The notes: generated from the sequence alone by a model not told the origin. A DNA stretch of 64,000 bases from Deferribacterales bacterium (GCA_050251945.1 JBFWLW010000006.1:1-64000), one strand, 5' to 3'. Positions 1 through 64,000 are shown, counted from the stretch's first letter. Translations and numbers: made by a program.

Positions 1-124
1 TGTGTTCTACCACCTTGTTCATATGCAGCCAAGGCTCGCTGTCGGGTATCTTTGCTTGCATGTTTCATTCATAATATATCGAACAAATCATAATATACGT
101 TAATTATTTCGTGATATGCTCTAG
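1..124 (-). mobile_element. Probable IS630-family element, left end and transposase N-terminus (runs off window)
   Basis: Minus-strand ORF from ATG at 68 reads MKHASKDTRQRALAAYEQGGRT, resembling IS630 HTH N-termini. The AT-rich upstream region ends at CTAG (121-124), a typical IS630 TA target. Confidence 0.5.
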
Positions 125-186
125 CTCGGCACAGAAACATTCGCATAAAATAAGGCGAATGTTTTGACAAAGGAGGGAGATAACAC

Positions 187-213
187 AGATTGCTTCGCTA
201 CGCTCGCAAAGAC
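187..213. repeat. Half unit of REP-like family A (GATTGCTTCG...CTCGCAAAGAC)
   Basis: Matches the half units at 25469, 51020, 51180, 51618 and 58963. Confidence 0.7.
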
Positions 214-218
214 GGAAT

Positions 219-249
219 AAAAAAAGCCCCACAGGATGTGCAGGGCTTT
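219..249 (-). terminator. Intrinsic terminator downstream of transaldolase
   Basis: Minus strand AAAGCCCTGCACATCCTGTGGGGC followed by a T tract. Confidence 0.6.
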
Positions 250-266
250 GGAAAGTCTATTCTCTT

Positions 267-390
267 GTTGATGCTCAGAACCGAGCAGTTCAAGGCGGAG
301 GATTAAAAATATGCGCAGTGTACGTTGCATGTACATGAGCAATATTTTTATTCCGACAACGCAGAAATGCGGAGCGTTATAAGTATCAAC
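267..390. repeat. ERIC/IRU-like 124-bp imperfect palindrome
   Basis: Terminal IR GTTGATGCT/AGTATCAAC, internal CAAGGCGG and CAACGCAG motifs, central TGTAC-loop-GTACA stem. Confidence 0.55.
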
Positions 391-1035
391 CTATTTTACT
401 GCGTTTTCCCAGTCTTTAAGAAACTTCTCTATTCCGATGTCAGTCAGCGGATGTTTCATCATCTGCTTAACAACGGAATAAGGGATAGTGGCGACGTCCA
501 CGCCTACATCCTGAAGCTGGAGCATATGCGCCGTGCTTCTGATGCTGGCGGCGATAACCTCTGTTTCAAATCCGTATGTTTCAACAAGCTGCTGGCACTG
601 GCTCACAACTTCTATACCGTCGTGACCTATGTCGTCCAAACGACCTGCGAAGGGGCTGATGTATGATGCACCCGCTTTGCAAGCCAGAAGAGCCTGATTT
701 GCAGAGAAGATAAGCGTTACGTTAACGGGGATGCCTTCGCCTGCAAGGATGCTTGTGGCTTTAAGACCGTCCTTTGTGAAAGGAACTTTTACAACGATAT
801 ACTCGCTGATGTCTGCAAGCTCTCTGCCCTCTTTAACCATAGTTTCCCAGTCAAGCGCGATAACTTCCGCGCTGACGGGTCCGCAAACGATTTCGCAGAT
901 TTCTGCCACCGTCTTTTTAAAGTCTTTCTTCTCTTTCGCTATGAGCGACGGGTTTGTGGTAACGCCGTCGAGTATGCCGAGGTCTTTAACCTCTTTGATT
1001 TCGTCAATATTTGCTGTGTCAAGAAACAGTTTCAT
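391..1035 (-). CDS. tal: Transaldolase / fructose-6-phosphate aldolase (FSA-type)
   Basis: LFLDTAN, GVTTNPSL and VVKVP motifs; start taken at MKLFLD. Confidence 0.9.
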   Translation of the reverse strand: MKLFLDTANIDEIKEVKDLGILDGVTTNPSLIAKEKKDFKKTVAEICEIVCGPVSAEVIALDWETMVKEGRELADISEYIVVKVPFTKDGLKATSILAGEGIPVNVTLIFSANQALLACKAGASYISPFAGRLDDIGHDGIEVVSQCQQLVETYGFETEVIAASIRSTAHMLQLQDVGVDVATIPYSVVKQMMKHPLTDIGIEKFLKDWENAVK

Positions 1036-1276
1036 CTTTCTCTCCGCTTTTTTGGGCAACGAACTTGTCCATAGAGTCTTTTGAGTCGAAGTAGTACACT
1101 TTATCGTACAGTTTCACCTTAAACTCTGTGTCTTTGCTGACATAAGTTCCGCTGATGGGGTCAACTGCCGTTTCAAGTGCCTGCGCCTCCTCCCTCACTT
1201 TCTTAAGTGACTCAGGCTTACGGAAAAGTTTAAATGCAACAAATGCGATGAGAATGAATAGAAGTACTTTAACCAT
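1019..1276 (-). CDS. Small membrane-anchored YHS/TRASH-like domain protein
   Basis: N-terminal hydrophobic helix, then DPISGTYV...VYYFDS pattern (Cys-less YHS-like). Confidence 0.65.
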   Translation of the reverse strand: MVKVLLFILIAFVAFKLFRKPESLKKVREEAQALETAVDPISGTYVSKDTEFKVKLYDKVYYFDSKDSMDKFVAQKSGEKDETVS

Positions 1277-1278
1277 AG

Positions 1279-2022
1279 TTAATCTTCCTGTGTTACCTCG
1301 GCATCCTGTTTCGGTGCCTCGGGTTCTGTATTATTATCCTCACGGTGTTCGTTTCTGGGACGGAAAGGACGTCTGCCGCCGTCTCTGGGGGCGCCGCCTT
1401 TGCGCTCGGGAACGATGAGTATCTCTTTAAGATGCCCCTCGCCTTTGCTCACCGTGCTAATGCCCTTTATCTGTTTGAGCGCAATATGTATTTCCTTGCG
1501 CACCATTGTAACCATAGGAGCCATTTTAATCGGTTTGCCTGTTCTGCGGACTGTTTTTGCAAGTTTTATTGCCTTGTCCTTGAGCTGCTCCACAACTCTG
1601 TCCCTGTAGTCCTCAACGTCAACGATAAACGAGCCTTCGTTGTCGTTCCAACTGACCATGCGGTTAAGAAGAAACTGCATAGCGTCAAGCATCTGGGCGT
1701 TTTTGCCTATCAGAAGCTTTGAATCGGGAGAGATGATGTTGTAAATGACATCCGGATGTTTGAATTTTGTTTCTATGGTAACTTCATGGAATCCCGCTCT
1801 TTCCAGCAGTTCGGAAAGAACCAGTCTGCCTTTACGTTTGTAGAATTCCACGTCGTTGAATTTAATTTTCACAAGCGCGTTTTTGCTGCCGAAACCGAGA
1901 AAGCCTTTGCTTCCTGCTTCAAGGGTCTCAAATGTGATGAAATCCTTGGGTATATTGTTCTCCGAAAGGAAATTCGCTACAGCTTCGTCTGCGTTTTTCC
2001 CTTCTATTTCAAAATATTTCAT
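1279..2022 (-). CDS. jag: Jag/EloR RNA-binding protein (Jag_N, KH, R3H)
   Basis: GSKGFLGFG, LIGKNAQMLDAMQ and RKEIH motifs; downstream of yidC. Confidence 0.9.
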   Translation of the reverse strand: MKYFEIEGKNADEAVANFLSENNIPKDFITFETLEAGSKGFLGFGSKNALVKIKFNDVEFYKRKGRLVLSELLERAGFHEVTIETKFKHPDVIYNIISPDSKLLIGKNAQMLDAMQFLLNRMVSWNDNEGSFIVDVEDYRDRVVEQLKDKAIKLAKTVRRTGKPIKMAPMVTMVRKEIHIALKQIKGISTVSKGEGHLKEILIVPERKGGAPRDGGRRPFRPRNEHREDNNTEPEAPKQDAEVTQED

Positions 2023-2040
2023 AAAGATCCAGTCTCCGTT

Positions 2041-3543
2041 TTAGGCAGCCTTTTTATTAATATAATACTGCTGCGCAATTGAAAGTATGTTGTTAGTAAG
2101 CCAGTATACCACCAGACCTGCCGGAAATGTAAGGAACATAAAGGTGAAAATAAACGGCATCAGCATAAATACCTTCTGCTGAATGGGATCCTGTACACTG
2201 CTGGGTGTCATTCTCTGCTGGATGAACATTGTAGCGCCCATGATGATGGGTGTTATGTAGTAGGGGTCTTTCATTGAAAGGTCGACTATCCAGCCGAAGA
2301 AGGGCGCGCCCTGAAGCTCGATAGCGAGAAGCAGGGTCTTGTAAAGCGCGAAGAATATCGGTATCTGAAGCACCATAGGAAGACAGCCGCCAAGGGGATT
2401 AACGCCCTCTTTCTTGTAAAGCTCCATCATAGCCTGATTCAGTTTTTCTTTGTCCGCGCCGAATTTCTCTTTCAGTTCGGTCATCTTGGGTGCGAGTGAA
2501 CCCATTTTTCTCATGCTTACCATGCTCTTATGCGTAAGGGGAAGAGTGAGCGCCTTGACGACGATGGTGAGCAGGATAATGGCGATACCGTAGTTATGCA
2601 CATATCCGAAGATGAGGTTCAGGAAATAAAGCATGGGGATAGCGATAAACGCGAAGATGCCGAAGTCGATGCTCTTTTCCAGTTTAAGGTGATAGCCTTT
2701 AAGAAGCTCATATTCTTTGGGACCGGCGTAGATATTGAAGTCAACGACCTGTCTTGAACCGGGGTTAACCTGTACCGAAGTGTCGCCGTATATGTCTGCG
2801 GTCTTGTTTTTGGGAACGAATTCGCCTTTTGCAAATGAGTTGGTGATAGCTGCCAGATAGTATTTCGATGTATAGCCAATCCATGACGGTTTGTCATAGG
2901 AGACCGTTTCGTCCAGTTTTTCCGGCTTTTCTGTTCTGAGTTTCTTTCCGTCATACATAAGAGGTCCGCCGAAGGTATATTTGTCTTCGCGCAGAGCCTG
3001 ATTGATGCCGCCTGTCATACCCATGCGAACGGGAACCTCAAGGGTTTTTCCGCCGATGTTGTTAACAGTGACCTTGCCGCTGACAAGGTAGCTTGTCTTG
3101 CTGATAACATATGTCTTATCCACAACCATGTCGCCCTGTGAGCCTGAAAAGGTCACGGTAATGCTTTCAGCATCCTCTTTTTTTGAGGTCGTATAGCTGT
3201 TTACGAGAGGAACGGTTATAAATATCGAGTCGTCTGTTTTGCTGTCAAAGATAATGTCCTGAAGCGGTTTGCCGTTGTATGCAAGCACCTGTGCGCTTCT
3301 GATGTTACCTGTGTTCTGATTGAATGTGTACTTTGCGATTGGCGATTGAACGTCGAATGTAACAACTTTTTCTTTAACTTTCGGAGTGTTGTCCACAGTG
3401 AGCTTGACAGAGGGCTCCTGTGTCTTTGTGGTTTCGGTCTGTTCTGTTTTTTGTACGGGGGTTGCTTTGGGAGCGAAGAATGTCTGGAAGCCTATCAGAA
3501 CCAGCGCGCTGAGACCGAAAGCCAGAATTAAATTCTTATTCAT
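2041..3543 (-). CDS. yidC: Membrane protein insertase YidC
   Basis: YAGPK, GVNPLGGCLPMVLQIPIFF, PAGLVVYW motifs. Confidence 0.97.
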   Translation of the reverse strand: MNKNLILAFGLSALVLIGFQTFFAPKATPVQKTEQTETTKTQEPSVKLTVDNTPKVKEKVVTFDVQSPIAKYTFNQNTGNIRSAQVLAYNGKPLQDIIFDSKTDDSIFITVPLVNSYTTSKKEDAESITVTFSGSQGDMVVDKTYVISKTSYLVSGKVTVNNIGGKTLEVPVRMGMTGGINQALREDKYTFGGPLMYDGKKLRTEKPEKLDETVSYDKPSWIGYTSKYYLAAITNSFAKGEFVPKNKTADIYGDTSVQVNPGSRQVVDFNIYAGPKEYELLKGYHLKLEKSIDFGIFAFIAIPMLYFLNLIFGYVHNYGIAIILLTIVVKALTLPLTHKSMVSMRKMGSLAPKMTELKEKFGADKEKLNQAMMELYKKEGVNPLGGCLPMVLQIPIFFALYKTLLLAIELQGAPFFGWIVDLSMKDPYYITPIIMGATMFIQQRMTPSSVQDPIQQKVFMLMPFIFTFMFLTFPAGLVVYWLTNNILSIAQQYYINKKAA

Positions 3544-3574
3544 TATGAATTATCCTCCGAGGGTCGTCCTTTTT

Positions 3575-3790
3575 TCATTTAACAGGGTCGTAGCCGCCCT
3601 TTGAAAGGGGGGAACAACGTAAGATACGCCACACTGCCATGAGCGTACCCTTGACAAGCCCTTTTTTACGCAGCGCCTCCACTGCGTAGTCCGAGCAGGA
3701 GGGATAGAACCTGCATCTGTTGCCGAGCAGGGGTGAGATGAAAAGCTTATATAATCGTATCAGAAATATTATCGGTCTTCTTAAGTCCAA
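3575..3790 (-). CDS. yidD: Membrane protein insertion efficiency factor YidD (start uncertain; TTG at 3790 used)
   Basis: [10 protein letters not shown] and RILRC...GGYDPV motifs; lies between rnpA and yidC. Confidence 0.9.
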
Positions 3791-4124
3791 TATCTGCCGC
3801 AAGGCTGATAACTTCATCTCTCAGTTCACCGTAATCTGCGTTCGTGCATGCCGGCAATGCGCGGAACACCATGTCCAGACAGCAGGGAAACACTTGTCTG
3901 TTTCTGCGGAAAATCTCTCTCAGTCGGCGTTTGATCAGGTTTCGGACCACCGCCCGCTTGTCAACTTTCTTGCTGACGGTGATACCGACCCTTGTGCGGT
4001 CTTCTTCATTATATAGATAGTGGATGCAGACGAATCTGCCCTGTTTCTTTTTTCCCTGTCTGAAGACCCTTTCAAAATCCCGCGTGATCTTTAAGCGATC
4101 CTTTTCCGGAAAGCTTTCCGACAT
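3747..4124 (-). CDS. rnpA: Ribonuclease P protein component
   Basis: [26 protein letters not shown] motif. Confidence 0.95.
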
Positions 4125-4264
4125 TAAACGGCGAGACGTTTGCGGCCTTTCGCCCTTCTTCTGGCGATAACTGCTCTTCCGCCTTTGGTTTTCATTCTTG
4201 CCCTGAATCCCTGTGCGCGTTTGCGTTTCAGGTTGCTGGGCTTTCTCATAGTGAGCTGTGCCAT
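4124..4264 (-). CDS. rpmH: 50S ribosomal protein L34 (46 aa, absent from ORF track)
   Basis: Manual translation [49 protein letters not shown] overlaps the rnpA ATG. Confidence 0.95.
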
Positions 4265-4330
4265 TTTAAGAACTCTCCTTTCTATTTTTAAAGACTAAGG
4301 TATTAGCATACTTTTAAGCGTAAGCCTGTG

Positions 4331-4359
4331 ATTATATCCGCCGTCACAGTGTTTGTCAA
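4331..4359 (-). promoter_or_regulatory. Consensus sigma70 promoter for the rpmH operon
   Basis: Minus strand TTGACA-N17-TATAAT, a perfect consensus. Confidence 0.8.
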
Positions 4360-4433
4360 CCGCATATCAAATAAATTTGAATAACGAACCGCGGCAGCAG
4401 CGCGAAAGGCGCAAACTTTCTCTATATTTTTTC

Positions 4434-4462
4434 TTGACACAATATTGCGTGGCATGTATAAC
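4434..4462 (+). promoter_or_regulatory. Putative sigma70 promoter for rplU
   Basis: TTGACA-N17-TATAAC. Confidence 0.55.
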
Positions 4463-4504
4463 TGATTTCCCTGTTTAGACAGGATTCGTGGAGGTATGTG
4501 AAAA

Positions 4505-4819
4505 ATGTTCGCAATCATAAAGAGCGGCGGCAAACAATATACTGTCAAACCCGGCGATTTGCTGAAGGTTGACAGCATCAACGCTGAAGTAGACTCTGAC
4601 ATCCAAATAAGCGATGTCCTCGCAGTCAGCGAAAACGGACAGCTCAACATCGGTAAACCTTTTGTTGCCAAAGCTGTTGTTACTGCGAAAGTTGTAAATC
4701 AGATTAAAGACGACAAGATTCTTGTTTTCAAAAGAAGAAGACGTAAAGATTACAAATCAAGGTTCGGTCACAGATCACACCTGACCGTTCTTAAAATCTC
4801 CGACATTAAAGTCGGCTAA
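4505..4819 (+). CDS. rplU: 50S ribosomal protein L21
   Basis: [12 protein letters not shown]...GHR motifs. Confidence 0.97.
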
Positions 4820-4830
4820 GGAGGCGTAAG

Positions 4831-5091
4831 ATGGCTCACAAGAAAGCTGGCGGATCGACCAGAAACGGAAGGGACTCCAACTCCAAACGCCTCGGCGTTA
4901 AAAAATATGACGGTGAAGTGGTTATCGCAGGAAACATCATCGTCAGACAGCGCGGTACCAAGTTTAAACCCGGTACAGGCGTTGGCATCGGCAAAGACGA
5001 CACACTCTTCGCCCTGACTGACGGCTTCGTCAAGTTTCAGGACAGAGGCAGCAAGGGTAAATTCGTTAACATTCTTTCCGAAAGAGCATAA
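4831..5091 (+). CDS. rpmA: 50S ribosomal protein L27
   Basis: [16 protein letters not shown]. Confidence 0.98.
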
Positions 5092-5098
5092 CAACAAG

Positions 5099-5124
5099 GC
5101 CCGCTGACAACAGCGGGCTTTTTT
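5099..5124 (+). terminator. Intrinsic terminator after rpmA
   Basis: GCCCGCTG-ACAA-CAGCGGGC-TTTTTT. Confidence 0.8.
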
Positions 5125-5173
5125 CTTGAGTTTTCTGCGTAAATCCTATAGTTTCAACACATCAGAGGTCTTC

Positions 5174-6196
5174 ATGAAATTTATTGATACATGCGAGATT
5201 ATGGCCATTGCAGGCAATGGCGGAAACGGATGCATGAGCTTCCGCAGAGAAGCATACGTTCCCAGAGGCGGTCCCGACGGAGGAAACGGCGGTGACGGAG
5301 GAAACGTCATACTTGTTGCCGTCAACTCCAAGCATACCCTTATGGATATACGCCAGCAGTACCATTACAAAGCGGAACGCGGCGTACATGGCAAAGGAAA
5401 AGGCATGCACGGACGCAGAGGCGTCGACCAGATAATTAAAGTGCCTGCCGGAACCATAGTTTACAATGCTGAAACTGAGGAAGTCCTCGCCGATCTCACA
5501 GAGAACGGTCAGCAGGTTCTTGTGGCAAAAGGCGGCAAGGGCGGACGCGGGAACGCAAACTTTATGTCCCCCACCCACAGAGCACCTACACGCCATGAAC
5601 CCGGGTTTGAAGGCGAAACCGTAAAGCTGGCACTTGAGCTTAAGCTCATCGCAGACGTGGGCATAATCGGTTTTCCCAACGCAGGCAAGTCGACTTTCAT
5701 ATCAACTGTTTCCGCTGCGAAACCTAAAGTTGCGGATTATCCTTTCACAACACTTACACCCCACCTTGGCGTTGTCAAAGGACATTACGGCAACTCGTTC
5801 GTTCTGGCGGATATGCCCGGACTTATCGAGGGAGCCGCAGACGGCATAGGACTAGGCATACAGTTCCTTAAACATATCGAACGCACAAAGGTGCTTCTGC
5901 ACCTTATAGACGCTTCAGCCGATGAATCCATGGTTGAACGATATAAGATACTCCGTAACGAGCTTGAAAAATATGAGGGCGCGGTTGCGGGAAAAACAGA
6001 GATAATCGGTGCATCAAAGATGGATTCCCCCAATGAGGAGAATCTCGCAGAATTTGAGGCATTTCTCAAAGCGGAACTGCCGGACACGGCCTATTTCCGT
6101 TTCTCATCAATGGCACAGGAAGGCACGAAGGAGATTACCGACTATCTCGAAAATATGATCCGCGAAATGGAGCAGGAGAGTGAAGAGACTTTCTGA
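5174..6196 (+). CDS. obgE: GTPase ObgE/CgtA
   Basis: Gly-rich Obg fold, GFPNAGKST, YPFTT and DMPG motifs. Confidence 0.97.
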   Translation: MKFIDTCEIMAIAGNGGNGCMSFRREAYVPRGGPDGGNGGDGGNVILVAVNSKHTLMDIRQQYHYKAERGVHGKGKGMHGRRGVDQIIKVPAGTIVYNAETEEVLADLTENGQQVLVAKGGKGGRGNANFMSPTHRAPTRHEPGFEGETVKLALELKLIADVGIIGFPNAGKSTFISTVSAAKPKVADYPFTTLTPHLGVVKGHYGNSFVLADMPGLIEGAADGIGLGIQFLKHIERTKVLLHLIDASADESMVERYKILRNELEKYEGAVAGKTEIIGASKMDSPNEENLAEFEAFLKAELPDTAYFRFSSMAQEGTKEITDYLENMIREMEQESEETF

Positions 6197-6620
6197 GATC
6201 CTGTCGGAAACTGTAAGCAGGGAGATGCGGGATTACGCCCGTATAGCCCGTGCATGGGAAACGTCATGCGGCGAGGTCATCGCGCGCATGACCACCGTTC
6301 AGAAGCTCAAGGCGGGAGTTCTTGAAATTGCCGTCCACGACTCTAACTGGGTCACCGAGCTTAATTTCCTGAAAGGTGAATTTCTTGAACGCATCCGCGA
6401 GAAAAGTATTCAGGCGGACAGTATCAGATTTTTTTATAAGCAGAAACCGGCTCCGGAGGCTTATAACCTTGTACAGAAAAAAGAGATGTCCGCACGAGAG
6501 AAACAATATGCCGACGCTATGGCAGACAGCATTGAAAAGGAGGAATTAAGAGAAGCGTTCAGACGCGCAATGTACTCTTATTTCACAATCTATTCTCTTG
6601 ACGATACACATAATTCTTGA
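6180..6620 (+). CDS. DUF721 / DciA-like protein
   Basis: W..GE.IA....V...LEIAV.DSNW..EL pattern. Confidence 0.65.
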   Translation: MKRLSEILSETVSREMRDYARIARAWETSCGEVIARMTTVQKLKAGVLEIAVHDSNWVTELNFLKGEFLERIREKSIQADSIRFFYKQKPAPEAYNLVQKKEMSAREKQYADAMADSIEKEELREAFRRAMYSYFTIYSLDDTHNS

Positions 6621-6661
6621 TTTTCTCCATAATTCACCTATTCTCTTAAGCAGGAGGAACG

Positions 6662-7195
6662 ATGATAAGAAAGATTTATACTTTCCCTGACGATGTATTA
6701 AGAAAAAAAGCACAACCCGTTGAAAATATAGATATTGAGATAGCTGAACTGGTCAACGATATGACGGAAACCATGTACAGCCAGAAAGGCGTGGGTCTCG
6801 CAGCTCCGCAAGTAGGGGTAAGCCTGCGCGTTGTTGTCATAGACACGACATGCGGCGAGGAACCGGGCGCCCTGATCCAGCTTATAAACCCCCGGATTAT
6901 CGCCTCAGAAGGTGAGCAGACTGGCGAAGAAGGCTGCTTGAGCATCCCCGGAGAATACGAACCGGTGCGCAGGTTCAACAGCGTTACGGTAAAGGCACTA
7001 AACCCGGCGGGTGAAGAGATAGAGTTTGATGCGGAAGGCTTCCTTGCAAGAGCCGTTCAGCATGAGCTGGACCACCTTGAAGGTGTGCTTTTCATAGACA
7101 GAATACCTCCTTATAAGAGGGATATCGTGAAAAAGCATATAAAACGCCGCATTGCCGACGGTGATTATGGTTATGCGGAGGATGTAAAAAGTTAA
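6662..7195 (+). CDS. def: Peptide deformylase
   Basis: GVGLAAPQVG, EGCLS and QHELDHLEG motifs. Confidence 0.97.
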   Translation: MIRKIYTFPDDVLRKKAQPVENIDIEIAELVNDMTETMYSQKGVGLAAPQVGVSLRVVVIDTTCGEEPGALIQLINPRIIASEGEQTGEEGCLSIPGEYEPVRRFNSVTVKALNPAGEEIEFDAEGFLARAVQHELDHLEGVLFIDRIPPYKRDIVKKHIKRRIADGDYGYAEDVKS

Positions 7196-7251
7196 CTTTA
7201 TTTTACACGCCTTAATGTTATAATCTTGTATCTATATAGAGGTGGACTGTC

Positions 7252-7776
7252 ATGGTTGAGGCTGTTGCTATCGCCATTGTAAAAACTCTGGCTTCTTTCC
7301 TTTTCAAGACCTACGTTTTTGCCACCAGCAATGTCAAAATTGACGGGGCGCCTTATTGGTATATGAAAAATGTAAGCTCATCCGTGTGTGTTTACGACTA
7401 TAAACAGGGCGGGCTGGAATCCGTTGATGCAGTTAAAGATTCCACTGCGGCGAAGATGCGTGCCGAGCTTACCAAGATAATCGAAACAGTTATTTACTCC
7501 GAGTATTCCGACCTGAAAGACCCTAAAGAAAAACAATTCGTCTATATGTTTAAAAACGATCCGGAGATGAACATTTTCATAAACCGGAACATACAGTTTC
7601 CTAACCTTGAATACAATGAAAAACGAAGAATAGCCTTTGCGCAAGGGTGTATAGAAAAGGACGTAATCCTTGACTATCAGTCCAAGCGTGCTGACAAAAT
7701 CAAATATGAACTGACCCATAAACGCGCCAACGACGCTTTCGATGAGCTGGATAAAGGCGACATCTCAATACAGTAG
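7252..7776 (+). CDS. Hypothetical exported/membrane protein
   Basis: ORF with SD (GAGGTGG) and hydrophobic N-terminus; family not recognised. Confidence 0.65.
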   Translation: MVEAVAIAIVKTLASFLFKTYVFATSNVKIDGAPYWYMKNVSSSVCVYDYKQGGLESVDAVKDSTAAKMRAELTKIIETVIYSEYSDLKDPKEKQFVYMFKNDPEMNIFINRNIQFPNLEYNEKRRIAFAQGCIEKDVILDYQSKRADKIKYELTHKRANDAFDELDKGDISIQ

Positions 7777-7782
7777 GTTAAT

Positions 7783-8250
7783 ATGAAATACTTTTTATTA
7801 CTTATTTCGGCATTTTTCATAGTTTCATGCGGCAGCAGCAAATCTGCGACCTCGATAGAAAATCTTGACGTGCACAACATGGCATTACAGGACTATATGT
7901 GGCGTTTTGTGTTCAAAAAAGCGGATGAACAACTTAAAATAATCTTCGCTTCCGAACCTTTTCAGCCGCTTCCTTCCGACATAGCCGTTTACGAAACTGA
8001 TCTGAACGAGGATGGAAAACCTGACTTTATAGCATCCATAATTCATTTCAGATACTACGAGAAAGGAACTTACCCGCTCTATGTAATGATGCAGGATGAT
8101 TATAACGGGTATACCCCCATGAAACTCACTCAGAGGACAGCCAATTTCGACGTTAAAGTTCTGCCGGAAAAATCCAACGGCATGCAGAACATAATGGTTG
8201 ACGGCAAAGTGCTGCTTTTCGATGGGAAAACTTATTCATCAGGACTTTAG
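7783..8250 (+). CDS. Hypothetical lipoprotein
   Basis: Signal peptide with lipobox IVSC; Ca-binding-like DLNEDGKPD. Confidence 0.7.
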   Translation: MKYFLLLISAFFIVSCGSSKSATSIENLDVHNMALQDYMWRFVFKKADEQLKIIFASEPFQPLPSDIAVYETDLNEDGKPDFIASIIHFRYYEKGTYPLYVMMQDDYNGYTPMKLTQRTANFDVKVLPEKSNGMQNIMVDGKVLLFDGKTYSSGL

Positions 8251-8251
8251 A

Positions 8252-8947
8252 ATGAAATATATTACCATACTGCTTATCGTTCTGGCTTCCGCCACCGCTT
8301 TTGCGCGGGTGAAGGTCAAAGACCCGATGGTGATAACAGACTCGGTCACCATCAGCTCATCTGCAAAACCCGATATCATGGAATCCGGCATGACTGTTCA
8401 GTACAAATCACAGGATTATGCGGCAGTATCGGCAGCGATGGAAAAGATAACAGGAGCCGTAAAAAAATCAAAAGATATATGCACCTTCTCAGGGTATAGA
8501 ATAGCACCTGAATACCAGTACATTGACGGAAAACAGATAAACGACGGCTATATGGGTTATCTGGATTTTGACTGCAAGTTCAACTCTGCGCCTGTATACG
8601 AAGCTGTGGTGAACGACGTATTCACCATTGCAGACGCGGACAGCGCATACCTGCTTACATCAAAACAAATCCGCTGGTCGGTGTCGCGCAAAGTTCTGGA
8701 CGCTCTGCGCTCGCAAATGAAAGTTGAAGCAATAAGGACGGTTCTCAGGACTGCCAGAGAATATTCAAAGGTGTCAGGGCTTCGCTGCTCTGCCAGGGAC
8801 ATAAATCTTGAGTATAATGACTATTCACCCGTCGTAAGGGAGTACAGCGCTGTAAGAGCCGGTAAGGCAGCCGTACAGGTGAGTGAACCGGATAAGACAG
8901 ACCAGACGGTCAGCCTTTCCGTTAAATACAATTATGTATGCAGATAG
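8252..8947 (+). CDS. SIMPL (DUF541)-like periplasmic protein
   Basis: Signal peptide; PD..., YRIAPEYQY...GY and C-terminal beta pattern similar to SIMPL. Confidence 0.55.
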   Translation: MKYITILLIVLASATAFARVKVKDPMVITDSVTISSSAKPDIMESGMTVQYKSQDYAAVSAAMEKITGAVKKSKDICTFSGYRIAPEYQYIDGKQINDGYMGYLDFDCKFNSAPVYEAVVNDVFTIADADSAYLLTSKQIRWSVSRKVLDALRSQMKVEAIRTVLRTAREYSKVSGLRCSARDINLEYNDYSPVVREYSAVRAGKAAVQVSEPDKTDQTVSLSVKYNYVCR

Positions 8948-8953
8948 GAGTGC

Positions 8954-9526
8954 TTAGGCTCCAGTTCCGTCCGCGAGGTTTGAAAGTACGGTCGCGCCGG
9001 GACGTATCACACAGTTCTTTCCGATGCGGACGCCTGATCCGATAACCGCTCCCGCACCGATAACCGTTTCGCTGCCGGCAGCCGCGCCGGTCTCAAGAAT
9101 GGCACCTGCTCCGATACTGACTCCGAATTCAATGATACAGTCGCTTTCAAGGACAGCCCCCGCCCCGATTATGCACGCTTTTCCACATATTACTGAATGG
9201 TTTATAACGGCACCAGCCATAACAATGCACCCCTCGCTCAAGGACGCATTGTCCGATATCCACGATGCAGGATGCACCAGAGGAAGCACTTTTGCCTTTA
9301 TCATTTTGAGTTCGTTGAAAAGAAGTGTCCTTATCCTGTTGTCGATGATTGCGAGGATAATTTTATCGTCTGTTACGATATCCTCCTCGCTTATCACTTT
9401 TATATGATTGAATCCCGCGCATCTCGTGTCCGAGACTGCAAGTCCGTCTATCTCTATCCCGTTTAAAACCGCTGTGTCGTACACCATTTTCGCGTACGAG
9501 CCCGCACCCATAATATATGTCGCCAT
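8954..9526 (-). CDS. NeuD/PglD-like hexapeptide-repeat acetyltransferase
   Basis: IMGAGSYA Rossmann start, VHPAS motif, repeated IGAGA hexapeptides. Confidence 0.8.
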   Translation of the reverse strand: MATYIMGAGSYAKMVYDTAVLNGIEIDGLAVSDTRCAGFNHIKVISEEDIVTDDKIILAIIDNRIRTLLFNELKMIKAKVLPLVHPASWISDNASLSEGCIVMAGAVINHSVICGKACIIGAGAVLESDCIIEFGVSIGAGAILETGAAAGSETVIGAGAVIGSGVRIGKNCVIRPGATVLSNLADGTGA

Positions 9527-9559
9527 AAAGCACCCTACTTGTTTTCGGGATACTATAAC

Positions 9560-9589
9560 AAAAAAGCCCGCTTTGAAAGCGGGCTTTTT
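9560..9589. terminator. Bidirectional intrinsic terminator ending the nuo operon
   Basis: AAAAAGCCCGCTTT-G-AAAGCGGGCTTTTT. Confidence 0.8.
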
Positions 9590-9608
9590 ATATTTGCAAA
9601 GATTATTT

Positions 9609-10070
9609 TCAGTTTTCAATATTTACGATGTCGTCATAGATATACTGGATATCCTTCTTATGGCATGCGACATCGTAGGCGAGGCGCATAAAAGCTTCCC
9701 CTGCCTCCGAGCTTTTGAACTTTTCAGCCATTGACTCGTAATACTTCATACTGGCGTCTTCATGGCGGATGGCGATGAGCAGAAGTTCCTGAACGTTCAA
9801 ACTGTCGGTGACAACCTCTGAATGTCCGGTCTTTCCGATGCCCAGATCTCTAAGCTTGCAGCTTGAGTCATGCCCGAGATTATCAAGACAGTCACACGTT
9901 ATCGCTTCCTCTATGACGCTTTTAAACTTCTTCTTCGTTTCGATAAGCTCTTTGATTATCTCTTTGGAACTGAGTTCCGCAACGATATCCAGAAGTTTTT
10001 CATAAAAGTCCAGCGTATGCTGCTCTTTCCTTGCCGCCTCGTTCAGTGCCTCAACAACCGTAGCTTCCAT
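9609..10070 (-). CDS. Ferritin/rubrerythrin-like four-helix protein
   Basis: Two repeats of A...E......FY/YY helix pairs; 9 bp downstream of nuoN. Confidence 0.75.
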   Translation of the reverse strand: MEATVVEALNEAARKEQHTLDFYEKLLDIVAELSSKEIIKELIETKKKFKSVIEEAITCDCLDNLGHDSSCKLRDLGIGKTGHSEVVTDSLNVQELLLIAIRHEDASMKYYESMAEKFKSSEAGEAFMRLAYDVACHKKDIQYIYDDIVNIEN

Positions 10071-10079
10071 CTTTTCTCC

Positions 10080-11519
10080 TTACACCAGCAGGTGTTTAAC
10101 GAAGTTGATGAACACTGCGGGGAAGAATCCCACGAACAGCACCATTACAACCCCGATGAAGCTGGTGATGAATGCGGAACGACCGACAGTAGCGTCAACA
10201 TCATACTCCGGCTCGTTGAAGTACATGTAGATTGTTACTCTCATGTAGTAGTAGCAAGCGAGAGCCGAGTTAAGTGCACCGATAACCGCCAGCCAGATCA
10301 TGTCCGCTTTCATGGCAGCCATGAATATCTGAAACTTGCCTATGAATCCTGCCAGAGGCGGGATACCTGCCAGAGAGAACATGAATATCAGCATGCCGAG
10401 GGCATACAGAGGGTTCTTTTTGGCAAGACCTGAAAAGCTTTCCAGACGCTCGTCCTCGACCATGCCTTTGTTTTTCAGAATACCGAGCAGAGTAAATGCT
10501 CCGATGTTCATGAAAACATAGATAAGCGAGTAAAGGGCGATTGCTCTGTAGCCTTCGGGGTTCATGGCAACCAGACCGATCATCATGTAACCTGCGTGTG
10601 AGATAGCCGAATAAGCCAGCATTCTCTTGACGTTTGTCTGTGCAAGCGCCACAAGGTTACCGTATGTCATTGTTAAAACCGCAAGGATTGAGAACAGAGG
10701 TACCCAAAGTCCTGATGCGGGTTCAAGTGCGATGTAAACAAATCTGATAAGAGCGGCAAACGCTGCTGCCTTAGGAGCCACGGTCATAAAGCCCGCAGCG
10801 GGTGTGGGTGCGCCCTGATAAACGTCAGGAGCCCACATGTGGAAAGGCACGGCAGATATTTTGAACGCAAAACCTGTAAGCATAAGGATAAGCCCTATCT
10901 TAACTGTCATGTTGTCAGCGATCATACCGCTTTTCAGCACCTCGGCTATCTGAATATAGTTCAGAGTGCCTGTTGCGCCGTAAACGTACGTCATACCGAA
11001 CAGGAGCATAGCGGAAGAGAAGGCACCGATTATGAAGTATTTAACTCCGGCTTCGGATGAACGCATCTCATTCTTGTTGAATCCTGCAAGGACGTACATT
11101 GCGATTGCCATAGTCTCAAGACCGACATAGAAGACTGTGAGGTCAAACGCAGACACCATGAACATCATACCGAGTATGCTGAAGAACATAAGTGTGTAGA
11201 ATTCGCCTTTCAGTATCCCTTTGTCTTTAAGGTATTCAACAGAACCCAGCGTGGTCAGTGTGTACGCCAGAGCGAAGATCACAAAGAACACATATGAGAA
11301 GTTGTCCCACATGAGCATGTTGTTGAAACCAAGGTACTTTCCGCCAAGCTGAGGGTTGGTCAGCAGAGCGACTATAAGCAGGAAGGCTATTCCGAAATAG
11401 CCGACCATGGACTTCTTCTCTTTTGAGGTCATGACATCAAGCACAACCAGTATCAGACCGAAGATGGTCATCAGCACTTCGGGAAAAATTGACTGCAGGT
11501 TTATCATAAAGTTCTGCAT
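10080..11519 (-). CDS. nuoN: NADH-quinone oxidoreductase subunit N
   Basis: EAGVKYF, FKISAVPFHMWAPDVY and KRMLAYS motifs. Confidence 0.96.
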   Translation of the reverse strand: MQNFMINLQSIFPEVLMTIFGLILVVLDVMTSKEKKSMVGYFGIAFLLIVALLTNPQLGGKYLGFNNMLMWDNFSYVFFVIFALAYTLTTLGSVEYLKDKGILKGEFYTLMFFSILGMMFMVSAFDLTVFYVGLETMAIAMYVLAGFNKNEMRSSEAGVKYFIIGAFSSAMLLFGMTYVYGATGTLNYIQIAEVLKSGMIADNMTVKIGLILMLTGFAFKISAVPFHMWAPDVYQGAPTPAAGFMTVAPKAAAFAALIRFVYIALEPASGLWVPLFSILAVLTMTYGNLVALAQTNVKRMLAYSAISHAGYMMIGLVAMNPEGYRAIALYSLIYVFMNIGAFTLLGILKNKGMVEDERLESFSGLAKKNPLYALGMLIFMFSLAGIPPLAGFIGKFQIFMAAMKADMIWLAVIGALNSALACYYYMRVTIYMYFNEPEYDVDATVGRSAFITSFIGVVMVLFVGFFPAVFINFVKHLLV

Positions 11520-11530
11520 TTAATGCCCCC

Positions 11531-13027
11531 CTACTGCATTGCCACTGCGGCAGTGTTCATATGCTCAACAAGCTTGATAACGCTTGCATGCATGTAAGAC
11601 TGGAAAGTCTCAGGGTACATTCCGACCCAGAACACTATTATAAGCAGCGGGAATATGTAGATTACTTCTCTGAGGTTCATATCGGCAAGATTTTCCCATC
11701 TTTTGTTCAGGCTCTGATACAGAACTCTCTGGAACATCCAAAGCATATACACGGCAGAGAAAATCACACCGATAGCAGCAAGGATTGCCCAGTCGGAGAA
11801 TGCGGCGAACGCACCCACCAGAACAAGGAATTCACCGATGAAGGCTCCCATTGAGGGAAGACCTATGGATGCCATTGTGAACACAAGGAAGATAGTAGCG
11901 TATACCGGCACGCTTGCAGCGATACCGCCGTAGTCCGCTATCTCTCTCGTATGTGTCCTTTCATATATCAGACCTATCAGAAGGAACAACGCGCCGGTAA
12001 TGATACCGTGGTTGAACATCTGGAGGATACCGCCTTCGATACCTGCCTGATTAAGGGCATAGATACCAAGGGTTACAAAACCCATGTGAGAAACCGAAGA
12101 GTAAGCAACCAGTTTCTTGATGTCTTTCTGAACCATCGCAACCAGTGCGCCGTAGATGATGGCTATCACGGACAGTGCCGCAACGAAAGGCATCAGCTTG
12201 ATGGCTGCATATGGTGTCATGGGAAGACAGAAACGGAGCATACCGTATGTACCCATTTTCAGCAGTACGCCCGCCAGAATGACCGAACCCGCTGTGGGCG
12301 CCTCAACGTGCGCATCGGGAAGCCATGTGTGGAGAGGGAACATAGGAACCTTGATGGCAAATCCGAGGAAAAATACCGCGAACACAACCATCTGGAATCC
12401 CTGAGTGTACATACCGTACTGTTCAGTTATCTTGAGCACGTCAAATGTGTAGTTGCCTGTAATCTGACCGTGTGTGTAGTACAGCGCGATGATTGCAAGC
12501 ATCATCAGAACCGAACCTGCGAGGGTGTATATGAAGAACTTCACCGCAGCGTAAACCCTGCGTTTTCCTCCCCATACGCCGATGATCAGATACATGGGTA
12601 TCAGCATAGCTTCCCAGAAGATGTAGAACAGGAAGAAGTCGAGCGCAAGGAATGTACCTATCATACCTGTTTCAAGAACAAGCATTGCGATGTAGAACTC
12701 TTTCTGTCTCTTCTGGATGTATGTGAATGAACCCAGAATGGCTATCATTGTAAGCAGAGTTGTCAGGAAAACCATGAGGATTGAGATACCGTCAACGCCC
12801 AGAAAATACTGAACGCCGATGGATTTTATCCACCATGCTTTTTCAACGAACTGCATGCCCCCTTCGCTCTTGTCGAAGTTTGCCATAAGCGGAATTGAGA
12901 TGATAAACTCGATAACGCTGGCTATGAAAGCTGCCCACATGGAGCTTTTGCCCTTCCTGAAAAAAATCAGGATGAACAGTGCAGCCGCAAGCGGGAAGAA
13001 AATCAGTAAGCTTAGTATATGTTGCAT
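11531..13027 (-). CDS. nuoM: NADH-quinone oxidoreductase subunit M
   Basis: FYIFWE and KVPMFPLHTWLPDAHVEAP motifs. Confidence 0.96.
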   Translation of the reverse strand: MQHILSLLIFFPLAAALFILIFFRKGKSSMWAAFIASVIEFIISIPLMANFDKSEGGMQFVEKAWWIKSIGVQYFLGVDGISILMVFLTTLLTMIAILGSFTYIQKRQKEFYIAMLVLETGMIGTFLALDFFLFYIFWEAMLIPMYLIIGVWGGKRRVYAAVKFFIYTLAGSVLMMLAIIALYYTHGQITGNYTFDVLKITEQYGMYTQGFQMVVFAVFFLGFAIKVPMFPLHTWLPDAHVEAPTAGSVILAGVLLKMGTYGMLRFCLPMTPYAAIKLMPFVAALSVIAIIYGALVAMVQKDIKKLVAYSSVSHMGFVTLGIYALNQAGIEGGILQMFNHGIITGALFLLIGLIYERTHTREIADYGGIAASVPVYATIFLVFTMASIGLPSMGAFIGEFLVLVGAFAAFSDWAILAAIGVIFSAVYMLWMFQRVLYQSLNKRWENLADMNLREVIYIFPLLIIVFWVGMYPETFQSYMHASVIKLVEHMNTAAVAMQ

Positions 13028-13043
13028 GATATTTCCGTCCCCC

Positions 13044-14966
13044 TTACACAGTGTAGAACAGTGCAACCAGTGCTATCACACCGACAACCATTGTGAAGAT
13101 GTAAGTCTGGATACGCCCTGTCTGCACATATCTTATTACTCCGCCGAGCCACATCGGAACACGTCCGAATGAGTTTACGATGAAGTCTATGACGTTTACG
13201 TCTATCGCTCTCCACAGAACAACGTTGGAAAGCATTACTATGGGATGAACGAACAGGAAGTCGTAAAGCTCGTCAAAGTACCACTTGTTAAGCAGGAACT
13301 TGTGAACGGGCTTGAAAGTCTTCACTGTTTTCTCCGGAAGTACCGGATAGAACTTCACATAGAACAGGTATGCAACCGTGATACCGGCAACCGCAACCAC
13401 GACTGAAAGTATCATAAGCGCCTGAGCAACGGCGTGGCTCATGTGGTGCTCGTGAGCATGCGCAGGAGTCAGAACCGGACCGAGGAACTTGTGGATGTAA
13501 CCTGCTTCCAGAGGATAACCGAAAACCATACCCACAAGCACTGAAAGGATGGCAAGAAACACAAGGGGACCTGCCATTGTCCAAGGAGACTCGTGTGCGT
13601 GGTCGTGAAGGTGATGGTCTCTGGGTTCGCCTTCAAACACAAGGAAGTAGCTTCTGAACATATAGAATGCAGTCATAGCCGCAACTACTGTACCGACTCC
13701 CCATGCAAGCGTGTGACCGCCGGCAAATGTGAAAGCGAGGATCTCATCTTTTGACCAGAAGCCTGCCAGCGGGGGGATACCTGCGATTGCGATACAACCG
13801 ATCAGGTATGTCCATCGTGTGACGGGCATTTTCTTTTTAAGACCGCCCATTACCCTTACGTCCAGATTGTTATGCATTGCGTGCATTACGGAACCGGAGC
13901 AAAGGAAGAGCAGACCTTTGAACATTGCGTGTGTGAAAAGGTGGAATATCGCTGAAACATATGCGCCCACACCGGTTGCCATAATCATGTAACCGAGCTG
14001 TGACACAGTTGAGTAAGCGAGTATTCTTTTAAGGTCATACTGTGTAAGACCGATAGATGCGCCGAGGAACGCTGTCATTGCACCGGTAAATATGATGAAG
14101 CTGCTTGTCATGTGCGCTTCTGCAAAGAGTGCGTTACAGCGTGCAACCATGTAAACCCCAGCGGTAACCATTGTTGCCGCGTGGATCAGTGCTGAAACAG
14201 GGGTGGGACCTTCCATCGCATCGGGCAGCCATGTGTGCAGCGGGAACTGGGCAGATTTACCCATAGCGCCGCAGAACAGTCCGAAGGTCATAAGGTCGAT
14301 AAGTGAGAACTCCATACCGAACACGGTATAGGTCACTTCTTTAATATGGTGAATAGCCTCTGCGTTGAAAGCATCGGAGTAGTTAAGGCTTCTGAAAGTG
14401 AAGATCACAAGCAGAAGACCGATGTAGAAACCGAAGTCACCGATTCTGTTCATTACGAAGGCTTTCTTACAAGCGTCGGCAGCGCTCTTTTTGAAGAACC
14501 AGAAACCGATCAGCAGGTATGATGACAGACCCACAAGTTCCCAGCCCACAAAGAGCATCATGAAGTTGTTTCCAAGCACAAGCACAAGCATTGAAAGGGT
14601 GAATACTGAAAGATATGTGAAAAATCTCCAGTAACCTTTGTCCCCGTGCATGTATCCCATTGAGTAGATGTGAACCATCAGGGATATAGTTGTAACAACT
14701 ATAAGCATTATGGACGACAGCGGGTCAACAAGTATTCCGAAGGGAACTTCGAGCTTGCCCGCAATTATCCAGGTGTAGAGTGTTCCGTCTACGGTAAAAC
14801 CTTGTGTGGATACAAGGTAGAACAGTATAAGAGCGCAGACGAAGGAGACACCAACACCTGTTATGGCTACCGCCGGTGCCGCAGTCTTGATATAACGTCT
14901 TCCGAAAAGCCCGTTAATCAGAAAGGCAACCAGGGGTCCAAGTAGTGTTAATACTGCAAAGATCAT
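13044..14966 (-). CDS. nuoL: NADH-quinone oxidoreductase subunit L
   Basis: GKSAQFPLHTWLPDAMEGPTPVSALIHAATMV. Confidence 0.97.
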   Translation of the reverse strand: MIFAVLTLLGPLVAFLINGLFGRRYIKTAAPAVAITGVGVSFVCALILFYLVSTQGFTVDGTLYTWIIAGKLEVPFGILVDPLSSIMLIVVTTISLMVHIYSMGYMHGDKGYWRFFTYLSVFTLSMLVLVLGNNFMMLFVGWELVGLSSYLLIGFWFFKKSAADACKKAFVMNRIGDFGFYIGLLLVIFTFRSLNYSDAFNAEAIHHIKEVTYTVFGMEFSLIDLMTFGLFCGAMGKSAQFPLHTWLPDAMEGPTPVSALIHAATMVTAGVYMVARCNALFAEAHMTSSFIIFTGAMTAFLGASIGLTQYDLKRILAYSTVSQLGYMIMATGVGAYVSAIFHLFTHAMFKGLLFLCSGSVMHAMHNNLDVRVMGGLKKKMPVTRWTYLIGCIAIAGIPPLAGFWSKDEILAFTFAGGHTLAWGVGTVVAAMTAFYMFRSYFLVFEGEPRDHHLHDHAHESPWTMAGPLVFLAILSVLVGMVFGYPLEAGYIHKFLGPVLTPAHAHEHHMSHAVAQALMILSVVVAVAGITVAYLFYVKFYPVLPEKTVKTFKPVHKFLLNKWYFDELYDFLFVHPIVMLSNVVLWRAIDVNVIDFIVNSFGRVPMWLGGVIRYVQTGRIQTYIFTMVVGVIALVALFYTV

Positions 14967-14975
14967 AACCTACCT

Positions 14976-15278
14976 CTATCCTCTCATAGTATTGATTTCA
15001 TCAGCGTTGATGGTCTGCTTGTTTCTGAACAGTGAAATGAACAGAGCCAGACCAACAGCGGCTTCCGCAGCGGCAACAGCCATGACGAAGACGATAAAAA
15101 TCTGTCCTGTCATCTGCTGAAGATAGCTTGAAAAGGCTGCGAGGTTGATGTTAACCGCGTTAAGCATAAGCTCCAGCGACATAAACATAACGATGAGGTT
15201 TCTGCGGATCAGAACACCTGCAACGCCGATGCTGAAGATTATTGCGCTAAGGACAAGATAATGTGCCAAAGTCAGCAT
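14976..15278 (-). CDS. nuoK: NADH-quinone oxidoreductase subunit K
   Basis: SLELMLN and [10 protein letters not shown] motifs. Confidence 0.96.
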
Positions 15279-15289
15279 CCTTAACCCCC

Positions 15290-15802
15290 TTAATCCTTTT
15301 TCGCTATTACTATCGCGCCGATCATAGCAACCAGCAGAAGCACGGATGCCACCTCGAAAGGTACGATATATTGTGTGAACATTACCGCTCCGAAGGCTTT
15401 CACGTTTGAGAGACCTTCAGGAAGGTTCATTCCTGTCATCTGAGCCGATTTGATAACGCCTGTTCCCATGAGAGTCATGACTATCTGAAGGAAAAGCACC
15501 AGCGCAACAACAGCGCCGAGTATAACCTTCGCAGGCAGCTTGATGAACCCTGTCGATTTAGGGTTAAGCAGCATCACGACAAACATATAAAGAACCAGAA
15601 TCGCTCCCGCGTATACCATAACCTGAATGGCGGCGATGTATTCAGCATCAAGCTGGATAAATATGCCAGCCACGGCAAAGAAGGTCAGAAGCATCCAAAG
15701 TGCGGAGTGGACAGGGTTCTCTCTGGTCACCATGAAAAGTGAGGCGACCACGGCAGTGATGCCCAGCACCCAAAATCCTACATTCATGAAGATTTCGTTC
15801 AT
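15290..15802 (-). CDS. nuoJ: NADH-quinone oxidoreductase subunit J
   Basis: [16 protein letters not shown] and PFEVAS motifs. Confidence 0.96.
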
Positions 15803-16293
15803 TGCTGCACTCCTTCCACAAGTTTCTTTTGAAGATGCTTGTTTTTCCAGTTGCCTTCCAAGTTATCTTTGTAGTTCATGGAGAGAGTTTTCATGTTGAT
15901 AACATAGCCGCTTCTGTCGGAAGCAACTGTGTTCCACTCCCAGCCCATGTGGATGGCGTCAACAGGGCAGACCTCTTCGCAGTATCCGCAGTAGATACAT
16001 CTGGAAAGATCAAGCTCATACTTTCTTATAAGCCTTTCGCCGTTGGGACCGCAGTCTGTTTCGATGTGTATGCACTCGGAAGGGCATACCTTCTGGCACA
16101 GGTAGCAGCCAACGCATTTTGTGCGTCCGTCGGCGTGGGTCTTAATGTACTGTATGCCTCTGAAACGATCCTGAATGGGGGTCGCTTCAAAAGGATATCT
16201 GTATGTCACGGGTTTTTTGAACATATGGCTCAGAGTGATTCCGAGACCCTGCAAAATCTCCGTGAAAAAGATTGTTTCAAATACGTTCTTCAT
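15799..16293 (-). CDS. nuoI: NADH-quinone oxidoreductase subunit I
   Basis: Two CxxCxxCxxxCP ferredoxin motifs; RFRG. Confidence 0.96.
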   Translation of the reverse strand: MKNVFETIFFTEILQGLGITLSHMFKKPVTYRYPFEATPIQDRFRGIQYIKTHADGRTKCVGCYLCQKVCPSECIHIETDCGPNGERLIRKYELDLSRCIYCGYCEEVCPVDAIHMGWEWNTVASDRSGYVINMKTLSMNYKDNLEGNWKNKHLQKKLVEGVQQ

Positions 16294-16302
16294 TATCCAC
16301 CC

Positions 16303-17262
16303 CTAGTTCCTGATCGCATAGACAACGATGCTGGTTATCAGCAGATTGGCGAGTGCGATCGGGATGAGTACTTTCCAGCCGAGATTCATGAGCTGGTCAA
16401 ATCTTAATCTGGGCAGAGTTGCTCTGAGCCACAGGAAGAAGAACATGAATGCCAGCATCTTGATCAGGAACCATACCAGCGGGGGAAGAAACGGACCGGT
16501 GTAGCCTCCGAGGAACAGAATTGCACACATGCAGGATACAACGTACATGTTTGCATATTCGCCAAGGAAGAACATTGCGAATCTCATACCTGAGTATTCA
16601 ACGTGGAAACCGGCAACCAGTTCTGTTTCCGCCTCCGGAAGGTCAAAGGGCGCTCTGTTGGTTTCAGCCACCGCAGAAATAGAGTAGATGACAAAAGCCA
16701 CGAACTGCGGAATGAAAAACCAAAGTCCTCTTTGCGCCTCTGTGATCTCTTTCAGGTTCAACGAACCTGCCAGAAGAACAGGACCGAGTATTGACAGACC
16801 CATCGCTGTTTCATAGCTGATTATCTGCGCGGATGAACGCAGAGAACCGAGGGTTGCATACTTGGAGTTGGATGCCCAGCCGGACATAATGATACCGTAT
16901 ACGCCGACTGATGACAGTGCCAGAACATAAAGCACTCCCACGTTAATGTCTGCTACGACAATGTTGGGCGCAAAAGGTATAACCGCAAAGGCTGCGATAC
17001 CGGGAACCATGCCGAGAAAAGGAGCAACATAAAAGACTGGTTTGTCAACCATATCCGGAGTCATATCCTCTTTCGCCATAAGTTTCAGACCGTCAGCCAG
17101 GGGTTGCAGAAGTCCCATGGGACCTGTGTGCACGGGACCAAGCCTCACCTGCATGTGACCGATAACCTTACGTTCGGCATAGGTCATGTAGGCAACGCCG
17201 GTAAGCACGCATACAACGATAATCAGTATCTTGATTAGTGTAAAAACAATCGCGAGTACCAT
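16303..17262 (-). CDS. nuoH: NADH-quinone oxidoreductase subunit H
   Basis: ERKVIG, GLLQPLADGLKL and AETNRAPFDLPEAE motifs. Confidence 0.97.
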   Translation of the reverse strand: MVLAIVFTLIKILIIVVCVLTGVAYMTYAERKVIGHMQVRLGPVHTGPMGLLQPLADGLKLMAKEDMTPDMVDKPVFYVAPFLGMVPGIAAFAVIPFAPNIVVADINVGVLYVLALSSVGVYGIIMSGWASNSKYATLGSLRSSAQIISYETAMGLSILGPVLLAGSLNLKEITEAQRGLWFFIPQFVAFVIYSISAVAETNRAPFDLPEAETELVAGFHVEYSGMRFAMFFLGEYANMYVVSCMCAILFLGGYTGPFLPPLVWFLIKMLAFMFFFLWLRATLPRLRFDQLMNLGWKVLIPIALANLLITSIVVYAIRN

Positions 17263-17288
17263 TCCCTACCTCTTATCTATAACTTTCA

Positions 17289-19550
17289 TTACTTTACAAT
17301 ATCAGCCCTGAGGCTCTTTCCGTTACAGAAGATGCCGGCTGTTGCAACAAAGTCCTCCGGCAGAGCTATGCAGCCTTTGGATACTTTCTTTTCTATTTCA
17401 ACAGGAAACTCACCTTCAAAGCCTTCGCCTTTGATCTTGACCCTGTCTTTGGCGAAGATGCCGAGTTCTTTCGCGTCTTCGACGCTGAGTTCAAGCATCG
17501 GCTCGCCGTATACCTTGGCAAGATCGGGTGACCATCTTGTGAAAGAGCCTGAGTGGAGTCTGAGGCTGGCGGGATAAAGGAAAAATCTGCCTTTACCTTT
17601 CGCCCTGCCGTCTGTTGCAGCGACTTCACCCGCAAAGACATAAGGGTAGGAAACCACGCCGCCGTCCCAGTTTATGCCTGAGTAAAGCGGAACTTCCTTC
17701 TCTATCATGCCTCTTACGGCACTCACATCGGCGGGAAGCTGTGTTCCCAGTCCTTTCGCTATTGCGGAAACGACACAGGCATCAGTGTTAACGCCTTTAT
17801 CAACCGCTTTTTCTATGGACTGGACGCGTCCCTCAAGGTTAGTGAATGAACCGCTCTTCTCTGCGAAGGTGCTTACGGGAATGTAAACATTCGCCATAGC
17901 CGCCGTTTCGCTCATAAAAGGGTCTGTCACCAGCAGAAGCTCAAGCCCTGCCGCCTTGGAAGCCGATTTTGTCCAAACGGATCTCGCAGACAGGTTTTCA
18001 CCCAGAACCACTACAGCCTTGAATTTGCCTGACTCAAGTCCCTGTGCAAATTCTGTGGGGCATTTGGCTCCGAATCCCATGTCAACGATACCCACTGAGT
18101 TGTTTTTAGCTTTCGCGGGAACAACTTTAACTTTCGCACAGGCTTTTTTGATATCCTGAGCGAGTTTAACGTCCGCTTTGTTATAGGGATCAAATATAAC
18201 CACGGGTCTTTCGGCGTTTGTAAGTTTTGCCGCCCAGTCGGAATATTCGTTGGAAGCGCCCGCAACCGCAGCCGCGTAGCTTTCCATTGCTGCTCTCACC
18301 TCATCGGGTGTGCCTGTGACGAATTTCTTCGACACTCTTCTGAGAGCCGTATATCCGGGGTAGAACACTGCAAGGGGAGCTGTGCCTGTTCTTGCGGCGT
18401 GTCTCACTGCCAGACCGAGTATGGGGTTTGATTCTGTTACATCAATGTTAAGAACTGTGACACAGTCGCTGTTCTCAACTTCTTCCAGTGTCGCTTCGGG
18501 GTTGACTTCGTTTGTCTCGGTTGAGAACAGGTTTGAAGTTCCCAGAACGTCTTTCGCAAGTTTGCCTGCAAGGAAAGCCTCTTCGTTGGTCAGTCTGGGG
18601 GAGACAACAACAGCTATGGCGTCCGCGCCGGCTGTTTCTTTGACCTTTTTGAGTTTTTCCACTGCAACATCAACCGCTTCGTTGAATGATACCTTTTTGG
18701 ATTCTCCGCCCGCTTTAACAACTGCCTCAGACTGACGTTTGATGCTGTTGATAAACTCGAAACCGAAGCGTCCTTTTGCGCACATGTATCCGTGGTTGAT
18801 GCCCTCTTCGGGGCTTTCTTTCATACGGAATACCTCGTTGCCTTCATAATCTATGTCCACGGTACATCCGCAGGAGCAGAGTCCGCATACGGATTTGACA
18901 CGGTCGAGGTTCCAAGGTCTGTTCTTGAACAGATAAATCCTGTTGTTCAGTGAACCCACGGGACATACGCTGATGCATTGTCCGCAGTATTCGCAGTTCC
19001 AGGGCTGTTCAAAAGAAGTTCCTATTATTGTATCAGTGCCTCTGTTAAGGAAGCTTATCGCCTGAATGTTCACCACTTCGTCGCAGACACGAACGCAGCG
19101 TCCGCAGAGAACGCATCTGTCGATATCCCTTTCGATGAAAGGGTTTGTATGGTCAACGGGGGTGTCGTTGGGTTTCGCATCAAAACGAACTTTTGTGACG
19201 CCCACTTCATATGTAAGGTCCTGCAGAGTACACTCGCCGCCCTTATCGCAAACGGGGCAGTCCAGAGGGTGATTTATAAGAAGCAGCTCGATGGCTGTCT
19301 TGCGCACTCTGGAGAGCTTTTCCGAACGGGTGACGATCTCCATCTTGTCAGTTACGGGTGTTGTACAGGCTGCCTGGAGTTTGGGGTTTCCCACCTGCTC
19401 CACAAGACAAACCCTGCATGCACCGAAAGGATTAAGACGGGAGTCATGGCAAAGTGTCGGGATGGAGACACCCGCCTCCTTAGCGGCGTCGAGGATTAGC
19501 GTGTTTGGAGCTACCTGTACCTCTTTTCCGTCAATTTTTACAGTAACCAT
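17289..19550 (-). CDS. nuoG: NADH-quinone oxidoreductase subunit G (HydA/BfuA-like Fe-S N-terminus)
   Basis: 2Fe-2S Cys set, HPLDCPVCDKGGEC, 2x[4Fe-4S] motifs, CGLCSCGC, molybdopterin-oxidoreductase fold. Confidence 0.93.
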   Translation of the reverse strand: MVTVKIDGKEVQVAPNTLILDAAKEAGVSIPTLCHDSRLNPFGACRVCLVEQVGNPKLQAACTTPVTDKMEIVTRSEKLSRVRKTAIELLLINHPLDCPVCDKGGECTLQDLTYEVGVTKVRFDAKPNDTPVDHTNPFIERDIDRCVLCGRCVRVCDEVVNIQAISFLNRGTDTIIGTSFEQPWNCEYCGQCISVCPVGSLNNRIYLFKNRPWNLDRVKSVCGLCSCGCTVDIDYEGNEVFRMKESPEEGINHGYMCAKGRFGFEFINSIKRQSEAVVKAGGESKKVSFNEAVDVAVEKLKKVKETAGADAIAVVVSPRLTNEEAFLAGKLAKDVLGTSNLFSTETNEVNPEATLEEVENSDCVTVLNIDVTESNPILGLAVRHAARTGTAPLAVFYPGYTALRRVSKKFVTGTPDEVRAAMESYAAAVAGASNEYSDWAAKLTNAERPVVIFDPYNKADVKLAQDIKKACAKVKVVPAKAKNNSVGIVDMGFGAKCPTEFAQGLESGKFKAVVVLGENLSARSVWTKSASKAAGLELLLVTDPFMSETAAMANVYIPVSTFAEKSGSFTNLEGRVQSIEKAVDKGVNTDACVVSAIAKGLGTQLPADVSAVRGMIEKEVPLYSGINWDGGVVSYPYVFAGEVAATDGRAKGKGRFFLYPASLRLHSGSFTRWSPDLAKVYGEPMLELSVEDAKELGIFAKDRVKIKGEGFEGEFPVEIEKKVSKGCIALPEDFVATAGIFCNGKSLRADIVK

Positions 19551-19569
19551 ACTGAGTCTCTCCTCTGCC

Positions 19570-21357
19570 TTAATCTATTGCATTGAAAGGACAGTTAACG
19601 ATACATTCGCGACATTTCACACATTTGGATTTGTCTATATATGCAACCGTTCCTTTTTCCCATGTGATAGCATCAACGGGACATGCTTTTTTGCAGATAC
19701 CGCATTTTTTGCATCTGTCGTCAACAACCACGAACTCAATGAGTTCCGCACACTCCCTTGCGGGGCATTTTTTATCTCTGATGTGCGCCTCGTACTCATG
19801 TCTGAAATATTTCACAGTCGTAAGTACGGGGTTTGGTGCTGTCTGACCCAGACCGCAGAGTGACGCAGTCTTGATGTCGTTACCTACTTCCAGAAGAAGA
19901 TCGATGTCCTCTTCCCTTCCCTGACCTGTGATGATCCTTGTAAGGATATCAAGCATGGTCTTTGTTCCGATACGGCAGGGGATACATTTGCCGCATGATT
20001 CTCTCTGGGTGAATGTAAGGAAGAAATGAGCCACGTTAACCATGCAGTTCGTTTCGTCCATAACAACAACACCGCCGGAACCCATCATCGCACCTGCTGC
20101 GATGAGCGAATCGTAGTCTATGGGTGTTTCAAGGTGGTCAGGTGTAAGACAGCCGCCTGAGGGACCGCCAAGCTGAACAGCCTTGAATTTTCTCTTTTTC
20201 GGGATACCGCCGCCGACATCAAAAATGAGTTCGCGCACGGTGATACCCATAGGAACCTCAACAAGTCCGGTTGACTTGACCTTGCCTGAAAGGGCGAAGA
20301 TCTTCGTACCTTTTGACTTTTCAGTACCTATGTTTGCATACCACTCGGATCCGTTAAGCAGGATGCCGGGAAGGTTTGCGAATGTTTCAACGTTGTTAAC
20401 GTTTGAAGGTTTCTGCCAGAGACCCTTAACAGCGGGGAACGGAGGTCTGGGACGGGGCATGCCTCTTTCGCCTTCAATAGAGGCGATGAGAGCTGTTTCC
20501 TCGCCGCAGACGAAAGCGCCTGCACCCTCTTTCAGCTTCAGTTTGAAGTGGAAGTCGGTACCGAACACCTTGTCGCCGAGTATTCCTGCTGCTTCAGCAT
20601 CTTTAATGGCTTTGATAACCCTGACGATGGCAAGGGGATATTCCGCACGGCAATAGATGTAACCTTCGTCACATCCGATTGCGTAACCTGCGATAAGCAT
20701 ACCCTCGATAACCGCGTGGGGATTACCTTCGATGATGGAACGATCCATGAACGCACCGGGGTCACCTTCATCCGCGTTGCAGATAAGGTATTTATGGTCG
20801 CCGGGGCTGTTTCGGCAGAACGTCCATTTAAGACCTGTGGGGAAACCGCCGCCCCCCCTGCCTCTGAGGCCTGACTTCTTGACTTCGTCAATAACCTGCT
20901 CAGGGGTCATGGTGAGCGCTTTTTTAATCGCTTCGTATCCGCCGAGTTTGATGTAGTCCTCAAGGCTTTCGGGGTCTACACGTCCGCAGTCGGCAAGAAC
21001 GTAGCGTTTCTGTTTGTCATAGAATTGAAAATAGTCGGCCTTCGCCGCCCACTTCTCAACAACTTTACCGCCGACAATGTGTTCCTCAACTATTGTGGGA
21101 ACCATTTCAGCAGAAACGTGTTCGTAAGTGATCGGGTCTTTGCCTGGGATATAAACGTCTATAAGTACGTCACGGGCGCAGAGTCCTCTGCATCCTGTCT
21201 GTTTCGTGGCACAGTTGCGTTCTTTGGATTCCGCGTTCTTGAGACCTCTTTTGGCAAACTCCTGTTCCAGAGCCTCCATAACCTCATGTCCGCCGGAAGC
21301 AACACCAGCCGTACCCATACAGACGTGTACTTCAACGTGATCTGTTGTATAACTCAT
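19570..21357 (-). CDS. nuoF: NADH-binding subunit NuoF, long HydB/BfuB type (595 aa)
   Basis: GLRGRGGGGFP, NADEGDPGAFMDR, GGPSGG, ESCGKCIPCR; extra N-terminal thioredoxin-like domain and C-terminal 2x[4Fe-4S] domain. Confidence 0.93.
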   Translation of the reverse strand: MSYTTDHVEVHVCMGTAGVASGGHEVMEALEQEFAKRGLKNAESKERNCATKQTGCRGLCARDVLIDVYIPGKDPITYEHVSAEMVPTIVEEHIVGGKVVEKWAAKADYFQFYDKQKRYVLADCGRVDPESLEDYIKLGGYEAIKKALTMTPEQVIDEVKKSGLRGRGGGGFPTGLKWTFCRNSPGDHKYLICNADEGDPGAFMDRSIIEGNPHAVIEGMLIAGYAIGCDEGYIYCRAEYPLAIVRVIKAIKDAEAAGILGDKVFGTDFHFKLKLKEGAGAFVCGEETALIASIEGERGMPRPRPPFPAVKGLWQKPSNVNNVETFANLPGILLNGSEWYANIGTEKSKGTKIFALSGKVKSTGLVEVPMGITVRELIFDVGGGIPKKRKFKAVQLGGPSGGCLTPDHLETPIDYDSLIAAGAMMGSGGVVVMDETNCMVNVAHFFLTFTQRESCGKCIPCRIGTKTMLDILTRIITGQGREEDIDLLLEVGNDIKTASLCGLGQTAPNPVLTTVKYFRHEYEAHIRDKKCPARECAELIEFVVVDDRCKKCGICKKACPVDAITWEKGTVAYIDKSKCVKCRECIVNCPFNAID

Positions 21358-21360
21358 ATC

Positions 21361-21867
21361 CTACCCCTGAAGTGCTGCATAATCCCTGAAGATCTTACGA
21401 GCCTCTTCAGGTTTCAGGTTGCCGTATGTTTTATTGTTGATCATGATAACGGGAGCCATTCCGCATGCACCGATGCATGAAACTTCCTCAAGTGTAAACT
21501 TGAGGTCTGCGCTTGTCTCACCGTTTCTTATCCCGAATTCCTCACACACAACTTCGGAGATACGACCCGAACCCTGCACGTGGCAGGCTGTTCCTCTGCA
21601 TACCCTGATGACATATTTGCCTCTGGGTTTAGTGTAAAACTGTGCATAGAAGGTAATAACGCCATAAATCTGGTGTGCTGACATATTCAGGTTGTCGGCA
21701 ATCCTTTCAACAATTTCGCTAAAGAGAAATCCGTATGCTTCCTGAACCTGCTGGAGAACCGGAATGGTCGCGCCTTTCCAGTCTTTATACTTTTCGCAGA
21801 TCTCGTCGCATGCGGTAAAGTCTATCTCTTTGCCTGCTGATTCTGTCTCTTTTACTTCTGTCGCCAT
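21361..21867 (-). CDS. nuoE: NADH-quinone oxidoreductase subunit E (HydC-like)
   Basis: CRGTAC...CIGAC 2Fe-2S motif. Confidence 0.95.
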   Translation of the reverse strand: MATEVKETESAGKEIDFTACDEICEKYKDWKGATIPVLQQVQEAYGFLFSEIVERIADNLNMSAHQIYGVITFYAQFYTKPRGKYVIRVCRGTACHVQGSGRISEVVCEEFGIRNGETSADLKFTLEEVSCIGACGMAPVIMINNKTYGNLKPEEARKIFRDYAALQG

Positions 21868-21878
21868 TATGTCACCCC

Positions 21879-23063
21879 TTACCTGTCGATTTCGCCGAGT
21901 ACCACGTCGTTGGTACCGACTATCGCAACAAGGTCGGCCAGCATGTGTCCTTTGGCCATCTTGTTCAGTACGCCGAGGTTAACATAGGAGGGGGCTCTTA
22001 TCTTCATCCTGTAAGGTCTTTCTTCTCCTTCGGAAACAAGATAGAAACCGAGTTCGCCTTTGGGCGCCTCGATACCCTGATATGTTTCGCCTTTGGGAGC
22101 TTTGAAACCTTTGGAAACGATGTAGAATCTTCTGATAAGTGCTTCCATGCGCTCGTAAACGTCTTCGTGCGAGGGCAGAGCAACTCTGGGGTCGTCGGTC
22201 ATGACTTCGCCTGTTGCGGGTATCTGCTCAAGAGCCTGCTGAAGAATCTTGTTTGATTCACGAAGCTCTTTCATTCTGACTTTATAACGTGCGTATGTAT
22301 CGCCTTCCTGCTGTACGGGAATTTCCCATTTGAACCTGTCGTAGATGCCGTAGGGTTCGTCACGGCGAAGATCGAAATCAACACCTGAGCCTCTCATAAG
22401 GGGACCTGACGTACCGTAAGCCTGAGTATCGTCAGCGGAAAGATGTCCGATGCCGATGGTTCTCATTTTCCAGATTCTGTTGTTTGTCAGCAGGTTTTCG
22501 TATGTGTCAACGTTAGCGTCGAATCTTTCAACGAAGGATTTAAGCCTTACAAAGAAATCTTCGGGCATGTCTGCGCGGATGCCGCCGATACGGATCCATG
22601 AGCTGGTCATACGCTGACCTGTGCCCACTTCAAACATATCAAGGATCTCCTCACGCTCACGGAAAGCGTAAAGGAATACGGTCATCGCGCCTATATCAAG
22701 GGCGTGTGTTGCAACCCACACAAGGTGAGATGCAATTCTTGACATCTCTGCGAGCATAACTCGGAGGTATTCGGCTCTCTCGGGAATATTAACGTCAAAG
22801 AACTTCTCTACTGCAAGGCAGTAGGCAAGGTTATTAGAAAGAGGTGAAAGGTAGTCAAGTCTGTCTGTGAGCGGAATAACCTGGTGGTATGTTCTGTTCT
22901 CGGCAAGTTTTTCAGTGCCTCTGTGGAGAAAGCCCACATCGGGTTCCACATTGACAATGGTCTCGCCGTCGATGTCTACCACAAGTCTCAGAACCCCGTG
23001 TGTCGAGGGGTGCTGGGGTCCCATGTTGACGGTAATTACTTCTGAAATGTTATTGTTAATCAT
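21879..23063 (-). CDS. nuoD: NADH-quinone oxidoreductase subunit D
   Basis: NMGPQHPSTHGVLRL, RLDY, C-terminal GEIDR; no NiFe CxxC. Confidence 0.97.
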   Translation of the reverse strand: MINNNISEVITVNMGPQHPSTHGVLRLVVDIDGETIVNVEPDVGFLHRGTEKLAENRTYHQVIPLTDRLDYLSPLSNNLAYCLAVEKFFDVNIPERAEYLRVMLAEMSRIASHLVWVATHALDIGAMTVFLYAFREREEILDMFEVGTGQRMTSSWIRIGGIRADMPEDFFVRLKSFVERFDANVDTYENLLTNNRIWKMRTIGIGHLSADDTQAYGTSGPLMRGSGVDFDLRRDEPYGIYDRFKWEIPVQQEGDTYARYKVRMKELRESNKILQQALEQIPATGEVMTDDPRVALPSHEDVYERMEALIRRFYIVSKGFKAPKGETYQGIEAPKGELGFYLVSEGEERPYRMKIRAPSYVNLGVLNKMAKGHMLADLVAIVGTNDVVLGEIDR

Positions 23064-23071
23064 ATCAGTTC

Positions 23072-23569
23072 CTACCTTGAAAACTTAAGACCGAGACCTT
23101 GCTCATCAGCATTGTTGAACCATGATCTCTCTTTAAGCGGGAAGTCTTTTCTGAGGGGGTGACCTTCAAAGAATTCGGGAAGCAGGACTCTTTTCAGGTT
23201 GGGGTGACCTTCAAAGACTATGCCCATAAGGTCATACTGCTCCCTTTCCATCAGGTTTGCACCCGGCCAGATATCTGTGATAGTGGGGAACTTATTGTCC
23301 TCACCTGAAAGTTTGACAAAAACGCGCAGCTTGTTCTCAACAGAGAACAGGTTGATGGTGATCTCAAACTTTTCACGTTTCTTGGGCCAGTGTACGGCAA
23401 CAACGTCCACTATGTACTTGAAGGATGCTTCGTCTCTTAAAGCAGTTAAAACCGCTTTATAGGCGGCGGCGTCCTTCACTCTTATGAAGTTGCACTTGAA
23501 CTCCGTATAGCTGTTGAGCTTTTCGGGGAAAAGTGCTTCCAGTTTGGCTGCAAGCTGTTCAAATGTCAT
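23072..23569 (-). CDS. nuoC: NADH-quinone oxidoreductase subunit C
   Basis: EREQYDLMGIVFEGHP and GHPLRKDFP motifs. Confidence 0.96.
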   Translation of the reverse strand: MTFEQLAAKLEALFPEKLNSYTEFKCNFIRVKDAAAYKAVLTALRDEASFKYIVDVVAVHWPKKREKFEITINLFSVENKLRVFVKLSGEDNKFPTITDIWPGANLMEREQYDLMGIVFEGHPNLKRVLLPEFFEGHPLRKDFPLKERSWFNNADEQGLGLKFSR

Positions 23570-23578
23570 CCTTTCCTC

Positions 23579-24055
23579 CTACTTTCTCACGACTTTTTCA
23601 GTCATGATTTTCTTTTGCAGAGCAGTAATGGCATCGAAAAATGCTTCGGGTCTGGGAGGGCAGCCGGGAACATAGAAATCAACCGGAATAACCTCGTCAA
23701 CACCTTGCACTGTAGAATAGGTGTTATAGATTCCGCCGCTTGTTGCGCAGCTTCCGATAGCTATGACCCATTTGGGCTCAGGCATCTGCAGATAGACCTT
23801 TCTGACGACAGGCGCCATTTTTCTGGTAACTGTTCCGGCAACCAGCATCAGGTCTGACTGACGCGGGGTCGCGCGGAAAATGATACCCATTCTGTCAAGG
23901 TCGAATTTGGCAGCGCCGCAGGCCATCATTTCGATCGCGCAGCAGGCGAGACCGAACGTAACAGGCCAGATAGAGCCTTTTCTGCAGTAGTTGATAACAT
24001 TATCAACCGTTGTTGTGAGAACGTTGTCAGGTAATTTTCTGTCAATTAAGCCCAT
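23579..24055 (-). CDS. nuoB: NADH-quinone oxidoreductase subunit B
   Basis: [10 protein letters not shown] and PGCPPRPE motifs. Confidence 0.97.
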
Positions 24056-24399
24056 TCTAACGCTCCTTTCTGCCATGCGTAAAAGTAACCGAAAACAAGG
24101 ATTACGATGAACAGAATCATCTCGATGAGACCGAAAAGCCCGATCATGTCGAAGCTGACGGCCCAGGGGTACAGAAACACTGTCTCCACATCAAAAATAA
24201 CAAACAGCATAGCGATTATGTAGAACCTGAGGTTCAGACGCTTTCTGTTTTCATCCAGCGAGGGCATTCCGCACTCATATACGCTGAATTTGACCTTTTC
24301 ATATTTCGCGGGACGGACAATGGCTCCTACGAACATAATTATTATGCCGAGAGCTCCGGCCACGATAAGGAAAAGCACTATAGGCAAATATCCACTCAT
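24046..24399 (-). CDS. nuoA: NADH-quinone oxidoreductase subunit A
   Basis: YECG and [12 protein letters not shown] motifs. Confidence 0.97.
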
Positions 24400-24432
24400 A
24401 CCTCACCTCTGTATTTTGTATACAGTATGCAG

Positions 24433-24461
24433 TATCTATCATGAAGCAGTAAAGGTGTCAA
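24433..24461 (-). promoter_or_regulatory. Possible sigma70 promoter of the nuo operon
   Basis: TTGACA-N17-TAGATA, with TG upstream of the -10. Confidence 0.35.
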
Positions 24462-24550
24462 CAAGAAACATCGTTTTAGGACTAAAAGAATCCCCGTATT
24501 GGAAGGGGGTTTACGCGTCTGTGCCATTGGAGCGGGAGTTCAGAATAATA

Positions 24551-25456
24551 CTATAATTTAAGTCTTTTTACAAGCTCTTCAATATCAGCGGGAAGAGGCG
24601 ATTGAAAAGACTTCTGGGTGTTATCGAAAGGATCTATAAAGGACAGATGCCATGAATGCAAAGCCTGTCTTTCGATGGGCATCGCAGTGGAAATCTTGTT
24701 TCCGTACACGCTATCACCCGCCAGCGGGAAGCCCAGATGGGACATGTGTACCCGTATCTGATGGGTTCTTCCGGTGTATATTTTTACCTCTGCAAGAAAC
24801 GCCCCCTTTAACAATTTTAGAACAGTGATTTCACTTTTAGCGTGTTTGCCGTTTTCGTCCACAGCCATCTTTTTACGGTCTTTTTTGCTCCTTGCGATGG
24901 GAAATTCGGCTGAAAATTTCTCTGTTTTCGGATTGCCCGCGCAAACGGCAAGGTATTTTTTATCCACTGTTCTATCCGCAAACATCTTTGACAGTTTCTC
25001 CCGCGCATTTCTGTTTTTCGCAACAAGAAGCAGTCCGGAGGTGTCCTTGTCCAGACGGTGTACTATACCCGGTCTGACATCATTATCATCCTGTATATCA
25101 AACAGATAGAGCAATCCATTGACTAAAGTGTCCGCGTCTGTGCCGTGTGCGGGATGCACTGTCACCCCTGCTGGTTTGTCTATGACGGCATAGTTGTCAC
25201 ACTCGTACACGACCTTCATATCCATCTCAACGGGCGTAAGGTCGGGCATCTTCTCCGGCGGTATAACGACTATTATATTATCGCCTGCCTTCACCTTATA
25301 TTTCTTTTCACGGACGATGCCGTTGACGGTTACGTTCCCCTGCTCAATGAGCTTTTCTGCATGAGAACGGGAAATTTCCGAATTTGCTGAGATGTATGTG
25401 TCCAATCTGACAGAGTTTTCCGCTGCCGTGAGTGTTATTGTTTTGTTGTTGTCCAT
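24551..25456 (-). CDS. rluD: RluA/RluD-family pseudouridine synthase
   Basis: S4 domain, IVHRLDKDTSG, GRTHQIRVH. Confidence 0.85.
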   Translation of the reverse strand: MDNNKTITLTAAENSVRLDTYISANSEISRSHAEKLIEQGNVTVNGIVREKKYKVKAGDNIIVVIPPEKMPDLTPVEMDMKVVYECDNYAVIDKPAGVTVHPAHGTDADTLVNGLLYLFDIQDDNDVRPGIVHRLDKDTSGLLLVAKNRNAREKLSKMFADRTVDKKYLAVCAGNPKTEKFSAEFPIARSKKDRKKMAVDENGKHAKSEITVLKLLKGAFLAEVKIYTGRTHQIRVHMSHLGFPLAGDSVYGNKISTAMPIERQALHSWHLSFIDPFDNTQKSFQSPLPADIEELVKRLKL

Positions 25457-25468
25457 GTTCCATTAAAT

Positions 25469-25542
25469 GAGACTGCTTCGGGCAAACGCCTTCGCAGAGA
25501 CGGCGGAGGTCTTCGCGAGGAGCGCAGGCGACGCGGCGATCT
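25469..25542. repeat. REP-like dyad, family A
   Basis: GAGACTGCTTCG..TCGCAGAGAC plus inverted GTCTTCGCGAG..CGATCT. Confidence 0.8.
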
Positions 25543-25566
25543 GCTTTCCTTTATTCAAACTATTTC

Positions 25567-25595
25567 TTGACTTATATTACCTGAACGGCTATAAG
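25567..25595 (+). promoter_or_regulatory. Putative promoter of rpsF-ssb-rpsR
   Basis: TTGACT-N17-TATAAG. Confidence 0.5.
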
Positions 25596-25658
25596 TTTCA
25601 ACCACCTTTGTTGCGCATAGTATAAGTGCGTGACTATTTAATCCACGAAGGAGGACAC

Positions 25659-26129
25659 ATGAACACTTACGAAACCGTATTCATCGTCCGCCCCGATCTC
25701 CAACAGGATGAGATCGAAAAAGAGCTTGAGTTCTTCAAAGGGAACATCGAGCAAAACGGCGGAAAGATCATCAAAGTTGAGCCTTGGGGCAGAGTAACAA
25801 TGGCATACGCCATCGAAAACTACGCAGAGGGCTACTACTTCCTTATCCAGTTTGAAGCAGACATCAACTACCCCGACGAACTTACAAAACGTTTCCGTTA
25901 CAACGAGAACGTACTCAGATTTGTCATCGTTGCCATTGATGAGAAAAAATTCAAACTCAACCCCAAAAAAGACACAGGCGCTAAGCGCTATGTTAAAAAA
26001 CCCGGCGCAAGAAAACCCCGCGAAGGTGAAGAGGGTGAGGAATCCGCTCCCGCTGAAACAGAAGAGAGCGAAGAAGCAACAACAACTACAACTACTACTA
26101 CAACTACAGAAGACTCAGCGGCTGAATAA
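25659..26129 (+). CDS. rpsF: 30S ribosomal protein S6 with long acidic/poly-Thr tail
   Basis: YETVFIVRP, WG...AY.I, VLRF motifs; SD AAGGAGG. Confidence 0.95.
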   Translation: MNTYETVFIVRPDLQQDEIEKELEFFKGNIEQNGGKIIKVEPWGRVTMAYAIENYAEGYYFLIQFEADINYPDELTKRFRYNENVLRFVIVAIDEKKFKLNPKKDTGAKRYVKKPGARKPREGEEGEESAPAETEESEEATTTTTTTTTTEDSAAE

Positions 26130-26146
26130 GCCCGCAGGAGAATACT

Positions 26147-26542
26147 ATGGGTTTCCTTAATAAAGTCATGCTGCTCGGCAATGTTACACGCAACCCCGAA
26201 GTTCGGTTCATCCCGGGGCGTGACCTGCCTGTCGCAAAATTCGGACTGGCAGTCACAAGGAAAACAAAAGACAGAGAAGAGACCTGTTTCATCGACATAG
26301 TGACTTTCGGTAAAACTGCCGAAATGTGCGGAGAATACGTTACAAAAGGTATGCCGCTGCTTATCGAAGGCAGACTCAACTACAGCACATGGGAAACCGA
26401 CGGACAAAAGCGTTCAAAGCATGAGGTGGTTGCCGAGAATATCCAGTTTGTCTCCAGAAGAGACAAAGGGGAGCATTCCGGTTCAAGTGCATTTGAAGAG
26501 CCGGTATCCGGTTCCATGGACGAAGACGATATTCCATTTTAA
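26147..26542 (+). CDS. ssb: Single-stranded DNA-binding protein
   Basis: NKVMLLGN OB fold; C-terminal DDIPF. Confidence 0.97.
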   Translation: MGFLNKVMLLGNVTRNPEVRFIPGRDLPVAKFGLAVTRKTKDREETCFIDIVTFGKTAEMCGEYVTKGMPLLIEGRLNYSTWETDGQKRSKHEVVAENIQFVSRRDKGEHSGSSAFEEPVSGSMDEDDIPF

Positions 26543-26554
26543 GGAGGAAAAGAA

Positions 26555-26785
26555 ATGGCTGTTGTAAGACGCAAATTTCAGCGCAGAAAAGTATGCAAAT
26601 TCTGCACAGAAGCTATAGATATTGACTACAAAGATGTTAAACTGCTTCGTCAGTATGTTACGGAAAGAGGCAAAATAATGCCCCGCAGACTTACCGGCAC
26701 ATGTGCAAAACACCAGAGATCACTCTCAACTGCTGTGAAGACTGCAAGAGTTATCGCTCTGCTGCCTTTCAGCCTCAACAGATAA
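26555..26785 (+). CDS. rpsR: 30S ribosomal protein S18 (Zn-binding type)
   Basis: CKFC, IDYKD and [10 protein letters not shown] motifs. Confidence 0.97.
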
Positions 26786-26793
26786 TAAGGAAA

Positions 26794-26821
26794 GGGGAGG
26801 CAAAAAACCTCCCCGCTTTTT
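26794..26821 (+). terminator. Intrinsic terminator after rpsR
   Basis: GGGGAGG-loop-CCTCCCC followed by a T tract. Confidence 0.7.
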
Positions 26822-26822
26822 C

Positions 26823-27731
26823 ATGACAAAAACCATTTTATACCCACTGGCGTCTGTCCTTTTTTATGCACTTCTCGCTTACTATCCCCAGTATGCGATA
26901 ATCGGCGCAGTTTTCAGCCCTCTTCTTCTGCTTGTTTATCTGGGTTCTGAAAAACGAAACAAATATTCAGACCTGATGCTCGGCGCCGCAATAGCCCTTA
27001 CAGCGGGTATAAGCATCATAACCACAGGTCTTTATGTCATTTCCGTGGCTTTCACAGCAGTCTTTATCTTTAAATTCCTGCAGAAGGGACACAGAGACAT
27101 ATGGTTTCCGGTAACTGTCGCTCCGCTTTTGGTCTTCATCGTTATGGCGGCGGTCATATACGGAATCCCCGATTACCGCAACACACTAATTAACGTTGCG
27201 GAACAGGGTATAAAGAGCTTCATCGAAACGGTGAAGGCTTCAAAAAACCCGATGTCCAACGACCCGTATTTCCTGAATATCGAAAAACAGAGCAGACTCG
27301 CTGCGCAGTCGGTGGTGCTTATCTTCCCGGCAGTCAACTACATATTGACGGCATTCTGCACCCACATAGCTTTCAACCTTTATACCAAGCTCAAACGCAT
27401 CAAAATTAATAAATTCAGGCTGCCGGATAATCTTGTCTGGGCGCTTATTCTTGGCTTCGCGCTGGTATTTGTCAAACAGACCATGGCAAAACACGCCGGA
27501 CTGAATATTATACTAATAATGATGACACTTTATGCATTTCAGGGATTCGATATAATTTCCTACTGGATGGCAAAATTTAAATTCATTCCCGTCATCAAAG
27601 CAATACTTTTTATCTTTATCTTTTCAGAACCCCCGTTTATAATCTTCATAGCCCTGCTGGGACTGTTCAGTGTGTGGTTCAACCTGTACGGCAGGCAGGA
27701 GAATGATCGGGAGCAGACGCCATCAGACTGA
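26823..27731 (+). CDS. DUF2232/YybS-family membrane protein
   Basis: Polytopic membrane protein with FRLPD and FQG motifs; usual position after rpsR. Confidence 0.75.
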   Translation: MTKTILYPLASVLFYALLAYYPQYAIIGAVFSPLLLLVYLGSEKRNKYSDLMLGAAIALTAGISIITTGLYVISVAFTAVFIFKFLQKGHRDIWFPVTVAPLLVFIVMAAVIYGIPDYRNTLINVAEQGIKSFIETVKASKNPMSNDPYFLNIEKQSRLAAQSVVLIFPAVNYILTAFCTHIAFNLYTKLKRIKINKFRLPDNLVWALILGFALVFVKQTMAKHAGLNIILIMMTLYAFQGFDIISYWMAKFKFIPVIKAILFIFIFSEPPFIIFIALLGLFSVWFNLYGRQENDREQTPSD

Positions 27732-28654
27732 CAAAGCTGAATGCCACCAAAGTATCTATTGGTACTGCGGTTTTCCTTTCTGTTTTCAAGGCGGCGGTGG
27801 GGATATGGTCCGGTTCGCTGGCAGTTCTTTCATCCGCTTTTGACTCTCTACTGGATGTGATATCCTCCACAGTGAACTACTATGCTCTCAAGGTATCCAT
27901 GACTCCGCCTGACGAAAACCACCAGTACGGTCATGCAAAATTTGAACCGCTGGCGGCTCAGATACAGTCATTTCTGATATTGTTCTCAGGTATTTATATA
28001 CTGTACAAAGCATACGGAAATTTCCATTCCGAAATGCAGATCAAAGCTGTCGGCGTTAACATCGCGGTCATGGCAATAAGCATGGCTATAACCGCAGCAT
28101 TGGTGTATTTTCTTAAATATGCCGCGAACAAATTACGATCCACAGTGCTTTATGCAGACAGCCTCCACTACCGCACGGATCTTCTCAGCGGTGCAGGAAT
28201 TCTTACAGCGCTGATCATAATAAAATTTACCGGTCTGCACATAATAGACTCTATTGTCAGTGCCGTAATTGCAGTGTATATTATCGTTTCCGCTCTCCGT
28301 CTGAACTTTCAGGTGACAAGAGAGCTCTTAGATGAGACCCTTCCGGAAGAGGATATGAAGATTCTTCAGGAAATACTGGACAGGCACAGGATTGAGATCG
28401 TCAACGTACATAAGCTGCGCACCAGAAGCGCCGGAAACCAGAAGTTCATAGACATGCATCTCGTGCTTTACCACGGATTAAGCCTTCAGGACGGCAACGA
28501 CATCCGCAACGACATTGAAAAACGCATTAAGAAAGGCATAAAAGGTGCCGACGTTAATATATACATAGAACCCTGCGACCCCGACCACTGCGACACATGC
28601 TGTGTTTGCGGCGAACAGGAACAGGATAACAATACGAATTCAGGGAGTAACTAA
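27728..28654 (+). CDS. Cation diffusion facilitator (FieF-like); probable CTG start
   Basis: SAFDSLLD, PPDENHQYGHAKFE, ADSLHYRTD motifs; first TM helix lies upstream of the GTG at 27797. Confidence 0.85.
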   Translation: MTKLNATKVSIGTAVFLSVFKAAVGIWSGSLAVLSSAFDSLLDVISSTVNYYALKVSMTPPDENHQYGHAKFEPLAAQIQSFLILFSGIYILYKAYGNFHSEMQIKAVGVNIAVMAISMAITAALVYFLKYAANKLRSTVLYADSLHYRTDLLSGAGILTALIIIKFTGLHIIDSIVSAVIAVYIIVSALRLNFQVTRELLDETLPEEDMKILQEILDRHRIEIVNVHKLRTRSAGNQKFIDMHLVLYHGLSLQDGNDIRNDIEKRIKKGIKGADVNIYIEPCDPDHCDTCCVCGEQEQDNNTNSGSN

Positions 28655-29884
28655 ATGAGCTTATTCATGGAAAATTTGATTTCCGACAGACTCGGCGGTA
28701 AGATGTTCGGCAAAGACACCACCATCTACAAGTTTGAAAAGATCAAACGCGCTAAAAGAGCTGCCGTGAAGGACAACCCGGGCGTCGAACTCATCGACAT
28801 GGGCGTCGGCGAACCTGACGCTATGGCACACGATGAGGTCGTCAAAGTTCTTCAGCTTGAATCTACAAAAAAGGAGAACAGATTCTATTCCGACAACGGT
28901 ATAGATGAGTTCAAAAACGCAGCAGCGAACTATATGAAAAAGCGGTTCGGCGTGGAGCTTGACCACAACACTCAGGTCAACCACTGCATCGGTTCAAAAC
29001 CCGCTCTGGCGCTTCTCCCCATCGCTCTTATAAATCCCGGCGACGTAGCCCTCATGACAGTCCCCGGCTACCCTGTTTCCGGCACCACAACTAAATACCT
29101 CGGCGGCGAAGTTTACAACCTGCCGCTGCTTCATGAAAACAACTTCCTCCCCGTGCTTGAAAATATACCCGCGGACATCCTTAAAAGAGCAAAATTCCTG
29201 TACATGAACTACCCCAACAACCCCACAGGTGCTGTTGCCACTAAGGAATTCTATACAAAAGTAGTTAAATTTGCAAAAGAGAACGATCTTGCCGTAATCT
29301 CCGATGCAGCATACATTGAACTGTCATACGGCGAGGAACCTCTTTCCTTCCTCAGCATCGAAGGTGCGATGGAGGTCGGCATAGAAATTCACTCGCTCTC
29401 CAAATCATACAACATGACAGGCTGGCGTCTGGGCTTCGTTTGCGGTAACGAACACCTCGTTAAAGCGTTTGCGACAGTTAAAGACAATAACGATTCCGGT
29501 CAGTTCATCCCGATTCAGAAAGCAGGATGCTACTGCCTTGAAAATCCGAAACTCATTGAACATACAAAGGCTAAATACGCAAGAAGACTGAACATGCTGG
29601 CAAAAGTTCTGCGTACGCACGGTTTTACCGTGAACGAACCCAAGGGAACTTTCTACCTTTATTTCGGTATCCCCAAATCCACCGTATCCGGACGCAAGTT
29701 TGAAAGCGCCGAGCAGTTCTGTGACTTCCTTATCAGAGAGAAGCTGATCTCATCTGTCCCGTGGGACGATGCAGGCAACTTCCTGCGCTTCTCCGTCACC
29801 TTCGACGCTCCCACGGTGGAAGCGGAAGAACGGATAGCTAAGGTCATCGACGAACGACTGGCAACAGAAAAATACATATTCTGA
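28655..29884 (+). CDS. dapL: LL-diaminopimelate aminotransferase (class I/II PLP)
   Basis: YMNYPNNPTG, DAAY, HSLSKSYNMTGWRLG and DSGQF motifs. Confidence 0.8.
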   Translation: MSLFMENLISDRLGGKMFGKDTTIYKFEKIKRAKRAAVKDNPGVELIDMGVGEPDAMAHDEVVKVLQLESTKKENRFYSDNGIDEFKNAAANYMKKRFGVELDHNTQVNHCIGSKPALALLPIALINPGDVALMTVPGYPVSGTTTKYLGGEVYNLPLLHENNFLPVLENIPADILKRAKFLYMNYPNNPTGAVATKEFYTKVVKFAKENDLAVISDAAYIELSYGEEPLSFLSIEGAMEVGIEIHSLSKSYNMTGWRLGFVCGNEHLVKAFATVKDNNDSGQFIPIQKAGCYCLENPKLIEHTKAKYARRLNMLAKVLRTHGFTVNEPKGTFYLYFGIPKSTVSGRKFESAEQFCDFLIREKLISSVPWDDAGNFLRFSVTFDAPTVEAEERIAKVIDERLATEKYIF

Positions 29885-29931
29885 TCAAAGCCCCGCTAAA
29901 AATGAACTGTATCCTAAAATTTAGACAATAT

Positions 29932-29968
29932 AAAAAGCCCCTTAGCGAATAGCTAAAGGGCTTTTTTT
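29932..29968 (+). terminator. Terminator-like hairpin inside the IS left end
   Basis: AAAAAGCCCCTTAGC-GAATA-GCTAAAGGGCTTTTTTT. Confidence 0.65.
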
Positions 29969-29997
29969 CGTATAAACTAAATTTAAGGAGTATCCCA

Positions 29998-30384
29998 ATG
30001 AGAGAGCGTGAATTTACCCCAGCTGAACGAGCTTTACTCGAAAGCAATGTAAATGTGTTGAAAGTGGTGAACAGTAACATCATTTACACAGAAGAATTTA
30101 AACGTCATGCCATTAATGTATGTAAAGAAGGTGTCTCTGTTAATAATATTTTTCATGATGCTGGAATAGATTTATCAATATTCCCCCATAATTACGCTAA
30201 GTATACCCTAAAACGTTGGCGTAAAGCTCAGGAAAGTCATAAGGAACAACAAGTTCCTAAACGCAGAGGTCGCCAGAAAAATGTCAGCAATATGACCAGA
30301 GAAGAGATGGAGGCGAAGATAACCTATCTCGAAGCGGAGAATGATTTCTTAAAAAAGCTTCGAGCCTTGGAGTTAGGAGAATAG
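29998..30384 (+). CDS. IS3 transposase OrfA
   Basis: HTH-like region and LEAENDFLKKL coiled coil with A-AAA-AAG slippery site. Confidence 0.9.
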   Translation: MREREFTPAERALLESNVNVLKVVNSNIIYTEEFKRHAINVCKEGVSVNNIFHDAGIDLSIFPHNYAKYTLKRWRKAQESHKEQQVPKRRGRQKNVSNMTREEMEAKITYLEAENDFLKKLRALELGE

Positions 30385-31271
30385 CCGCTAAAGCTAAGTA
30401 TCAACTTATCTCCGAGGCATTGGTAAATAATGAGTATTTATCTGTGTCTTTGCTTTGTTCAACAGCAAAAGTGAGCCGCAGTGGTTATTATTATTGGAAG
30501 CATAACTGCAACAATACACATCTGCGTGATGCGGAATCTATTAGTTTAGTCAAATCAACACATATGAGATTTCACAGCAAGGCAGGAATCCGAACAATCA
30601 AGATGTATCTTGAGTTTAAACACGGAATCATCATGAATACCAAGAAAATACAGAGGATAAAAAAGACTTACGGGATAACAACTGAAATAGGGCGTAAAAA
30701 TAGGTACAATACGTTTAATCTTGCAGTACAAGAGGATGAAACGTCCCCAAATCTTCTCAATAGGCAATTTTGCAGAAACAGACCTCATGAAGTCTATTCT
30801 ACCGATATAACGTATCTTCCTTATGGTGCCAGCAATAGGGCTTATTTGTCGGCAGTTAAGGATTTATCAAGCAGGGAAATAGTGCACCATTGTGTAAGCC
30901 AGAATATCAGGATGGAGATAGCTTCAGAGGGATTGGACAAATTATTACAAAAACTGCCTAACGAAATAAGGAGTAACCTGATTATACATTCAGACCAAGG
31001 AAGTCACTACAGACACAGGGGTTTTAGGAATCTATTAAGAGGATACGGGGTTATGCAGTCTATGTCAAGAAAGGGGAATTGCCTTGACAATGCACCGATA
31101 GAAAGTTTCTTTGGTCATATGAAAGACGAAATAAATCTGAAAAGCTGTAAGACATTTAATGATGTAAAGACGATGGTGAACGAGTATATAAGGTACTATA
31201 ATGAAGACAGACCGCAGTGGACATTAAAAAAGATGACACCAGTGGAATACCGATGTCATCTTAATTCTTAA
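30351..31271 (+). CDS. IS3 transposase OrfB (DDE), reached by -1 frameshift
   Basis: TDITY, HSDQGSHY and DNAPIESFF motifs; -1 frame open from 30351. Confidence 0.9.
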   Translation, partial: KKASSLGVRRIAAKAKYQLISEALVNNEYLSVSLLCSTAKVSRSGYYYWKHNCNNTHLRDAESISLVKSTHMRFHSKAGIRTIKMYLEFKHGIIMNTKKIQRIKKTYGITTEIGRKNRYNTFNLAVQEDETSPNLLNRQFCRNRPHEVYSTDITYLPYGASNRAYLSAVKDLSSREIVHHCVSQNIRMEIASEGLDKLLQKLPNEIRSNLIIHSDQGSHYRHRGFRNLLRGYGVMQSMSRKGNCLDNAPIESFFGHMKDEINLKSCKTFNDVKTMVNEYIRYYNEDRPQWTLKKMTPVEYRCHLNS

Positions 31272-31347
31272 CCCGTGGCTTTTTGTGCTGTCCTAAAAAT
31301 AGGATACAGTTCAAAAGCGGGGCTTTTTTTTCGTTACAGGGGGAGAG

Positions 31348-32916
31348 ATGAACCGACTGCTCACAATCTTATTTTCAATTATTTTTACGTTATTCTCCGC
31401 TTCTGCAGAGACTGTAAAGATAATCCATATAAACGACACCCATTCCCATCTGGACAGTACGAAGGTCGATGGCGTACCCACAGGCGGAATGGCAAAAGCG
31501 GCGGCTGTCATAAAAACCCTTAAAGCTGAAAATCCGGACGCCCTGCTTCTGCATGCCGGAGACGCCGTTCAGGGAACAATCTACTATAATATGTTTAAAG
31601 GGCGTTCCGATGCGGACGTTCTGAATCCTCTGGGCTTTGATGCGATGGCGATAGGAAACCACGAATTTGACGACGGCGACGCTCAGCTTGCCGCTTTCAT
31701 AGGGATGCTGAACTTCCCCGTCATAAGCGCTAACATAATCCCTGCAAAAGGGAACGTTCTGGAAGGCAGGTTCAGCCCTTACATAATAAAAAACGGCATA
31801 GGCATAATCGGTGTTACCACCGTGAAAAAAACAAAGCACTCCTCAAGCCCCAGCGCGGAGATAGATTTCAAAGATGAAGCGAAGAGCGTTCAGAAATATG
31901 TGAACGAGCTGAAAGCGAAAGGCGTAGACAGAATAATCGTTCTAAGCCACGAGGGGTATGAAAACGACATCGAACTGGCTCAGAAGGTCACCGATATCGA
32001 CATCATCGTCGGAGGCGATTCACACACACTGCTTGGCGATTTTGATAATGCGGCGGGACCTTACCCGACTTTTGCAGAAAACAGAAACGGCGACAAGGTA
32101 TGCATCGTTCAGGCATGGGAACACGGCAAGGTCGTGGGGTTTCTTATTGCTGATTTTGACGGCGGCAAGATACGCTCATGCGGCGGTAAGCCCTACCTGA
32201 CAGCAGTTGAGGACGACAAACAGACTGCTGAAATAATATCAAAATACTCTTCGCAGGTACAAACACTGAAAAATTCCGTTGCCGGAATTGCGGAAGAGGA
32301 GATAACCCACAGACGCACCCCCGCCGGTGCAGACCCTTATTCAGGGTCGGAAGTTGTTCCTCTCGTGGCACAATCGTTCTTTGAAGCCAGCAGACGGGCG
32401 GATTTCAGCATACAGAATGCCGGCGGTATCCGCATGAGTATCCCGAAAGGTGACATCACAGTGGACGACGTGTATACGATGCTTCCCTTTTCCAACACTA
32501 TCTTTGAAATTGAGCTTTACGGTCGCGAGGTCAAAGAACTGCTTGAAGACCAGATGCAGTCGGTCATAGATAAGGGTCCGAAAGGCGGATTCCCCTATTC
32601 GTACGGTCTGCGCTACTCCATAAACGGCAAAAATCAATACGGCGAGCGGGTTAGCGATATTGAGATCAAAGACAAAAATACCGGAAAATGGATTGCTGTC
32701 CAGCCTGACAAACTCTATGTCACAGCCACTAACTCGTTCCTTGCCAAAGGAAAAGACGGTTATAAGGTATTCCGGAGAGTCATAAAGGCACGCAGCACCG
32801 GCACCGACACGGGGCTTGGCTATGCCGAAACCTTCATAGAGTTTCTGCAAAGGCACAAGACAATAAAGAAACTGCCGAAAGAGGAATATCCCATCAAAAG
32901 CTACATTGAGCCGTAA
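31348..32916 (+). CDS. Periplasmic 5'-nucleotidase / NAD nucleotidase
   Basis: Signal peptide; [22 protein letters not shown] and NAGGIR motifs. Confidence 0.9.
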
Positions 32917-33001
32917 TCTGACCGATTCGGCACAGGTTCTGAACCGCGGTGTACTTATCACAATCTCCCGACGTGCTATTATGCATGAAAAGGAGGCATA
33001 T

Positions 33002-33520
33002 ATGAGATACTTTACCTTCGTAATAATCACTTTACTTGCTGTTTCCGCATATGCGGCGGACTTCAGAGTGATCGTCCCCACAGAGAAAAACGGCGTTTTA
33101 TCCAACGAACAGGTGTTCAACGGATTCGGCTGTTCAGGCGAGAACGTTTCTCCGGAAGTGGTCTGGGAAAACCCGCCGAAAGGTACAAAAAGTTTCGCTC
33201 TCACAGTATACGACCCTGATGCTCCCACAGGCTCCGGCTGGTGGCACTGGGTTGTGACCGACATCCCCGCAAACGTTCACAGGGCAGAAAAGGGTAAAGC
33301 ACCTGATGGGAGTGTCCAGTCAGGTACTGATTTCGGCAGACCCGGCTACGGAGGACCCTGTCCGCCAGAGGGAACAAACCACAGATACATATTCACAGTA
33401 ACAGCGCTTAAGGTTGAAAAACTCGGTATCGACTCCTCTGCAAGCGGCGCTCTGGCAGGGTTCATGATAAACATGAACGCCATAGGCAAAGCTACTGCAA
33501 TCGTGCGCTACGGAAGATAA
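33002..33520 (+). CDS. YbhB/YbcL-family PEBP (Raf kinase inhibitor-like) periplasmic protein
   Basis: [21 protein letters not shown] and HRYIFTV motifs. Confidence 0.92.
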
Positions 33521-33574
33521 ATTTTCGGGTGCGGTAAAAACGCACCCGTATTATACTTTCTACTAAGGTGAAAC

Positions 33575-34378
33575 ATGAGCAGAGAGATACGTTCCAGAAA
33601 AAATGTAGGCGCGGTGGGCACCATCGTTCAGGCATGCGAGGAGACGCTTTATAACCTTGCAATAGCCGACCCCTGCGTGATCATGGTGGAACTTGGCACC
33701 AAAAAGATGAAATCAAAGGAAAAAGGGTTTGAAATACGCTCTGCGCAGGCGCTTGCCATCTGGAATACGGTTTACATTGACGTTACTAACCTTAAGGCGG
33801 ATTCAGGTTTCTATCAGGCGTCGTGGATTGCATGGGACAGAGAACTCATTTCCGCATACGTCCTTAACCGCGCGGCAAAAAAGAACGACGCCAGAAGAGA
33901 CGTTGTTCATATACCGAAAACCGATAAAATGCTGAAAGATGCATTTGCAAGAGCCGCGGAAGGCATATCCGACGAATCTGTGCCGGAAGAGATAGCCGAA
34001 CACAGGATGGTTGAACTGCTGATGGTTCTGGACTCAAAAGGGAATTTTTCTCCGCCCGGCGCGGAAGTTCCACTTTCATGGAGACTGCGCAAAATGCTGA
34101 ACAGCGACCCTTCCCACAAATGGCGTGTGGCTGATATGACCAGAGAGGTAGGCATGAGCGAATCCACACTCCGTCGCAGACTTGCGGAAGAAAACATAAA
34201 CGTGGCGGAACTCATTACCGATGTACGGATGTCATATGCGCTCGCCCTTTTGCAGTCCACGGAGATGACAGTAGCCCGTATTGCTTCCGAAACAGGCTAC
34301 GACTGCGTTTCGCGATTCACCGCCCGCTTCCGCACACGTTTCGGGTTCACACCCTCCTCAGTCCGGGGGCAGAGATGA
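33575..34378 (+). CDS. AraC-family regulator (YbcM-like)
   Basis: MSESTLRRRL and GY..VSRF..RF..RFGFTPS HTH motifs. Confidence 0.9.
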   Translation: MSREIRSRKNVGAVGTIVQACEETLYNLAIADPCVIMVELGTKKMKSKEKGFEIRSAQALAIWNTVYIDVTNLKADSGFYQASWIAWDRELISAYVLNRAAKKNDARRDVVHIPKTDKMLKDAFARAAEGISDESVPEEIAEHRMVELLMVLDSKGNFSPPGAEVPLSWRLRKMLNSDPSHKWRVADMTREVGMSESTLRRRLAEENINVAELITDVRMSYALALLQSTEMTVARIASETGYDCVSRFTARFRTRFGFTPSSVRGQR

Positions 34379-35704
34379 TATATCCATGATGCGCTCGTCT
34401 GCTGTCGTAAGCCCTCTGCGCATACTTTCGCGTATGTAGTCCATCCCGTTGTAAAAACATTTAAGCATCACAGACAGCAGAAATCTGCCCTTCGGGGTTA
34501 TCTCCGCATTCTCACCAGAACCGCTCACAGCTCCGAGAAGGCGCAATGCGTTATACTCTATGAAAGGCTTATGGGGAGGATTACCCTCCAGCCCGAACAT
34601 CTCCACCATCATGCGATAACGGTTTATCGCGCTTTTACCGAACGTCACACTTTTTGTAGCGGAGGTCATACCTTCTGATATTCTGTCGGCGTATGTTTTT
34701 AAAGAGAAGGAGTTGGCATAAAGCGTTCCGTCCAGAAAACTGAACGCACCGGAACCAAGTCCGACGTATTCCTGATGTTCCACTACGTATTCGTCTATGT
34801 TCGTACCCGCCTCGTGCGAATAAGCCCATGAAGTTCTCTGAATATAAGGCGCACCCATCATCTGAGTGATTAGCCTGTAATGCCCTGCCTCACTCTCATA
34901 TCCAGCCTTTCCTATCCGGCTGCCGAATTTGTGTCCGGCAAAAGGGGCATACATAAGCGGGTAAAAAGTGACCTGCTGCGGGTTAAGTTTCAGAACAGTA
35001 AAAATATCCTCGCCAAGCTCGTGGGCAGTCTGTCTGGGAAAGTTATACATCATATCGACGTTTACCACCGGAAACAGCTTGAGAATCTCCTCTACCTTGC
35101 GGTACTGTTCCCCGCCGCTGCCGAACTTCATTTTGCGCCCGATACGTTCCAGATATTTATCGTTAAAGGTCTGTATCCCGACGGAAAGCCTGTCCACCCT
35201 GCCCACTGTATGTTCCAGATTCTCAGGGTCTATATGGTTAGGGTCGGTCTCAATTGAAACCTCCTTCACATCAAAAAGCTCCTTCGCAAGGTCTATGGTC
35301 TTCGCCAGTTCTCTGGGGATAACTGTCGTTGTTCCGCCGCCAAAGCAGACTGAGCTGAATTTATATCCCAATGCCGCAGTCATGCGCATCTCGCGGCGCA
35401 GAAAACGGAAATAGTTTGCCGCTGTCTCCTCGTGGAATTTGAATCTATGGAAAGAACAATAAGGACAAAGCGTTACGCAGAAAGGAATATGGATGTAGAG
35501 CATATATGATCTGCCCTCTATGGGCTTCGGAAGGGAAACTATATCCGTTTCGTCGCTGAAACGCAGGTAATACTTTACCGCCTGTTTCATAACTGCGCGG
35601 ACAAGCTTTGCCGAATAGTCCCATTCAATCGCACCTGTGTTCGCATCGGGATTAAAGTGTGATACAGCCTTGGAAAATGAAGTTTCTCTTGGAAAACCGC
35701 TCAA
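34358..35704 (-). CDS. HemN-like class C radical SAM enzyme, probable menaquinone methyltransferase (MenK/MqnK-like)
   Basis: LYIHIPFCVTLCPYCSF, GGGT, QVTFYPLM and EYVGLGSGAFSFL motifs. Confidence 0.7.
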   Translation of the reverse strand: MSGFPRETSFSKAVSHFNPDANTGAIEWDYSAKLVRAVMKQAVKYYLRFSDETDIVSLPKPIEGRSYMLYIHIPFCVTLCPYCSFHRFKFHEETAANYFRFLRREMRMTAALGYKFSSVCFGGGTTTVIPRELAKTIDLAKELFDVKEVSIETDPNHIDPENLEHTVGRVDRLSVGIQTFNDKYLERIGRKMKFGSGGEQYRKVEEILKLFPVVNVDMMYNFPRQTAHELGEDIFTVLKLNPQQVTFYPLMYAPFAGHKFGSRIGKAGYESEAGHYRLITQMMGAPYIQRTSWAYSHEAGTNIDEYVVEHQEYVGLGSGAFSFLDGTLYANSFSLKTYADRISEGMTSATKSVTFGKSAINRYRMMVEMFGLEGNPPHKPFIEYNALRLLGAVSGSGENAEITPKGRFLLSVMLKCFYNGMDYIRESMRRGLTTADERIMDISSLPPD

Positions 35705-35880
35705 ATCAGTACCCTCAATAAAATATATTTAATCGTTTGTTTTATATTAATCTCGGGTTCAAAATAAATAAAGAGAAATCGTTCACAAATATACAAAAAG
35801 AGAACCTATCGTGTCTCATTTAGTAAATCAGAACTGAATTTAAAACGGCTGCAGGCAAAAAAAATTATGATTTCAGATTA

Positions 35881-37215
35881 TCAGGAGTAAAGTTCGCGCT
35901 CGATGGTGGTGATAATAAGCTGAACTTCGCGGCTCTCTTTGTACTTATCAGCTATTGAATTGACCGAGTGCAGAACCGTAGAGTGATCTCTTCCGCCGAA
36001 CATTGAGCCGACTTCCTGCAATGAGAGGTTGAGCTTTTCCCTTAGAAGGTACATGGCAACCTGACGGGGCATGGAGATGCTTTTTGTGCGTTTTTTGGAC
36101 TTCATATCAGCCATTTTAACGTTGAAATACGACGAAACAGCCTCAATGATATTATCTGAAGTGACAACCCTGTCCTTTTTCACAAGGAATTTTTCAAGAG
36201 CCTGCGTGGCGAGGTCTATAGTTACTTTGCGCTTATGGAAGCTTGAGAACGCACTCAGGCGCACGAGAGCGCCGATAAGCTCTCTGATGTTCTCCGTAAC
36301 GAGGTTCTCCGCCATAAAAAACGCGACCTCCTGCGGCATGGGAAGCCCCATAAATTCAGCACGCTTGATAAGAATTGCGGTCTTCTCCTCAACACTGGGC
36401 GGCTGGATATCAGCTATCAGCCCCCATGAGAAGCGGCTTTTAAGTCTGTCTTCCATCTCCGGTATCTCTGCGGGGGTCTTATCGCTGGTGATAATTATCT
36501 GTTTCTGGTTATCGTAAAGAGCGTTGAAAGTGTTGAAAAACTCTTCCGTGCTTCGCTGTTTGCCGGAAAGGAACTGGACGTCATCGAAAAGAATAAGGTC
36601 AATATTGCGGTATTTATTCTGAAATTCGTCCATCTTTTTCATTCTGATGGCGTTTATCATCTCGTTGGTGAACGTTTCGCTGGTGCAGTAAAGCACTTTC
36701 ATCTTAGGGAATTTTTCAAGAATACGGTTGCCCACCGCCTGCATCATGTGGGTTTTTCCAAGCCCCACCCCGCCGTATATGAAAAGCGGGTTATACTGCA
36801 TGAACTGCCCTTCGGACACAGCCTGACACGCACTGTATGCAAATTCGTTTGAGCTTCCGGCAACGAAGTTTTCAAAGATATATTCTCTGTTGAGATTATT
36901 GCCGTTCTTTGGCTGCTGTATGATGGTTCCGGCGGGAACGCTGTGACCTTCCGTCTGTGCGGGGCGTTTTTCCGCGCCGACAGTAATGGAGACATCGGCC
37001 TCAACGGCAAGATTCTCCTTAAATACTTTCTTAATCTGAGGAAGATACTTATCTTCCGCCCATTTTTTATAAAATTTGTTTGGTGCGGTAAGTGTTATAA
37101 GGTCGCCGCGCAGCTCCGCCACAGCCATAGGCTCAAGCCAGACCTTGACCTCCTGCTCGGATATCTCTTTACGCAGGTATTTCAGCACTTCTTCCCAGAT
37201 TCCGGTTTCGTCCAT
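35881..37215 (-). CDS. dnaA: Chromosomal replication initiator DnaA
   Basis: YNPLFIYGGVGLGKTH, DDVQF, RQVAMYL and GGRDHSTV motifs. Confidence 0.98.
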   Translation of the reverse strand: MDETGIWEEVLKYLRKEISEQEVKVWLEPMAVAELRGDLITLTAPNKFYKKWAEDKYLPQIKKVFKENLAVEADVSITVGAEKRPAQTEGHSVPAGTIIQQPKNGNNLNREYIFENFVAGSSNEFAYSACQAVSEGQFMQYNPLFIYGGVGLGKTHMMQAVGNRILEKFPKMKVLYCTSETFTNEMINAIRMKKMDEFQNKYRNIDLILFDDVQFLSGKQRSTEEFFNTFNALYDNQKQIIITSDKTPAEIPEMEDRLKSRFSWGLIADIQPPSVEEKTAILIKRAEFMGLPMPQEVAFFMAENLVTENIRELIGALVRLSAFSSFHKRKVTIDLATQALEKFLVKKDRVVTSDNIIEAVSSYFNVKMADMKSKKRTKSISMPRQVAMYLLREKLNLSLQEVGSMFGGRDHSTVLHSVNSIADKYKESREVQLIITTIERELYS

Positions 37216-37302
37216 ACTGTCTTAATTATCCTGAAAAAATTGAATGAAAGAATATTATATCAGAACCTCACAAAAATGTATACTGTAACCGAAACAAATT
37301 CA

Positions 37303-38550
37303 TCAGTTCAGTATATACACTGTTTTGGGTCCTTCAAATATCTTAGATGCCTTTTTGATCTCGTCTTTCGTGATGTGACGCAGTACGTCTATATAATTCT
37401 CGAAATAGTCGCTTGAAAGTCCTACGTTCTCAAAGAAACAAGCGTACCATGCCTGTTTGGAGTTGGTCTGCGACTCGGTGAGTATCTTGCCCAGCATATA
37501 GTTTTTCACTGCCTCAAGTTCTTCGTCAGTGAGGGTTTCGGTGAATGTTCTGTTTATTCTGTCTATTGATTCCACGGCATCGGGAATGTTTTCCGAGTTA
37601 AGCCCGATATACGATATGAATCTTGACCGGCAGAGTTTTGATCCGTAAGCCGAACCGACGGAATAGGCATAGCCTTTGTCCTTGCGCAGTTCGTTGAAAT
37701 ATCTGCTGCTCATGCCTCCGCCAAGTATGTCCGCAATGACCTTAATGGAGGGATAATCCTTATCACCCGCATCAGGAGCTGTGTAACCTATGTAAAGTTT
37801 CGCCTGCTTGGCGTTTTTGTCCTTCTCTTCAATTCTGGAATCTTTAGCTATATCACTGCCTTCGCATGAAGGAACATATTCCTTTCCGGCAGGAAGCGCC
37901 GCAAAAACAGCACGAATCCGTCCCATCTGGTCGTCAGTAAAATTGCCTGCCACGGCAAGAGTGATGTTCTTTCCTGCAAACATCTCTTCCGCATATACCT
38001 TCATATCAGCTTCCGTAAGGGATTCAACGCTTTCCAGCGTTCCTTCGGAGGGCATTCCGTAAGGATGCGAACCGTACGTAGCCTTGTTAAAGTTATTGAA
38101 TGATCTTGCAGAAGGGTTGTCTTCTGAAGAAATAATAGCCTCTTTCAGCAGATTCTTTTCACGCTTGAACACCTCGCTGTCAATCACGGGGTTGTTGAGC
38201 ATAGTTGAATAGAACCCTATCAGTTTATCAAATTTGTCTGAAGGGATGGAGAATGAAACCTCCATAAAATCCGAACCCACTGACGCGGATATGCTCCCGC
38301 CGTAGAACTCGACCTGTTTCAGCAGTTCGCTGCTCTTAACCCATGCCGAGGTGAACAGATCGCCCAAGCCGTTATTTTTTTCGGTCTCTCTTATGGTGCC
38401 GCCCTTAACAAAGAATACCACAGACATTGTGTTCGTATAGGGACGTTTGATCTCGATAACTCTGACACCGTTTTCCATAACAGGCTTTCCTCCGGCATAA
38501 ACATAAAGCGCGCTGAACAGACTCAGCAGACAAATTAAAAATATTCTCAT
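37303..38550 (-). CDS. M16-family peptidase-like protein (no HXXEH)
   Basis: Signal peptide; HPYG and GGGMSSRYFNELR..GYAYSV motifs. Confidence 0.8.
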   Translation of the reverse strand: MRIFLICLLSLFSALYVYAGGKPVMENGVRVIEIKRPYTNTMSVVFFVKGGTIRETEKNNGLGDLFTSAWVKSSELLKQVEFYGGSISASVGSDFMEVSFSIPSDKFDKLIGFYSTMLNNPVIDSEVFKREKNLLKEAIISSEDNPSARSFNNFNKATYGSHPYGMPSEGTLESVESLTEADMKVYAEEMFAGKNITLAVAGNFTDDQMGRIRAVFAALPAGKEYVPSCEGSDIAKDSRIEEKDKNAKQAKLYIGYTAPDAGDKDYPSIKVIADILGGGMSSRYFNELRKDKGYAYSVGSAYGSKLCRSRFISYIGLNSENIPDAVESIDRINRTFTETLTDEELEAVKNYMLGKILTESQTNSKQAWYACFFENVGLSSDYFENYIDVLRHITKDEIKKASKIFEGPKTVYILN

Positions 38551-39149
38551 ATCACAAAAACCTTGCGTCCTTCAACCCTAAGTCTGTCCGCGCAGAACAG
38601 CGCAACAGCTTCGGGATATATTCTGTGTTCCTCTTTCAGTATGCGTTCGGAAAGAGTGTGGTCGTCGTCATCCTGCTGAACAGGTACCACCGCCTGAATA
38701 ATAATGCTTCCGTGATCCATCTCCTCGTCAACAAAATGCACTGTGCATCCTGCGAATTTCACTCCGTACTCGAACGCCTGTTTCTGCGCGTCAAGCCCCT
38801 TGAAAGAGGGAAGAAGCGAAGGATGTATATTAAGTATCCTGTTGCGGAACTCGCTTACAAAATATGGAGATATGATACGCATGAATCCAGCCAGACAGAT
38901 AAGCTCCACGCCGTTCTCTCTGAGTATGCGCACCAGTTCCCTGTCGTATGCCTCGCGTCCGTCGAACTCTTTCGGGTTAACGAACACTGCGTTCAGACCC
39001 TGTTCACGTGCGAACTCAAGCCCTTTGGCGTCTGCTTTGTTGCTTATGACAACGGCTATCTTGCCGTTTATAGCGCCTTCGTCTATTTTTTTCTTGATTG
39101 ATATAAAGTTACTGCCGCGACCGGACAGAAGAACAGCTATCTTTTTCAA
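38547..39149 (-). CDS. purN: Phosphoribosylglycinamide formyltransferase
   Basis: SGRGSN, NIHPSLLP and GCTVHFV motifs. Confidence 0.97.
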   Translation of the reverse strand: MKKIAVLLSGRGSNFISIKKKIDEGAINGKIAVVISNKADAKGLEFAREQGLNAVFVNPKEFDGREAYDRELVRILRENGVELICLAGFMRIISPYFVSEFRNRILNIHPSLLPSFKGLDAQKQAFEYGVKFAGCTVHFVDEEMDHGSIIIQAVVPVQQDDDDHTLSERILKEEHRIYPEAVALFCADRLRVEGRKVFVI

Positions 39150-40171
39150 TTCACACCCTCAATCTCCACTTCGCCTGTGGATGTTACACTGCCTATGACA
39201 GCCGCGTCGTCCAGAAGTTTTATAATTTTATCCGCTTCGGATTTCTCAACGGCAATGATAAAGCCGACGCCCATGTTGAAAACTCTGTAAAGTTCTTTGG
39301 GCGCGACATTTGATCTGTCGAGTATGAATTTATATATTTCGGGCAGTTTGAAGGTTTTCGGGTCAATTTTACACCCTGTGCCTTCGGGAAGCACTCTGGG
39401 AATATTGTCGTAAAATCCGCCGCCTGTGATATGCACCATACCTTTGATGTCGATGCCTTCTGCAAGCAGTTTCATAATATGAGGAACGTATATTTTTGTG
39501 GGGACGAGAAGAGCGTTCTTAAGCTTCGTATCTCCGTATACAACGTCATCGGGTTTCATGTTAAGGCTGTCGAAAAACAGCTTGCGCGCCAATGAAAAAC
39601 CATTGCTGTGAAGACCGCTGGATGATATTCCCACCAGCACGTCGCCCGCCTTTATGCGTTCGCCTGTGATAGCCTTTGGCTTGTCCAGTATACCCACTGC
39701 GAATCCTGCAAGGTCGAAATCATCGCCCGCATACATTCCGGGCATCTCCGCAGTTTCTCCGCCCACAAGAGGACAGTCTGATATGCGGCAGCCCTCGGCA
39801 ATTCCTTTGACAACTTCCGCCATCTTCTCGGCAGAAAGTTTGCCTGTCGCCATATAATCCAGAAAGAACAGCGGTTTTGCGCCTGTCACTATGATATCGT
39901 TTACGCACATTGCAACAAGGTCAACGCCAACCGTGTCAAGTATATTCGTGTCTATAGCCACTTTCAGTTTTGTTCCCACTCCGTCGGTTCCCGACACAAG
40001 AACGGGATGCTCCATGTCCTTCATACAGGACACGTCAAAAAATCCGGCGAATCCGCCGATGCTTCCAAGCACGTTTTTATTGTATGTGGACTCAACCGTC
40101 TTTTTTATAACCGATACAAAACGGTTGCCCTCGTCGATATCCACTCCGCTTGATTTGTAATCCAGAGACAC
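39146..40171 (-). CDS. purM: AIR synthetase
   Basis: DGVGTK, GGETAEMP, HSNG and FNMGVG motifs. Confidence 0.97.
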   Translation of the reverse strand: MSLDYKSSGVDIDEGNRFVSVIKKTVESTYNKNVLGSIGGFAGFFDVSCMKDMEHPVLVSGTDGVGTKLKVAIDTNILDTVGVDLVAMCVNDIIVTGAKPLFFLDYMATGKLSAEKMAEVVKGIAEGCRISDCPLVGGETAEMPGMYAGDDFDLAGFAVGILDKPKAITGERIKAGDVLVGISSSGLHSNGFSLARKLFFDSLNMKPDDVVYGDTKLKNALLVPTKIYVPHIMKLLAEGIDIKGMVHITGGGFYDNIPRVLPEGTGCKIDPKTFKLPEIYKFILDRSNVAPKELYRVFNMGVGFIIAVEKSEADKIIKLLDDAAVIGSVTSTGEVEIEGVN

Positions 40172-40180
40172 ACTCTCCCC

Positions 40181-41668
40181 CTATTTTCCTTTTACAAGTC
40201 TTTCTATCTCTTTTCTGATGGCGCGCTCCACAAGAACGGGAAGCTCTTCCTCCAGAATACGGGTTATCTTATCTGTAAGAACCTCTTTGATGGCAAATTT
40301 CAGAGTGTCCTCGTCAATCGCCTCGTACACCGCCTCAACAAGTTTTTCCTCGCTGATGCGCAGCAGCGGTTCAGGGTCTATATCCTTCGGTTCAGCCGGC
40401 ATAAATGGTTCCGGTTCATCCGCAGGTTCTTCATCCGCAGGTATATCGGCAGGAGCATCATCCGATCCGATGGGTGCCTCCACCTGCTCTTCCATAACGT
40501 CACTGAGCGAAAGCTCAGCCTGAATATCGGTCAGAACGGTTTCAACCGTCTCGTCCAGTGCCTCTTCCGCATCGTTCAACGTCGCGTCGGCATGCGTCAC
40601 ATCTTCTGAAATGTGTTCTTCGTTTATACCGTCGAGAATGTTGTCAAGCTCGTCCCCTTCCTGTTCCTCAAGCTCGATGAACAGATTCTCCTGTTCATCA
40701 TCCGTCAGTTCGTTGTCCTGTTCAAGCACAACCTCAACAGGTTCCTCCTGTTCCGCTTCTTTCTCCTCAGGGGGGTTCTCGTCAACCTCGACCAGCCCTT
40801 CAAATGAATCATGAGGTTCAGATTCAGACTGTTCAGGTTCATCTTTTATAATTTCTTCCGGCTCGGGGGTTGCCATTGCAAGCTCCGCCGCCAGTCTCTC
40901 TTCTTCTTTTCTGAGTTCCTCTTCGGCGAGAATCTGGTCTTCGTCAACCTCTATCAACCCGTCAAATGCACTGGAGGAAGGTGCCGCCGAACGCGCTATA
41001 TCAGAAAGGGCGTCCTCAGCAACCGACGGCATTTCAACGTTTGTCACAGGATGCACCTGCACAGGCTCGTCAAACACAGGTTCTTCAAAAACCGGTTCTT
41101 CATGTATTTCGGGTTCCGTATGCACAGTTTTTTCTTCAGCAAGCTCTTCGGGAAGAGTTATATCCTCAACGGCAACGGGGAGTTCTTCCTCTTTGGGTTC
41201 CTCCTCCGTGAGCATCATCTCCATCTCTTCGGGGACATCGGTCATTGCCGCAGCAAGTTCCTCATCTGTAGGCGTTTCCGAGATGTCGAGGGTTTCATGA
41301 CGCGGCGCGCCTCTGAATCCGCTGGCTATCTTTTCTTCAAGGGTTTTCGCATCGAAAGGTTTATATATGAAATCGTCTGCGCCGACTATATGGCAGAGAT
41401 TGCTGTCGAACTGGTCAAAAGCGCCTGTGAGCAGGATTATCACAACATTTCCGGCTGCTCCGCGAAGAGCCGCTATCATGTCTTTTGAAGTTATGTCGCC
41501 TAGTTTGTTGTCCAGAAGGATCAGGTCGGGTTTTTCAGTTTTGATATGACTCAGAGATTCTTCTTTGCTGAATACCTTGACAACATCGTATTTTTCCTTG
41601 TCCAGACAAAGGTCTATGACCCTGTGGATGGTGACGCTGTCGTCTACGAGCATTATTCTCTTCTTCAT
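40181..41668 (-). CDS. Response regulator with long acidic linker and helical C-terminus (RomR/PopZ-like)
   Basis: Receiver domain (VDDS, LILLD, KPF), Glu/Pro-rich middle, LPVLVERAIRKEIERL tail. Confidence 0.75.
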   Translation of the reverse strand: MKKRIMLVDDSVTIHRVIDLCLDKEKYDVVKVFSKEESLSHIKTEKPDLILLDNKLGDITSKDMIAALRGAAGNVVIILLTGAFDQFDSNLCHIVGADDFIYKPFDAKTLEEKIASGFRGAPRHETLDISETPTDEELAAAMTDVPEEMEMMLTEEEPKEEELPVAVEDITLPEELAEEKTVHTEPEIHEEPVFEEPVFDEPVQVHPVTNVEMPSVAEDALSDIARSAAPSSSAFDGLIEVDEDQILAEEELRKEEERLAAELAMATPEPEEIIKDEPEQSESEPHDSFEGLVEVDENPPEEKEAEQEEPVEVVLEQDNELTDDEQENLFIELEEQEGDELDNILDGINEEHISEDVTHADATLNDAEEALDETVETVLTDIQAELSLSDVMEEQVEAPIGSDDAPADIPADEEPADEPEPFMPAEPKDIDPEPLLRISEEKLVEAVYEAIDEDTLKFAIKEVLTDKITRILEEELPVLVERAIRKEIERLVKGK

Positions 41669-41764
41669 AAAGCACCCCTGACCGATTGATTCACAATTCA
41701 CCGCTTCAGAAAACCTGACAAATCATGATAACATCATAATGCTGATTAATCAACGGATTAAGGC

Positions 41765-42259
41765 TTATCTGCACTCCATTTCGGGCTTGCCGAAACGCTC
41801 GATGATCCGCTTGTTCACACATGCGGGAACAAACTGCGCAACATCGCCTGCGTGCATGGCAACCTCGCGTATGGTGCTTGAGCTTAAGAAGATGTGTTTT
41901 TCAGTTGGCATAAGAAAGACGCTTTCGCAGTCGGGATCCATATTTCTGTTCATGAGGGCAAGCTGAAACTCAAATTCAAAGTCGCTCACCGCGCGCAGAC
42001 CGCGCACAACGACGGTTGCTTTGTGTTTCTTAAGAAAGTTCACCAGCAGACAGGTGAAAGGCACAACGGTGACCTGCGGCATATGTCTCATGGCTTCTTT
42101 CGCCATCTCAACTCTCTCGTCCAGAGAGAACGCAGTCTCCTTTTTCTTATTCTCGGACACGGCAAGAATGACATTGCCGAACAGATTCACCGCCCGTTCA
42201 ACAATATCCACATGCCCGTTTGTCATCGGGTCGAATGTCCCGGGATAGACTGCAATCAT
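41765..42259 (-). CDS. coaD: Phosphopantetheine adenylyltransferase
   Basis: YPGTFDPMTNGH and RGLRAVSDFEFE motifs. Confidence 0.97.
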   Translation of the reverse strand: MIAVYPGTFDPMTNGHVDIVERAVNLFGNVILAVSENKKKETAFSLDERVEMAKEAMRHMPQVTVVPFTCLLVNFLKKHKATVVVRGLRAVSDFEFEFQLALMNRNMDPDCESVFLMPTEKHIFLSSSTIREVAMHAGDVAQFVPACVNKRIIERFGKPEMECR

Positions 42260-42795
42260 TTGTCACCGCCGCCTGATGCGATATAATATATTTTCGTATC
42301 GCCGTATTTTTTCTCATTCTCTATAAAAAAGTCTGTATTTGCAACATCAAATGGTGAACGGAAGCTCTCTTCAAAGACAATAGTTCCGCCATCTGCCAGA
42401 AGCCCGCCGTCTGCTATCATACCCAAAAGCTCCGCAGGTGCGTATTTCCCATATGGCGGGTCGATGAAGATAATGTCAAATTTTCCTGAAATCGTCGGGA
42501 GGATTTTTATAACGTCGCCTTTTATGACATCTGTGCTGTCTTCCATATCTCTGATATTCTTCTTAACAAATGTGACATCGGTATCCACAAAAACGGCTTT
42601 GTCAGCGCCGCGGCTTATCGCCTCTATGCCGTATGAACCAGTTCCGCAGAAAAGGTCGAGAACGTGAGCTCCCTCAACAGCATCGAAAAGAACGGAAAAC
42701 ACCGCGTTGCGAACCTTATCCGTTGTGGGACGAACCGACAAGTCTTTCGGCGTGAAAAGCTGCCTGCCTTTGAATGTACCGCTTATAATTCTCAA
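42256..42795 (-). CDS. rsmD: 16S rRNA m2G966 methyltransferase
   Basis: MRIISG, RPTTD, DLFCGTG and DPPY motifs. Confidence 0.93.
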   Translation of the reverse strand: MRIISGTFKGRQLFTPKDLSVRPTTDKVRNAVFSVLFDAVEGAHVLDLFCGTGSYGIEAISRGADKAVFVDTDVTFVKKNIRDMEDSTDVIKGDVIKILPTISGKFDIIFIDPPYGKYAPAELLGMIADGGLLADGGTIVFEESFRSPFDVANTDFFIENEKKYGDTKIYYIASGGGDK

Positions 42796-43741
42796 CTTCA
42801 GTTATCCTCTTGCATATAGATCTGATATCGGGCTTTGCGCCCTCTTTTATCTCAAGTCTGCCCTCACAGGCTTCTCTGTTATATCCGTTATAACCGTATG
42901 CAGTGTTTATGTATTTTCTGTCCAGAGCCAGATTATGCCCCAAACCGAGGTAGATGGCAACGGCAATTGTTTTCGCCATGTCGCCTGTCGCCGGATGGTA
43001 TTCCCCGGCGGCTATCTGCTCCTGCATACTCTGTGCATCCTGCAAACCGATGCGGATCACCTCGATATCCGCCGCTTCAAACAATATAAGACCATACGCA
43101 CAGCGCGCCAGCGTCTCGGCAAGAGGTAAGCAGACGTGTTCGCCCGACTGCCAGAGAGAATGGAGTTCAGTATCTTCCAGCACAACACATGGGTATATGC
43201 GCACATATTCAGGTTTTAAACCCAGTACAGTTCCAACCGTAACATCGAAGCTGTAGAAATTCTCGCCGTACATGCCAGTCATTATCTGCGCGGAAAGATT
43301 TTTAATATGTTTTTTAACCGTGTGAAGCGATTGAATGGTCTCTTCTGCACCGCAAGGACGTTTATTAAGCCTCAGGACTTCATCATCAAGGCTCTGTACT
43401 CCGATCTCTACTGTCTCCACACCGTTCGCCTTTGCCTCTGCCATGTTCATGTCGGTGACACAGTCGGGGCTGGTTGAAAACCGCAGTTTTGTAAATCCAT
43501 ACCCGTGAGCAATGGAATACAGCCTCCTCCTAAGTTCCTCGGGCAGGCAGGTAAAGCTTCCGCCATAGTAGGCAAGCTCATCCCAGCTACCTGATATATC
43601 AAGATATTTTTTTATCTGTTGTTCAACCGATGAAATAATCTCAGAAGGATTTTGACCTGTGATAGAATTTTGACTGCAATAGATGCATCTTTGTCTGCAT
43701 CCGGCGAAAGGAATGAATACCGGAAGGATCCTATTTTTCAT
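42716..43741 (-). CDS. Radical SAM protein (Elp3/YhcC-like)
   Basis: PVFIPFAGCRQRCIYCSQ, EIGVQS and IRIGLQ motifs; downstream of rnc. Confidence 0.8.
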   Translation of the reverse strand: MKNRILPVFIPFAGCRQRCIYCSQNSITGQNPSEIISSVEQQIKKYLDISGSWDELAYYGGSFTCLPEELRRRLYSIAHGYGFTKLRFSTSPDCVTDMNMAEAKANGVETVEIGVQSLDDEVLRLNKRPCGAEETIQSLHTVKKHIKNLSAQIMTGMYGENFYSFDVTVGTVLGLKPEYVRIYPCVVLEDTELHSLWQSGEHVCLPLAETLARCAYGLILFEAADIEVIRIGLQDAQSMQEQIAAGEYHPATGDMAKTIAVAIYLGLGHNLALDRKYINTAYGYNGYNREACEGRLEIKEGAKPDIRSICKRITEVENYKRYIQRQAAFHAERLVGSSHNG

Positions 43742-44435
43742 TACCCAGTTTCTTGAGCGCTTTTGCGGCTGCCGCTTTCTCCGCGTTCTTTTTTGTCTTT
43801 CCCTTGCCATCTTCGGTGACAAGCCCTTCCACATGCACGCGCACGAGGAATATCTTATCGTGTTCAGGACCGGATTCATCCAGAACCGTGTATTCCGGCA
43901 GGGTTCCGAACTGCCGCTGGGTTATCTTTTGCAGTTCGCTTTTGGAATCTATGAACGTACTGTTTGAGATATCTTCGTCAATCCTTGTGCCGAAATGTTC
44001 GATGATGATCTTGCGCGCTTCGTCGTATCCGCCGTCAAGATAGATCGCCGCCACCACTGATTCAAAGATGTCGCAGAGGAGCGATTCCTTATATTTGCCG
44101 CCGGACGCTTTTTCACCTTTGCCAAGAAGGATATGATCCCCAAGCTCCATCTCTGTTGCCACTTTGCTCAGGAATCCTTCGCTGACGAAAAAGCCCCGAA
44201 GTTTTGAGAGAAGTCCCTCGTCATAGTCCTTGTATCTGTCCAGAAGATACTCTGTGACTATCAGCTGAAGTACCGCATCGCCCAAAAATTCGAGCCGTTC
44301 ATAGTTTTTGTTGTTCTTCTTCTCATGGGCGTAAGATCTGTGTGTCAGAGCTTCCAACACCACAGATCTGTCGCCAAAGCTGTAACCTAGCTTATGTTCG
44401 AGAGTTTCGATATCCGAACTCAGCTTTTTATTCAT
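43731..44435 (-). CDS. rnc: Ribonuclease III
   Basis: NYERLEFLGDAVL; C-terminal dsRBD. Confidence 0.97.
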   Translation of the reverse strand: MNKKLSSDIETLEHKLGYSFGDRSVVLEALTHRSYAHEKKNNKNYERLEFLGDAVLQLIVTEYLLDRYKDYDEGLLSKLRGFFVSEGFLSKVATEMELGDHILLGKGEKASGGKYKESLLCDIFESVVAAIYLDGGYDEARKIIIEHFGTRIDEDISNSTFIDSKSELQKITQRQFGTLPEYTVLDESGPEHDKIFLVRVHVEGLVTEDGKGKTKKNAEKAAAAKALKKLGNEK

Positions 44436-45675
44436 ATTTCTTAAATATCAATGTACCGTTTGTCCCGCCGAACCCAAACGAGTTGCTGAGCGCGTATTTG
44501 AAATCGCATTTCTCAGGTTTGTTGGGAACATAGTAGAGATCGCAGTCGGGATCAGGGTTGGTGTAGTTTATTGTGGGGGGCAGTATTCCCTTTTCCAGTG
44601 CCATACAGCAATAGATAGCCTCAACAGAACCGGCAGCACCGAGAAGGTGACCTGTCATGGACTTTGTTGAGCTTATTTTGACCTTTTTCGCATAGTCGCC
44701 GAAAACTTTTTTAACGGCAAGAGTTTCTATCTTATCGTTAAAAGGAGTGGACGTTCCGTGCGCGTTGATATAACCGATGTCTTCGGGTTTCAGACCTGCA
44801 TCTGCAAGAGCAGCCTGCATACATCTCATGGCGCCGTCGCCTGTTTCATCAGGTGCAGTCATGTGATATGCATCGGCAGACGCGCCGTATCCTGCAAATT
44901 CACCATATATTTTAGCGCCTCTTGCCATAGCGTGTTCGTATGACTCAAGGAGCATAATGCCGCATCCTTCGCCAATAACAAAACCGTCACGGTCAGTGTC
45001 GAAGGGACGTGATGCCTTTTCGGGGTCGTCGTTCCTGCGTGAAAGAGCCTTCATGTTGGCAAAACCGCCGATAGAGAGTGATGTGATGGCGCTCTCCGTT
45101 CCGCCGGCAAGCATAACATCGGCATAACCGTGCTGTATAAGTCTTGCAGCTTCGCCCACAGAATGGGTTCCGGTTGTACAAGCCGTAACAAGGCTGAAGT
45201 TGGGTCCTTTGAATCCGAATTCAATAGAAACCGCACCGCTCGCCATGTTTATAATAGACGTAGGGATGAAAAAGGGTGAAATCTTTTTAACGCCTTTCGC
45301 GTCAAAGTCTCTTGTTGTGTCTTCAATAGCTTTGAAACCGCCGATGCCTGAACCGATGTGAGTGCCGCATCTGGTGAGGTCGGCCTTTTCCAAATCGAAG
45401 TTCGCCATTTTCACAGCGATAGCTGAAGCAGCGATGGCAAAAATTACGAACTGTTCGTGCCTTTTGACAGCTTTCATGTCTTTAACATACAGGGCGGCGT
45501 CAAAATCGTCCACTACGCCTGCAAACTTGACAGGAAGTTCTTCCGTGTTCAGTCTTTCCGCAGGGATATATTTGATTCCGCTCTTACCGTTCATAAGAGC
45601 TTCCCAGTTTTTCTCGTTTCCGCTGCCGAGGGGCGTTACAAGCCCGTAGCCTGTTACAACTACTCTTCTCTTCAC
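44428..45675 (-). CDS. fabF: Beta-ketoacyl-ACP synthase II
   Basis: TACTTG, NAHGTST, GHLLGAAG and SFGFGG motifs. Confidence 0.96.
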   Translation of the reverse strand: MKRRVVVTGYGLVTPLGSGNEKNWEALMNGKSGIKYIPAERLNTEELPVKFAGVVDDFDAALYVKDMKAVKRHEQFVIFAIAASAIAVKMANFDLEKADLTRCGTHIGSGIGGFKAIEDTTRDFDAKGVKKISPFFIPTSIINMASGAVSIEFGFKGPNFSLVTACTTGTHSVGEAARLIQHGYADVMLAGGTESAITSLSIGGFANMKALSRRNDDPEKASRPFDTDRDGFVIGEGCGIMLLESYEHAMARGAKIYGEFAGYGASADAYHMTAPDETGDGAMRCMQAALADAGLKPEDIGYINAHGTSTPFNDKIETLAVKKVFGDYAKKVKISSTKSMTGHLLGAAGSVEAIYCCMALEKGILPPTINYTNPDPDCDLYYVPNKPEKCDFKYALSNSFGFGGTNGTLIFKKYE

Positions 45676-45691
45676 AAAATCCTCCATTTAG

Positions 45692-45728
45692 AAAAGGTCG
45701 GGGGGACAACCTTAACGGAAATCCCCCC
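45692..45728 (-). terminator. Hairpin between acpP and fabF (possible partial terminator)
   Basis: G6/C6 stem followed by CCTTTT on the minus strand. Confidence 0.4.
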
Positions 45729-45749
45729 TCATCTGAATTATGATAAAAT

Positions 45750-45986
45750 TTACGCTTTTGCTTTTTCGATGTGAGAAATGGCATCGCCGACAGTTTTGAT
45801 CTTTTCTGCTTCCTCGTCCGGAATTTCAAGATCGAACTCTTCTTCAAAAGCCATGATAAGCTCAACAGTGTCAAGAGAGTCTGCGTCAAGGTCGTCTATG
45901 AAAGATGCGTCTTCTGTAACTGCGTCCGCATCAACATTAAGCTGCTCAACAATAATCTCTTTTACTTTAGCTGCGATATCTGACAT
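45750..45986 (-). CDS. acpP: Acyl carrier protein
   Basis: DSLDTVEL phosphopantetheine site. Confidence 0.97.
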
Positions 45987-46016
45987 TTTCTGTCCTCCTA
46001 TGATCTCTTTAAAGAA

Positions 46017-46079
46017 TTATCTTCTTCTCATCACGTTGCATGTGTTATTTACTAAATATTGCGGCAGAAATCCAGTCAT
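46017..46079 (-). CDS. Possible 20-aa small ORF MTGFLPQYLVNNTCNVMRRR
   Basis: SD AAGGTGG 7 nt upstream of ATG; lies between fabG and acpP. Confidence 0.25.
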   Translation of the reverse strand: MTGFLPQYLVNNTCNVMRRR

Positions 46080-46120
46080 TTTAATTTCCACCTTATATAT
46101 AAGCTTCTTAAGAAGCTTTA

Positions 46121-46873
46121 TCACATATACATTCCGCCGTTGACGTGGATTGTCTGACCTGTGATATAGTCTGATGCCGGTGACGCAAGGAACATTACAG
46201 CCTCCGCAACGTCGTCTGCCTCGCCAAGTTCGCCAAGAGATATCTTCGCGAGCATAGCGTCGACAACGTCTTTGGGAAGTCCGTCTGTCATTGCGGTGCG
46301 GATGAAGCCGGGTGCAACAGCGTTAACTCTGATGCCGCGGCTTGCAAGTTCCTGTGCGGAAGTTTTTGTAAGACCGACAAGACCCGCTTTGCTCGCGGAA
46401 TAGTTTGCCTGTCCTGCGTTTCCGGAGAAACCCACCACGGAAGCGATGTTTACGATCTTTCCGTATCTTTTTTTCATCATGCCTTTAAGCGCGGCTTTCG
46501 TACAGATGAAAGCGCCTTTAAGGTTGATGTCGAGAACTCTCTCCCACTGCTCAACCTTCATACGCATAATGAGACCGTCCTGTGTTATCCCTGCGTTGTT
46601 CACAAGGATGTCCACAGCGCCGAGTTTCCCTTCAACCTCTTTGATCATCGCCTCAACGCTGTCCTCTTTGGACACGTCGGCAGCAAACGCAGCGGCTACG
46701 CCGCCTTTGTCTGTTATCTCTTTTACAACAGCTTCTGCATCCGCTTTGATATTAGCGATGTCGATATAGTTCACCGCAACTTTAGCGCCCTGTGCGGCCA
46801 TTTTAAGCGCGATGATGCGGCCGATGCCGCTGGAAGCGCCCGTTACCAGCGCTACTTTTCCTTCAAGTACCAT
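46121..46873 (-). CDS. fabG: 3-oxoacyl-ACP reductase
   Basis: TGASSGIG, NNAG and YSASK motifs. Confidence 0.96.
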   Translation of the reverse strand: MVLEGKVALVTGASSGIGRIIALKMAAQGAKVAVNYIDIANIKADAEAVVKEITDKGGVAAAFAADVSKEDSVEAMIKEVEGKLGAVDILVNNAGITQDGLIMRMKVEQWERVLDINLKGAFICTKAALKGMMKKRYGKIVNIASVVGFSGNAGQANYSASKAGLVGLTKTSAQELASRGIRVNAVAPGFIRTAMTDGLPKDVVDAMLAKISLGELGEADDVAEAVMFLASPASDYITGQTIHVNGGMYM

Positions 46874-46875
46874 GT

Positions 46876-47790
46876 TTACTCCGATAAATCCGCGACCTTG
46901 GAAACATTTTCCACGGTCACGTTCTTGTCTATTTTTTTGATGAGTCCCGCAAGAACCTGTCCTGCCCCCACCTCTATAAATCTGTCCACCCCTGAGTGTA
47001 CCATATTTTTTATCAGGGTTGTCCACAAAACTGCTCCGTCCACTTGTCTGCAAAGTGCATCGTAAACATCAGCAGCGGTTTTTTCTTCTTTTGCATCAGC
47101 GTTATTAAACACAGGCGTGTTCAGATCTTTTATGACTATGTTATTTTTAAGGTAATCTGCCATTTTTTCTCTGGCGGGTCTCATGAGCGAGCAGTGGAAG
47201 GGTGCGGAAACGGGGAGCAGAATCGCTCTTTTTGCCCCTTTTGCTTTTATCTTTTCGGAAAATTCTTCAACAGCCTCTTTATGTCCGGCTACTACTATCT
47301 GTCCCGGACAGTTAAAGTTTGCAGGTTCAACGACCTTAACGCCCGAAACCTCTTTGCAGGTCTCAACAACCGTTTCGTCGTCGATGCCCATCACCGCAGC
47401 CATGGCGCCAACGCCCACAGGCACGGCATCCTGCATAAATTTTCCTCTGTTGTGCACGGCAAGGACGCCTTCTTCAAAAGTGAAGCCGCCCGCGGCAACA
47501 ACCGCAGAATATTCACCAAGAGAGTGTCCGGCGAAATAATCCGCCTTAATTCTGTTCTTAAGCACTTCCCAGATACCAACACTCATAGTGAGCAGCGCGG
47601 GCTGGGTATTGTATGTAGTTTTAAGCTCCTCTTCGGAACCTTCAAACATTATCTTTGTCAGGCTGTAGCCAAGAGCCGAATCAGCCTTATCGAAAATCGC
47701 TTTTACTTCCGGCATGGCATCATAAAAATCTTTGCCCATGCCTACGAACTGCGACCCCTGTCCGGGGAAAACGACTGCTGTCTTACCCAT
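46876..47790 (-). CDS. fabD: Malonyl-CoA:ACP transacylase
   Basis: FPGQGSQ, GHSLGE and SAPFH motifs. Confidence 0.96.
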   Translation of the reverse strand: MGKTAVVFPGQGSQFVGMGKDFYDAMPEVKAIFDKADSALGYSLTKIMFEGSEEELKTTYNTQPALLTMSVGIWEVLKNRIKADYFAGHSLGEYSAVVAAGGFTFEEGVLAVHNRGKFMQDAVPVGVGAMAAVMGIDDETVVETCKEVSGVKVVEPANFNCPGQIVVAGHKEAVEEFSEKIKAKGAKRAILLPVSAPFHCSLMRPAREKMADYLKNNIVIKDLNTPVFNNADAKEEKTAADVYDALCRQVDGAVLWTTLIKNMVHSGVDRFIEVGAGQVLAGLIKKIDKNVTVENVSKVADLSE

Positions 47791-47810
47791 TATATATGTC
47801 TCCTTATATC

Positions 47811-47894
47811 TCCCCCTTTATAAAAGGGGGATTAAGGGGGATTTAATTAAGAAAATCCACCCCGACCCTCCTTTGCTAAAGGAGGGAGGGAAAT
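47811..47894. repeat. REP-like dyad, family B (CCCCCTTT..AAAGGGGGATTAAGGGGGAT)
   Basis: Near-identical to 50809-50897; fills the fabH-fabD intergenic region. Confidence 0.8.
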
Positions 47895-47896
47895 AA

Positions 47897-48874
47897 TCAG
47901 AACGTAAACGCCATGCTTCCCCATGTAAGCCCGCCGCCGAAAGCAGCCGAAACAACGTTATGACCCCGCTGTATGCGCCCGTCGCGGACAGCCTGATCAA
48001 GCGCCGTGGGGATTGTTGCCGCCGACGTGTTGCCATAGTTAGTAAGGTTAATTATTACCTTCTCTTTGTCAAGTCCAAGTCTCTTCGCAGCGGCGTCAAT
48101 GATACGCAGATTCGCCTGATGGGGGATCATCCAGTCTATCTGTTCGGATGAAAATCCCGCCGCATCCGCCGCTTCCTGAGCCGCATCCGCCATAGCGCGC
48201 ACGGCAATTTTAAAAACGTCGTTGCCCTTCATTTTTATCATGTGGTCAATAGCGGGTTCATTTATCATTTTTTTCAGATACTGTGATCCGAGGTTATCCT
48301 GTTTGAGAAGTTCGCCGTATTCCCCGTCCGCATAGTTGAATATGCTTCTGATGCCGGGTGTGGAATCAGCAGAGACAACGGCAGCACCAGCTCCGTCGCC
48401 GAATAAGATGCATGTGGATCTGTCGCGCCAGTCAACGCATGCGGTGAGATGTTCCGCACCGACGACCAGAATGTTTTTGGCGCTTCCTGAACGTATCATG
48501 CCGTCTGCGACACGCACCCCGTAAAGGAAACCTGAACATGCCGCGGCGAGGTCAAACGCCATGCACGTCTTTGCGCCGAGTTTATATTGAACCCTGCAAG
48601 CTGTTGAAGGCATTATAGTATCCGGTGAAAGAGTGGCAACTATGACAGCGTCGAGCTGATTAGCGTTCAGCCCGGCCATTTCCAGTGCTTTTTTACCTGC
48701 TTCCGCCGCCATATCGCTGCAGGATTCATCTTCCGCAACATGCCTCTGTTTGATGCCTGTGCGGCTGAAAATCCATTCGTCTGAAGTATCAAGAAATTGA
48801 GCGATATCGTCATTGGTCATTATTTTAGGAGGGAAATAGGAACCGGTTCCTGTGAATCTTGAATATATACTCAT
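47897..48874 (-). CDS. fabH: Beta-ketoacyl-ACP synthase III
   Basis: AACSGF, PHQAN and GNTSAA motifs. Confidence 0.96.
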   Translation of the reverse strand: MSIYSRFTGTGSYFPPKIMTNDDIAQFLDTSDEWIFSRTGIKQRHVAEDESCSDMAAEAGKKALEMAGLNANQLDAVIVATLSPDTIMPSTACRVQYKLGAKTCMAFDLAAACSGFLYGVRVADGMIRSGSAKNILVVGAEHLTACVDWRDRSTCILFGDGAGAAVVSADSTPGIRSIFNYADGEYGELLKQDNLGSQYLKKMINEPAIDHMIKMKGNDVFKIAVRAMADAAQEAADAAGFSSEQIDWMIPHQANLRIIDAAAKRLGLDKEKVIINLTNYGNTSAATIPTALDQAVRDGRIQRGHNVVSAAFGGGLTWGSMAFTF

Positions 48875-48957
48875 GCGCCACCTGAAAGTTCAGCAAAAAT
48901 TAATTAGTTACCATGTAGAACTTTTCGGGAACATTGTTCCAGAAACAGACATTTTTG

Positions 48958-49980
48958 TCAACTCGTAATACCTGTGTCTGCTTTTGGGAGGGCTTTCTCT
49001 ATCTGGTCATTGAGTTTTTGCTTGGCAAGTTCATACGCCATTTTGATACTGTATTTCACAGCAGTGGAATTTGAACTTCCGTGACCTATGATACATACGC
49101 CGTTTACCCCAAGCAGAGGTGCGCCGCCGTATGATGAGTGGTCGGCCTTCTTCTTGATCCTTTTAAGAGCCGGGATCATAAAAAGAGCGCCTATTTTTGA
49201 AAGTGTGGATGAGCGTATCTCATCCTTAAGCATTTTTGAAATGTACCAGCCTGCGGACTCGGACACCTTAAGCGCCACGTTTCCGGCAAACCCGTCGACA
49301 ACTATGACGTCGGAAGTACCTCTGAAAAGATCCTTGCCTTCGACGTTGCCGTAAAAATTGATGACACCCCTGTTTCCAAGCTCGGTAAGTTCCTTGAACA
49401 CTGTCTTGGTGGTCTCGTTTCCTTTAACGTCCTCTTCGCCAACAGACATAAGACCGACGGTGGGTTTCTCTTTTTCCATCACGATAGCCGCATATGCGCT
49501 CGCCATGATTGCAAACTGGATGTAGTTCTCAACCTTGCAGTCCACGTTCGCACCCACGTCGCACATCACCGTATGCCCTTTTACAGTAGGCATGACAGCA
49601 GCGATGGCGGGACGGTCTATCCCGGGAAGAGTTTTCAGTATCATCTTGGCAACAGCCATAACAGCGCCTGTGTTACCCGCGCTGTAAAATGCCGCGCCGC
49701 TTCCGTCTTTGACAAGACGCAGACCTTCATGGATAGAGGAGTTCCTCTTTGCCCTGATGATCTGTGAAGGAAGGTCATCCATAGTGACGACCTGATCGGC
49801 ATGAACAATTTCGATATTTTTCGAGGCTTTCGGACCGTAGGCATCAAGCTCTGCTTTAACCTGTTTCTCATCCCCGACAAGGATAAGCTCGGTTCCGAAT
49901 TCCTGAACAGCTATAACGGCACCCTTGACAATCTCATGCGGGGCGTAGTCTCCCCCCATGGCATCAACGACGACTTTCAT
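48958..49980 (-). CDS. plsX: Phosphate acyltransferase PlsX
   Basis: DAMGGD, SAGNTGA and DGFAGNV motifs. Confidence 0.96.
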   Translation of the reverse strand: MKVVVDAMGGDYAPHEIVKGAVIAVQEFGTELILVGDEKQVKAELDAYGPKASKNIEIVHADQVVTMDDLPSQIIRAKRNSSIHEGLRLVKDGSGAAFYSAGNTGAVMAVAKMILKTLPGIDRPAIAAVMPTVKGHTVMCDVGANVDCKVENYIQFAIMASAYAAIVMEKEKPTVGLMSVGEEDVKGNETTKTVFKELTELGNRGVINFYGNVEGKDLFRGTSDVIVVDGFAGNVALKVSESAGWYISKMLKDEIRSSTLSKIGALFMIPALKRIKKKADHSSYGGAPLLGVNGVCIIGHGSSNSTAVKYSIKMAYELAKQKLNDQIEKALPKADTGITS

Positions 49981-49981
49981 G

Positions 49982-50164
49982 TTATATCTCTTCTTTCGCC
50001 ACTACCTGTTTCTTGTTGTAATACCCGCATGAAGGACATACTCTGTGGTTGAGTTTCAGCTCACCGCAGTTTGAACACTTGCTGTAAGCCAGTGTTGCTG
50101 CATGATGATGGCTTCTTCTGTTGCCCTTTTTCATTCTGGAAGTTTTACCCTTCGGTACACCCAT
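49982..50164 (-). CDS. rpmF: 50S ribosomal protein L32
   Basis: VPK..S; CSNC...HRVCPSCGYY. Confidence 0.96.
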   Translation of the reverse strand: MGVPKGKTSRMKKGNRRSHHHAATLAYSKCSNCGELKLNHRVCPSCGYYNKKQVVAKEEI

Positions 50165-50207
50165 TTTAATACTCCTGTATCAGAGTAGCTGCGTCGTCCG
50201 CGCAGCC

Positions 50208-50705
50208 TCAGTTATTTTTTAATTGATCCAGTCCCGACCATCTGGGATCGGTTACATCTTTGCATTTACATTTGCCGAGGTTGAGGTTTTCACCGCACAC
50301 GGGACAAAGCCCTTTGCAGTCCTCACCGCATATAATTCTGACGGGCAGGTAAAAGACGACCTCCTGACGAACTATCTCGTCAAGATCTATCTCGTCCTCT
50401 TCAATCCAGCAAACGCCCATGTCGTCGTCTGTCAGTTCCGTCTCTTCTTTGACATCCTCAAGACTCTGGCGCATAAGCTGTATGCCGGCAGTCTGTTTTC
50501 CGAACCCTTTGACAGGTTCCAGGCACCTTGCACACGGCGCTTCAAAACTGTAGCTGAACTCAACGTCCAGAAACAGTCCGGAATCGGTGGGGATGAGATC
50601 CGCGGAGAAATTCTCCACGTTAACCTTCATGTCGTCTTCGGTAAAGGCGAAGTCTCCCTCGAAATGTCCGCCTTCCGCAAGAAGTTCTTCAAAAGACAGC
50701 TTCAC
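50208..50705 (-). CDS. yceD: YceD/DUF177 family protein
   Basis: CARCL, CKGLCPVCG and DPRW motifs; upstream of rpmF. Confidence 0.88.
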   Translation of the reverse strand: MKLSFEELLAEGGHFEGDFAFTEDDMKVNVENFSADLIPTDSGLFLDVEFSYSFEAPCARCLEPVKGFGKQTAGIQLMRQSLEDVKEETELTDDDMGVCWIEEDEIDLDEIVRQEVVFYLPVRIICGEDCKGLCPVCGENLNLGKCKCKDVTDPRWSGLDQLKNN

Positions 50706-50754
50706 GATATCAACTCCTGAAAAGCCCTGACCGTTTAAGGGTCAAAGAGCAACA

Positions 50755-50783
50755 ATACTAGTCATACAAATTCTGAAAGTCAA
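50755..50783 (-). promoter_or_regulatory. Putative promoter of yceD-rpmF-plsX
   Basis: TTGACT-N17-TAGTAT. Confidence 0.5.
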
Positions 50784-50808
50784 GTTTATTTTATCACCCT
50801 ATTCCATT

Positions 50809-50897
50809 TCCCCCTTTAATAAAGGGGGATTAAGGGGGATTTACATTCAATTAAGAAAATCCACCCCAACCCTCCTTTTATAAAGGAGGGGGGAAAA
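50809..50897. repeat. REP-like dyad, family B
   Basis: Second copy of 47811-47894. Confidence 0.8.
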
Positions 50898-50900
50898 TCC

Positions 50901-50929
50901 TCACTTTCTGATGCCCGAATGTCCGAAAC
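50901..50929 (-). repeat. Duplicate of the hisE 3' end (att-like site)
   Basis: 25/29 identical to 51300-51328; both encode FGHSGIRK-stop. Confidence 0.85.
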
Positions 50930-50961
50930 AGCCGATCCTGAAGACGTATATGCTCCCTACA

Positions 50962-51301
50962 CGGGCTTCATCATGAAGCCTCAGGTTGTTGACAAACTAA
51001 ATTTACACAGACTCACATTAGACTGCTTCGGATTAAAACCCTCGCAGAGACGTTTTTTGTCTTCGCGAGGAGCGCATGCGACGACGCGATCTCGCATTTT
51101 CCTGACTTTGTCGTCAGTCTGCAGGCTTCATCATGAAGCCTCAGGTTGTTGACAAACTAAATTTACACAGACTCACATTAGACTGCTTCGGGTTAAAACT
51201 CTCGCAGAGACGTTTTTTGTCTTCGCGAGGAGCGCATGCGACGACGCGATCTCGCATTTTCCTGACTTTGTCATCAGTCTGCAGGCTTCATCATGAAGCC
51301 T
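50962..51301. mobile_element. Two tandem 140-bp MITE-like units (50982-51121, 51142-51281) flanked by three palindromic direct repeats
   Basis: 160-bp period; imperfect TIRs CAGGTTGTTGACAAAC / CTTTGTCRTCAGTCTG; GGCTTCATCATGAAGCCT at 50964, 51124 and 51284; each unit contains a family A dyad. Confidence 0.75.
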
Positions 51302-51602
51302 ACTTTCGTATGCCCGAATGTCCGAAACGTTCTGTCAATACAGCCGTAACTTCCTCGAAAGGCACGCCGCGCATTTCAAGCGCAACTATCATATGGTATA
51401 AATAGTCGGCGGCTTCACCTGCTACGTCTCTGTCAGTTTCGACAAGGATAGCCTTTATAAGTTCTGCGTTCTCCTCGCCGAGTTTTTTGATTATCTTGTT
51501 TGTGCCGCCCTGCAATAGTTTGCAGGTGTATGATTCGTCTGAAGGATTCGCTTTTCGCTCGCGAACCACGTCAACCAGTTTTCCGATTATTGATACGTCC
51601 AT
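51300..51602 (-). CDS. hisE: Phosphoribosyl-ATP pyrophosphatase
   Basis: SYT, KKLGEE and EAADYLYH motifs. Confidence 0.93.
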   Translation of the reverse strand: MDVSIIGKLVDVVRERKANPSDESYTCKLLQGGTNKIIKKLGEENAELIKAILVETDRDVAGEAADYLYHMIVALEMRGVPFEEVTAVLTERFGHSGIRK

Positions 51603-51617
51603 TTATTCCTCAAAACA

Positions 51618-51688
51618 GAGACTGCTTCGTCAAGCTTTTCCTCGCAGAGACGACATGTTGTCATTGCGAGCGCCGGCGCGGCAATCTC
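51618..51688. repeat. REP-like dyad, family A
   Basis: GAGACTGCTTCG..CTCGCAGAGAC / GTCATTGCGAG..GCAATCTC. Confidence 0.8.
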
Positions 51689-51696
51689 ATTCTTAT

Positions 51697-52464
51697 TTAT
51701 TCAGTTATCCTCACCGGAACGCTGCGTTCCGCAAGGAACCTTTTGACCTCGCCGACAGAATATTCCCGAAAGTGAAAAATGCTTGCTGCAAGCGCAGCGT
51801 CCGCTTTTCCCTCTGTCAGTCCGTCATATATATGCTGAGGATTGCCTACGCCTCCGCTGGCGATAACAGGTATTCCCACAGCCTCAGCAACGGCACGGTT
51901 AAGCCCGTTGTCATATCCGTCCTTTGTTCCGTCGCAGTCCATGCTTGTCAGAAGTATCTCGCCGGAACCGAAACTCTCCATCTTCGCCGCCCATTCCAAA
52001 ACGTCGATACCCGTTGCGTTGCGTCCGCCGTGGGTATAGACCTCCCAGCCTCCGCAGTTCTGCCTGCGTTTCGCGTCTATGGCAACGACAATACACTGGG
52101 AACCGAATCTGAGAGCAGCTTCTTTTACAAACTCCGGTCGATGCACAGCCGCCGTATTTATGGACACCTTGTCCGCACCGGAATTCAGCAGATTTCTGAT
52201 ATCCTTTATTTCGCGAACGCCGCCGCCCACAGTAACGGGCATAAAAACGCGTTCAGCCGTGCGCGCAACGACATCAAGAATTATCCCTCTGTTGTCGGAA
52301 CTGGCTGTTATATCAAGAAAAGTAAGTTCATCTGCGCCCTGTGCGTCATATATTTCGGCAACCTCAACAGGGTCGCCGGCATCTCTGAGATTTACAAAAT
52401 TCGTACCCTTAACGACCCGTCCGTCTTTAACATCCAGACAGGGAATGATGCGTTTTGCCAGCAT
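51697..52464 (-). CDS. hisF: Imidazole glycerol phosphate synthase cyclase subunit
   Basis: [17 protein letters not shown] and IASGG motifs. Confidence 0.98.
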
Positions 52465-52526
52465 AATTATACCTTTAATAATATTGTACGAAAATAATGG
52501 ACTAAATAGAGAAAAGGGTCAAGAAA

Positions 52527-53198
52527 TTAAAAGTTGAGCTGAACGTCCCTGCCCTTTATGGTCAGACACCCGTCCTTCGTCATCTGTTTTATGACGCGGG
52601 ACAGATTTTCGGGGGTACTGCCCAGAAGCACAGCAAGCTCGCATCTGGGAACGGGCAAGCGGAACCGTCTGTTGCGCTCCCTCTTTGAAAACTGCTCCAG
52701 ATATGTGCATAGCCGCTCCCGTGTGCCGTTCAGCGCATGGGATTCTATCAATCCGACCAGATGCACCATGTCAGACGCGCACCTTTGAAGCTGGTTTTCC
52801 AGAAGCTCACTGTCCGCCATAATGAGATTCTTTATACAGTCCCTCTCCACCATGAGGATTTCCGAATTTTCAAGCGTCATCGCGCCGAAAAGACTTTTTG
52901 TCACCACAATGCCCGAATCGCTGAGTTCCCCGGGGAAAACATATTTTATTGTTATTTCCTTGCCGTCCTCCCGTATCCTGTTCAGACGGACAAGTCCGTT
53001 CACAAGAAAACAGCAGTGCGCCGAAGGTTCGCCCTGTGCAAAAAGAACCTCCTGCCTTCCGCAGCGTACAAAACTGCTCTTCGCCATAACGGAATCCGCA
53101 AGAACCTTCGAGTGTTTTTTGAACCTCAGGCGGACAAAATCGTCAACGGCATCTTTTTTTCCTGAAATCTTAACATGTGTCAATGAATCCCACCTCAT
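52527..53198 (-). CDS. Crp/Fnr-family transcriptional regulator (start may be TTG at 53183)
   Basis: LFAQGE cNMP-fold start; LAVLLGSTPENLSR HTH. Confidence 0.88.
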   Translation of the reverse strand: MRWDSLTHVKISGKKDAVDDFVRLRFKKHSKVLADSVMAKSSFVRCGRQEVLFAQGEPSAHCCFLVNGLVRLNRIREDGKEITIKYVFPGELSDSGIVVTKSLFGAMTLENSEILMVERDCIKNLIMADSELLENQLQRCASDMVHLVGLIESHALNGTRERLCTYLEQFSKRERNRRFRLPVPRCELAVLLGSTPENLSRVIKQMTKDGCLTIKGRDVQLNF

Positions 53199-53284
53199 TT
53201 AATGATACTAAAAATCAATATCAACTGATTAGGAATTTTTGTCAACTGAAAACATACCAATAAGTATGATATCTGGAGGTTAAG

Positions 53285-55384
53285 ATGAAGAGATTTCTGC
53301 CGGCGGCCGTAGTGCTGCTTATGGCATCAACTGCATCTGCGGACAAGGACAGCATGATGCAGGACACCATTTATTTCGACACGGTGAAGGTAACGGATAC
53401 CACCGTTTCGGACGGACAAACGCTTCGGTCTACAAGCGCAACCGTTCAGGAAAGGAAGAAAAGCAATAACATTGCTGACTTCATTGAGCAGGATCCTGAA
53501 ATTAGCCTTAAACGCAGGAGCGCGTTCGGAGACAGCGGCGACATTCTCACGATCAGAGGACAGAGCGGCCAGCGTATCATGCTGAATCTTGACGGGCGCA
53601 GCCTGAACTCAACAGGTGTTAACGGCGGAAATTACATAGATTTCAACACCATTCCGCTGGACAACATCGAAAAGATTGAGATTATCAAGGGCGGAAGCAG
53701 TGCTGAATACGGGAATAACGCTATCGGCGGCGTTATCAACGCATACACCAAGCGCCCGACAAGCGACCCTTCAATTACTTTTTACGGAACTATGGGCGGA
53801 TGGGACGCAAGCGACGACTTTATGAACCTTCGGGGCAGTTATTCCCAGAAATTCGGCAATCTGGGCATCAGCCTCGGCATGAGCCGTCAGGAGGCTGACG
53901 CGTACCTCTGGAACAACGACTACCGCTCAACCCACGTAGCCCCGAAGTTATATCTCACAACTCCGTGGAAAGGCGAGCTCATCGCGGGAGTTGACTACAC
54001 AAAAACACGCAGAGGACTTATAAAGAACAACCGTGCGTCCGTTGATCCCGATTCTGCAGGATGGAGCCAGACTATAAACGCTGACGCTCCCCTTTCACTG
54101 GGTGACGTATTCTCCGGCGGCGCCGGCGGAAAGGCGATGTCTGTCATAGGTGAAGGCGCACACTCCAACGTGGAGAAAAAGCTTTACAGCGCGTCATATT
54201 CACAGCCAATCGGCAGCAGTGCTTATTTTGAATTGTCTGCATATAAAAACGACGAAGACAGGTTTGATACCAACTATTCCGACGGCACAGGAGGAGTTGC
54301 GGCGGGGGAACTTGTACTGGACAGAGAGGTTGAAGTGGACAGCAGCTACGGGTACAAAGCCAAGGTTGATGCCGAATTCGGAGCGCACAATGTAATTTTC
54401 GGCGCGGAACAGAAAAACCTCAGAGGAGGCGAAATCGCCGTCAACTACGTTGCGGCAAGCTGGAAAGGCAATATAGCCAGTTCCGATTCCGACCACAAAA
54501 TAGACAACACGGGCATCTTCGTTTCCGATTCATGGAAACTCACCGACAGATTTACAATTGACCTCGGTCTGCGTTTCGACGATTACGAGGCGAGCCAGCT
54601 TAAAAGCGGAAGCAGGGTCAAATATGACGACAGCAAGGTAACGCCAAAACTCGGCGCCACATATGCACTCACTCCGTCGGACAAGATAGGAATGTTCGTC
54701 TACCAGAGTTACAGAACGCCTGTCGCAAACGAGATGAACCACTACATTGACGGTTTAAGCTATTCCATGCTCGCGGACAAAGACCTCAAAGCTGAAACGG
54801 CAAACGCCGTCGACCTTGTATACAAGCATACTTTCGGCTCAAAAGGCTTCGCGAAAGTCTCAGCATTTTACTATGACATAGACGATTATCTCCTCTTCGG
54901 GAGCAAACCCGACGGTACCAGCGGACGCATAGCATATAATATTGATAATGCAAAATTCACTGGTGTAAGCACCGACGGCAGATACAACGTAACATCAAAA
55001 CTCAGCCTGAACGCAGGTCTGGCATGGCAGAAAACCGAAAAAGAAGGCGATCCCGTTGCCGATGCATATTCAGACTATGCAGACGACAAGGTTGACTACA
55101 TACCCGACTGGAAAGGCACCGCAGGCGCAAGCTGGAAATTTACAGAGAAATTCACTCTGGACGCATCATTCAATTATGTGGGGGAACGCAGTTACTTTTA
55201 TTACGGCAAGTCGCGCGAGCTTGACCCCTATACAACAGTTGACGCAGGACTGACATACGCCATGACAGAACACACGACACTTGAAGTCTATGCGGAAAAC
55301 CTGCTGAACAGAACCATTGAGGAACAATACGGCTACCCCACTGCCGGACTGATACTCGGCGCAAGCGTCAAGCTGGTGTTCTGA
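53285..55384 (+). CDS. TonB-dependent outer membrane receptor
   Basis: Signal peptide, plug IRG...LDG...IEKIEIIKGGSSAEYG, ENLLN, terminal Phe. Confidence 0.93.
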   Translation: MKRFLPAAVVLLMASTASADKDSMMQDTIYFDTVKVTDTTVSDGQTLRSTSATVQERKKSNNIADFIEQDPEISLKRRSAFGDSGDILTIRGQSGQRIMLNLDGRSLNSTGVNGGNYIDFNTIPLDNIEKIEIIKGGSSAEYGNNAIGGVINAYTKRPTSDPSITFYGTMGGWDASDDFMNLRGSYSQKFGNLGISLGMSRQEADAYLWNNDYRSTHVAPKLYLTTPWKGELIAGVDYTKTRRGLIKNNRASVDPDSAGWSQTINADAPLSLGDVFSGGAGGKAMSVIGEGAHSNVEKKLYSASYSQPIGSSAYFELSAYKNDEDRFDTNYSDGTGGVAAGELVLDREVEVDSSYGYKAKVDAEFGAHNVIFGAEQKNLRGGEIAVNYVAASWKGNIASSDSDHKIDNTGIFVSDSWKLTDRFTIDLGLRFDDYEASQLKSGSRVKYDDSKVTPKLGATYALTPSDKIGMFVYQSYRTPVANEMNHYIDGLSYSMLADKDLKAETANAVDLVYKHTFGSKGFAKVSAFYYDIDDYLLFGSKPDGTSGRIAYNIDNAKFTGVSTDGRYNVTSKLSLNAGLAWQKTEKEGDPVADAYSDYADDKVDYIPDWKGTAGASWKFTEKFTLDASFNYVGERSYFYYGKSRELDPYTTVDAGLTYAMTEHTTLEVYAENLLNRTIEEQYGYPTAGLILGASVKLVF

Positions 55385-56133
55385 TGAAAAACATGATGAA
55401 TCCCGAAGAGAAATGGGACAAAAAAGCGCTTACATATCCGAGATATACCTCGTCAGAGGATACATATGAAGCAAGGATCATCCGCACTCTGGAGGGTGCG
55501 GGTGTCTCCTTTAAAGGAAAACGTGTTCTGGACGTAGGCTGCGGAAGCGGCAAATTCACCCTCAGAATTGCAAAAGAGGCGGCATCGGTTCTCGGCACAG
55601 ACATTTCCTCCCAAATGCTTAGAATACTCCATGAGGATGCCGGAAAAGAGGGGGCGGATAATCTCCGCTCCCTCAAATGCACCTTTGACGATTTCGACCC
55701 GAAAGGCGAAAAATTCGATATCGTCTTCGCCTCCGTAACACCTGCCGTAAGGACGGAAGAACATTTCAGAAGGGTGACGGAACTTGCGGAAGAACACGTC
55801 GTATACATCGGCTGGGCAGGCAGAAAAGAATCGGAAATGCTCTATGCCCTGTACGACAAATGCGGCATATCACCCAAAATATTCAACGACGTTCCTGTGC
55901 TTAAAGAATGGCTGGCAAAAAAGGACATCCGATACCGGATAATACCCGTTGAAGAGACATGGGTGAGAACTTATGACCGCACAAAAGCGGAAGCACTCTG
56001 CATGGAAGCGATAGAGGACAATGCTTCCGGCGCCTGCGTCAAAACCGTCGCGCCGCTGCTTAACACCATGGCGGGTGCGGACGGCAGAATAACAGACAGG
56101 ATGCATGTCAAAATGGAGATGATAATATGGTAA
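55384..56133 (+). CDS. Class I SAM-dependent methyltransferase
   Basis: VLDVGCGSG, DISSQML and FDIVFAS motifs. Confidence 0.88.
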   Translation: MKNMMNPEEKWDKKALTYPRYTSSEDTYEARIIRTLEGAGVSFKGKRVLDVGCGSGKFTLRIAKEAASVLGTDISSQMLRILHEDAGKEGADNLRSLKCTFDDFDPKGEKFDIVFASVTPAVRTEEHFRRVTELAEEHVVYIGWAGRKESEMLYALYDKCGISPKIFNDVPVLKEWLAKKDIRYRIIPVEETWVRTYDRTKAEALCMEAIEDNASGACVKTVAPLLNTMAGADGRITDRMHVKMEMIIW

Positions 56134-57203
56134 GGCTGCTGACTATAATTGCCCTGTCCGTGTGTTTTGCGACAGCAAACGCGGACGTAACCATAACCGA
56201 CATGATAGGCAGGAAGGTAAAACTTCCTGCCGGAAAAATTGAAAGAGTTATACCGCTGGCGAGCAGTATGAGCTTTATATCGTTCTTAAAAGCGCAAAAT
56301 TTGGTAGTTGGGATTGAAAAGACCGACAAAATGAACCATGCAAAACGCACTTATGTGTATGTCAATAAGCCCTTCACAGACAAACTGCCGATAATCGGCG
56401 AAGGCGGGGCGGCAAGGCGCCCGAACATCGAAGCTATGGTGGCTCTGAAGCCTGACATAATATTCACCATCACTGCGGACGCTTCGGAAGCGGACATGCT
56501 TCAGCGCAAAATGCGCGTTCCAGTGGTAGTGCTCAGTTACGGCTACACAGGAGTTGAGCTTGAAACTGTGTACAAATCTCTCCGGCTCACTGCTCAGATA
56601 CTCGACAGAAAAGAGAGAGCTGAACAGCTCATTTCATACGTTGAGGGGCTTAAAAAGGAACTCTCATACAGACCGAAAACCCCGGCAAAGGCATACATCG
56701 GCGCTGTTTCATATAAAGGTATCAGAGGTATAGACAGCACAGAAGCAAACTTTCTCCCATTTCGTCTGGCGGGCATAGACAACACTGTGGACGCGGCAGG
56801 ACGAAAAGGGCACATTTTTCTTGAAAAAGAATATGTTGTGATGCTCAACCCGCCTCTGGTTTTTATCGACAGCGCAGGTTTCGCCACTGCATCACAGCAA
56901 GCGGCAAAATCGCCGGAGCTTTATAAACGCCTGAGCGCTTTTAAAACCGGAAGAGCATATCTCATACCAGCTAACACCTTCTATTACATAAACATCGACC
57001 TGATGCTGTCCAATGCCTTTTTCATGGCAAAGACGGCATATCCGGAAGCATACGCAAATCTTGATCCTGAAAAGAAAGCGGGCGAGATAGTCAAAGCCTT
57101 CACAGGGCAGAACGTATTTGGCGTTATCAAAAACGATTCGGGCGGATTCAGGCGGATACTGCTTTCACCTGACGGGTTCAAAACAGAGGAAATAAAATGG
57201 TAA
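56127..57203 (+). CDS. Metal-chelate ABC transporter substrate-binding protein (FecB/BtuF-like)
   Basis: TDMIGRKV.LP..IERV and PNIE...ALKPD motifs. Confidence 0.88.
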   Translation: MVRLLTIIALSVCFATANADVTITDMIGRKVKLPAGKIERVIPLASSMSFISFLKAQNLVVGIEKTDKMNHAKRTYVYVNKPFTDKLPIIGEGGAARRPNIEAMVALKPDIIFTITADASEADMLQRKMRVPVVVLSYGYTGVELETVYKSLRLTAQILDRKERAEQLISYVEGLKKELSYRPKTPAKAYIGAVSYKGIRGIDSTEANFLPFRLAGIDNTVDAAGRKGHIFLEKEYVVMLNPPLVFIDSAGFATASQQAAKSPELYKRLSAFKTGRAYLIPANTFYYINIDLMLSNAFFMAKTAYPEAYANLDPEKKAGEIVKAFTGQNVFGVIKNDSGGFRRILLSPDGFKTEEIKW

Positions 57204-58213
57204 GCAGGCTTACTTTCTGGGCTGTGCTTTCGGTTCTGCTTGTCATATTTGTTCTGTCCGGTTTGAAACACGGCGCTATAGAACATTCGTGGGCGGAAAC
57301 CGCGGCAGCCCTGTTCGGAAGCGGCAATGACGAAGACCTGCAATATTTCATCTGGCATCTGCGCCTTCCGCGCATAGCGGCGGCACTGGCTGTCGGCGGA
57401 GCACTGGCTGTCAGCGGCGTTATACTGCAAAACATACTGAACAACCCCCTCGCCTCCTCCTTTACTCTTGGACTTTCTCAGGGCGCGGCATTCGGGGCGA
57501 CTTTTTCAATAATAGTTCTCGGTGCGGGAACGGGGCTGTTCGCGGGGCTTGGCAACGTCGCTCTGGGCGCTTTCGCAGGTTCAATCCTTTCGGCGCTTAT
57601 AATCCTGCTGTTCTCGTTCGTACGCGGCATGACCCCACAGGGGCTTATCCTTGCAGGTGTGGCAATGTCAGCATTTTTCAGCGCCTGTACAATGCTTCTG
57701 CAGTTCTTTTCCACAGACACACAGCTTGCGGCGGCGGTCTTCTGGACGTTCGGCGATCTTGGCAAGGGCGGTTGGAGCGAAGCCGTTACCGTGCTTATCA
57801 TCACGTTTGCCGGAATTCTCTTTTCGCTCCGCTTAAGCTGGAGTTACAATGCTATTCAATGGGGCGAACTCTCCGCGTCCGGTCTTGGCGTCGAGGTGAA
57901 AAAGATACGCATAGCGTCTCTTGCGGCTACATCCGTTATGGCGGCTTTCGCAACTGCATATTACGGTGTGATCGGTTTCGTAGGGCTTATCGCACCGCAC
58001 ATGGTGCGTCTTATTTTCCGCCATTCAGGTCACGGATTTCTCATACCTGCATCCGCAGTTCTTGGCGGCGTTTTCCTTCTTGGTGCCGACCTTATGGGAC
58101 AGCTTGTGTTCTATCCCATATCACTCCCCGTGGGCGTAATAACCGCATTCGCAGGGGTGCCGATGTTCCTTTTTCTGCTTCTCAGGAGGTCTATGAAACA
58201 TGCTAACCGCTGA
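57197..58213 (+). CDS. Metal-chelate ABC transporter permease (FecCD/BtuC-like)
   Basis: RLPR, NPLA, IGFVGLIAPH and LPVG motifs. Confidence 0.92.
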   Translation: MVSRLTFWAVLSVLLVIFVLSGLKHGAIEHSWAETAAALFGSGNDEDLQYFIWHLRLPRIAAALAVGGALAVSGVILQNILNNPLASSFTLGLSQGAAFGATFSIIVLGAGTGLFAGLGNVALGAFAGSILSALIILLFSFVRGMTPQGLILAGVAMSAFFSACTMLLQFFSTDTQLAAAVFWTFGDLGKGGWSEAVTVLIITFAGILFSLRLSWSYNAIQWGELSASGLGVEVKKIRIASLAATSVMAAFATAYYGVIGFVGLIAPHMVRLIFRHSGHGFLIPASAVLGGVFLLGADLMGQLVFYPISLPVGVITAFAGVPMFLFLLLRRSMKHANR

Positions 58214-58949
58214 AAACCTGACTTTTAAACTGAAAAACGGCAGAAAAATTCTGGATGACGTATCCTTTTCACTTGGTGCGGGGGAACTTTGTGCCGTTAT
58301 CGGACCGAACGGGGCGGGTAAATCCACCATGATGAAAATTGCCTGTGCCATAATGAAACCGTCATACGGAGCTGTAACGGTCAAAGATAAAAAAATATCG
58401 GGGATGAAACGTCCGGAAATAGCAAAACACATAGCGTACCTGCCGCAGTTCACCCACGCCGTACCCTGTACGGTTTACGATTCTGTGCTTCTTGGGCGCA
58501 AACCCCACATAAGCTGGCACCCCGGGCAGACCGACAGAAACATCGCGGACAAAGTAATGACCGAGATGGGAATCGACAGTATGCGGGACAAATGCGTTAC
58601 GGAGATATCAGGAGGCGAGTTTCAGAAAACGCTCATAGCCCGCGCGCTGGTTCAGCAGGCGGAAATACTTATGCTGGACGAGCCGATAAACCACCTCGAC
58701 GTGAAAAACCAGCTCGACATCATGGACAGCATTGCAGAAATAACAAAGCGCTCAAAACTTGCCACTCTGGTTGTCATGCACGACCTGAATCTTGCAATGC
58801 GCTATGCTGAAACGATTATGCTGATGAACGACGGAAAGATACTTTATTACGGAGGCAGGGACGGGCTTACGGACGAACATCTGACGGAAGCTTATAGAAC
58901 TGAGATAAGTATCAGACAGGTGGAGGGTAAATACGCAGTGATATTTTAG
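58200..58949 (+). CDS. Metal-chelate ABC transporter ATPase
   Basis: GPNGAGKST, ISGGEFQ, LDEP and HDLN motifs. Confidence 0.92.
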   Translation: MLTAENLTFKLKNGRKILDDVSFSLGAGELCAVIGPNGAGKSTMMKIACAIMKPSYGAVTVKDKKISGMKRPEIAKHIAYLPQFTHAVPCTVYDSVLLGRKPHISWHPGQTDRNIADKVMTEMGIDSMRDKCVTEISGGEFQKTLIARALVQQAEILMLDEPINHLDVKNQLDIMDSIAEITKRSKLATLVVMHDLNLAMRYAETIMLMNDGKILYYGGRDGLTDEHLTEAYRTEISIRQVEGKYAVIF

Positions 58950-58962
58950 GCAAATATAAAGA

Positions 58963-59029
58963 GAGATTGCTTCGCTCACGCTCGCAAAGACAAGCCGTCT
59001 CTGCGAGGGCTTCTGCCCGAAGCAGTCTC
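58963..59029. repeat. REP-like dyad, family A, between convergent genes
   Basis: GAGATTGCTTCG..CTCGCAAAGAC / GTCTCTGCGAG..CGAAGCAGTCTC. Confidence 0.8.
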
Positions 59030-59030
59030 A

Positions 59031-59147
59031 TTATTTATTTGTTTTCTTCGGTTTGCAGAGTTTCTCTTTTTTGTTGGACTGCGCTCCGCATTTTGAACAT
59101 TCAAACTCTTTGTCTTTCTTCGGTTTTTCTCCGCATTTCTTGCTCAT
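59031..59147 (-). CDS. 38-aa Cys/Lys-rich microprotein (absent from ORF track)
   Basis: MSKKCGEKPKKDKEFECSKCGAQSNKKEKLCKPKKTNK; ATG overlaps the ppk1 TGA (ATGA). Confidence 0.7.
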   Translation of the reverse strand: MSKKCGEKPKKDKEFECSKCGAQSNKKEKLCKPKKTNK

Positions 59148-61171
59148 AGCTTCGCCTTCTGGGTGTAGAGTTTATGGTTGTTCTCTATAAGATAGTCCTG
59201 ATAGTTCAGTTTGTCTTTAGTTCCTTTCACTTTCACATATTCAGAGTCCTTCTGCATCCACACCTTCTGGTTGTCGCGGAGGTTCAGGTCAAGGATATTC
59301 AGCAGGAAGTTTCGACCCTCTTTCTTTGTTACCTCGAAGAAAAGCTCGACGCGCCTGTCCATGTTGCGCTCCATCCAGTCGGCAGTGCTGAAAAACACCC
59401 TCTTTTTTCCGCCCGCATGAAAATATATGATCCGCGGGTGTTCAAGAAATCTGCCCACGATACTGCGCACGCGGATATTCTCCGTCACGCCCTTAATACC
59501 GGCTTTGATTCCGCAGATACCCCTGACGATAAGCTCTATTTTAACTCCCGCACAGGAAGCCTCTATGAGCTTGTCTATCAGCTTCTTATCTATTACGGCG
59601 TTGACCTTCACTATCATCTTCGCCTCTTTGCCCGCTTTAGCAAAGGCGATCTCCTCGTCAATAAGCTCAAGCACCTTAGGCTTTATGTATTTCGGCGCGA
59701 GATAGAATCTGTTCCACGTGCCTATGTCGGTGTAGCCCATAAGGAAATTGAACATTGCGGCGCTGTCTTTGCCTATCTCTTCATCCGCCGTGATATAGTC
59801 GATATCAGTGTAAATACCAGCTGTAAACTCGTTGAAGTTGCCGGTGGACATGTGCGAATAACGCATCACCCGTCCGCTCTCTCTGCGGACTATCATGAGA
59901 TTTTTCGCGTGTATCTTAAGACCTGCTATGCCGTATGTAACTATGCAGCCCGCCTCTTCAAGCATATTCGCCCAATCGACGTTCCGTTCTTCGTCGAAAC
60001 GCGCCTTAAGTTCTATGACAACACTGACGTGTTTTCCGTTTTGCACCGCTCTGATAAGGCTTTCCAGAATAGTAGAGTTCTTGTTTGCCCTGTAAAGAGT
60101 CATCTTTATCGCCATAACGTCAGGATCTGCGGCGGCAGTCGCCACCATTCGGGAAACCAGACCGAAGTCATGAAACGGGCGATACATAATGATATCCTGC
60201 TTTTTTATCTGCTCAAAAATGTCCATGCTGCCGTCGATATATTCAGGCAGAATCGGCTTAAAAGGCGGATAGCAAAGGTCGGGGCGTTCCCCCGCTACAG
60301 AGAACAGGGACGTCATATCTATTATGTCGTCGATTATGTATACGTCGTTCTTTGAAAAGTGCAGGTGTGATTCCATATGATCCAATATCTCCTGCGGCAG
60401 GCGGCTGTCGGTCTCGACACGGCAGATGCCCCCCTTTTTACGGGATTTCAGGAAATTCTGAATTGAAAGGAGCAGGTCGTCTGATTCCTCCTCATCAAGC
60501 GTGAGGTCGGCGTTCCGTGTGACCCTCAGCAGATAGCTGTCAAGAACTTCATAGTCGGGGTAAACAATATTAAGGTATTTTGTAAGTATATCTTCCGTAA
60601 AAAGAAAATATATCTTATCCAGTTTAACGCGAAATATCCTGCGCAGGTTCTCCGGCAGGATAATTATGGAGTGGTGAACGACGCCGTCCTTTTTGATAAG
60701 CACATAAAGGCACAGGCGCAGGTTGTGTATGAACGGCATGGGGTTGTTTGAGGAGAGAGTCACCGGGGATATGACGGGGTATATCTCCTCGTTGAATATC
60801 GCTTCGGTGATATCGTCCAGATTAGCCGTCAGAGTGGGGGCTATCATGATGTTCTCTTTCTCAAGATCCTTTTTCAGTCCTGCGAATATCTCCTGACGCA
60901 GACCGGTCAGCTCGTGCGCCTTAGCGCTGATATGCTCAAGCTGTTCCTCCGGCGTGCTTCCGGATGCATCCAGCTTTGTATAGCCCGCTTCTATCTGGTC
61001 GCGCAGACCGCCCACGCGTATCATGAAGAACTCGTCGAGGTTGGATGAAAATATTGCCAGAAATTTCAGACGCTCAAGAAGCGGGACGGATGAATCCACC
61101 GCCTCCATCATTACCCGCCTGTTAAATTCCAGCCAGCTAAGTTCTCTGTTTATGTACGGACTGATACTCAT
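59144..61171 (-). CDS. ppk1: Polyphosphate kinase 1
   Basis: INRELSWLEFN, ELKARFDE, KIHAK and RFLEH motifs. Confidence 0.96.
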   Translation of the reverse strand: MSISPYINRELSWLEFNRRVMMEAVDSSVPLLERLKFLAIFSSNLDEFFMIRVGGLRDQIEAGYTKLDASGSTPEEQLEHISAKAHELTGLRQEIFAGLKKDLEKENIMIAPTLTANLDDITEAIFNEEIYPVISPVTLSSNNPMPFIHNLRLCLYVLIKKDGVVHHSIIILPENLRRIFRVKLDKIYFLFTEDILTKYLNIVYPDYEVLDSYLLRVTRNADLTLDEEESDDLLLSIQNFLKSRKKGGICRVETDSRLPQEILDHMESHLHFSKNDVYIIDDIIDMTSLFSVAGERPDLCYPPFKPILPEYIDGSMDIFEQIKKQDIIMYRPFHDFGLVSRMVATAAADPDVMAIKMTLYRANKNSTILESLIRAVQNGKHVSVVIELKARFDEERNVDWANMLEEAGCIVTYGIAGLKIHAKNLMIVRRESGRVMRYSHMSTGNFNEFTAGIYTDIDYITADEEIGKDSAAMFNFLMGYTDIGTWNRFYLAPKYIKPKVLELIDEEIAFAKAGKEAKMIVKVNAVIDKKLIDKLIEASCAGVKIELIVRGICGIKAGIKGVTENIRVRSIVGRFLEHPRIIYFHAGGKKRVFFSTADWMERNMDRRVELFFEVTKKEGRNFLLNILDLNLRDNQKVWMQKDSEYVKVKGTKDKLNYQDYLIENNHKLYTQKAKL

Positions 61172-61261
61172 ATCAAACCGACCCCCTGTGTAACTATTGA
61201 CATCCGGAATGCGCCGCGCATCAGACCCGGTTGAGAGGCTGACGCGGCAGTTTCAAAAAAT

Positions 61262-62779
61262 TTATTCGTAAAGGATTCTTGCTTCAAGCTCTATAGGGAT
61301 ACCGAAAGTATCGGTGAATATTTTGCTTTTTTCGCTGAAAGCATGTTTTTCAAGGAATGCCATGCATTTACATTTCGCCTTTATAACAACTTTTCCGGTC
61401 TGTATGTCCACATCAAAATCCTGAACTATGTCCATGTGTGACGCATCCAGTGAATCGGCTATCCTCAGTATGCTTACCAGTTTCTTTATAATGAGCTGTT
61501 TCTCAACGGGAAAATAGTGATATTTCTGCTCAAACCACTTGTCCACGTCGCCGTTGTGCATCAGCACAAGGTACGAAACAAGCTTGACATGCTCTCGCGG
61601 AAGTCCCGGAATCTGCAGAGACTGTACAAGATAGTAAGAGTGCTGATTATGTTTCACCGAGTCGATGTAATAGCCCACATCGGAAAGAACCGCCGCCGCT
61701 TCAAGGATGAATTTCTCCATCCTGCCCAGAGAGTGCAGAGGTTTTAAGGCATCAAACAGCTTCATGGAGAACCTGACGGTGGTGTCGGCGTGCTGTCTGT
61801 CCATGTTGAACCGCTCGCCAAGCGCATATACGGTGTTGCGTACGCGGGTGAAAAATCCGCGGTCGCGAACCGTCTTCGTGTGGAAAAGACTCAGCATGTG
61901 AGGGAACGGCATCCTTGAAAACCGCACATGGTTAGTACCTATAAAATCCATCAGTTTCAGATATGTCACCAGTGTCGGAACAAGAACGCTCGCCTCGTCC
62001 TTCCTTATGTTCATAACGGTCTGTATCGTATCTCTGGGGAGCTGTTTAACGCGGTCGTAAAGCTCTTCCAGCTGCTTTCTGGAAAGCATGTTTTTTTTCG
62101 GCTGAAAGATGTTCAGAAGAACGTTCAGCGACGAACCTGCACTGACAAAATATTTAAGTTTGCATCCCGCAGGGAGTGCGCTTTTCATGGAATAGCACAT
62201 CTTTTCGACGTACTGTTCGTATGCCTTATACCTTATGCGGGCAGGGATATCACCGAAGATACGGCGAAGTCTCAGCGACCCGTACGGAAGCGCGCCGGAA
62301 TAGATATTCTGTTCGTCCTTAAGGATTGCCATGGCTATGTTTCCGCTGGATATGTTTGCCAGCAGAACACCCTCTTTCTCATAGTCGTCAAAGCCGTCTA
62401 TGTCGTTTTTGACACTCACAAATTTTATGTATATCTCGTCTGAGGGCTGGATGACCTCAAGCTCAATGCCTGTCTCCTGACGGATATGGTTGATGAAGAA
62501 CGCCTGATTGCCCGCCTCCCGCACACCGCTGGTGCAGACTGCCGCATAGTTCTTCTTTATGCCGTATTCATCCATCTTGGTCTTAAATTTTTTCAGTATG
62601 TCGGTGGAGGCGTACACGCTTTCAAGCGAGATATACCCCTTGGTAAAGGTGTCCCTGCCCAGCCTGAAAGGCTTTATCAGGTATTCGAGGGTACGCTCCT
62701 CTCCGTTAACGTATTCGCTTATGTGCATTCTGAAGGCGCTGGCGCCTATGTTTATGGCAGCAAAGATTCCGTTCTTCAT
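61262..62779 (-). CDS. Ppx/GppA-family protein with degenerate motifs
   Basis: ASKHA fold (CTSGVREA, GSLRL) plus C-terminal HD-like domain; NISSG replaces DIGGG. Confidence 0.8.
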   Translation of the reverse strand: MKNGIFAAINIGASAFRMHISEYVNGEERTLEYLIKPFRLGRDTFTKGYISLESVYASTDILKKFKTKMDEYGIKKNYAAVCTSGVREAGNQAFFINHIRQETGIELEVIQPSDEIYIKFVSVKNDIDGFDDYEKEGVLLANISSGNIAMAILKDEQNIYSGALPYGSLRLRRIFGDIPARIRYKAYEQYVEKMCYSMKSALPAGCKLKYFVSAGSSLNVLLNIFQPKKNMLSRKQLEELYDRVKQLPRDTIQTVMNIRKDEASVLVPTLVTYLKLMDFIGTNHVRFSRMPFPHMLSLFHTKTVRDRGFFTRVRNTVYALGERFNMDRQHADTTVRFSMKLFDALKPLHSLGRMEKFILEAAAVLSDVGYYIDSVKHNQHSYYLVQSLQIPGLPREHVKLVSYLVLMHNGDVDKWFEQKYHYFPVEKQLIIKKLVSILRIADSLDASHMDIVQDFDVDIQTGKVVIKAKCKCMAFLEKHAFSEKSKIFTDTFGIPIELEARILYE

Positions 62780-64000
62780 ACCAGCCTTACGGGGAGTTTT
62801 AAAAGCTTAACAAGCATGTCCCGATTTCTTTCAAAGTCTTTTATCTCAAGGGTAATGTCCTTGTCGGATATGGGCTTGATGTCTATGGAAACATTTGTAA
62901 CAGTGATCTCAAGTCTGTCTATCAGTCCCTTGTGGGTTCTGTCCAGAGCGATGGCAAGCCTTAAAAGAGCCGCCAGTTTTTCAACGCGAAGCTGCATCGC
63001 CGGCAAAAGCGAGATGAACTCATCGTGTGCCGTCTTCGGCATACTTTTTCTGTGATATCTGGCTATGCTGGCTATCGCCTCGATCTCCTCATGGGTATAC
63101 CCCACAAGCTCGGAATGTTTTATCATATAATAAGAGTGCCTGTGATGTTTTGAATAGGCGATATGTTTACCTATGTCGCGCAGTAATGCCGCCGCTTCAA
63201 GAAGCGACCAGTCGCGTTCTATAAGCCCCATACGGTCTTTCAGCCCGTCAAAGAGCATTTTCGCCAGTTTCTCAACCTGAAAAGCGCCCGCTTCGTCAAA
63301 ATCGAACTTATTGCCTATCTCCACCAGTCTTGAATAGCGTACGCTGTCCATGCTGTTCTGGAACGGCAGTTCGATGCCCATTTTGTTTATGGTGTCTATG
63401 GTAAGCCCTGCACGCAGTCCGCCAGTCAGGGTGTAAAATCCGTCTATTCCGGTCTCTTCCAGTATCATATCCGTCTGAATCGCCGCGGAAAGTATGATAT
63501 CCGCACGTTTCTCTTCCATCCCCTCTATCTTTATGCGCTCTTCGTTGCTCTTCATCCTGATGTCGCTGATGAATTTTTTCAGAAACTTCCGCTCAACGTA
63601 TTTAACAAGGCTGTCGCGGAGGTTCTTGTCCTTATAGTGGCAGATGTAACCCACGTTGTTCATGGAGCCGCCGGTGCATATCACCATTTCAAGCCCCCTG
63701 CCCAGCTTCATCCTGTCGATAAATTCCGCGATATGCTCTTTCATGGCAAGTACCTGCGCGGACGTAGGAGGGTCCCCTTCCAGAAATTCGCGGGTGAGCC
63801 TGTTGCAGCCAAGAGGAAGGCTTTTTGCTTTTTCAACCTCGCCGTCTCTGACAACGGTATATTCGGCACTTCCGCCGCCTATGTCTGTTATCAGCGCGTA
63901 GCGGTCTTTCAGCTCAAAATTTGCGCTCGCCGCCAGATATGTCAGCCGCGCTTCCTCCTGTCCGCTGATGACCTCAACTTTTATTCCGCATTCCTGCTCT
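62776..64000 (-). CDS. ppx: Exopolyphosphatase Ppx/GppA (5' part outside window)
   Basis: Frame open to the window edge; ISGQEEARL, DIGGGSAE, RADII motifs, HD-like tail. Confidence 0.88.
   Translation of the reverse strand, partial: EQECGIKVEVISGQEEARLTYLAASANFELKDRYALITDIGGGSAEYTVVRDGEVEKAKSLPLGCNRLTREFLEGDPPTSAQVLAMKEHIAEFIDRMKLGRGLEMVICTGGSMNNVGYICHYKDKNLRDSLVKYVERKFLKKFISDIRMKSNEERIKIEGMEEKRADIILSAAIQTDMILEETGIDGFYTLTGGLRAGLTIDTINKMGIELPFQNSMDSVRYSRLVEIGNKFDFDEAGAFQVEKLAKMLFDGLKDRMGLIERDWSLLEAAALLRDIGKHIAYSKHHRHSYYMIKHSELVGYTHEEIEAIASIARYHRKSMPKTAHDEFISLLPAMQLRVEKLAALLRLAIALDRTHKGLIDRLEITVTNVSIDIKPISDKDITLEIKDFERNRDMLVKLLKLPVRLV

Follow-up and report, generated by a model that had tools for sequence, protein, structure and literature searches.

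The window, a stretch of 64,000 nucleotides of Deferribacterales DNA, carries a complex I gene cluster, nuoA-N, on its minus strand (24399..10080). Pfam searches identified all 14 complex I subunits in consecutive open reading frames, and one cluster thus encodes every component, NuoA to NuoN, of a respiratory 14-subunit Nuo complex. The first-pass annotation had assigned the range 9609..24399 to the operon; nuoA-N is complete within it, but the last open reading frame (9609-10070), here called orf153, is not a nuo gene.

24046..24399, minus strand: nuoA, 117 aa (PF00507, E 6.9e-37)
23579..24076, minus strand: nuoB, 165 aa (PF01058, E 1.2e-31)
23072..23569, minus strand: nuoC, 165 aa (PF00329, E 1.3e-39)
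21879..23063, minus strand: nuoD, 394 aa (PF00346, E 5.2e-114)
21361..21867, minus strand: nuoE, BfuC-type, 168 aa (PF01257, E 5.8e-53)
19570..21357, minus strand: nuoF, BfuB-type, 595 aa (Pfam, matches to relatives of solved structure, ligands and model)
17289..19550, minus strand: nuoG, BfuA-type, 753 aa (Pfam, cluster motifs and StnC match)
16303..17262, minus strand: nuoH, 319 aa (PF00146, E 2.6e-130)
15799..16293, minus strand: nuoI, 164 aa (Fer4 families; orthologues in the same place in 5/5 related operons)
15290..15802, minus strand: nuoJ, 170 aa (PF00499)
14976..15278, minus strand: nuoK, 100 aa (PF00420)
13044..14966, minus strand: nuoL, 640 aa (PF00361, PF00662, PF01010)
11531..13066, minus strand: nuoM, 511 aa (PF00361)
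10080..11519, minus strand: nuoN, 479 aa (PF00361)
9609..10070, minus strand: orf153, rubrerythrin-like four-helix protein, 153 aa, directly downstream of nuoN

The NuoF motifs quoted in the first-pass annotation are all present (CNADEGDPGAFMDR, GTKIFALSG, GGPSGG, NCMV, HIRDKKCPAREC, VCMGTAG and RNCATKQTGCRGLC), and those for FMN and NAD(H) binding (GLRGRGGGGFPTG and CNADEGDPGAFMDR) are intact. Pfam recognizes Complex1_51K, SLBB and NADH_4Fe-4S domains, a C-terminal 2x[4Fe-4S] domain at residues 543-594 (Fer4 and related families) and, with a weak match (E 8.8e-4), an N-terminal thioredoxin-like 2Fe-2S domain. From the N to the C terminus, the layout is a thioredoxin-like domain, the FMN/NADH core, B1, the B2/Zn site and the B3/B4 2x[4Fe-4S] domain.

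We compared NuoF with the B subunits of bifurcating enzymes of solved structure: A. mobile NiFe-HydABCSL (7t2r), C. saccharolyticus and T. sibiricus NfnABC (9bov/9bp5, 9n5u), S. ovata StnABC (8oh5), and the HydABC enzymes of A. woodii, T. kivui and T. maritima (7q4v, 8a6t, 7p5h). NuoF aligns with these over its full length, scoring 803 bits against A. mobile HydB (7t2r_B), 772 against 9bov_B, 754 against 8oh5_B, 749 against 9n5u_B, 745 against 7q4v_B, 708 against 8a6t_B and 659 against 7p5h_B, whereas the non-bifurcating FdsB (418 bits) and complex I Nqo1/NuoF subunits (371-411 bits) match residues ~117-533 only, with T. thermophilus Nqo1 reaching 411 bits over the core. Domain order and the B1, B3/B4 and B2/Zn ligands are likewise those of the solved bifurcating B subunits, at 49-69% identity (Foldseek). 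For each of the seven bifurcating enzymes, the AlphaFold model (pLDDT 91.5) superimposes on one chain or more with a query-normalised TM-score of 0.89-0.93, as opposed to 0.64-0.68 for complex I F subunits. NuoF also carries the residues that Losey et al. 2020 (PMC7311640) list as bifurcation criteria, namely Ala/Glu and Met in the NADH motif (Ala202, Met204), a Phe near FMN (Phe354) and GGPSG in the SLBB domain (397-401), together with extra Fe-S domains, a pattern that is not exclusive, as it occurs in 9 sequences lacking the C-terminal domain among a set of 167. Sequence, fold, these residues and the cluster ligands agree that NuoF is HydB-like, as had been proposed, and not of the E. coli or Thermus type.

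Long NuoF proteins were found in 34 of 35 genomes from six families of the phylum, and the nearest named homologues belong to Denitrovibrio (88% identity), Geovibrio (84%) and the Desulfuromonadales (63-64%). In trees of a 404-column core, NuoF forms a clade with Desulfuromonadales NuoF (support 96 and 99 with FastTree and a quick IQ-TREE run); the deep order is open, with the Nitrospinota sequences forming a long branch beside short forms. With the references from E. coli, T. maritima and A. woodii, NuoF was compared by its scores against the sequences of solved structures and by fold rather than in the tree.

To assess the cofactor sites, we examined 121 close NuoF homologues from two phyla (62-94% identity). 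The B1 ligands (Cys455/458/461/501) and the B2/Zn site (Cys438, His525, Cys531, Cys536) are invariant in 121/121, and all eight Cys of B3/B4 (Cys549-559 and Cys579-589) are kept in 120-121 of them. Such (near-)invariance of B1, B3/B4 and Cys438/His525/Cys531/Cys536 suggests that the ferredoxin branch is under purifying selection. The residue at 476, which ligates B2 in A. mobile HydB and is Cys or Thr in the Bfu pattern, is replaced by Ile in this NuoF; other Deferribacterota have Thr there and Desulfuromonadales have Cys. With the fifth ligand absent, we infer that the zinc form would fit the B2/Zn site better than [2Fe-2S].

The N-terminal B5 site is rebuilt. Its region holds Cys13, Gly18, Cys49, Cys56, Cys60 and Asp63 in a domain that AlphaFold models confidently, with the four-Cys Cx4C...Cx3C pattern broken at Gly18. 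The missing second Cys had been noticed at first pass, and we find Gly at this position in every one of the 121 close homologues, among which Cys49 and Asp63 are invariant and Cys13, Cys56 and Cys60 are kept. The suggestion that the Cys now numbered 49 might serve as a substitute ligand fares less well: this Cys is invariant, but the model places it third in strand 47-54, the far end of which leads to Cys56, and such a role appears doubtful. His24 was also considered as a substitute and ruled out, being Gln, Leu or Glu in relatives. The rebuilt pattern, with Cys18 lost and Cys49/Asp63 fixed, is common to Desulfuromonadales NuoF and Nitrospinota NuoF2. In the AU test (LG+G4, short search, group named after the first tree was seen), constraining the 13 'swap' rows to one group gave a tree 94.85 log-likelihood units above the free tree, with a p-AU of 0.988; a single origin of the rebuilt-B5 group fits this test, which shows only that such an origin is not rejected. 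Among solved enzymes, StnB has a three-Cys B5 pattern, yet is modelled with a [2Fe-2S] cluster. T. sibiricus NfnB, from an archaeal NfnABC, has zinc at B5 and still bifurcates, while removal of the B5 domain abolished bifurcation in T. kivui HydABC (PMC12018979).

NuoE and NuoG group in the same way as NuoF. The best solved relative of NuoE is T. kivui HydC (8a6t_C, 173 bits), followed by StnA and NfnC, with complex I NuoE at no more than 104 bits, and its C1 [2Fe-2S] ligand motif is present (Cys90/95/131/135). NuoG is closest to StnC (8oh5_C, 333 bits) and contains motifs for a [2Fe-2S] cluster, a His94-ligated [4Fe-4S] cluster, two [4Fe-4S] clusters in a ferredoxin-like domain (one more than in canonical NuoG) and an N7-type [4Fe-4S] cluster, followed by a degenerate molybdopterin-like domain. 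Each of the three head subunits thus has its closest counterpart in a bifurcating enzyme (NuoE in subunit C, NuoF in B and NuoG in A) and does not group with non-bifurcating subunits. The extra NuoG motif reported earlier is borne out: Cys156/186/189/192 make up an additional cluster motif, found in 6/6 Deferribacterales NuoG examined, whereas a canonical NuoG from a different genome in the phylum has L/N/A/I at these positions. A canonical nuo operon occurs in another class of this phylum. The N7-type motif (Cys222/225/229/257) occurs in both the Deferribacterales and the canonical NuoG of this phylum.

Much of the canonical N-module (T. thermophilus Nqo1-3; E. coli and Aquifex NuoEFG) is nevertheless retained, including the FMN/NADH core, N3, an N1a-type NuoE, the N1b, N4, N5 and N7 motifs in NuoG, and the operon order. 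Canonical NuoF differs in being ~420-445 aa long without terminal domains, and canonical NuoG lacks Cys156/186/189/192. Unlike the complex predicted here, the solved bifurcating enzymes are soluble and use H2, NADP(H) or aldehyde as a third substrate; their A subunit corresponds here to a NuoG followed by genes for the complex I membrane arm, and the second Cys of Cx4C is gone.

A head of this type could in principle be a free-standing soluble Bfu enzyme whose genes just happen to lie in the nuo cluster, leaving the membrane arm as an 11-subunit complex with another donor. Complexes of 11 subunits without NuoEFG do exist in other bacteria, according to PMC11238625, and Nitrospinota nuoF2 stands alone, as 43/43 loci of at least 15 kb have no other nuo gene in their flanks. 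Against this, nuoE-F-G lies between nuoD and nuoH with short gaps both here and in 5/5 other genera, within an rluD-nuoA-N-orf153 order that is itself kept in 5/5 other Deferribacterales genera. NuoG reaches 441 bits on TIGR01973, the model for NuoG, where the cut-off is 470, and 198 bits on the Fdh-alpha model TIGR01591, where it is 666, and therefore has no recognisable catalytic domain for a third substrate; neither Pfam nor the gene neighbourhood revealed a hydrogenase-type or other partner gene near the cluster. We consider a separate enzyme extremely improbable. NuoD gave a single PF00346 match genome-wide, which makes this the sole complex I of the genome, and the only Complex1_51K gene other than NuoF is RnfC. 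Hence, no alternative partner exists for the Bfu head, nor an alternative head for the membrane arm.

We propose instead that the locus encodes a 14-subunit complex I with BfuC/BfuB/BfuA-type NuoE/F/G, in which NADH and ferredoxin are probably both electron donors to menaquinone and protons are pumped, a reading to which we assign a probability of roughly 0.5. The head would dock on the membrane arm as NuoEFG does. Electrons from NADH would enter at the FMN site of NuoF and those from reduced ferredoxin at its C-terminal two-cluster domain, and both would pass to menaquinone in steps coupled to proton pumping; ferredoxin as the substrate, menaquinone as the acceptor and the direction of flow are each part of this prediction. 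The genome provides ferredoxin-reducing 2-oxoacid oxidoreductase genes (five matches to POR_N, including one within an open frame of 1207 aa) and encodes Rnf. Two genes of the MqnA/MqnD family (futalosine route) make menaquinone a plausible quinone; the menA model had no match in the genome. The first-pass annotation had also allowed for methylmenaquinone; a literature search linked nothing of the kind to this phylum. A HemN-like gene, which came up with that question, is present.

An arrangement of this kind is a known, predicted class. The first-pass remark that similar long NuoF proteins occur in other anaerobes is correct but understated, as the class was named Nuo-Bfu by Schut et al. 2022 (Front Microbiol 13:946711, PMC9304861), whose 51-sequence study includes the Deferribacteres, BfuB clade 38 comprising Deferribacteres and Proteobacteria. 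The present locus resembles their clades 38/39 in having BfuC/B/A genes in the middle of a nuoA-N cluster, in phylum, in the extra A3/A5-type clusters of NuoG (their 'Type 3') and in the presumed acceptor, menaquinone. It departs from their account, in which the BfuBC cofactors are 'absolutely conserved', in its rebuilt B5 ligands and is otherwise the same in kind. For this clade the authors arrive at the function proposed here, pointing to a cluster that is co-expressed in Geobacter; our literature search found no enzymology, structure or genetics of any Nuo-Bfu.

The complex might instead be an ordinary NADH:menaquinone oxidoreductase that does not use ferredoxin as a substrate, with the Bfu-type domains being inherited baggage or serving stability, assembly or electron storage. 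The FMN/NADH site and B1, the N3 equivalent, are intact, the route through NuoG, NuoI and NuoB has all its cluster motifs, Rnf is available for ferredoxin:NAD+ exchange, and B5 is non-canonical with Ile at residue 476. Canonical complex I itself carries and tolerates off-pathway clusters, N1a and N7, and extra clusters therefore need not mean extra substrates. Harder to reconcile with disuse is the retention of the eight B3/B4 Cys and the linker Cys/His in 120-121 of 121 homologues, and characterised non-bifurcating homologues lack B2-B5, according to PMC9304861. We regard an ordinary enzyme as possible, though rather improbable.

If both donors are used, as we favor, their entry could be obligatorily coupled, as in the confurcation proposed by Schut et al. 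2022 (PMC9304861), or independent, and we consider the odds roughly even. Thermodynamics does not require coupling, and the usual rationale for confurcation is missing, because NADH and reduced ferredoxin can both reduce menaquinone (-74 mV, as cited in the same paper) exergonically. The existence of Rnf, which could already link ferredoxin to NAD+, counts against the proposed use of both donors, as do the departure of B5 from the canonical four-Cys pattern and Ile at position 476.

Flow might also run mainly in reverse, with proton-motive force driving menaquinol oxidation and the Bfu head dividing the electrons between NAD+ and ferredoxin, so that low-potential ferredoxin becomes available to biosynthesis or reductive carboxylation. 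Lücker et al. 2013 (PMC3578206) proposed this direction, from quinol to ferredoxin, for a related complex, the NUO-2 found in Nitrospina gracilis and 'Ca. Kuenenia', and Bfu enzymes are described as reversible in PMC9304861. As Lücker et al. describe it, NUO-2 also has an elongated NuoF, with a [2Fe-2S] domain at the N terminus and a 2x[4Fe-4S] domain at the C terminus, and its NuoG has one additional [4Fe-4S] cluster. The Cys13/Gly18/Cys49/Cys56/Cys60/Asp63 pattern is the same, occurring in 70/70 full-length Nitrospinota NuoF2 loci, and a single clade with both groups is not rejected. Identity to NUO-2 is only 45-47%, its nuoF2 is a solitary gene in Nitrospinota, and its reverse flow was proposed for an aerobic nitrite oxidiser, with the FMN site said to be missing (PMC3578206). 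Against reverse flow, the FMN/NAD motifs of the present NuoF are standard Bfu, whereas those of Nitrospinota NuoF2 have diverged. Forward NADH oxidation would also need this complex I, the genome's only one, and Rnf already offers a route from NADH to reduced ferredoxin, paid for by the ion gradient. The named NuoF relatives are anaerobic respirers. Mainly reverse operation seems unlikely.

A broader proposal, which we advance tentatively and consider doubtful, is that complex-I-bound BfuB forms one lineage (Deferribacterota, Desulfuromonadales and Nitrospinota) marked by the rebuilt B5, an adaptation that would enable a bifurcating head to control how electrons from NADH and ferredoxin enter a proton pump. 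Such an enzyme would be a true confurcating complex I, regaining full pumping with low-potential menaquinone.

Were ferredoxin indeed burnt together with NADH by Nuo-Bfu, this would account for the way in which Geobacter, the Deferribacteres and other acetate-oxidising anaerobes conserve energy while re-oxidising the ferredoxin that 2-oxoacid oxidoreductases reduce, as well as for efficient pumping by complex I with menaquinone; the enzyme could then be what connects the ferredoxin-dependent and NADH-dependent forms of complex I. These implications were already put forward in 2022. The window offers one more well-preserved example, the only complex I of its genome, in which the open question is no easier to test than in cultivable relatives; the details added here are the rebuilt B5 site and the conserved rubrerythrin-like gene after nuoN.

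At the operon ends, promoter-like sites did not stand out from shuffled sequence (1 versus 1.7 and 4 versus 2.2), and a scan found no terminator 3' of orf153. Sixteen sequencing runs share words with the stretch, and four were compared in 30 bins. Two of these, whose RNA label is a guess, have short contigs nearly identical to the stretch in 28 and 21 bins, and one true metatranscriptome gave contigs 90-99% similar in 27/30 bins, probably from relatives; such contigs show presence only and carry no information on transcription or co-transcription.

The product of orf153 is a diverged rubrerythrin-like protein. With PF02915, for which the cut-off is 22.8 bits, it reaches 18.9, while its orthologues from three other genera reach 40-57 bits. 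The gene occupies the same position in 5/5 related operons, those of all five other Deferribacterales genera examined, with 43-79% identity.

Fifteen successive minus-strand ORFs span 24399 to 9609 in the window, and the first fourteen match, by Pfam, NuoA, B, C, D, E, F, G, H, I, J, K, L, M and N in that order, in agreement with the complete nuoA-N operon of the first-pass annotation. Its range of 9609..24399 holds for the nuoA-N part, but at its start it includes a gene outside nuoA-N: the fifteenth ORF (orf153), which had no above-threshold Pfam match. The order rluD-nuoA-N-orf153 is identical in 5/5 other Deferribacterales genera examined, and rluD-nuoA adjacency is likewise kept in related genera. 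The window also lies in the origin region of the chromosome (jag, yidC and rnpA at 1279-4124; dnaA at 35881-37215), placing the nuo operon near the replication origin. The features referred to below are as follows.

8954-9619, minus strand: NeuD/PglB-family acetyltransferase ORF, 11-base overlap with the end of orf153
9609-10070, minus strand: orf153, rubrerythrin-like ORF of 153 aa, diiron four-helix type, directly 3' of nuoN
17289-19550, minus strand: nuoG
19570-21357, minus strand: nuoF
21361-21867, minus strand: nuoE
34358-35704, minus strand: HemN-like class C radical SAM protein (NF006385, 446 bits), 10 kb from the nuo operon

NuoF (595 aa) comprises a Complex1_51K, SLBB and NADH_4Fe-4S core, a C-terminal 2x[4Fe-4S] domain at residues 543-594 and a weak N-terminal thioredoxin-like [2Fe-2S] match (all Pfam); every sequence string previously quoted for it was found in the translation. 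In a comparison with every solved structure, NuoF aligns over its whole length with B subunits from experimentally bifurcating enzymes, namely A. mobile NiFe-HydABCSL (803 bits), C. saccharolyticus NfnABC (772 bits), S. ovata StnABC (754 bits), T. sibiricus NfnABC (749 bits) and the HydABC enzymes of A. woodii (745 bits), T. kivui (708 bits) and T. maritima (659 bits), whereas the non-bifurcating FdsB scores 418 bits and complex I Nqo1/NuoF 371-411 bits over residues ~117-533 only. An AlphaFold model from a 39-sequence alignment (pLDDT 91.5, pTM 0.88) superimposes on one or more chains from each of seven bifurcating enzymes with TM 0.89-0.93 of query length, and on complex I F subunits with 0.64-0.68. 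The closest solved relatives of NuoE are HydC, StnA and NfnC, and that of NuoG is StnC. Bit scores and model superposition thus group NuoF with bifurcating B subunits and not with non-bifurcating ones, bearing out the earlier proposal of a bifurcating-type head, and there is support for assigning the head subunits to the Bfu family of electron-bifurcating enzymes.

Schut et al. 2022 (PMC9304861), who defined the Bfu family, use 'Nuo-Bfu' for a proton-translocating enzyme of 14 subunits that they predict (51 sequences), in which BfuABC stands in place of NuoEFG and menaquinone is the third substrate, and propose that NADH and reduced ferredoxin are oxidized simultaneously. Clade 38 comprises Deferribacteres and Proteobacteria and clade 39 Planctomycetes and Nitrospirae (a description also in the supplement), and co-expression of the cluster in Geobacter is cited. 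In the literature searched, outside which subscription journals largely lie, the term appears in no other paper and no study of the biochemistry or structure of such a complex was found. The window operon is a member of this already described, predicted class, and its function is likewise predicted.

Ligand numbering follows A. mobile, as given in PMC9304861; in the alignment it coincides with that of NuoF from residue ~200 on. Among the Fe-S/Zn sites of the NuoF-type subunit BfuB (B1-B5), NuoF holds the ligands of B1 (Cys455/458/461/501), the B2/zinc site (Cys438, His525, Cys531, Cys536), B3 (Cys549/552/555/559) and B4 (Cys579/582/585/589). All are kept in 120-121/121 close homologues from Deferribacterota and Desulfuromonadales (62 to 94% identity), and such strictly conserved ligands in the ferredoxin branch weaken the alternative of an NADH-only enzyme with unused domains, which we regard as unlikely. 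At position 476, A. mobile has a Cys that serves as a fifth B2 ligand, and most BfuB have Thr (PMC9304861); the residue is Thr in the other Deferribacterota representatives, Cys in Desulfuromonadales ones and Ile in the window NuoF (~19930-19932, minus strand), a residue that makes a four-ligand zinc form of the B2/zinc site more likely. The residues listed for bifurcating beta subunits by Losey 2020 (PMC7311640) are all present (Ala202, Met204, Phe354, GGPSG); 9 sequences of the comparison set that lack the C-terminal domain share the pattern, which is therefore indicative of the bifurcating type rather than exclusive to it.

NuoE contains the four Cys of C1, the [2Fe-2S] site of the NuoE-type subunit BfuC. 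NuoG carries [2Fe-2S], His94-type [4Fe-4S] and N7-type motifs and, as first noticed, an extra [4Fe-4S]: a complete second motif (Cys156/186/189/192) kept in 6/6 Deferribacterales; a genome from a different class of the phylum has a canonical NuoG that lacks it.

The genome (3.07 Mb, 99.97% complete; the window is contig C6) has one NuoD-family gene and two Complex1_51K genes, the second being RnfC (517 bits), and the Bfu-type head and membrane arm are therefore without alternative partners. Five POR_N matches show the presence of ferredoxin-reducing 2-oxoacid oxidoreductases. Synthesis of menaquinone by the futalosine route is indicated by two MqnA/MqnD-family genes, and a model search of the genome for menA gave no match. 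The HemN-like protein may have prompted the earlier mention of '(methyl)menaquinone'.

We rate as most likely, at a probability of about 0.5, a two-donor complex I fed by NADH and by reduced ferredoxin. NADH would enter at the FMN of NuoF and reduced ferredoxin at B4/B3, passing onward via the mobile NuoE cluster, the same route as proposed for solved Bfu enzymes; electrons would exit from B1 through NuoG, NuoI and NuoB to menaquinone. Because oxidation of NADH and of ferredoxin are both downhill to menaquinone, any obligatory coupling of the two would serve pumping yield, not feasibility. Operation mainly in reverse, yielding reduced ferredoxin, seems distinctly improbable, and a head that is a soluble enzyme merely encoded within the nuo cluster is highly improbable.

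Of 68 genomes of the phylum, 33 have a long NuoF at full length (74-100% identity), and one further genome has it split over contig ends. It is present in 34/35 genomes of six families, the sole exception being 73% complete, and did not turn up in 30 genomes of three further families; in a tenth (3 genomes), a canonical nuo operon whose NuoF is short occurs alongside a separate soluble BfuC-B-A-like cluster. Named homologues include those of Denitrovibrio (88%), Geovibrio (84%) and other Deferribacterales. In other genomes of the phylum there are also separate soluble NuoE-NuoF-NuoG(N-terminal part)-like clusters (NuoF identity 48-52%), probably hydrogenase- or dehydrogenase-linked Bfu enzymes, and in one class the nuo operon is fully canonical, with short NuoF; these soluble clusters and the canonical operon are at loci L008 and L009 (genome G003), L010 (G006) and L011 (G013).

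The N-terminal B5 site is rebuilt. The usual second Cys of Cx4C is indeed lacking, being Gly18 in NuoF and 121/121 close homologues; Cys13 is found in 116/121 (the other five have gaps), and Cys56, Cys60, Cys49 and Asp63 are invariant. Among 150 cluster representatives of BfuB-like proteins (P0125-P0274) drawn from a 1.84-billion-protein library, 101 have the Cx3C pair: 48 are canonical (Cys13+Cys18), with Cys49 in 0/48; 44 are StnB-like, with one Cys at position 17 and Glu63 in 41/44; one (P0143) shares the Cys13/Gly18/Cys49/Asp63 pattern; and eight show others. At least three ligand patterns are thus seen in this domain. Both three-Cys patterns carry an acidic residue 63, three positions past the Cx3C pair, where canonical proteins mostly have Gly or Ala.

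The Cys of RNCATKQTGC (Cys49) had been suggested as a substitute; it is invariant, but its strand placement makes a ligand role doubtful. In the AlphaFold model, Cys13 ends strand 6-13 and Cys49 is the third residue of strand 47-54, whose far end leads to Cys56, which would put Cys49 at the sheet end opposite the cluster loops, in a segment (residues 41-50) of low local confidence with mean pLDDT of only 67. Asp63 may be the better candidate for a putative fourth B5 ligand. Such deviations have precedents: StnB was modelled with [2Fe-2S] despite three Cys, although its authors docked the flexible region from AlphaFold, and zinc occupies B5 in active T. sibiricus NfnABC (PMC12018979). According to PMC12018979, deleting the B5 domain abolished bifurcation in T. 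kivui HydABC.

Relatives of P0143 come entirely from Nitrospinota-type records (79 loci) and show the pattern at positions 13, 17, 18, 49 and 60 in 70/70 full-length copies, with position 56 unreadable in one. These proteins are NuoF2 of the 'NUO-2' complex described by Lücker et al. 2013 (PMC3578206), and share their B5 pattern with the window NuoF; 0/43 of their loci (at least 15 kb) have another nuo gene in the flanks, which fits that description. In trees from the core only (residues 128-530, excluding the trait's own columns), Deferribacterota and Desulfuromonadales NuoF form a supported clade (96 and 99), and Nitrospinota NuoF2 falls apart from it on a long branch. A tree uniting the 13 pattern-bearing rows, a group defined after seeing a tree, scored 94.85 log-likelihood units above the free quick tree (p-AU 0.988; short tree search), and one origin of the pattern is not rejected. 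Cys18/Cys49 complementarity would therefore count as one or two evolutionary events, weak as statistics.

Orthologues of orf153 (43-79% identity) lie directly after nuoN in 5/5 other Deferribacterales genera, at the following loci.

L003: 15194-15652
L004: 14872-15330
L005: 1478-1936, minus strand
L006: 15121-15576
L007: 15840-16298

Three of the orthologues score above Pfam's Rubrerythrin cut-off (40-57 bits); the window copy (18.9 bits) and that of genome G023 (20.6 bits) fall just under it and have lost some ExxH-type residues. A role for orf153 in peroxide protection, or as an accessory protein of the complex, is conceivable. The acetyltransferase ORF was not found 3' of the operon in the five related loci. 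Elsewhere in the window, an IS3-family transposase (30420-31271, plus strand) with a small ORF upstream occupies 29998-31271, where G+C is lower (0.414 over 30001-32000).
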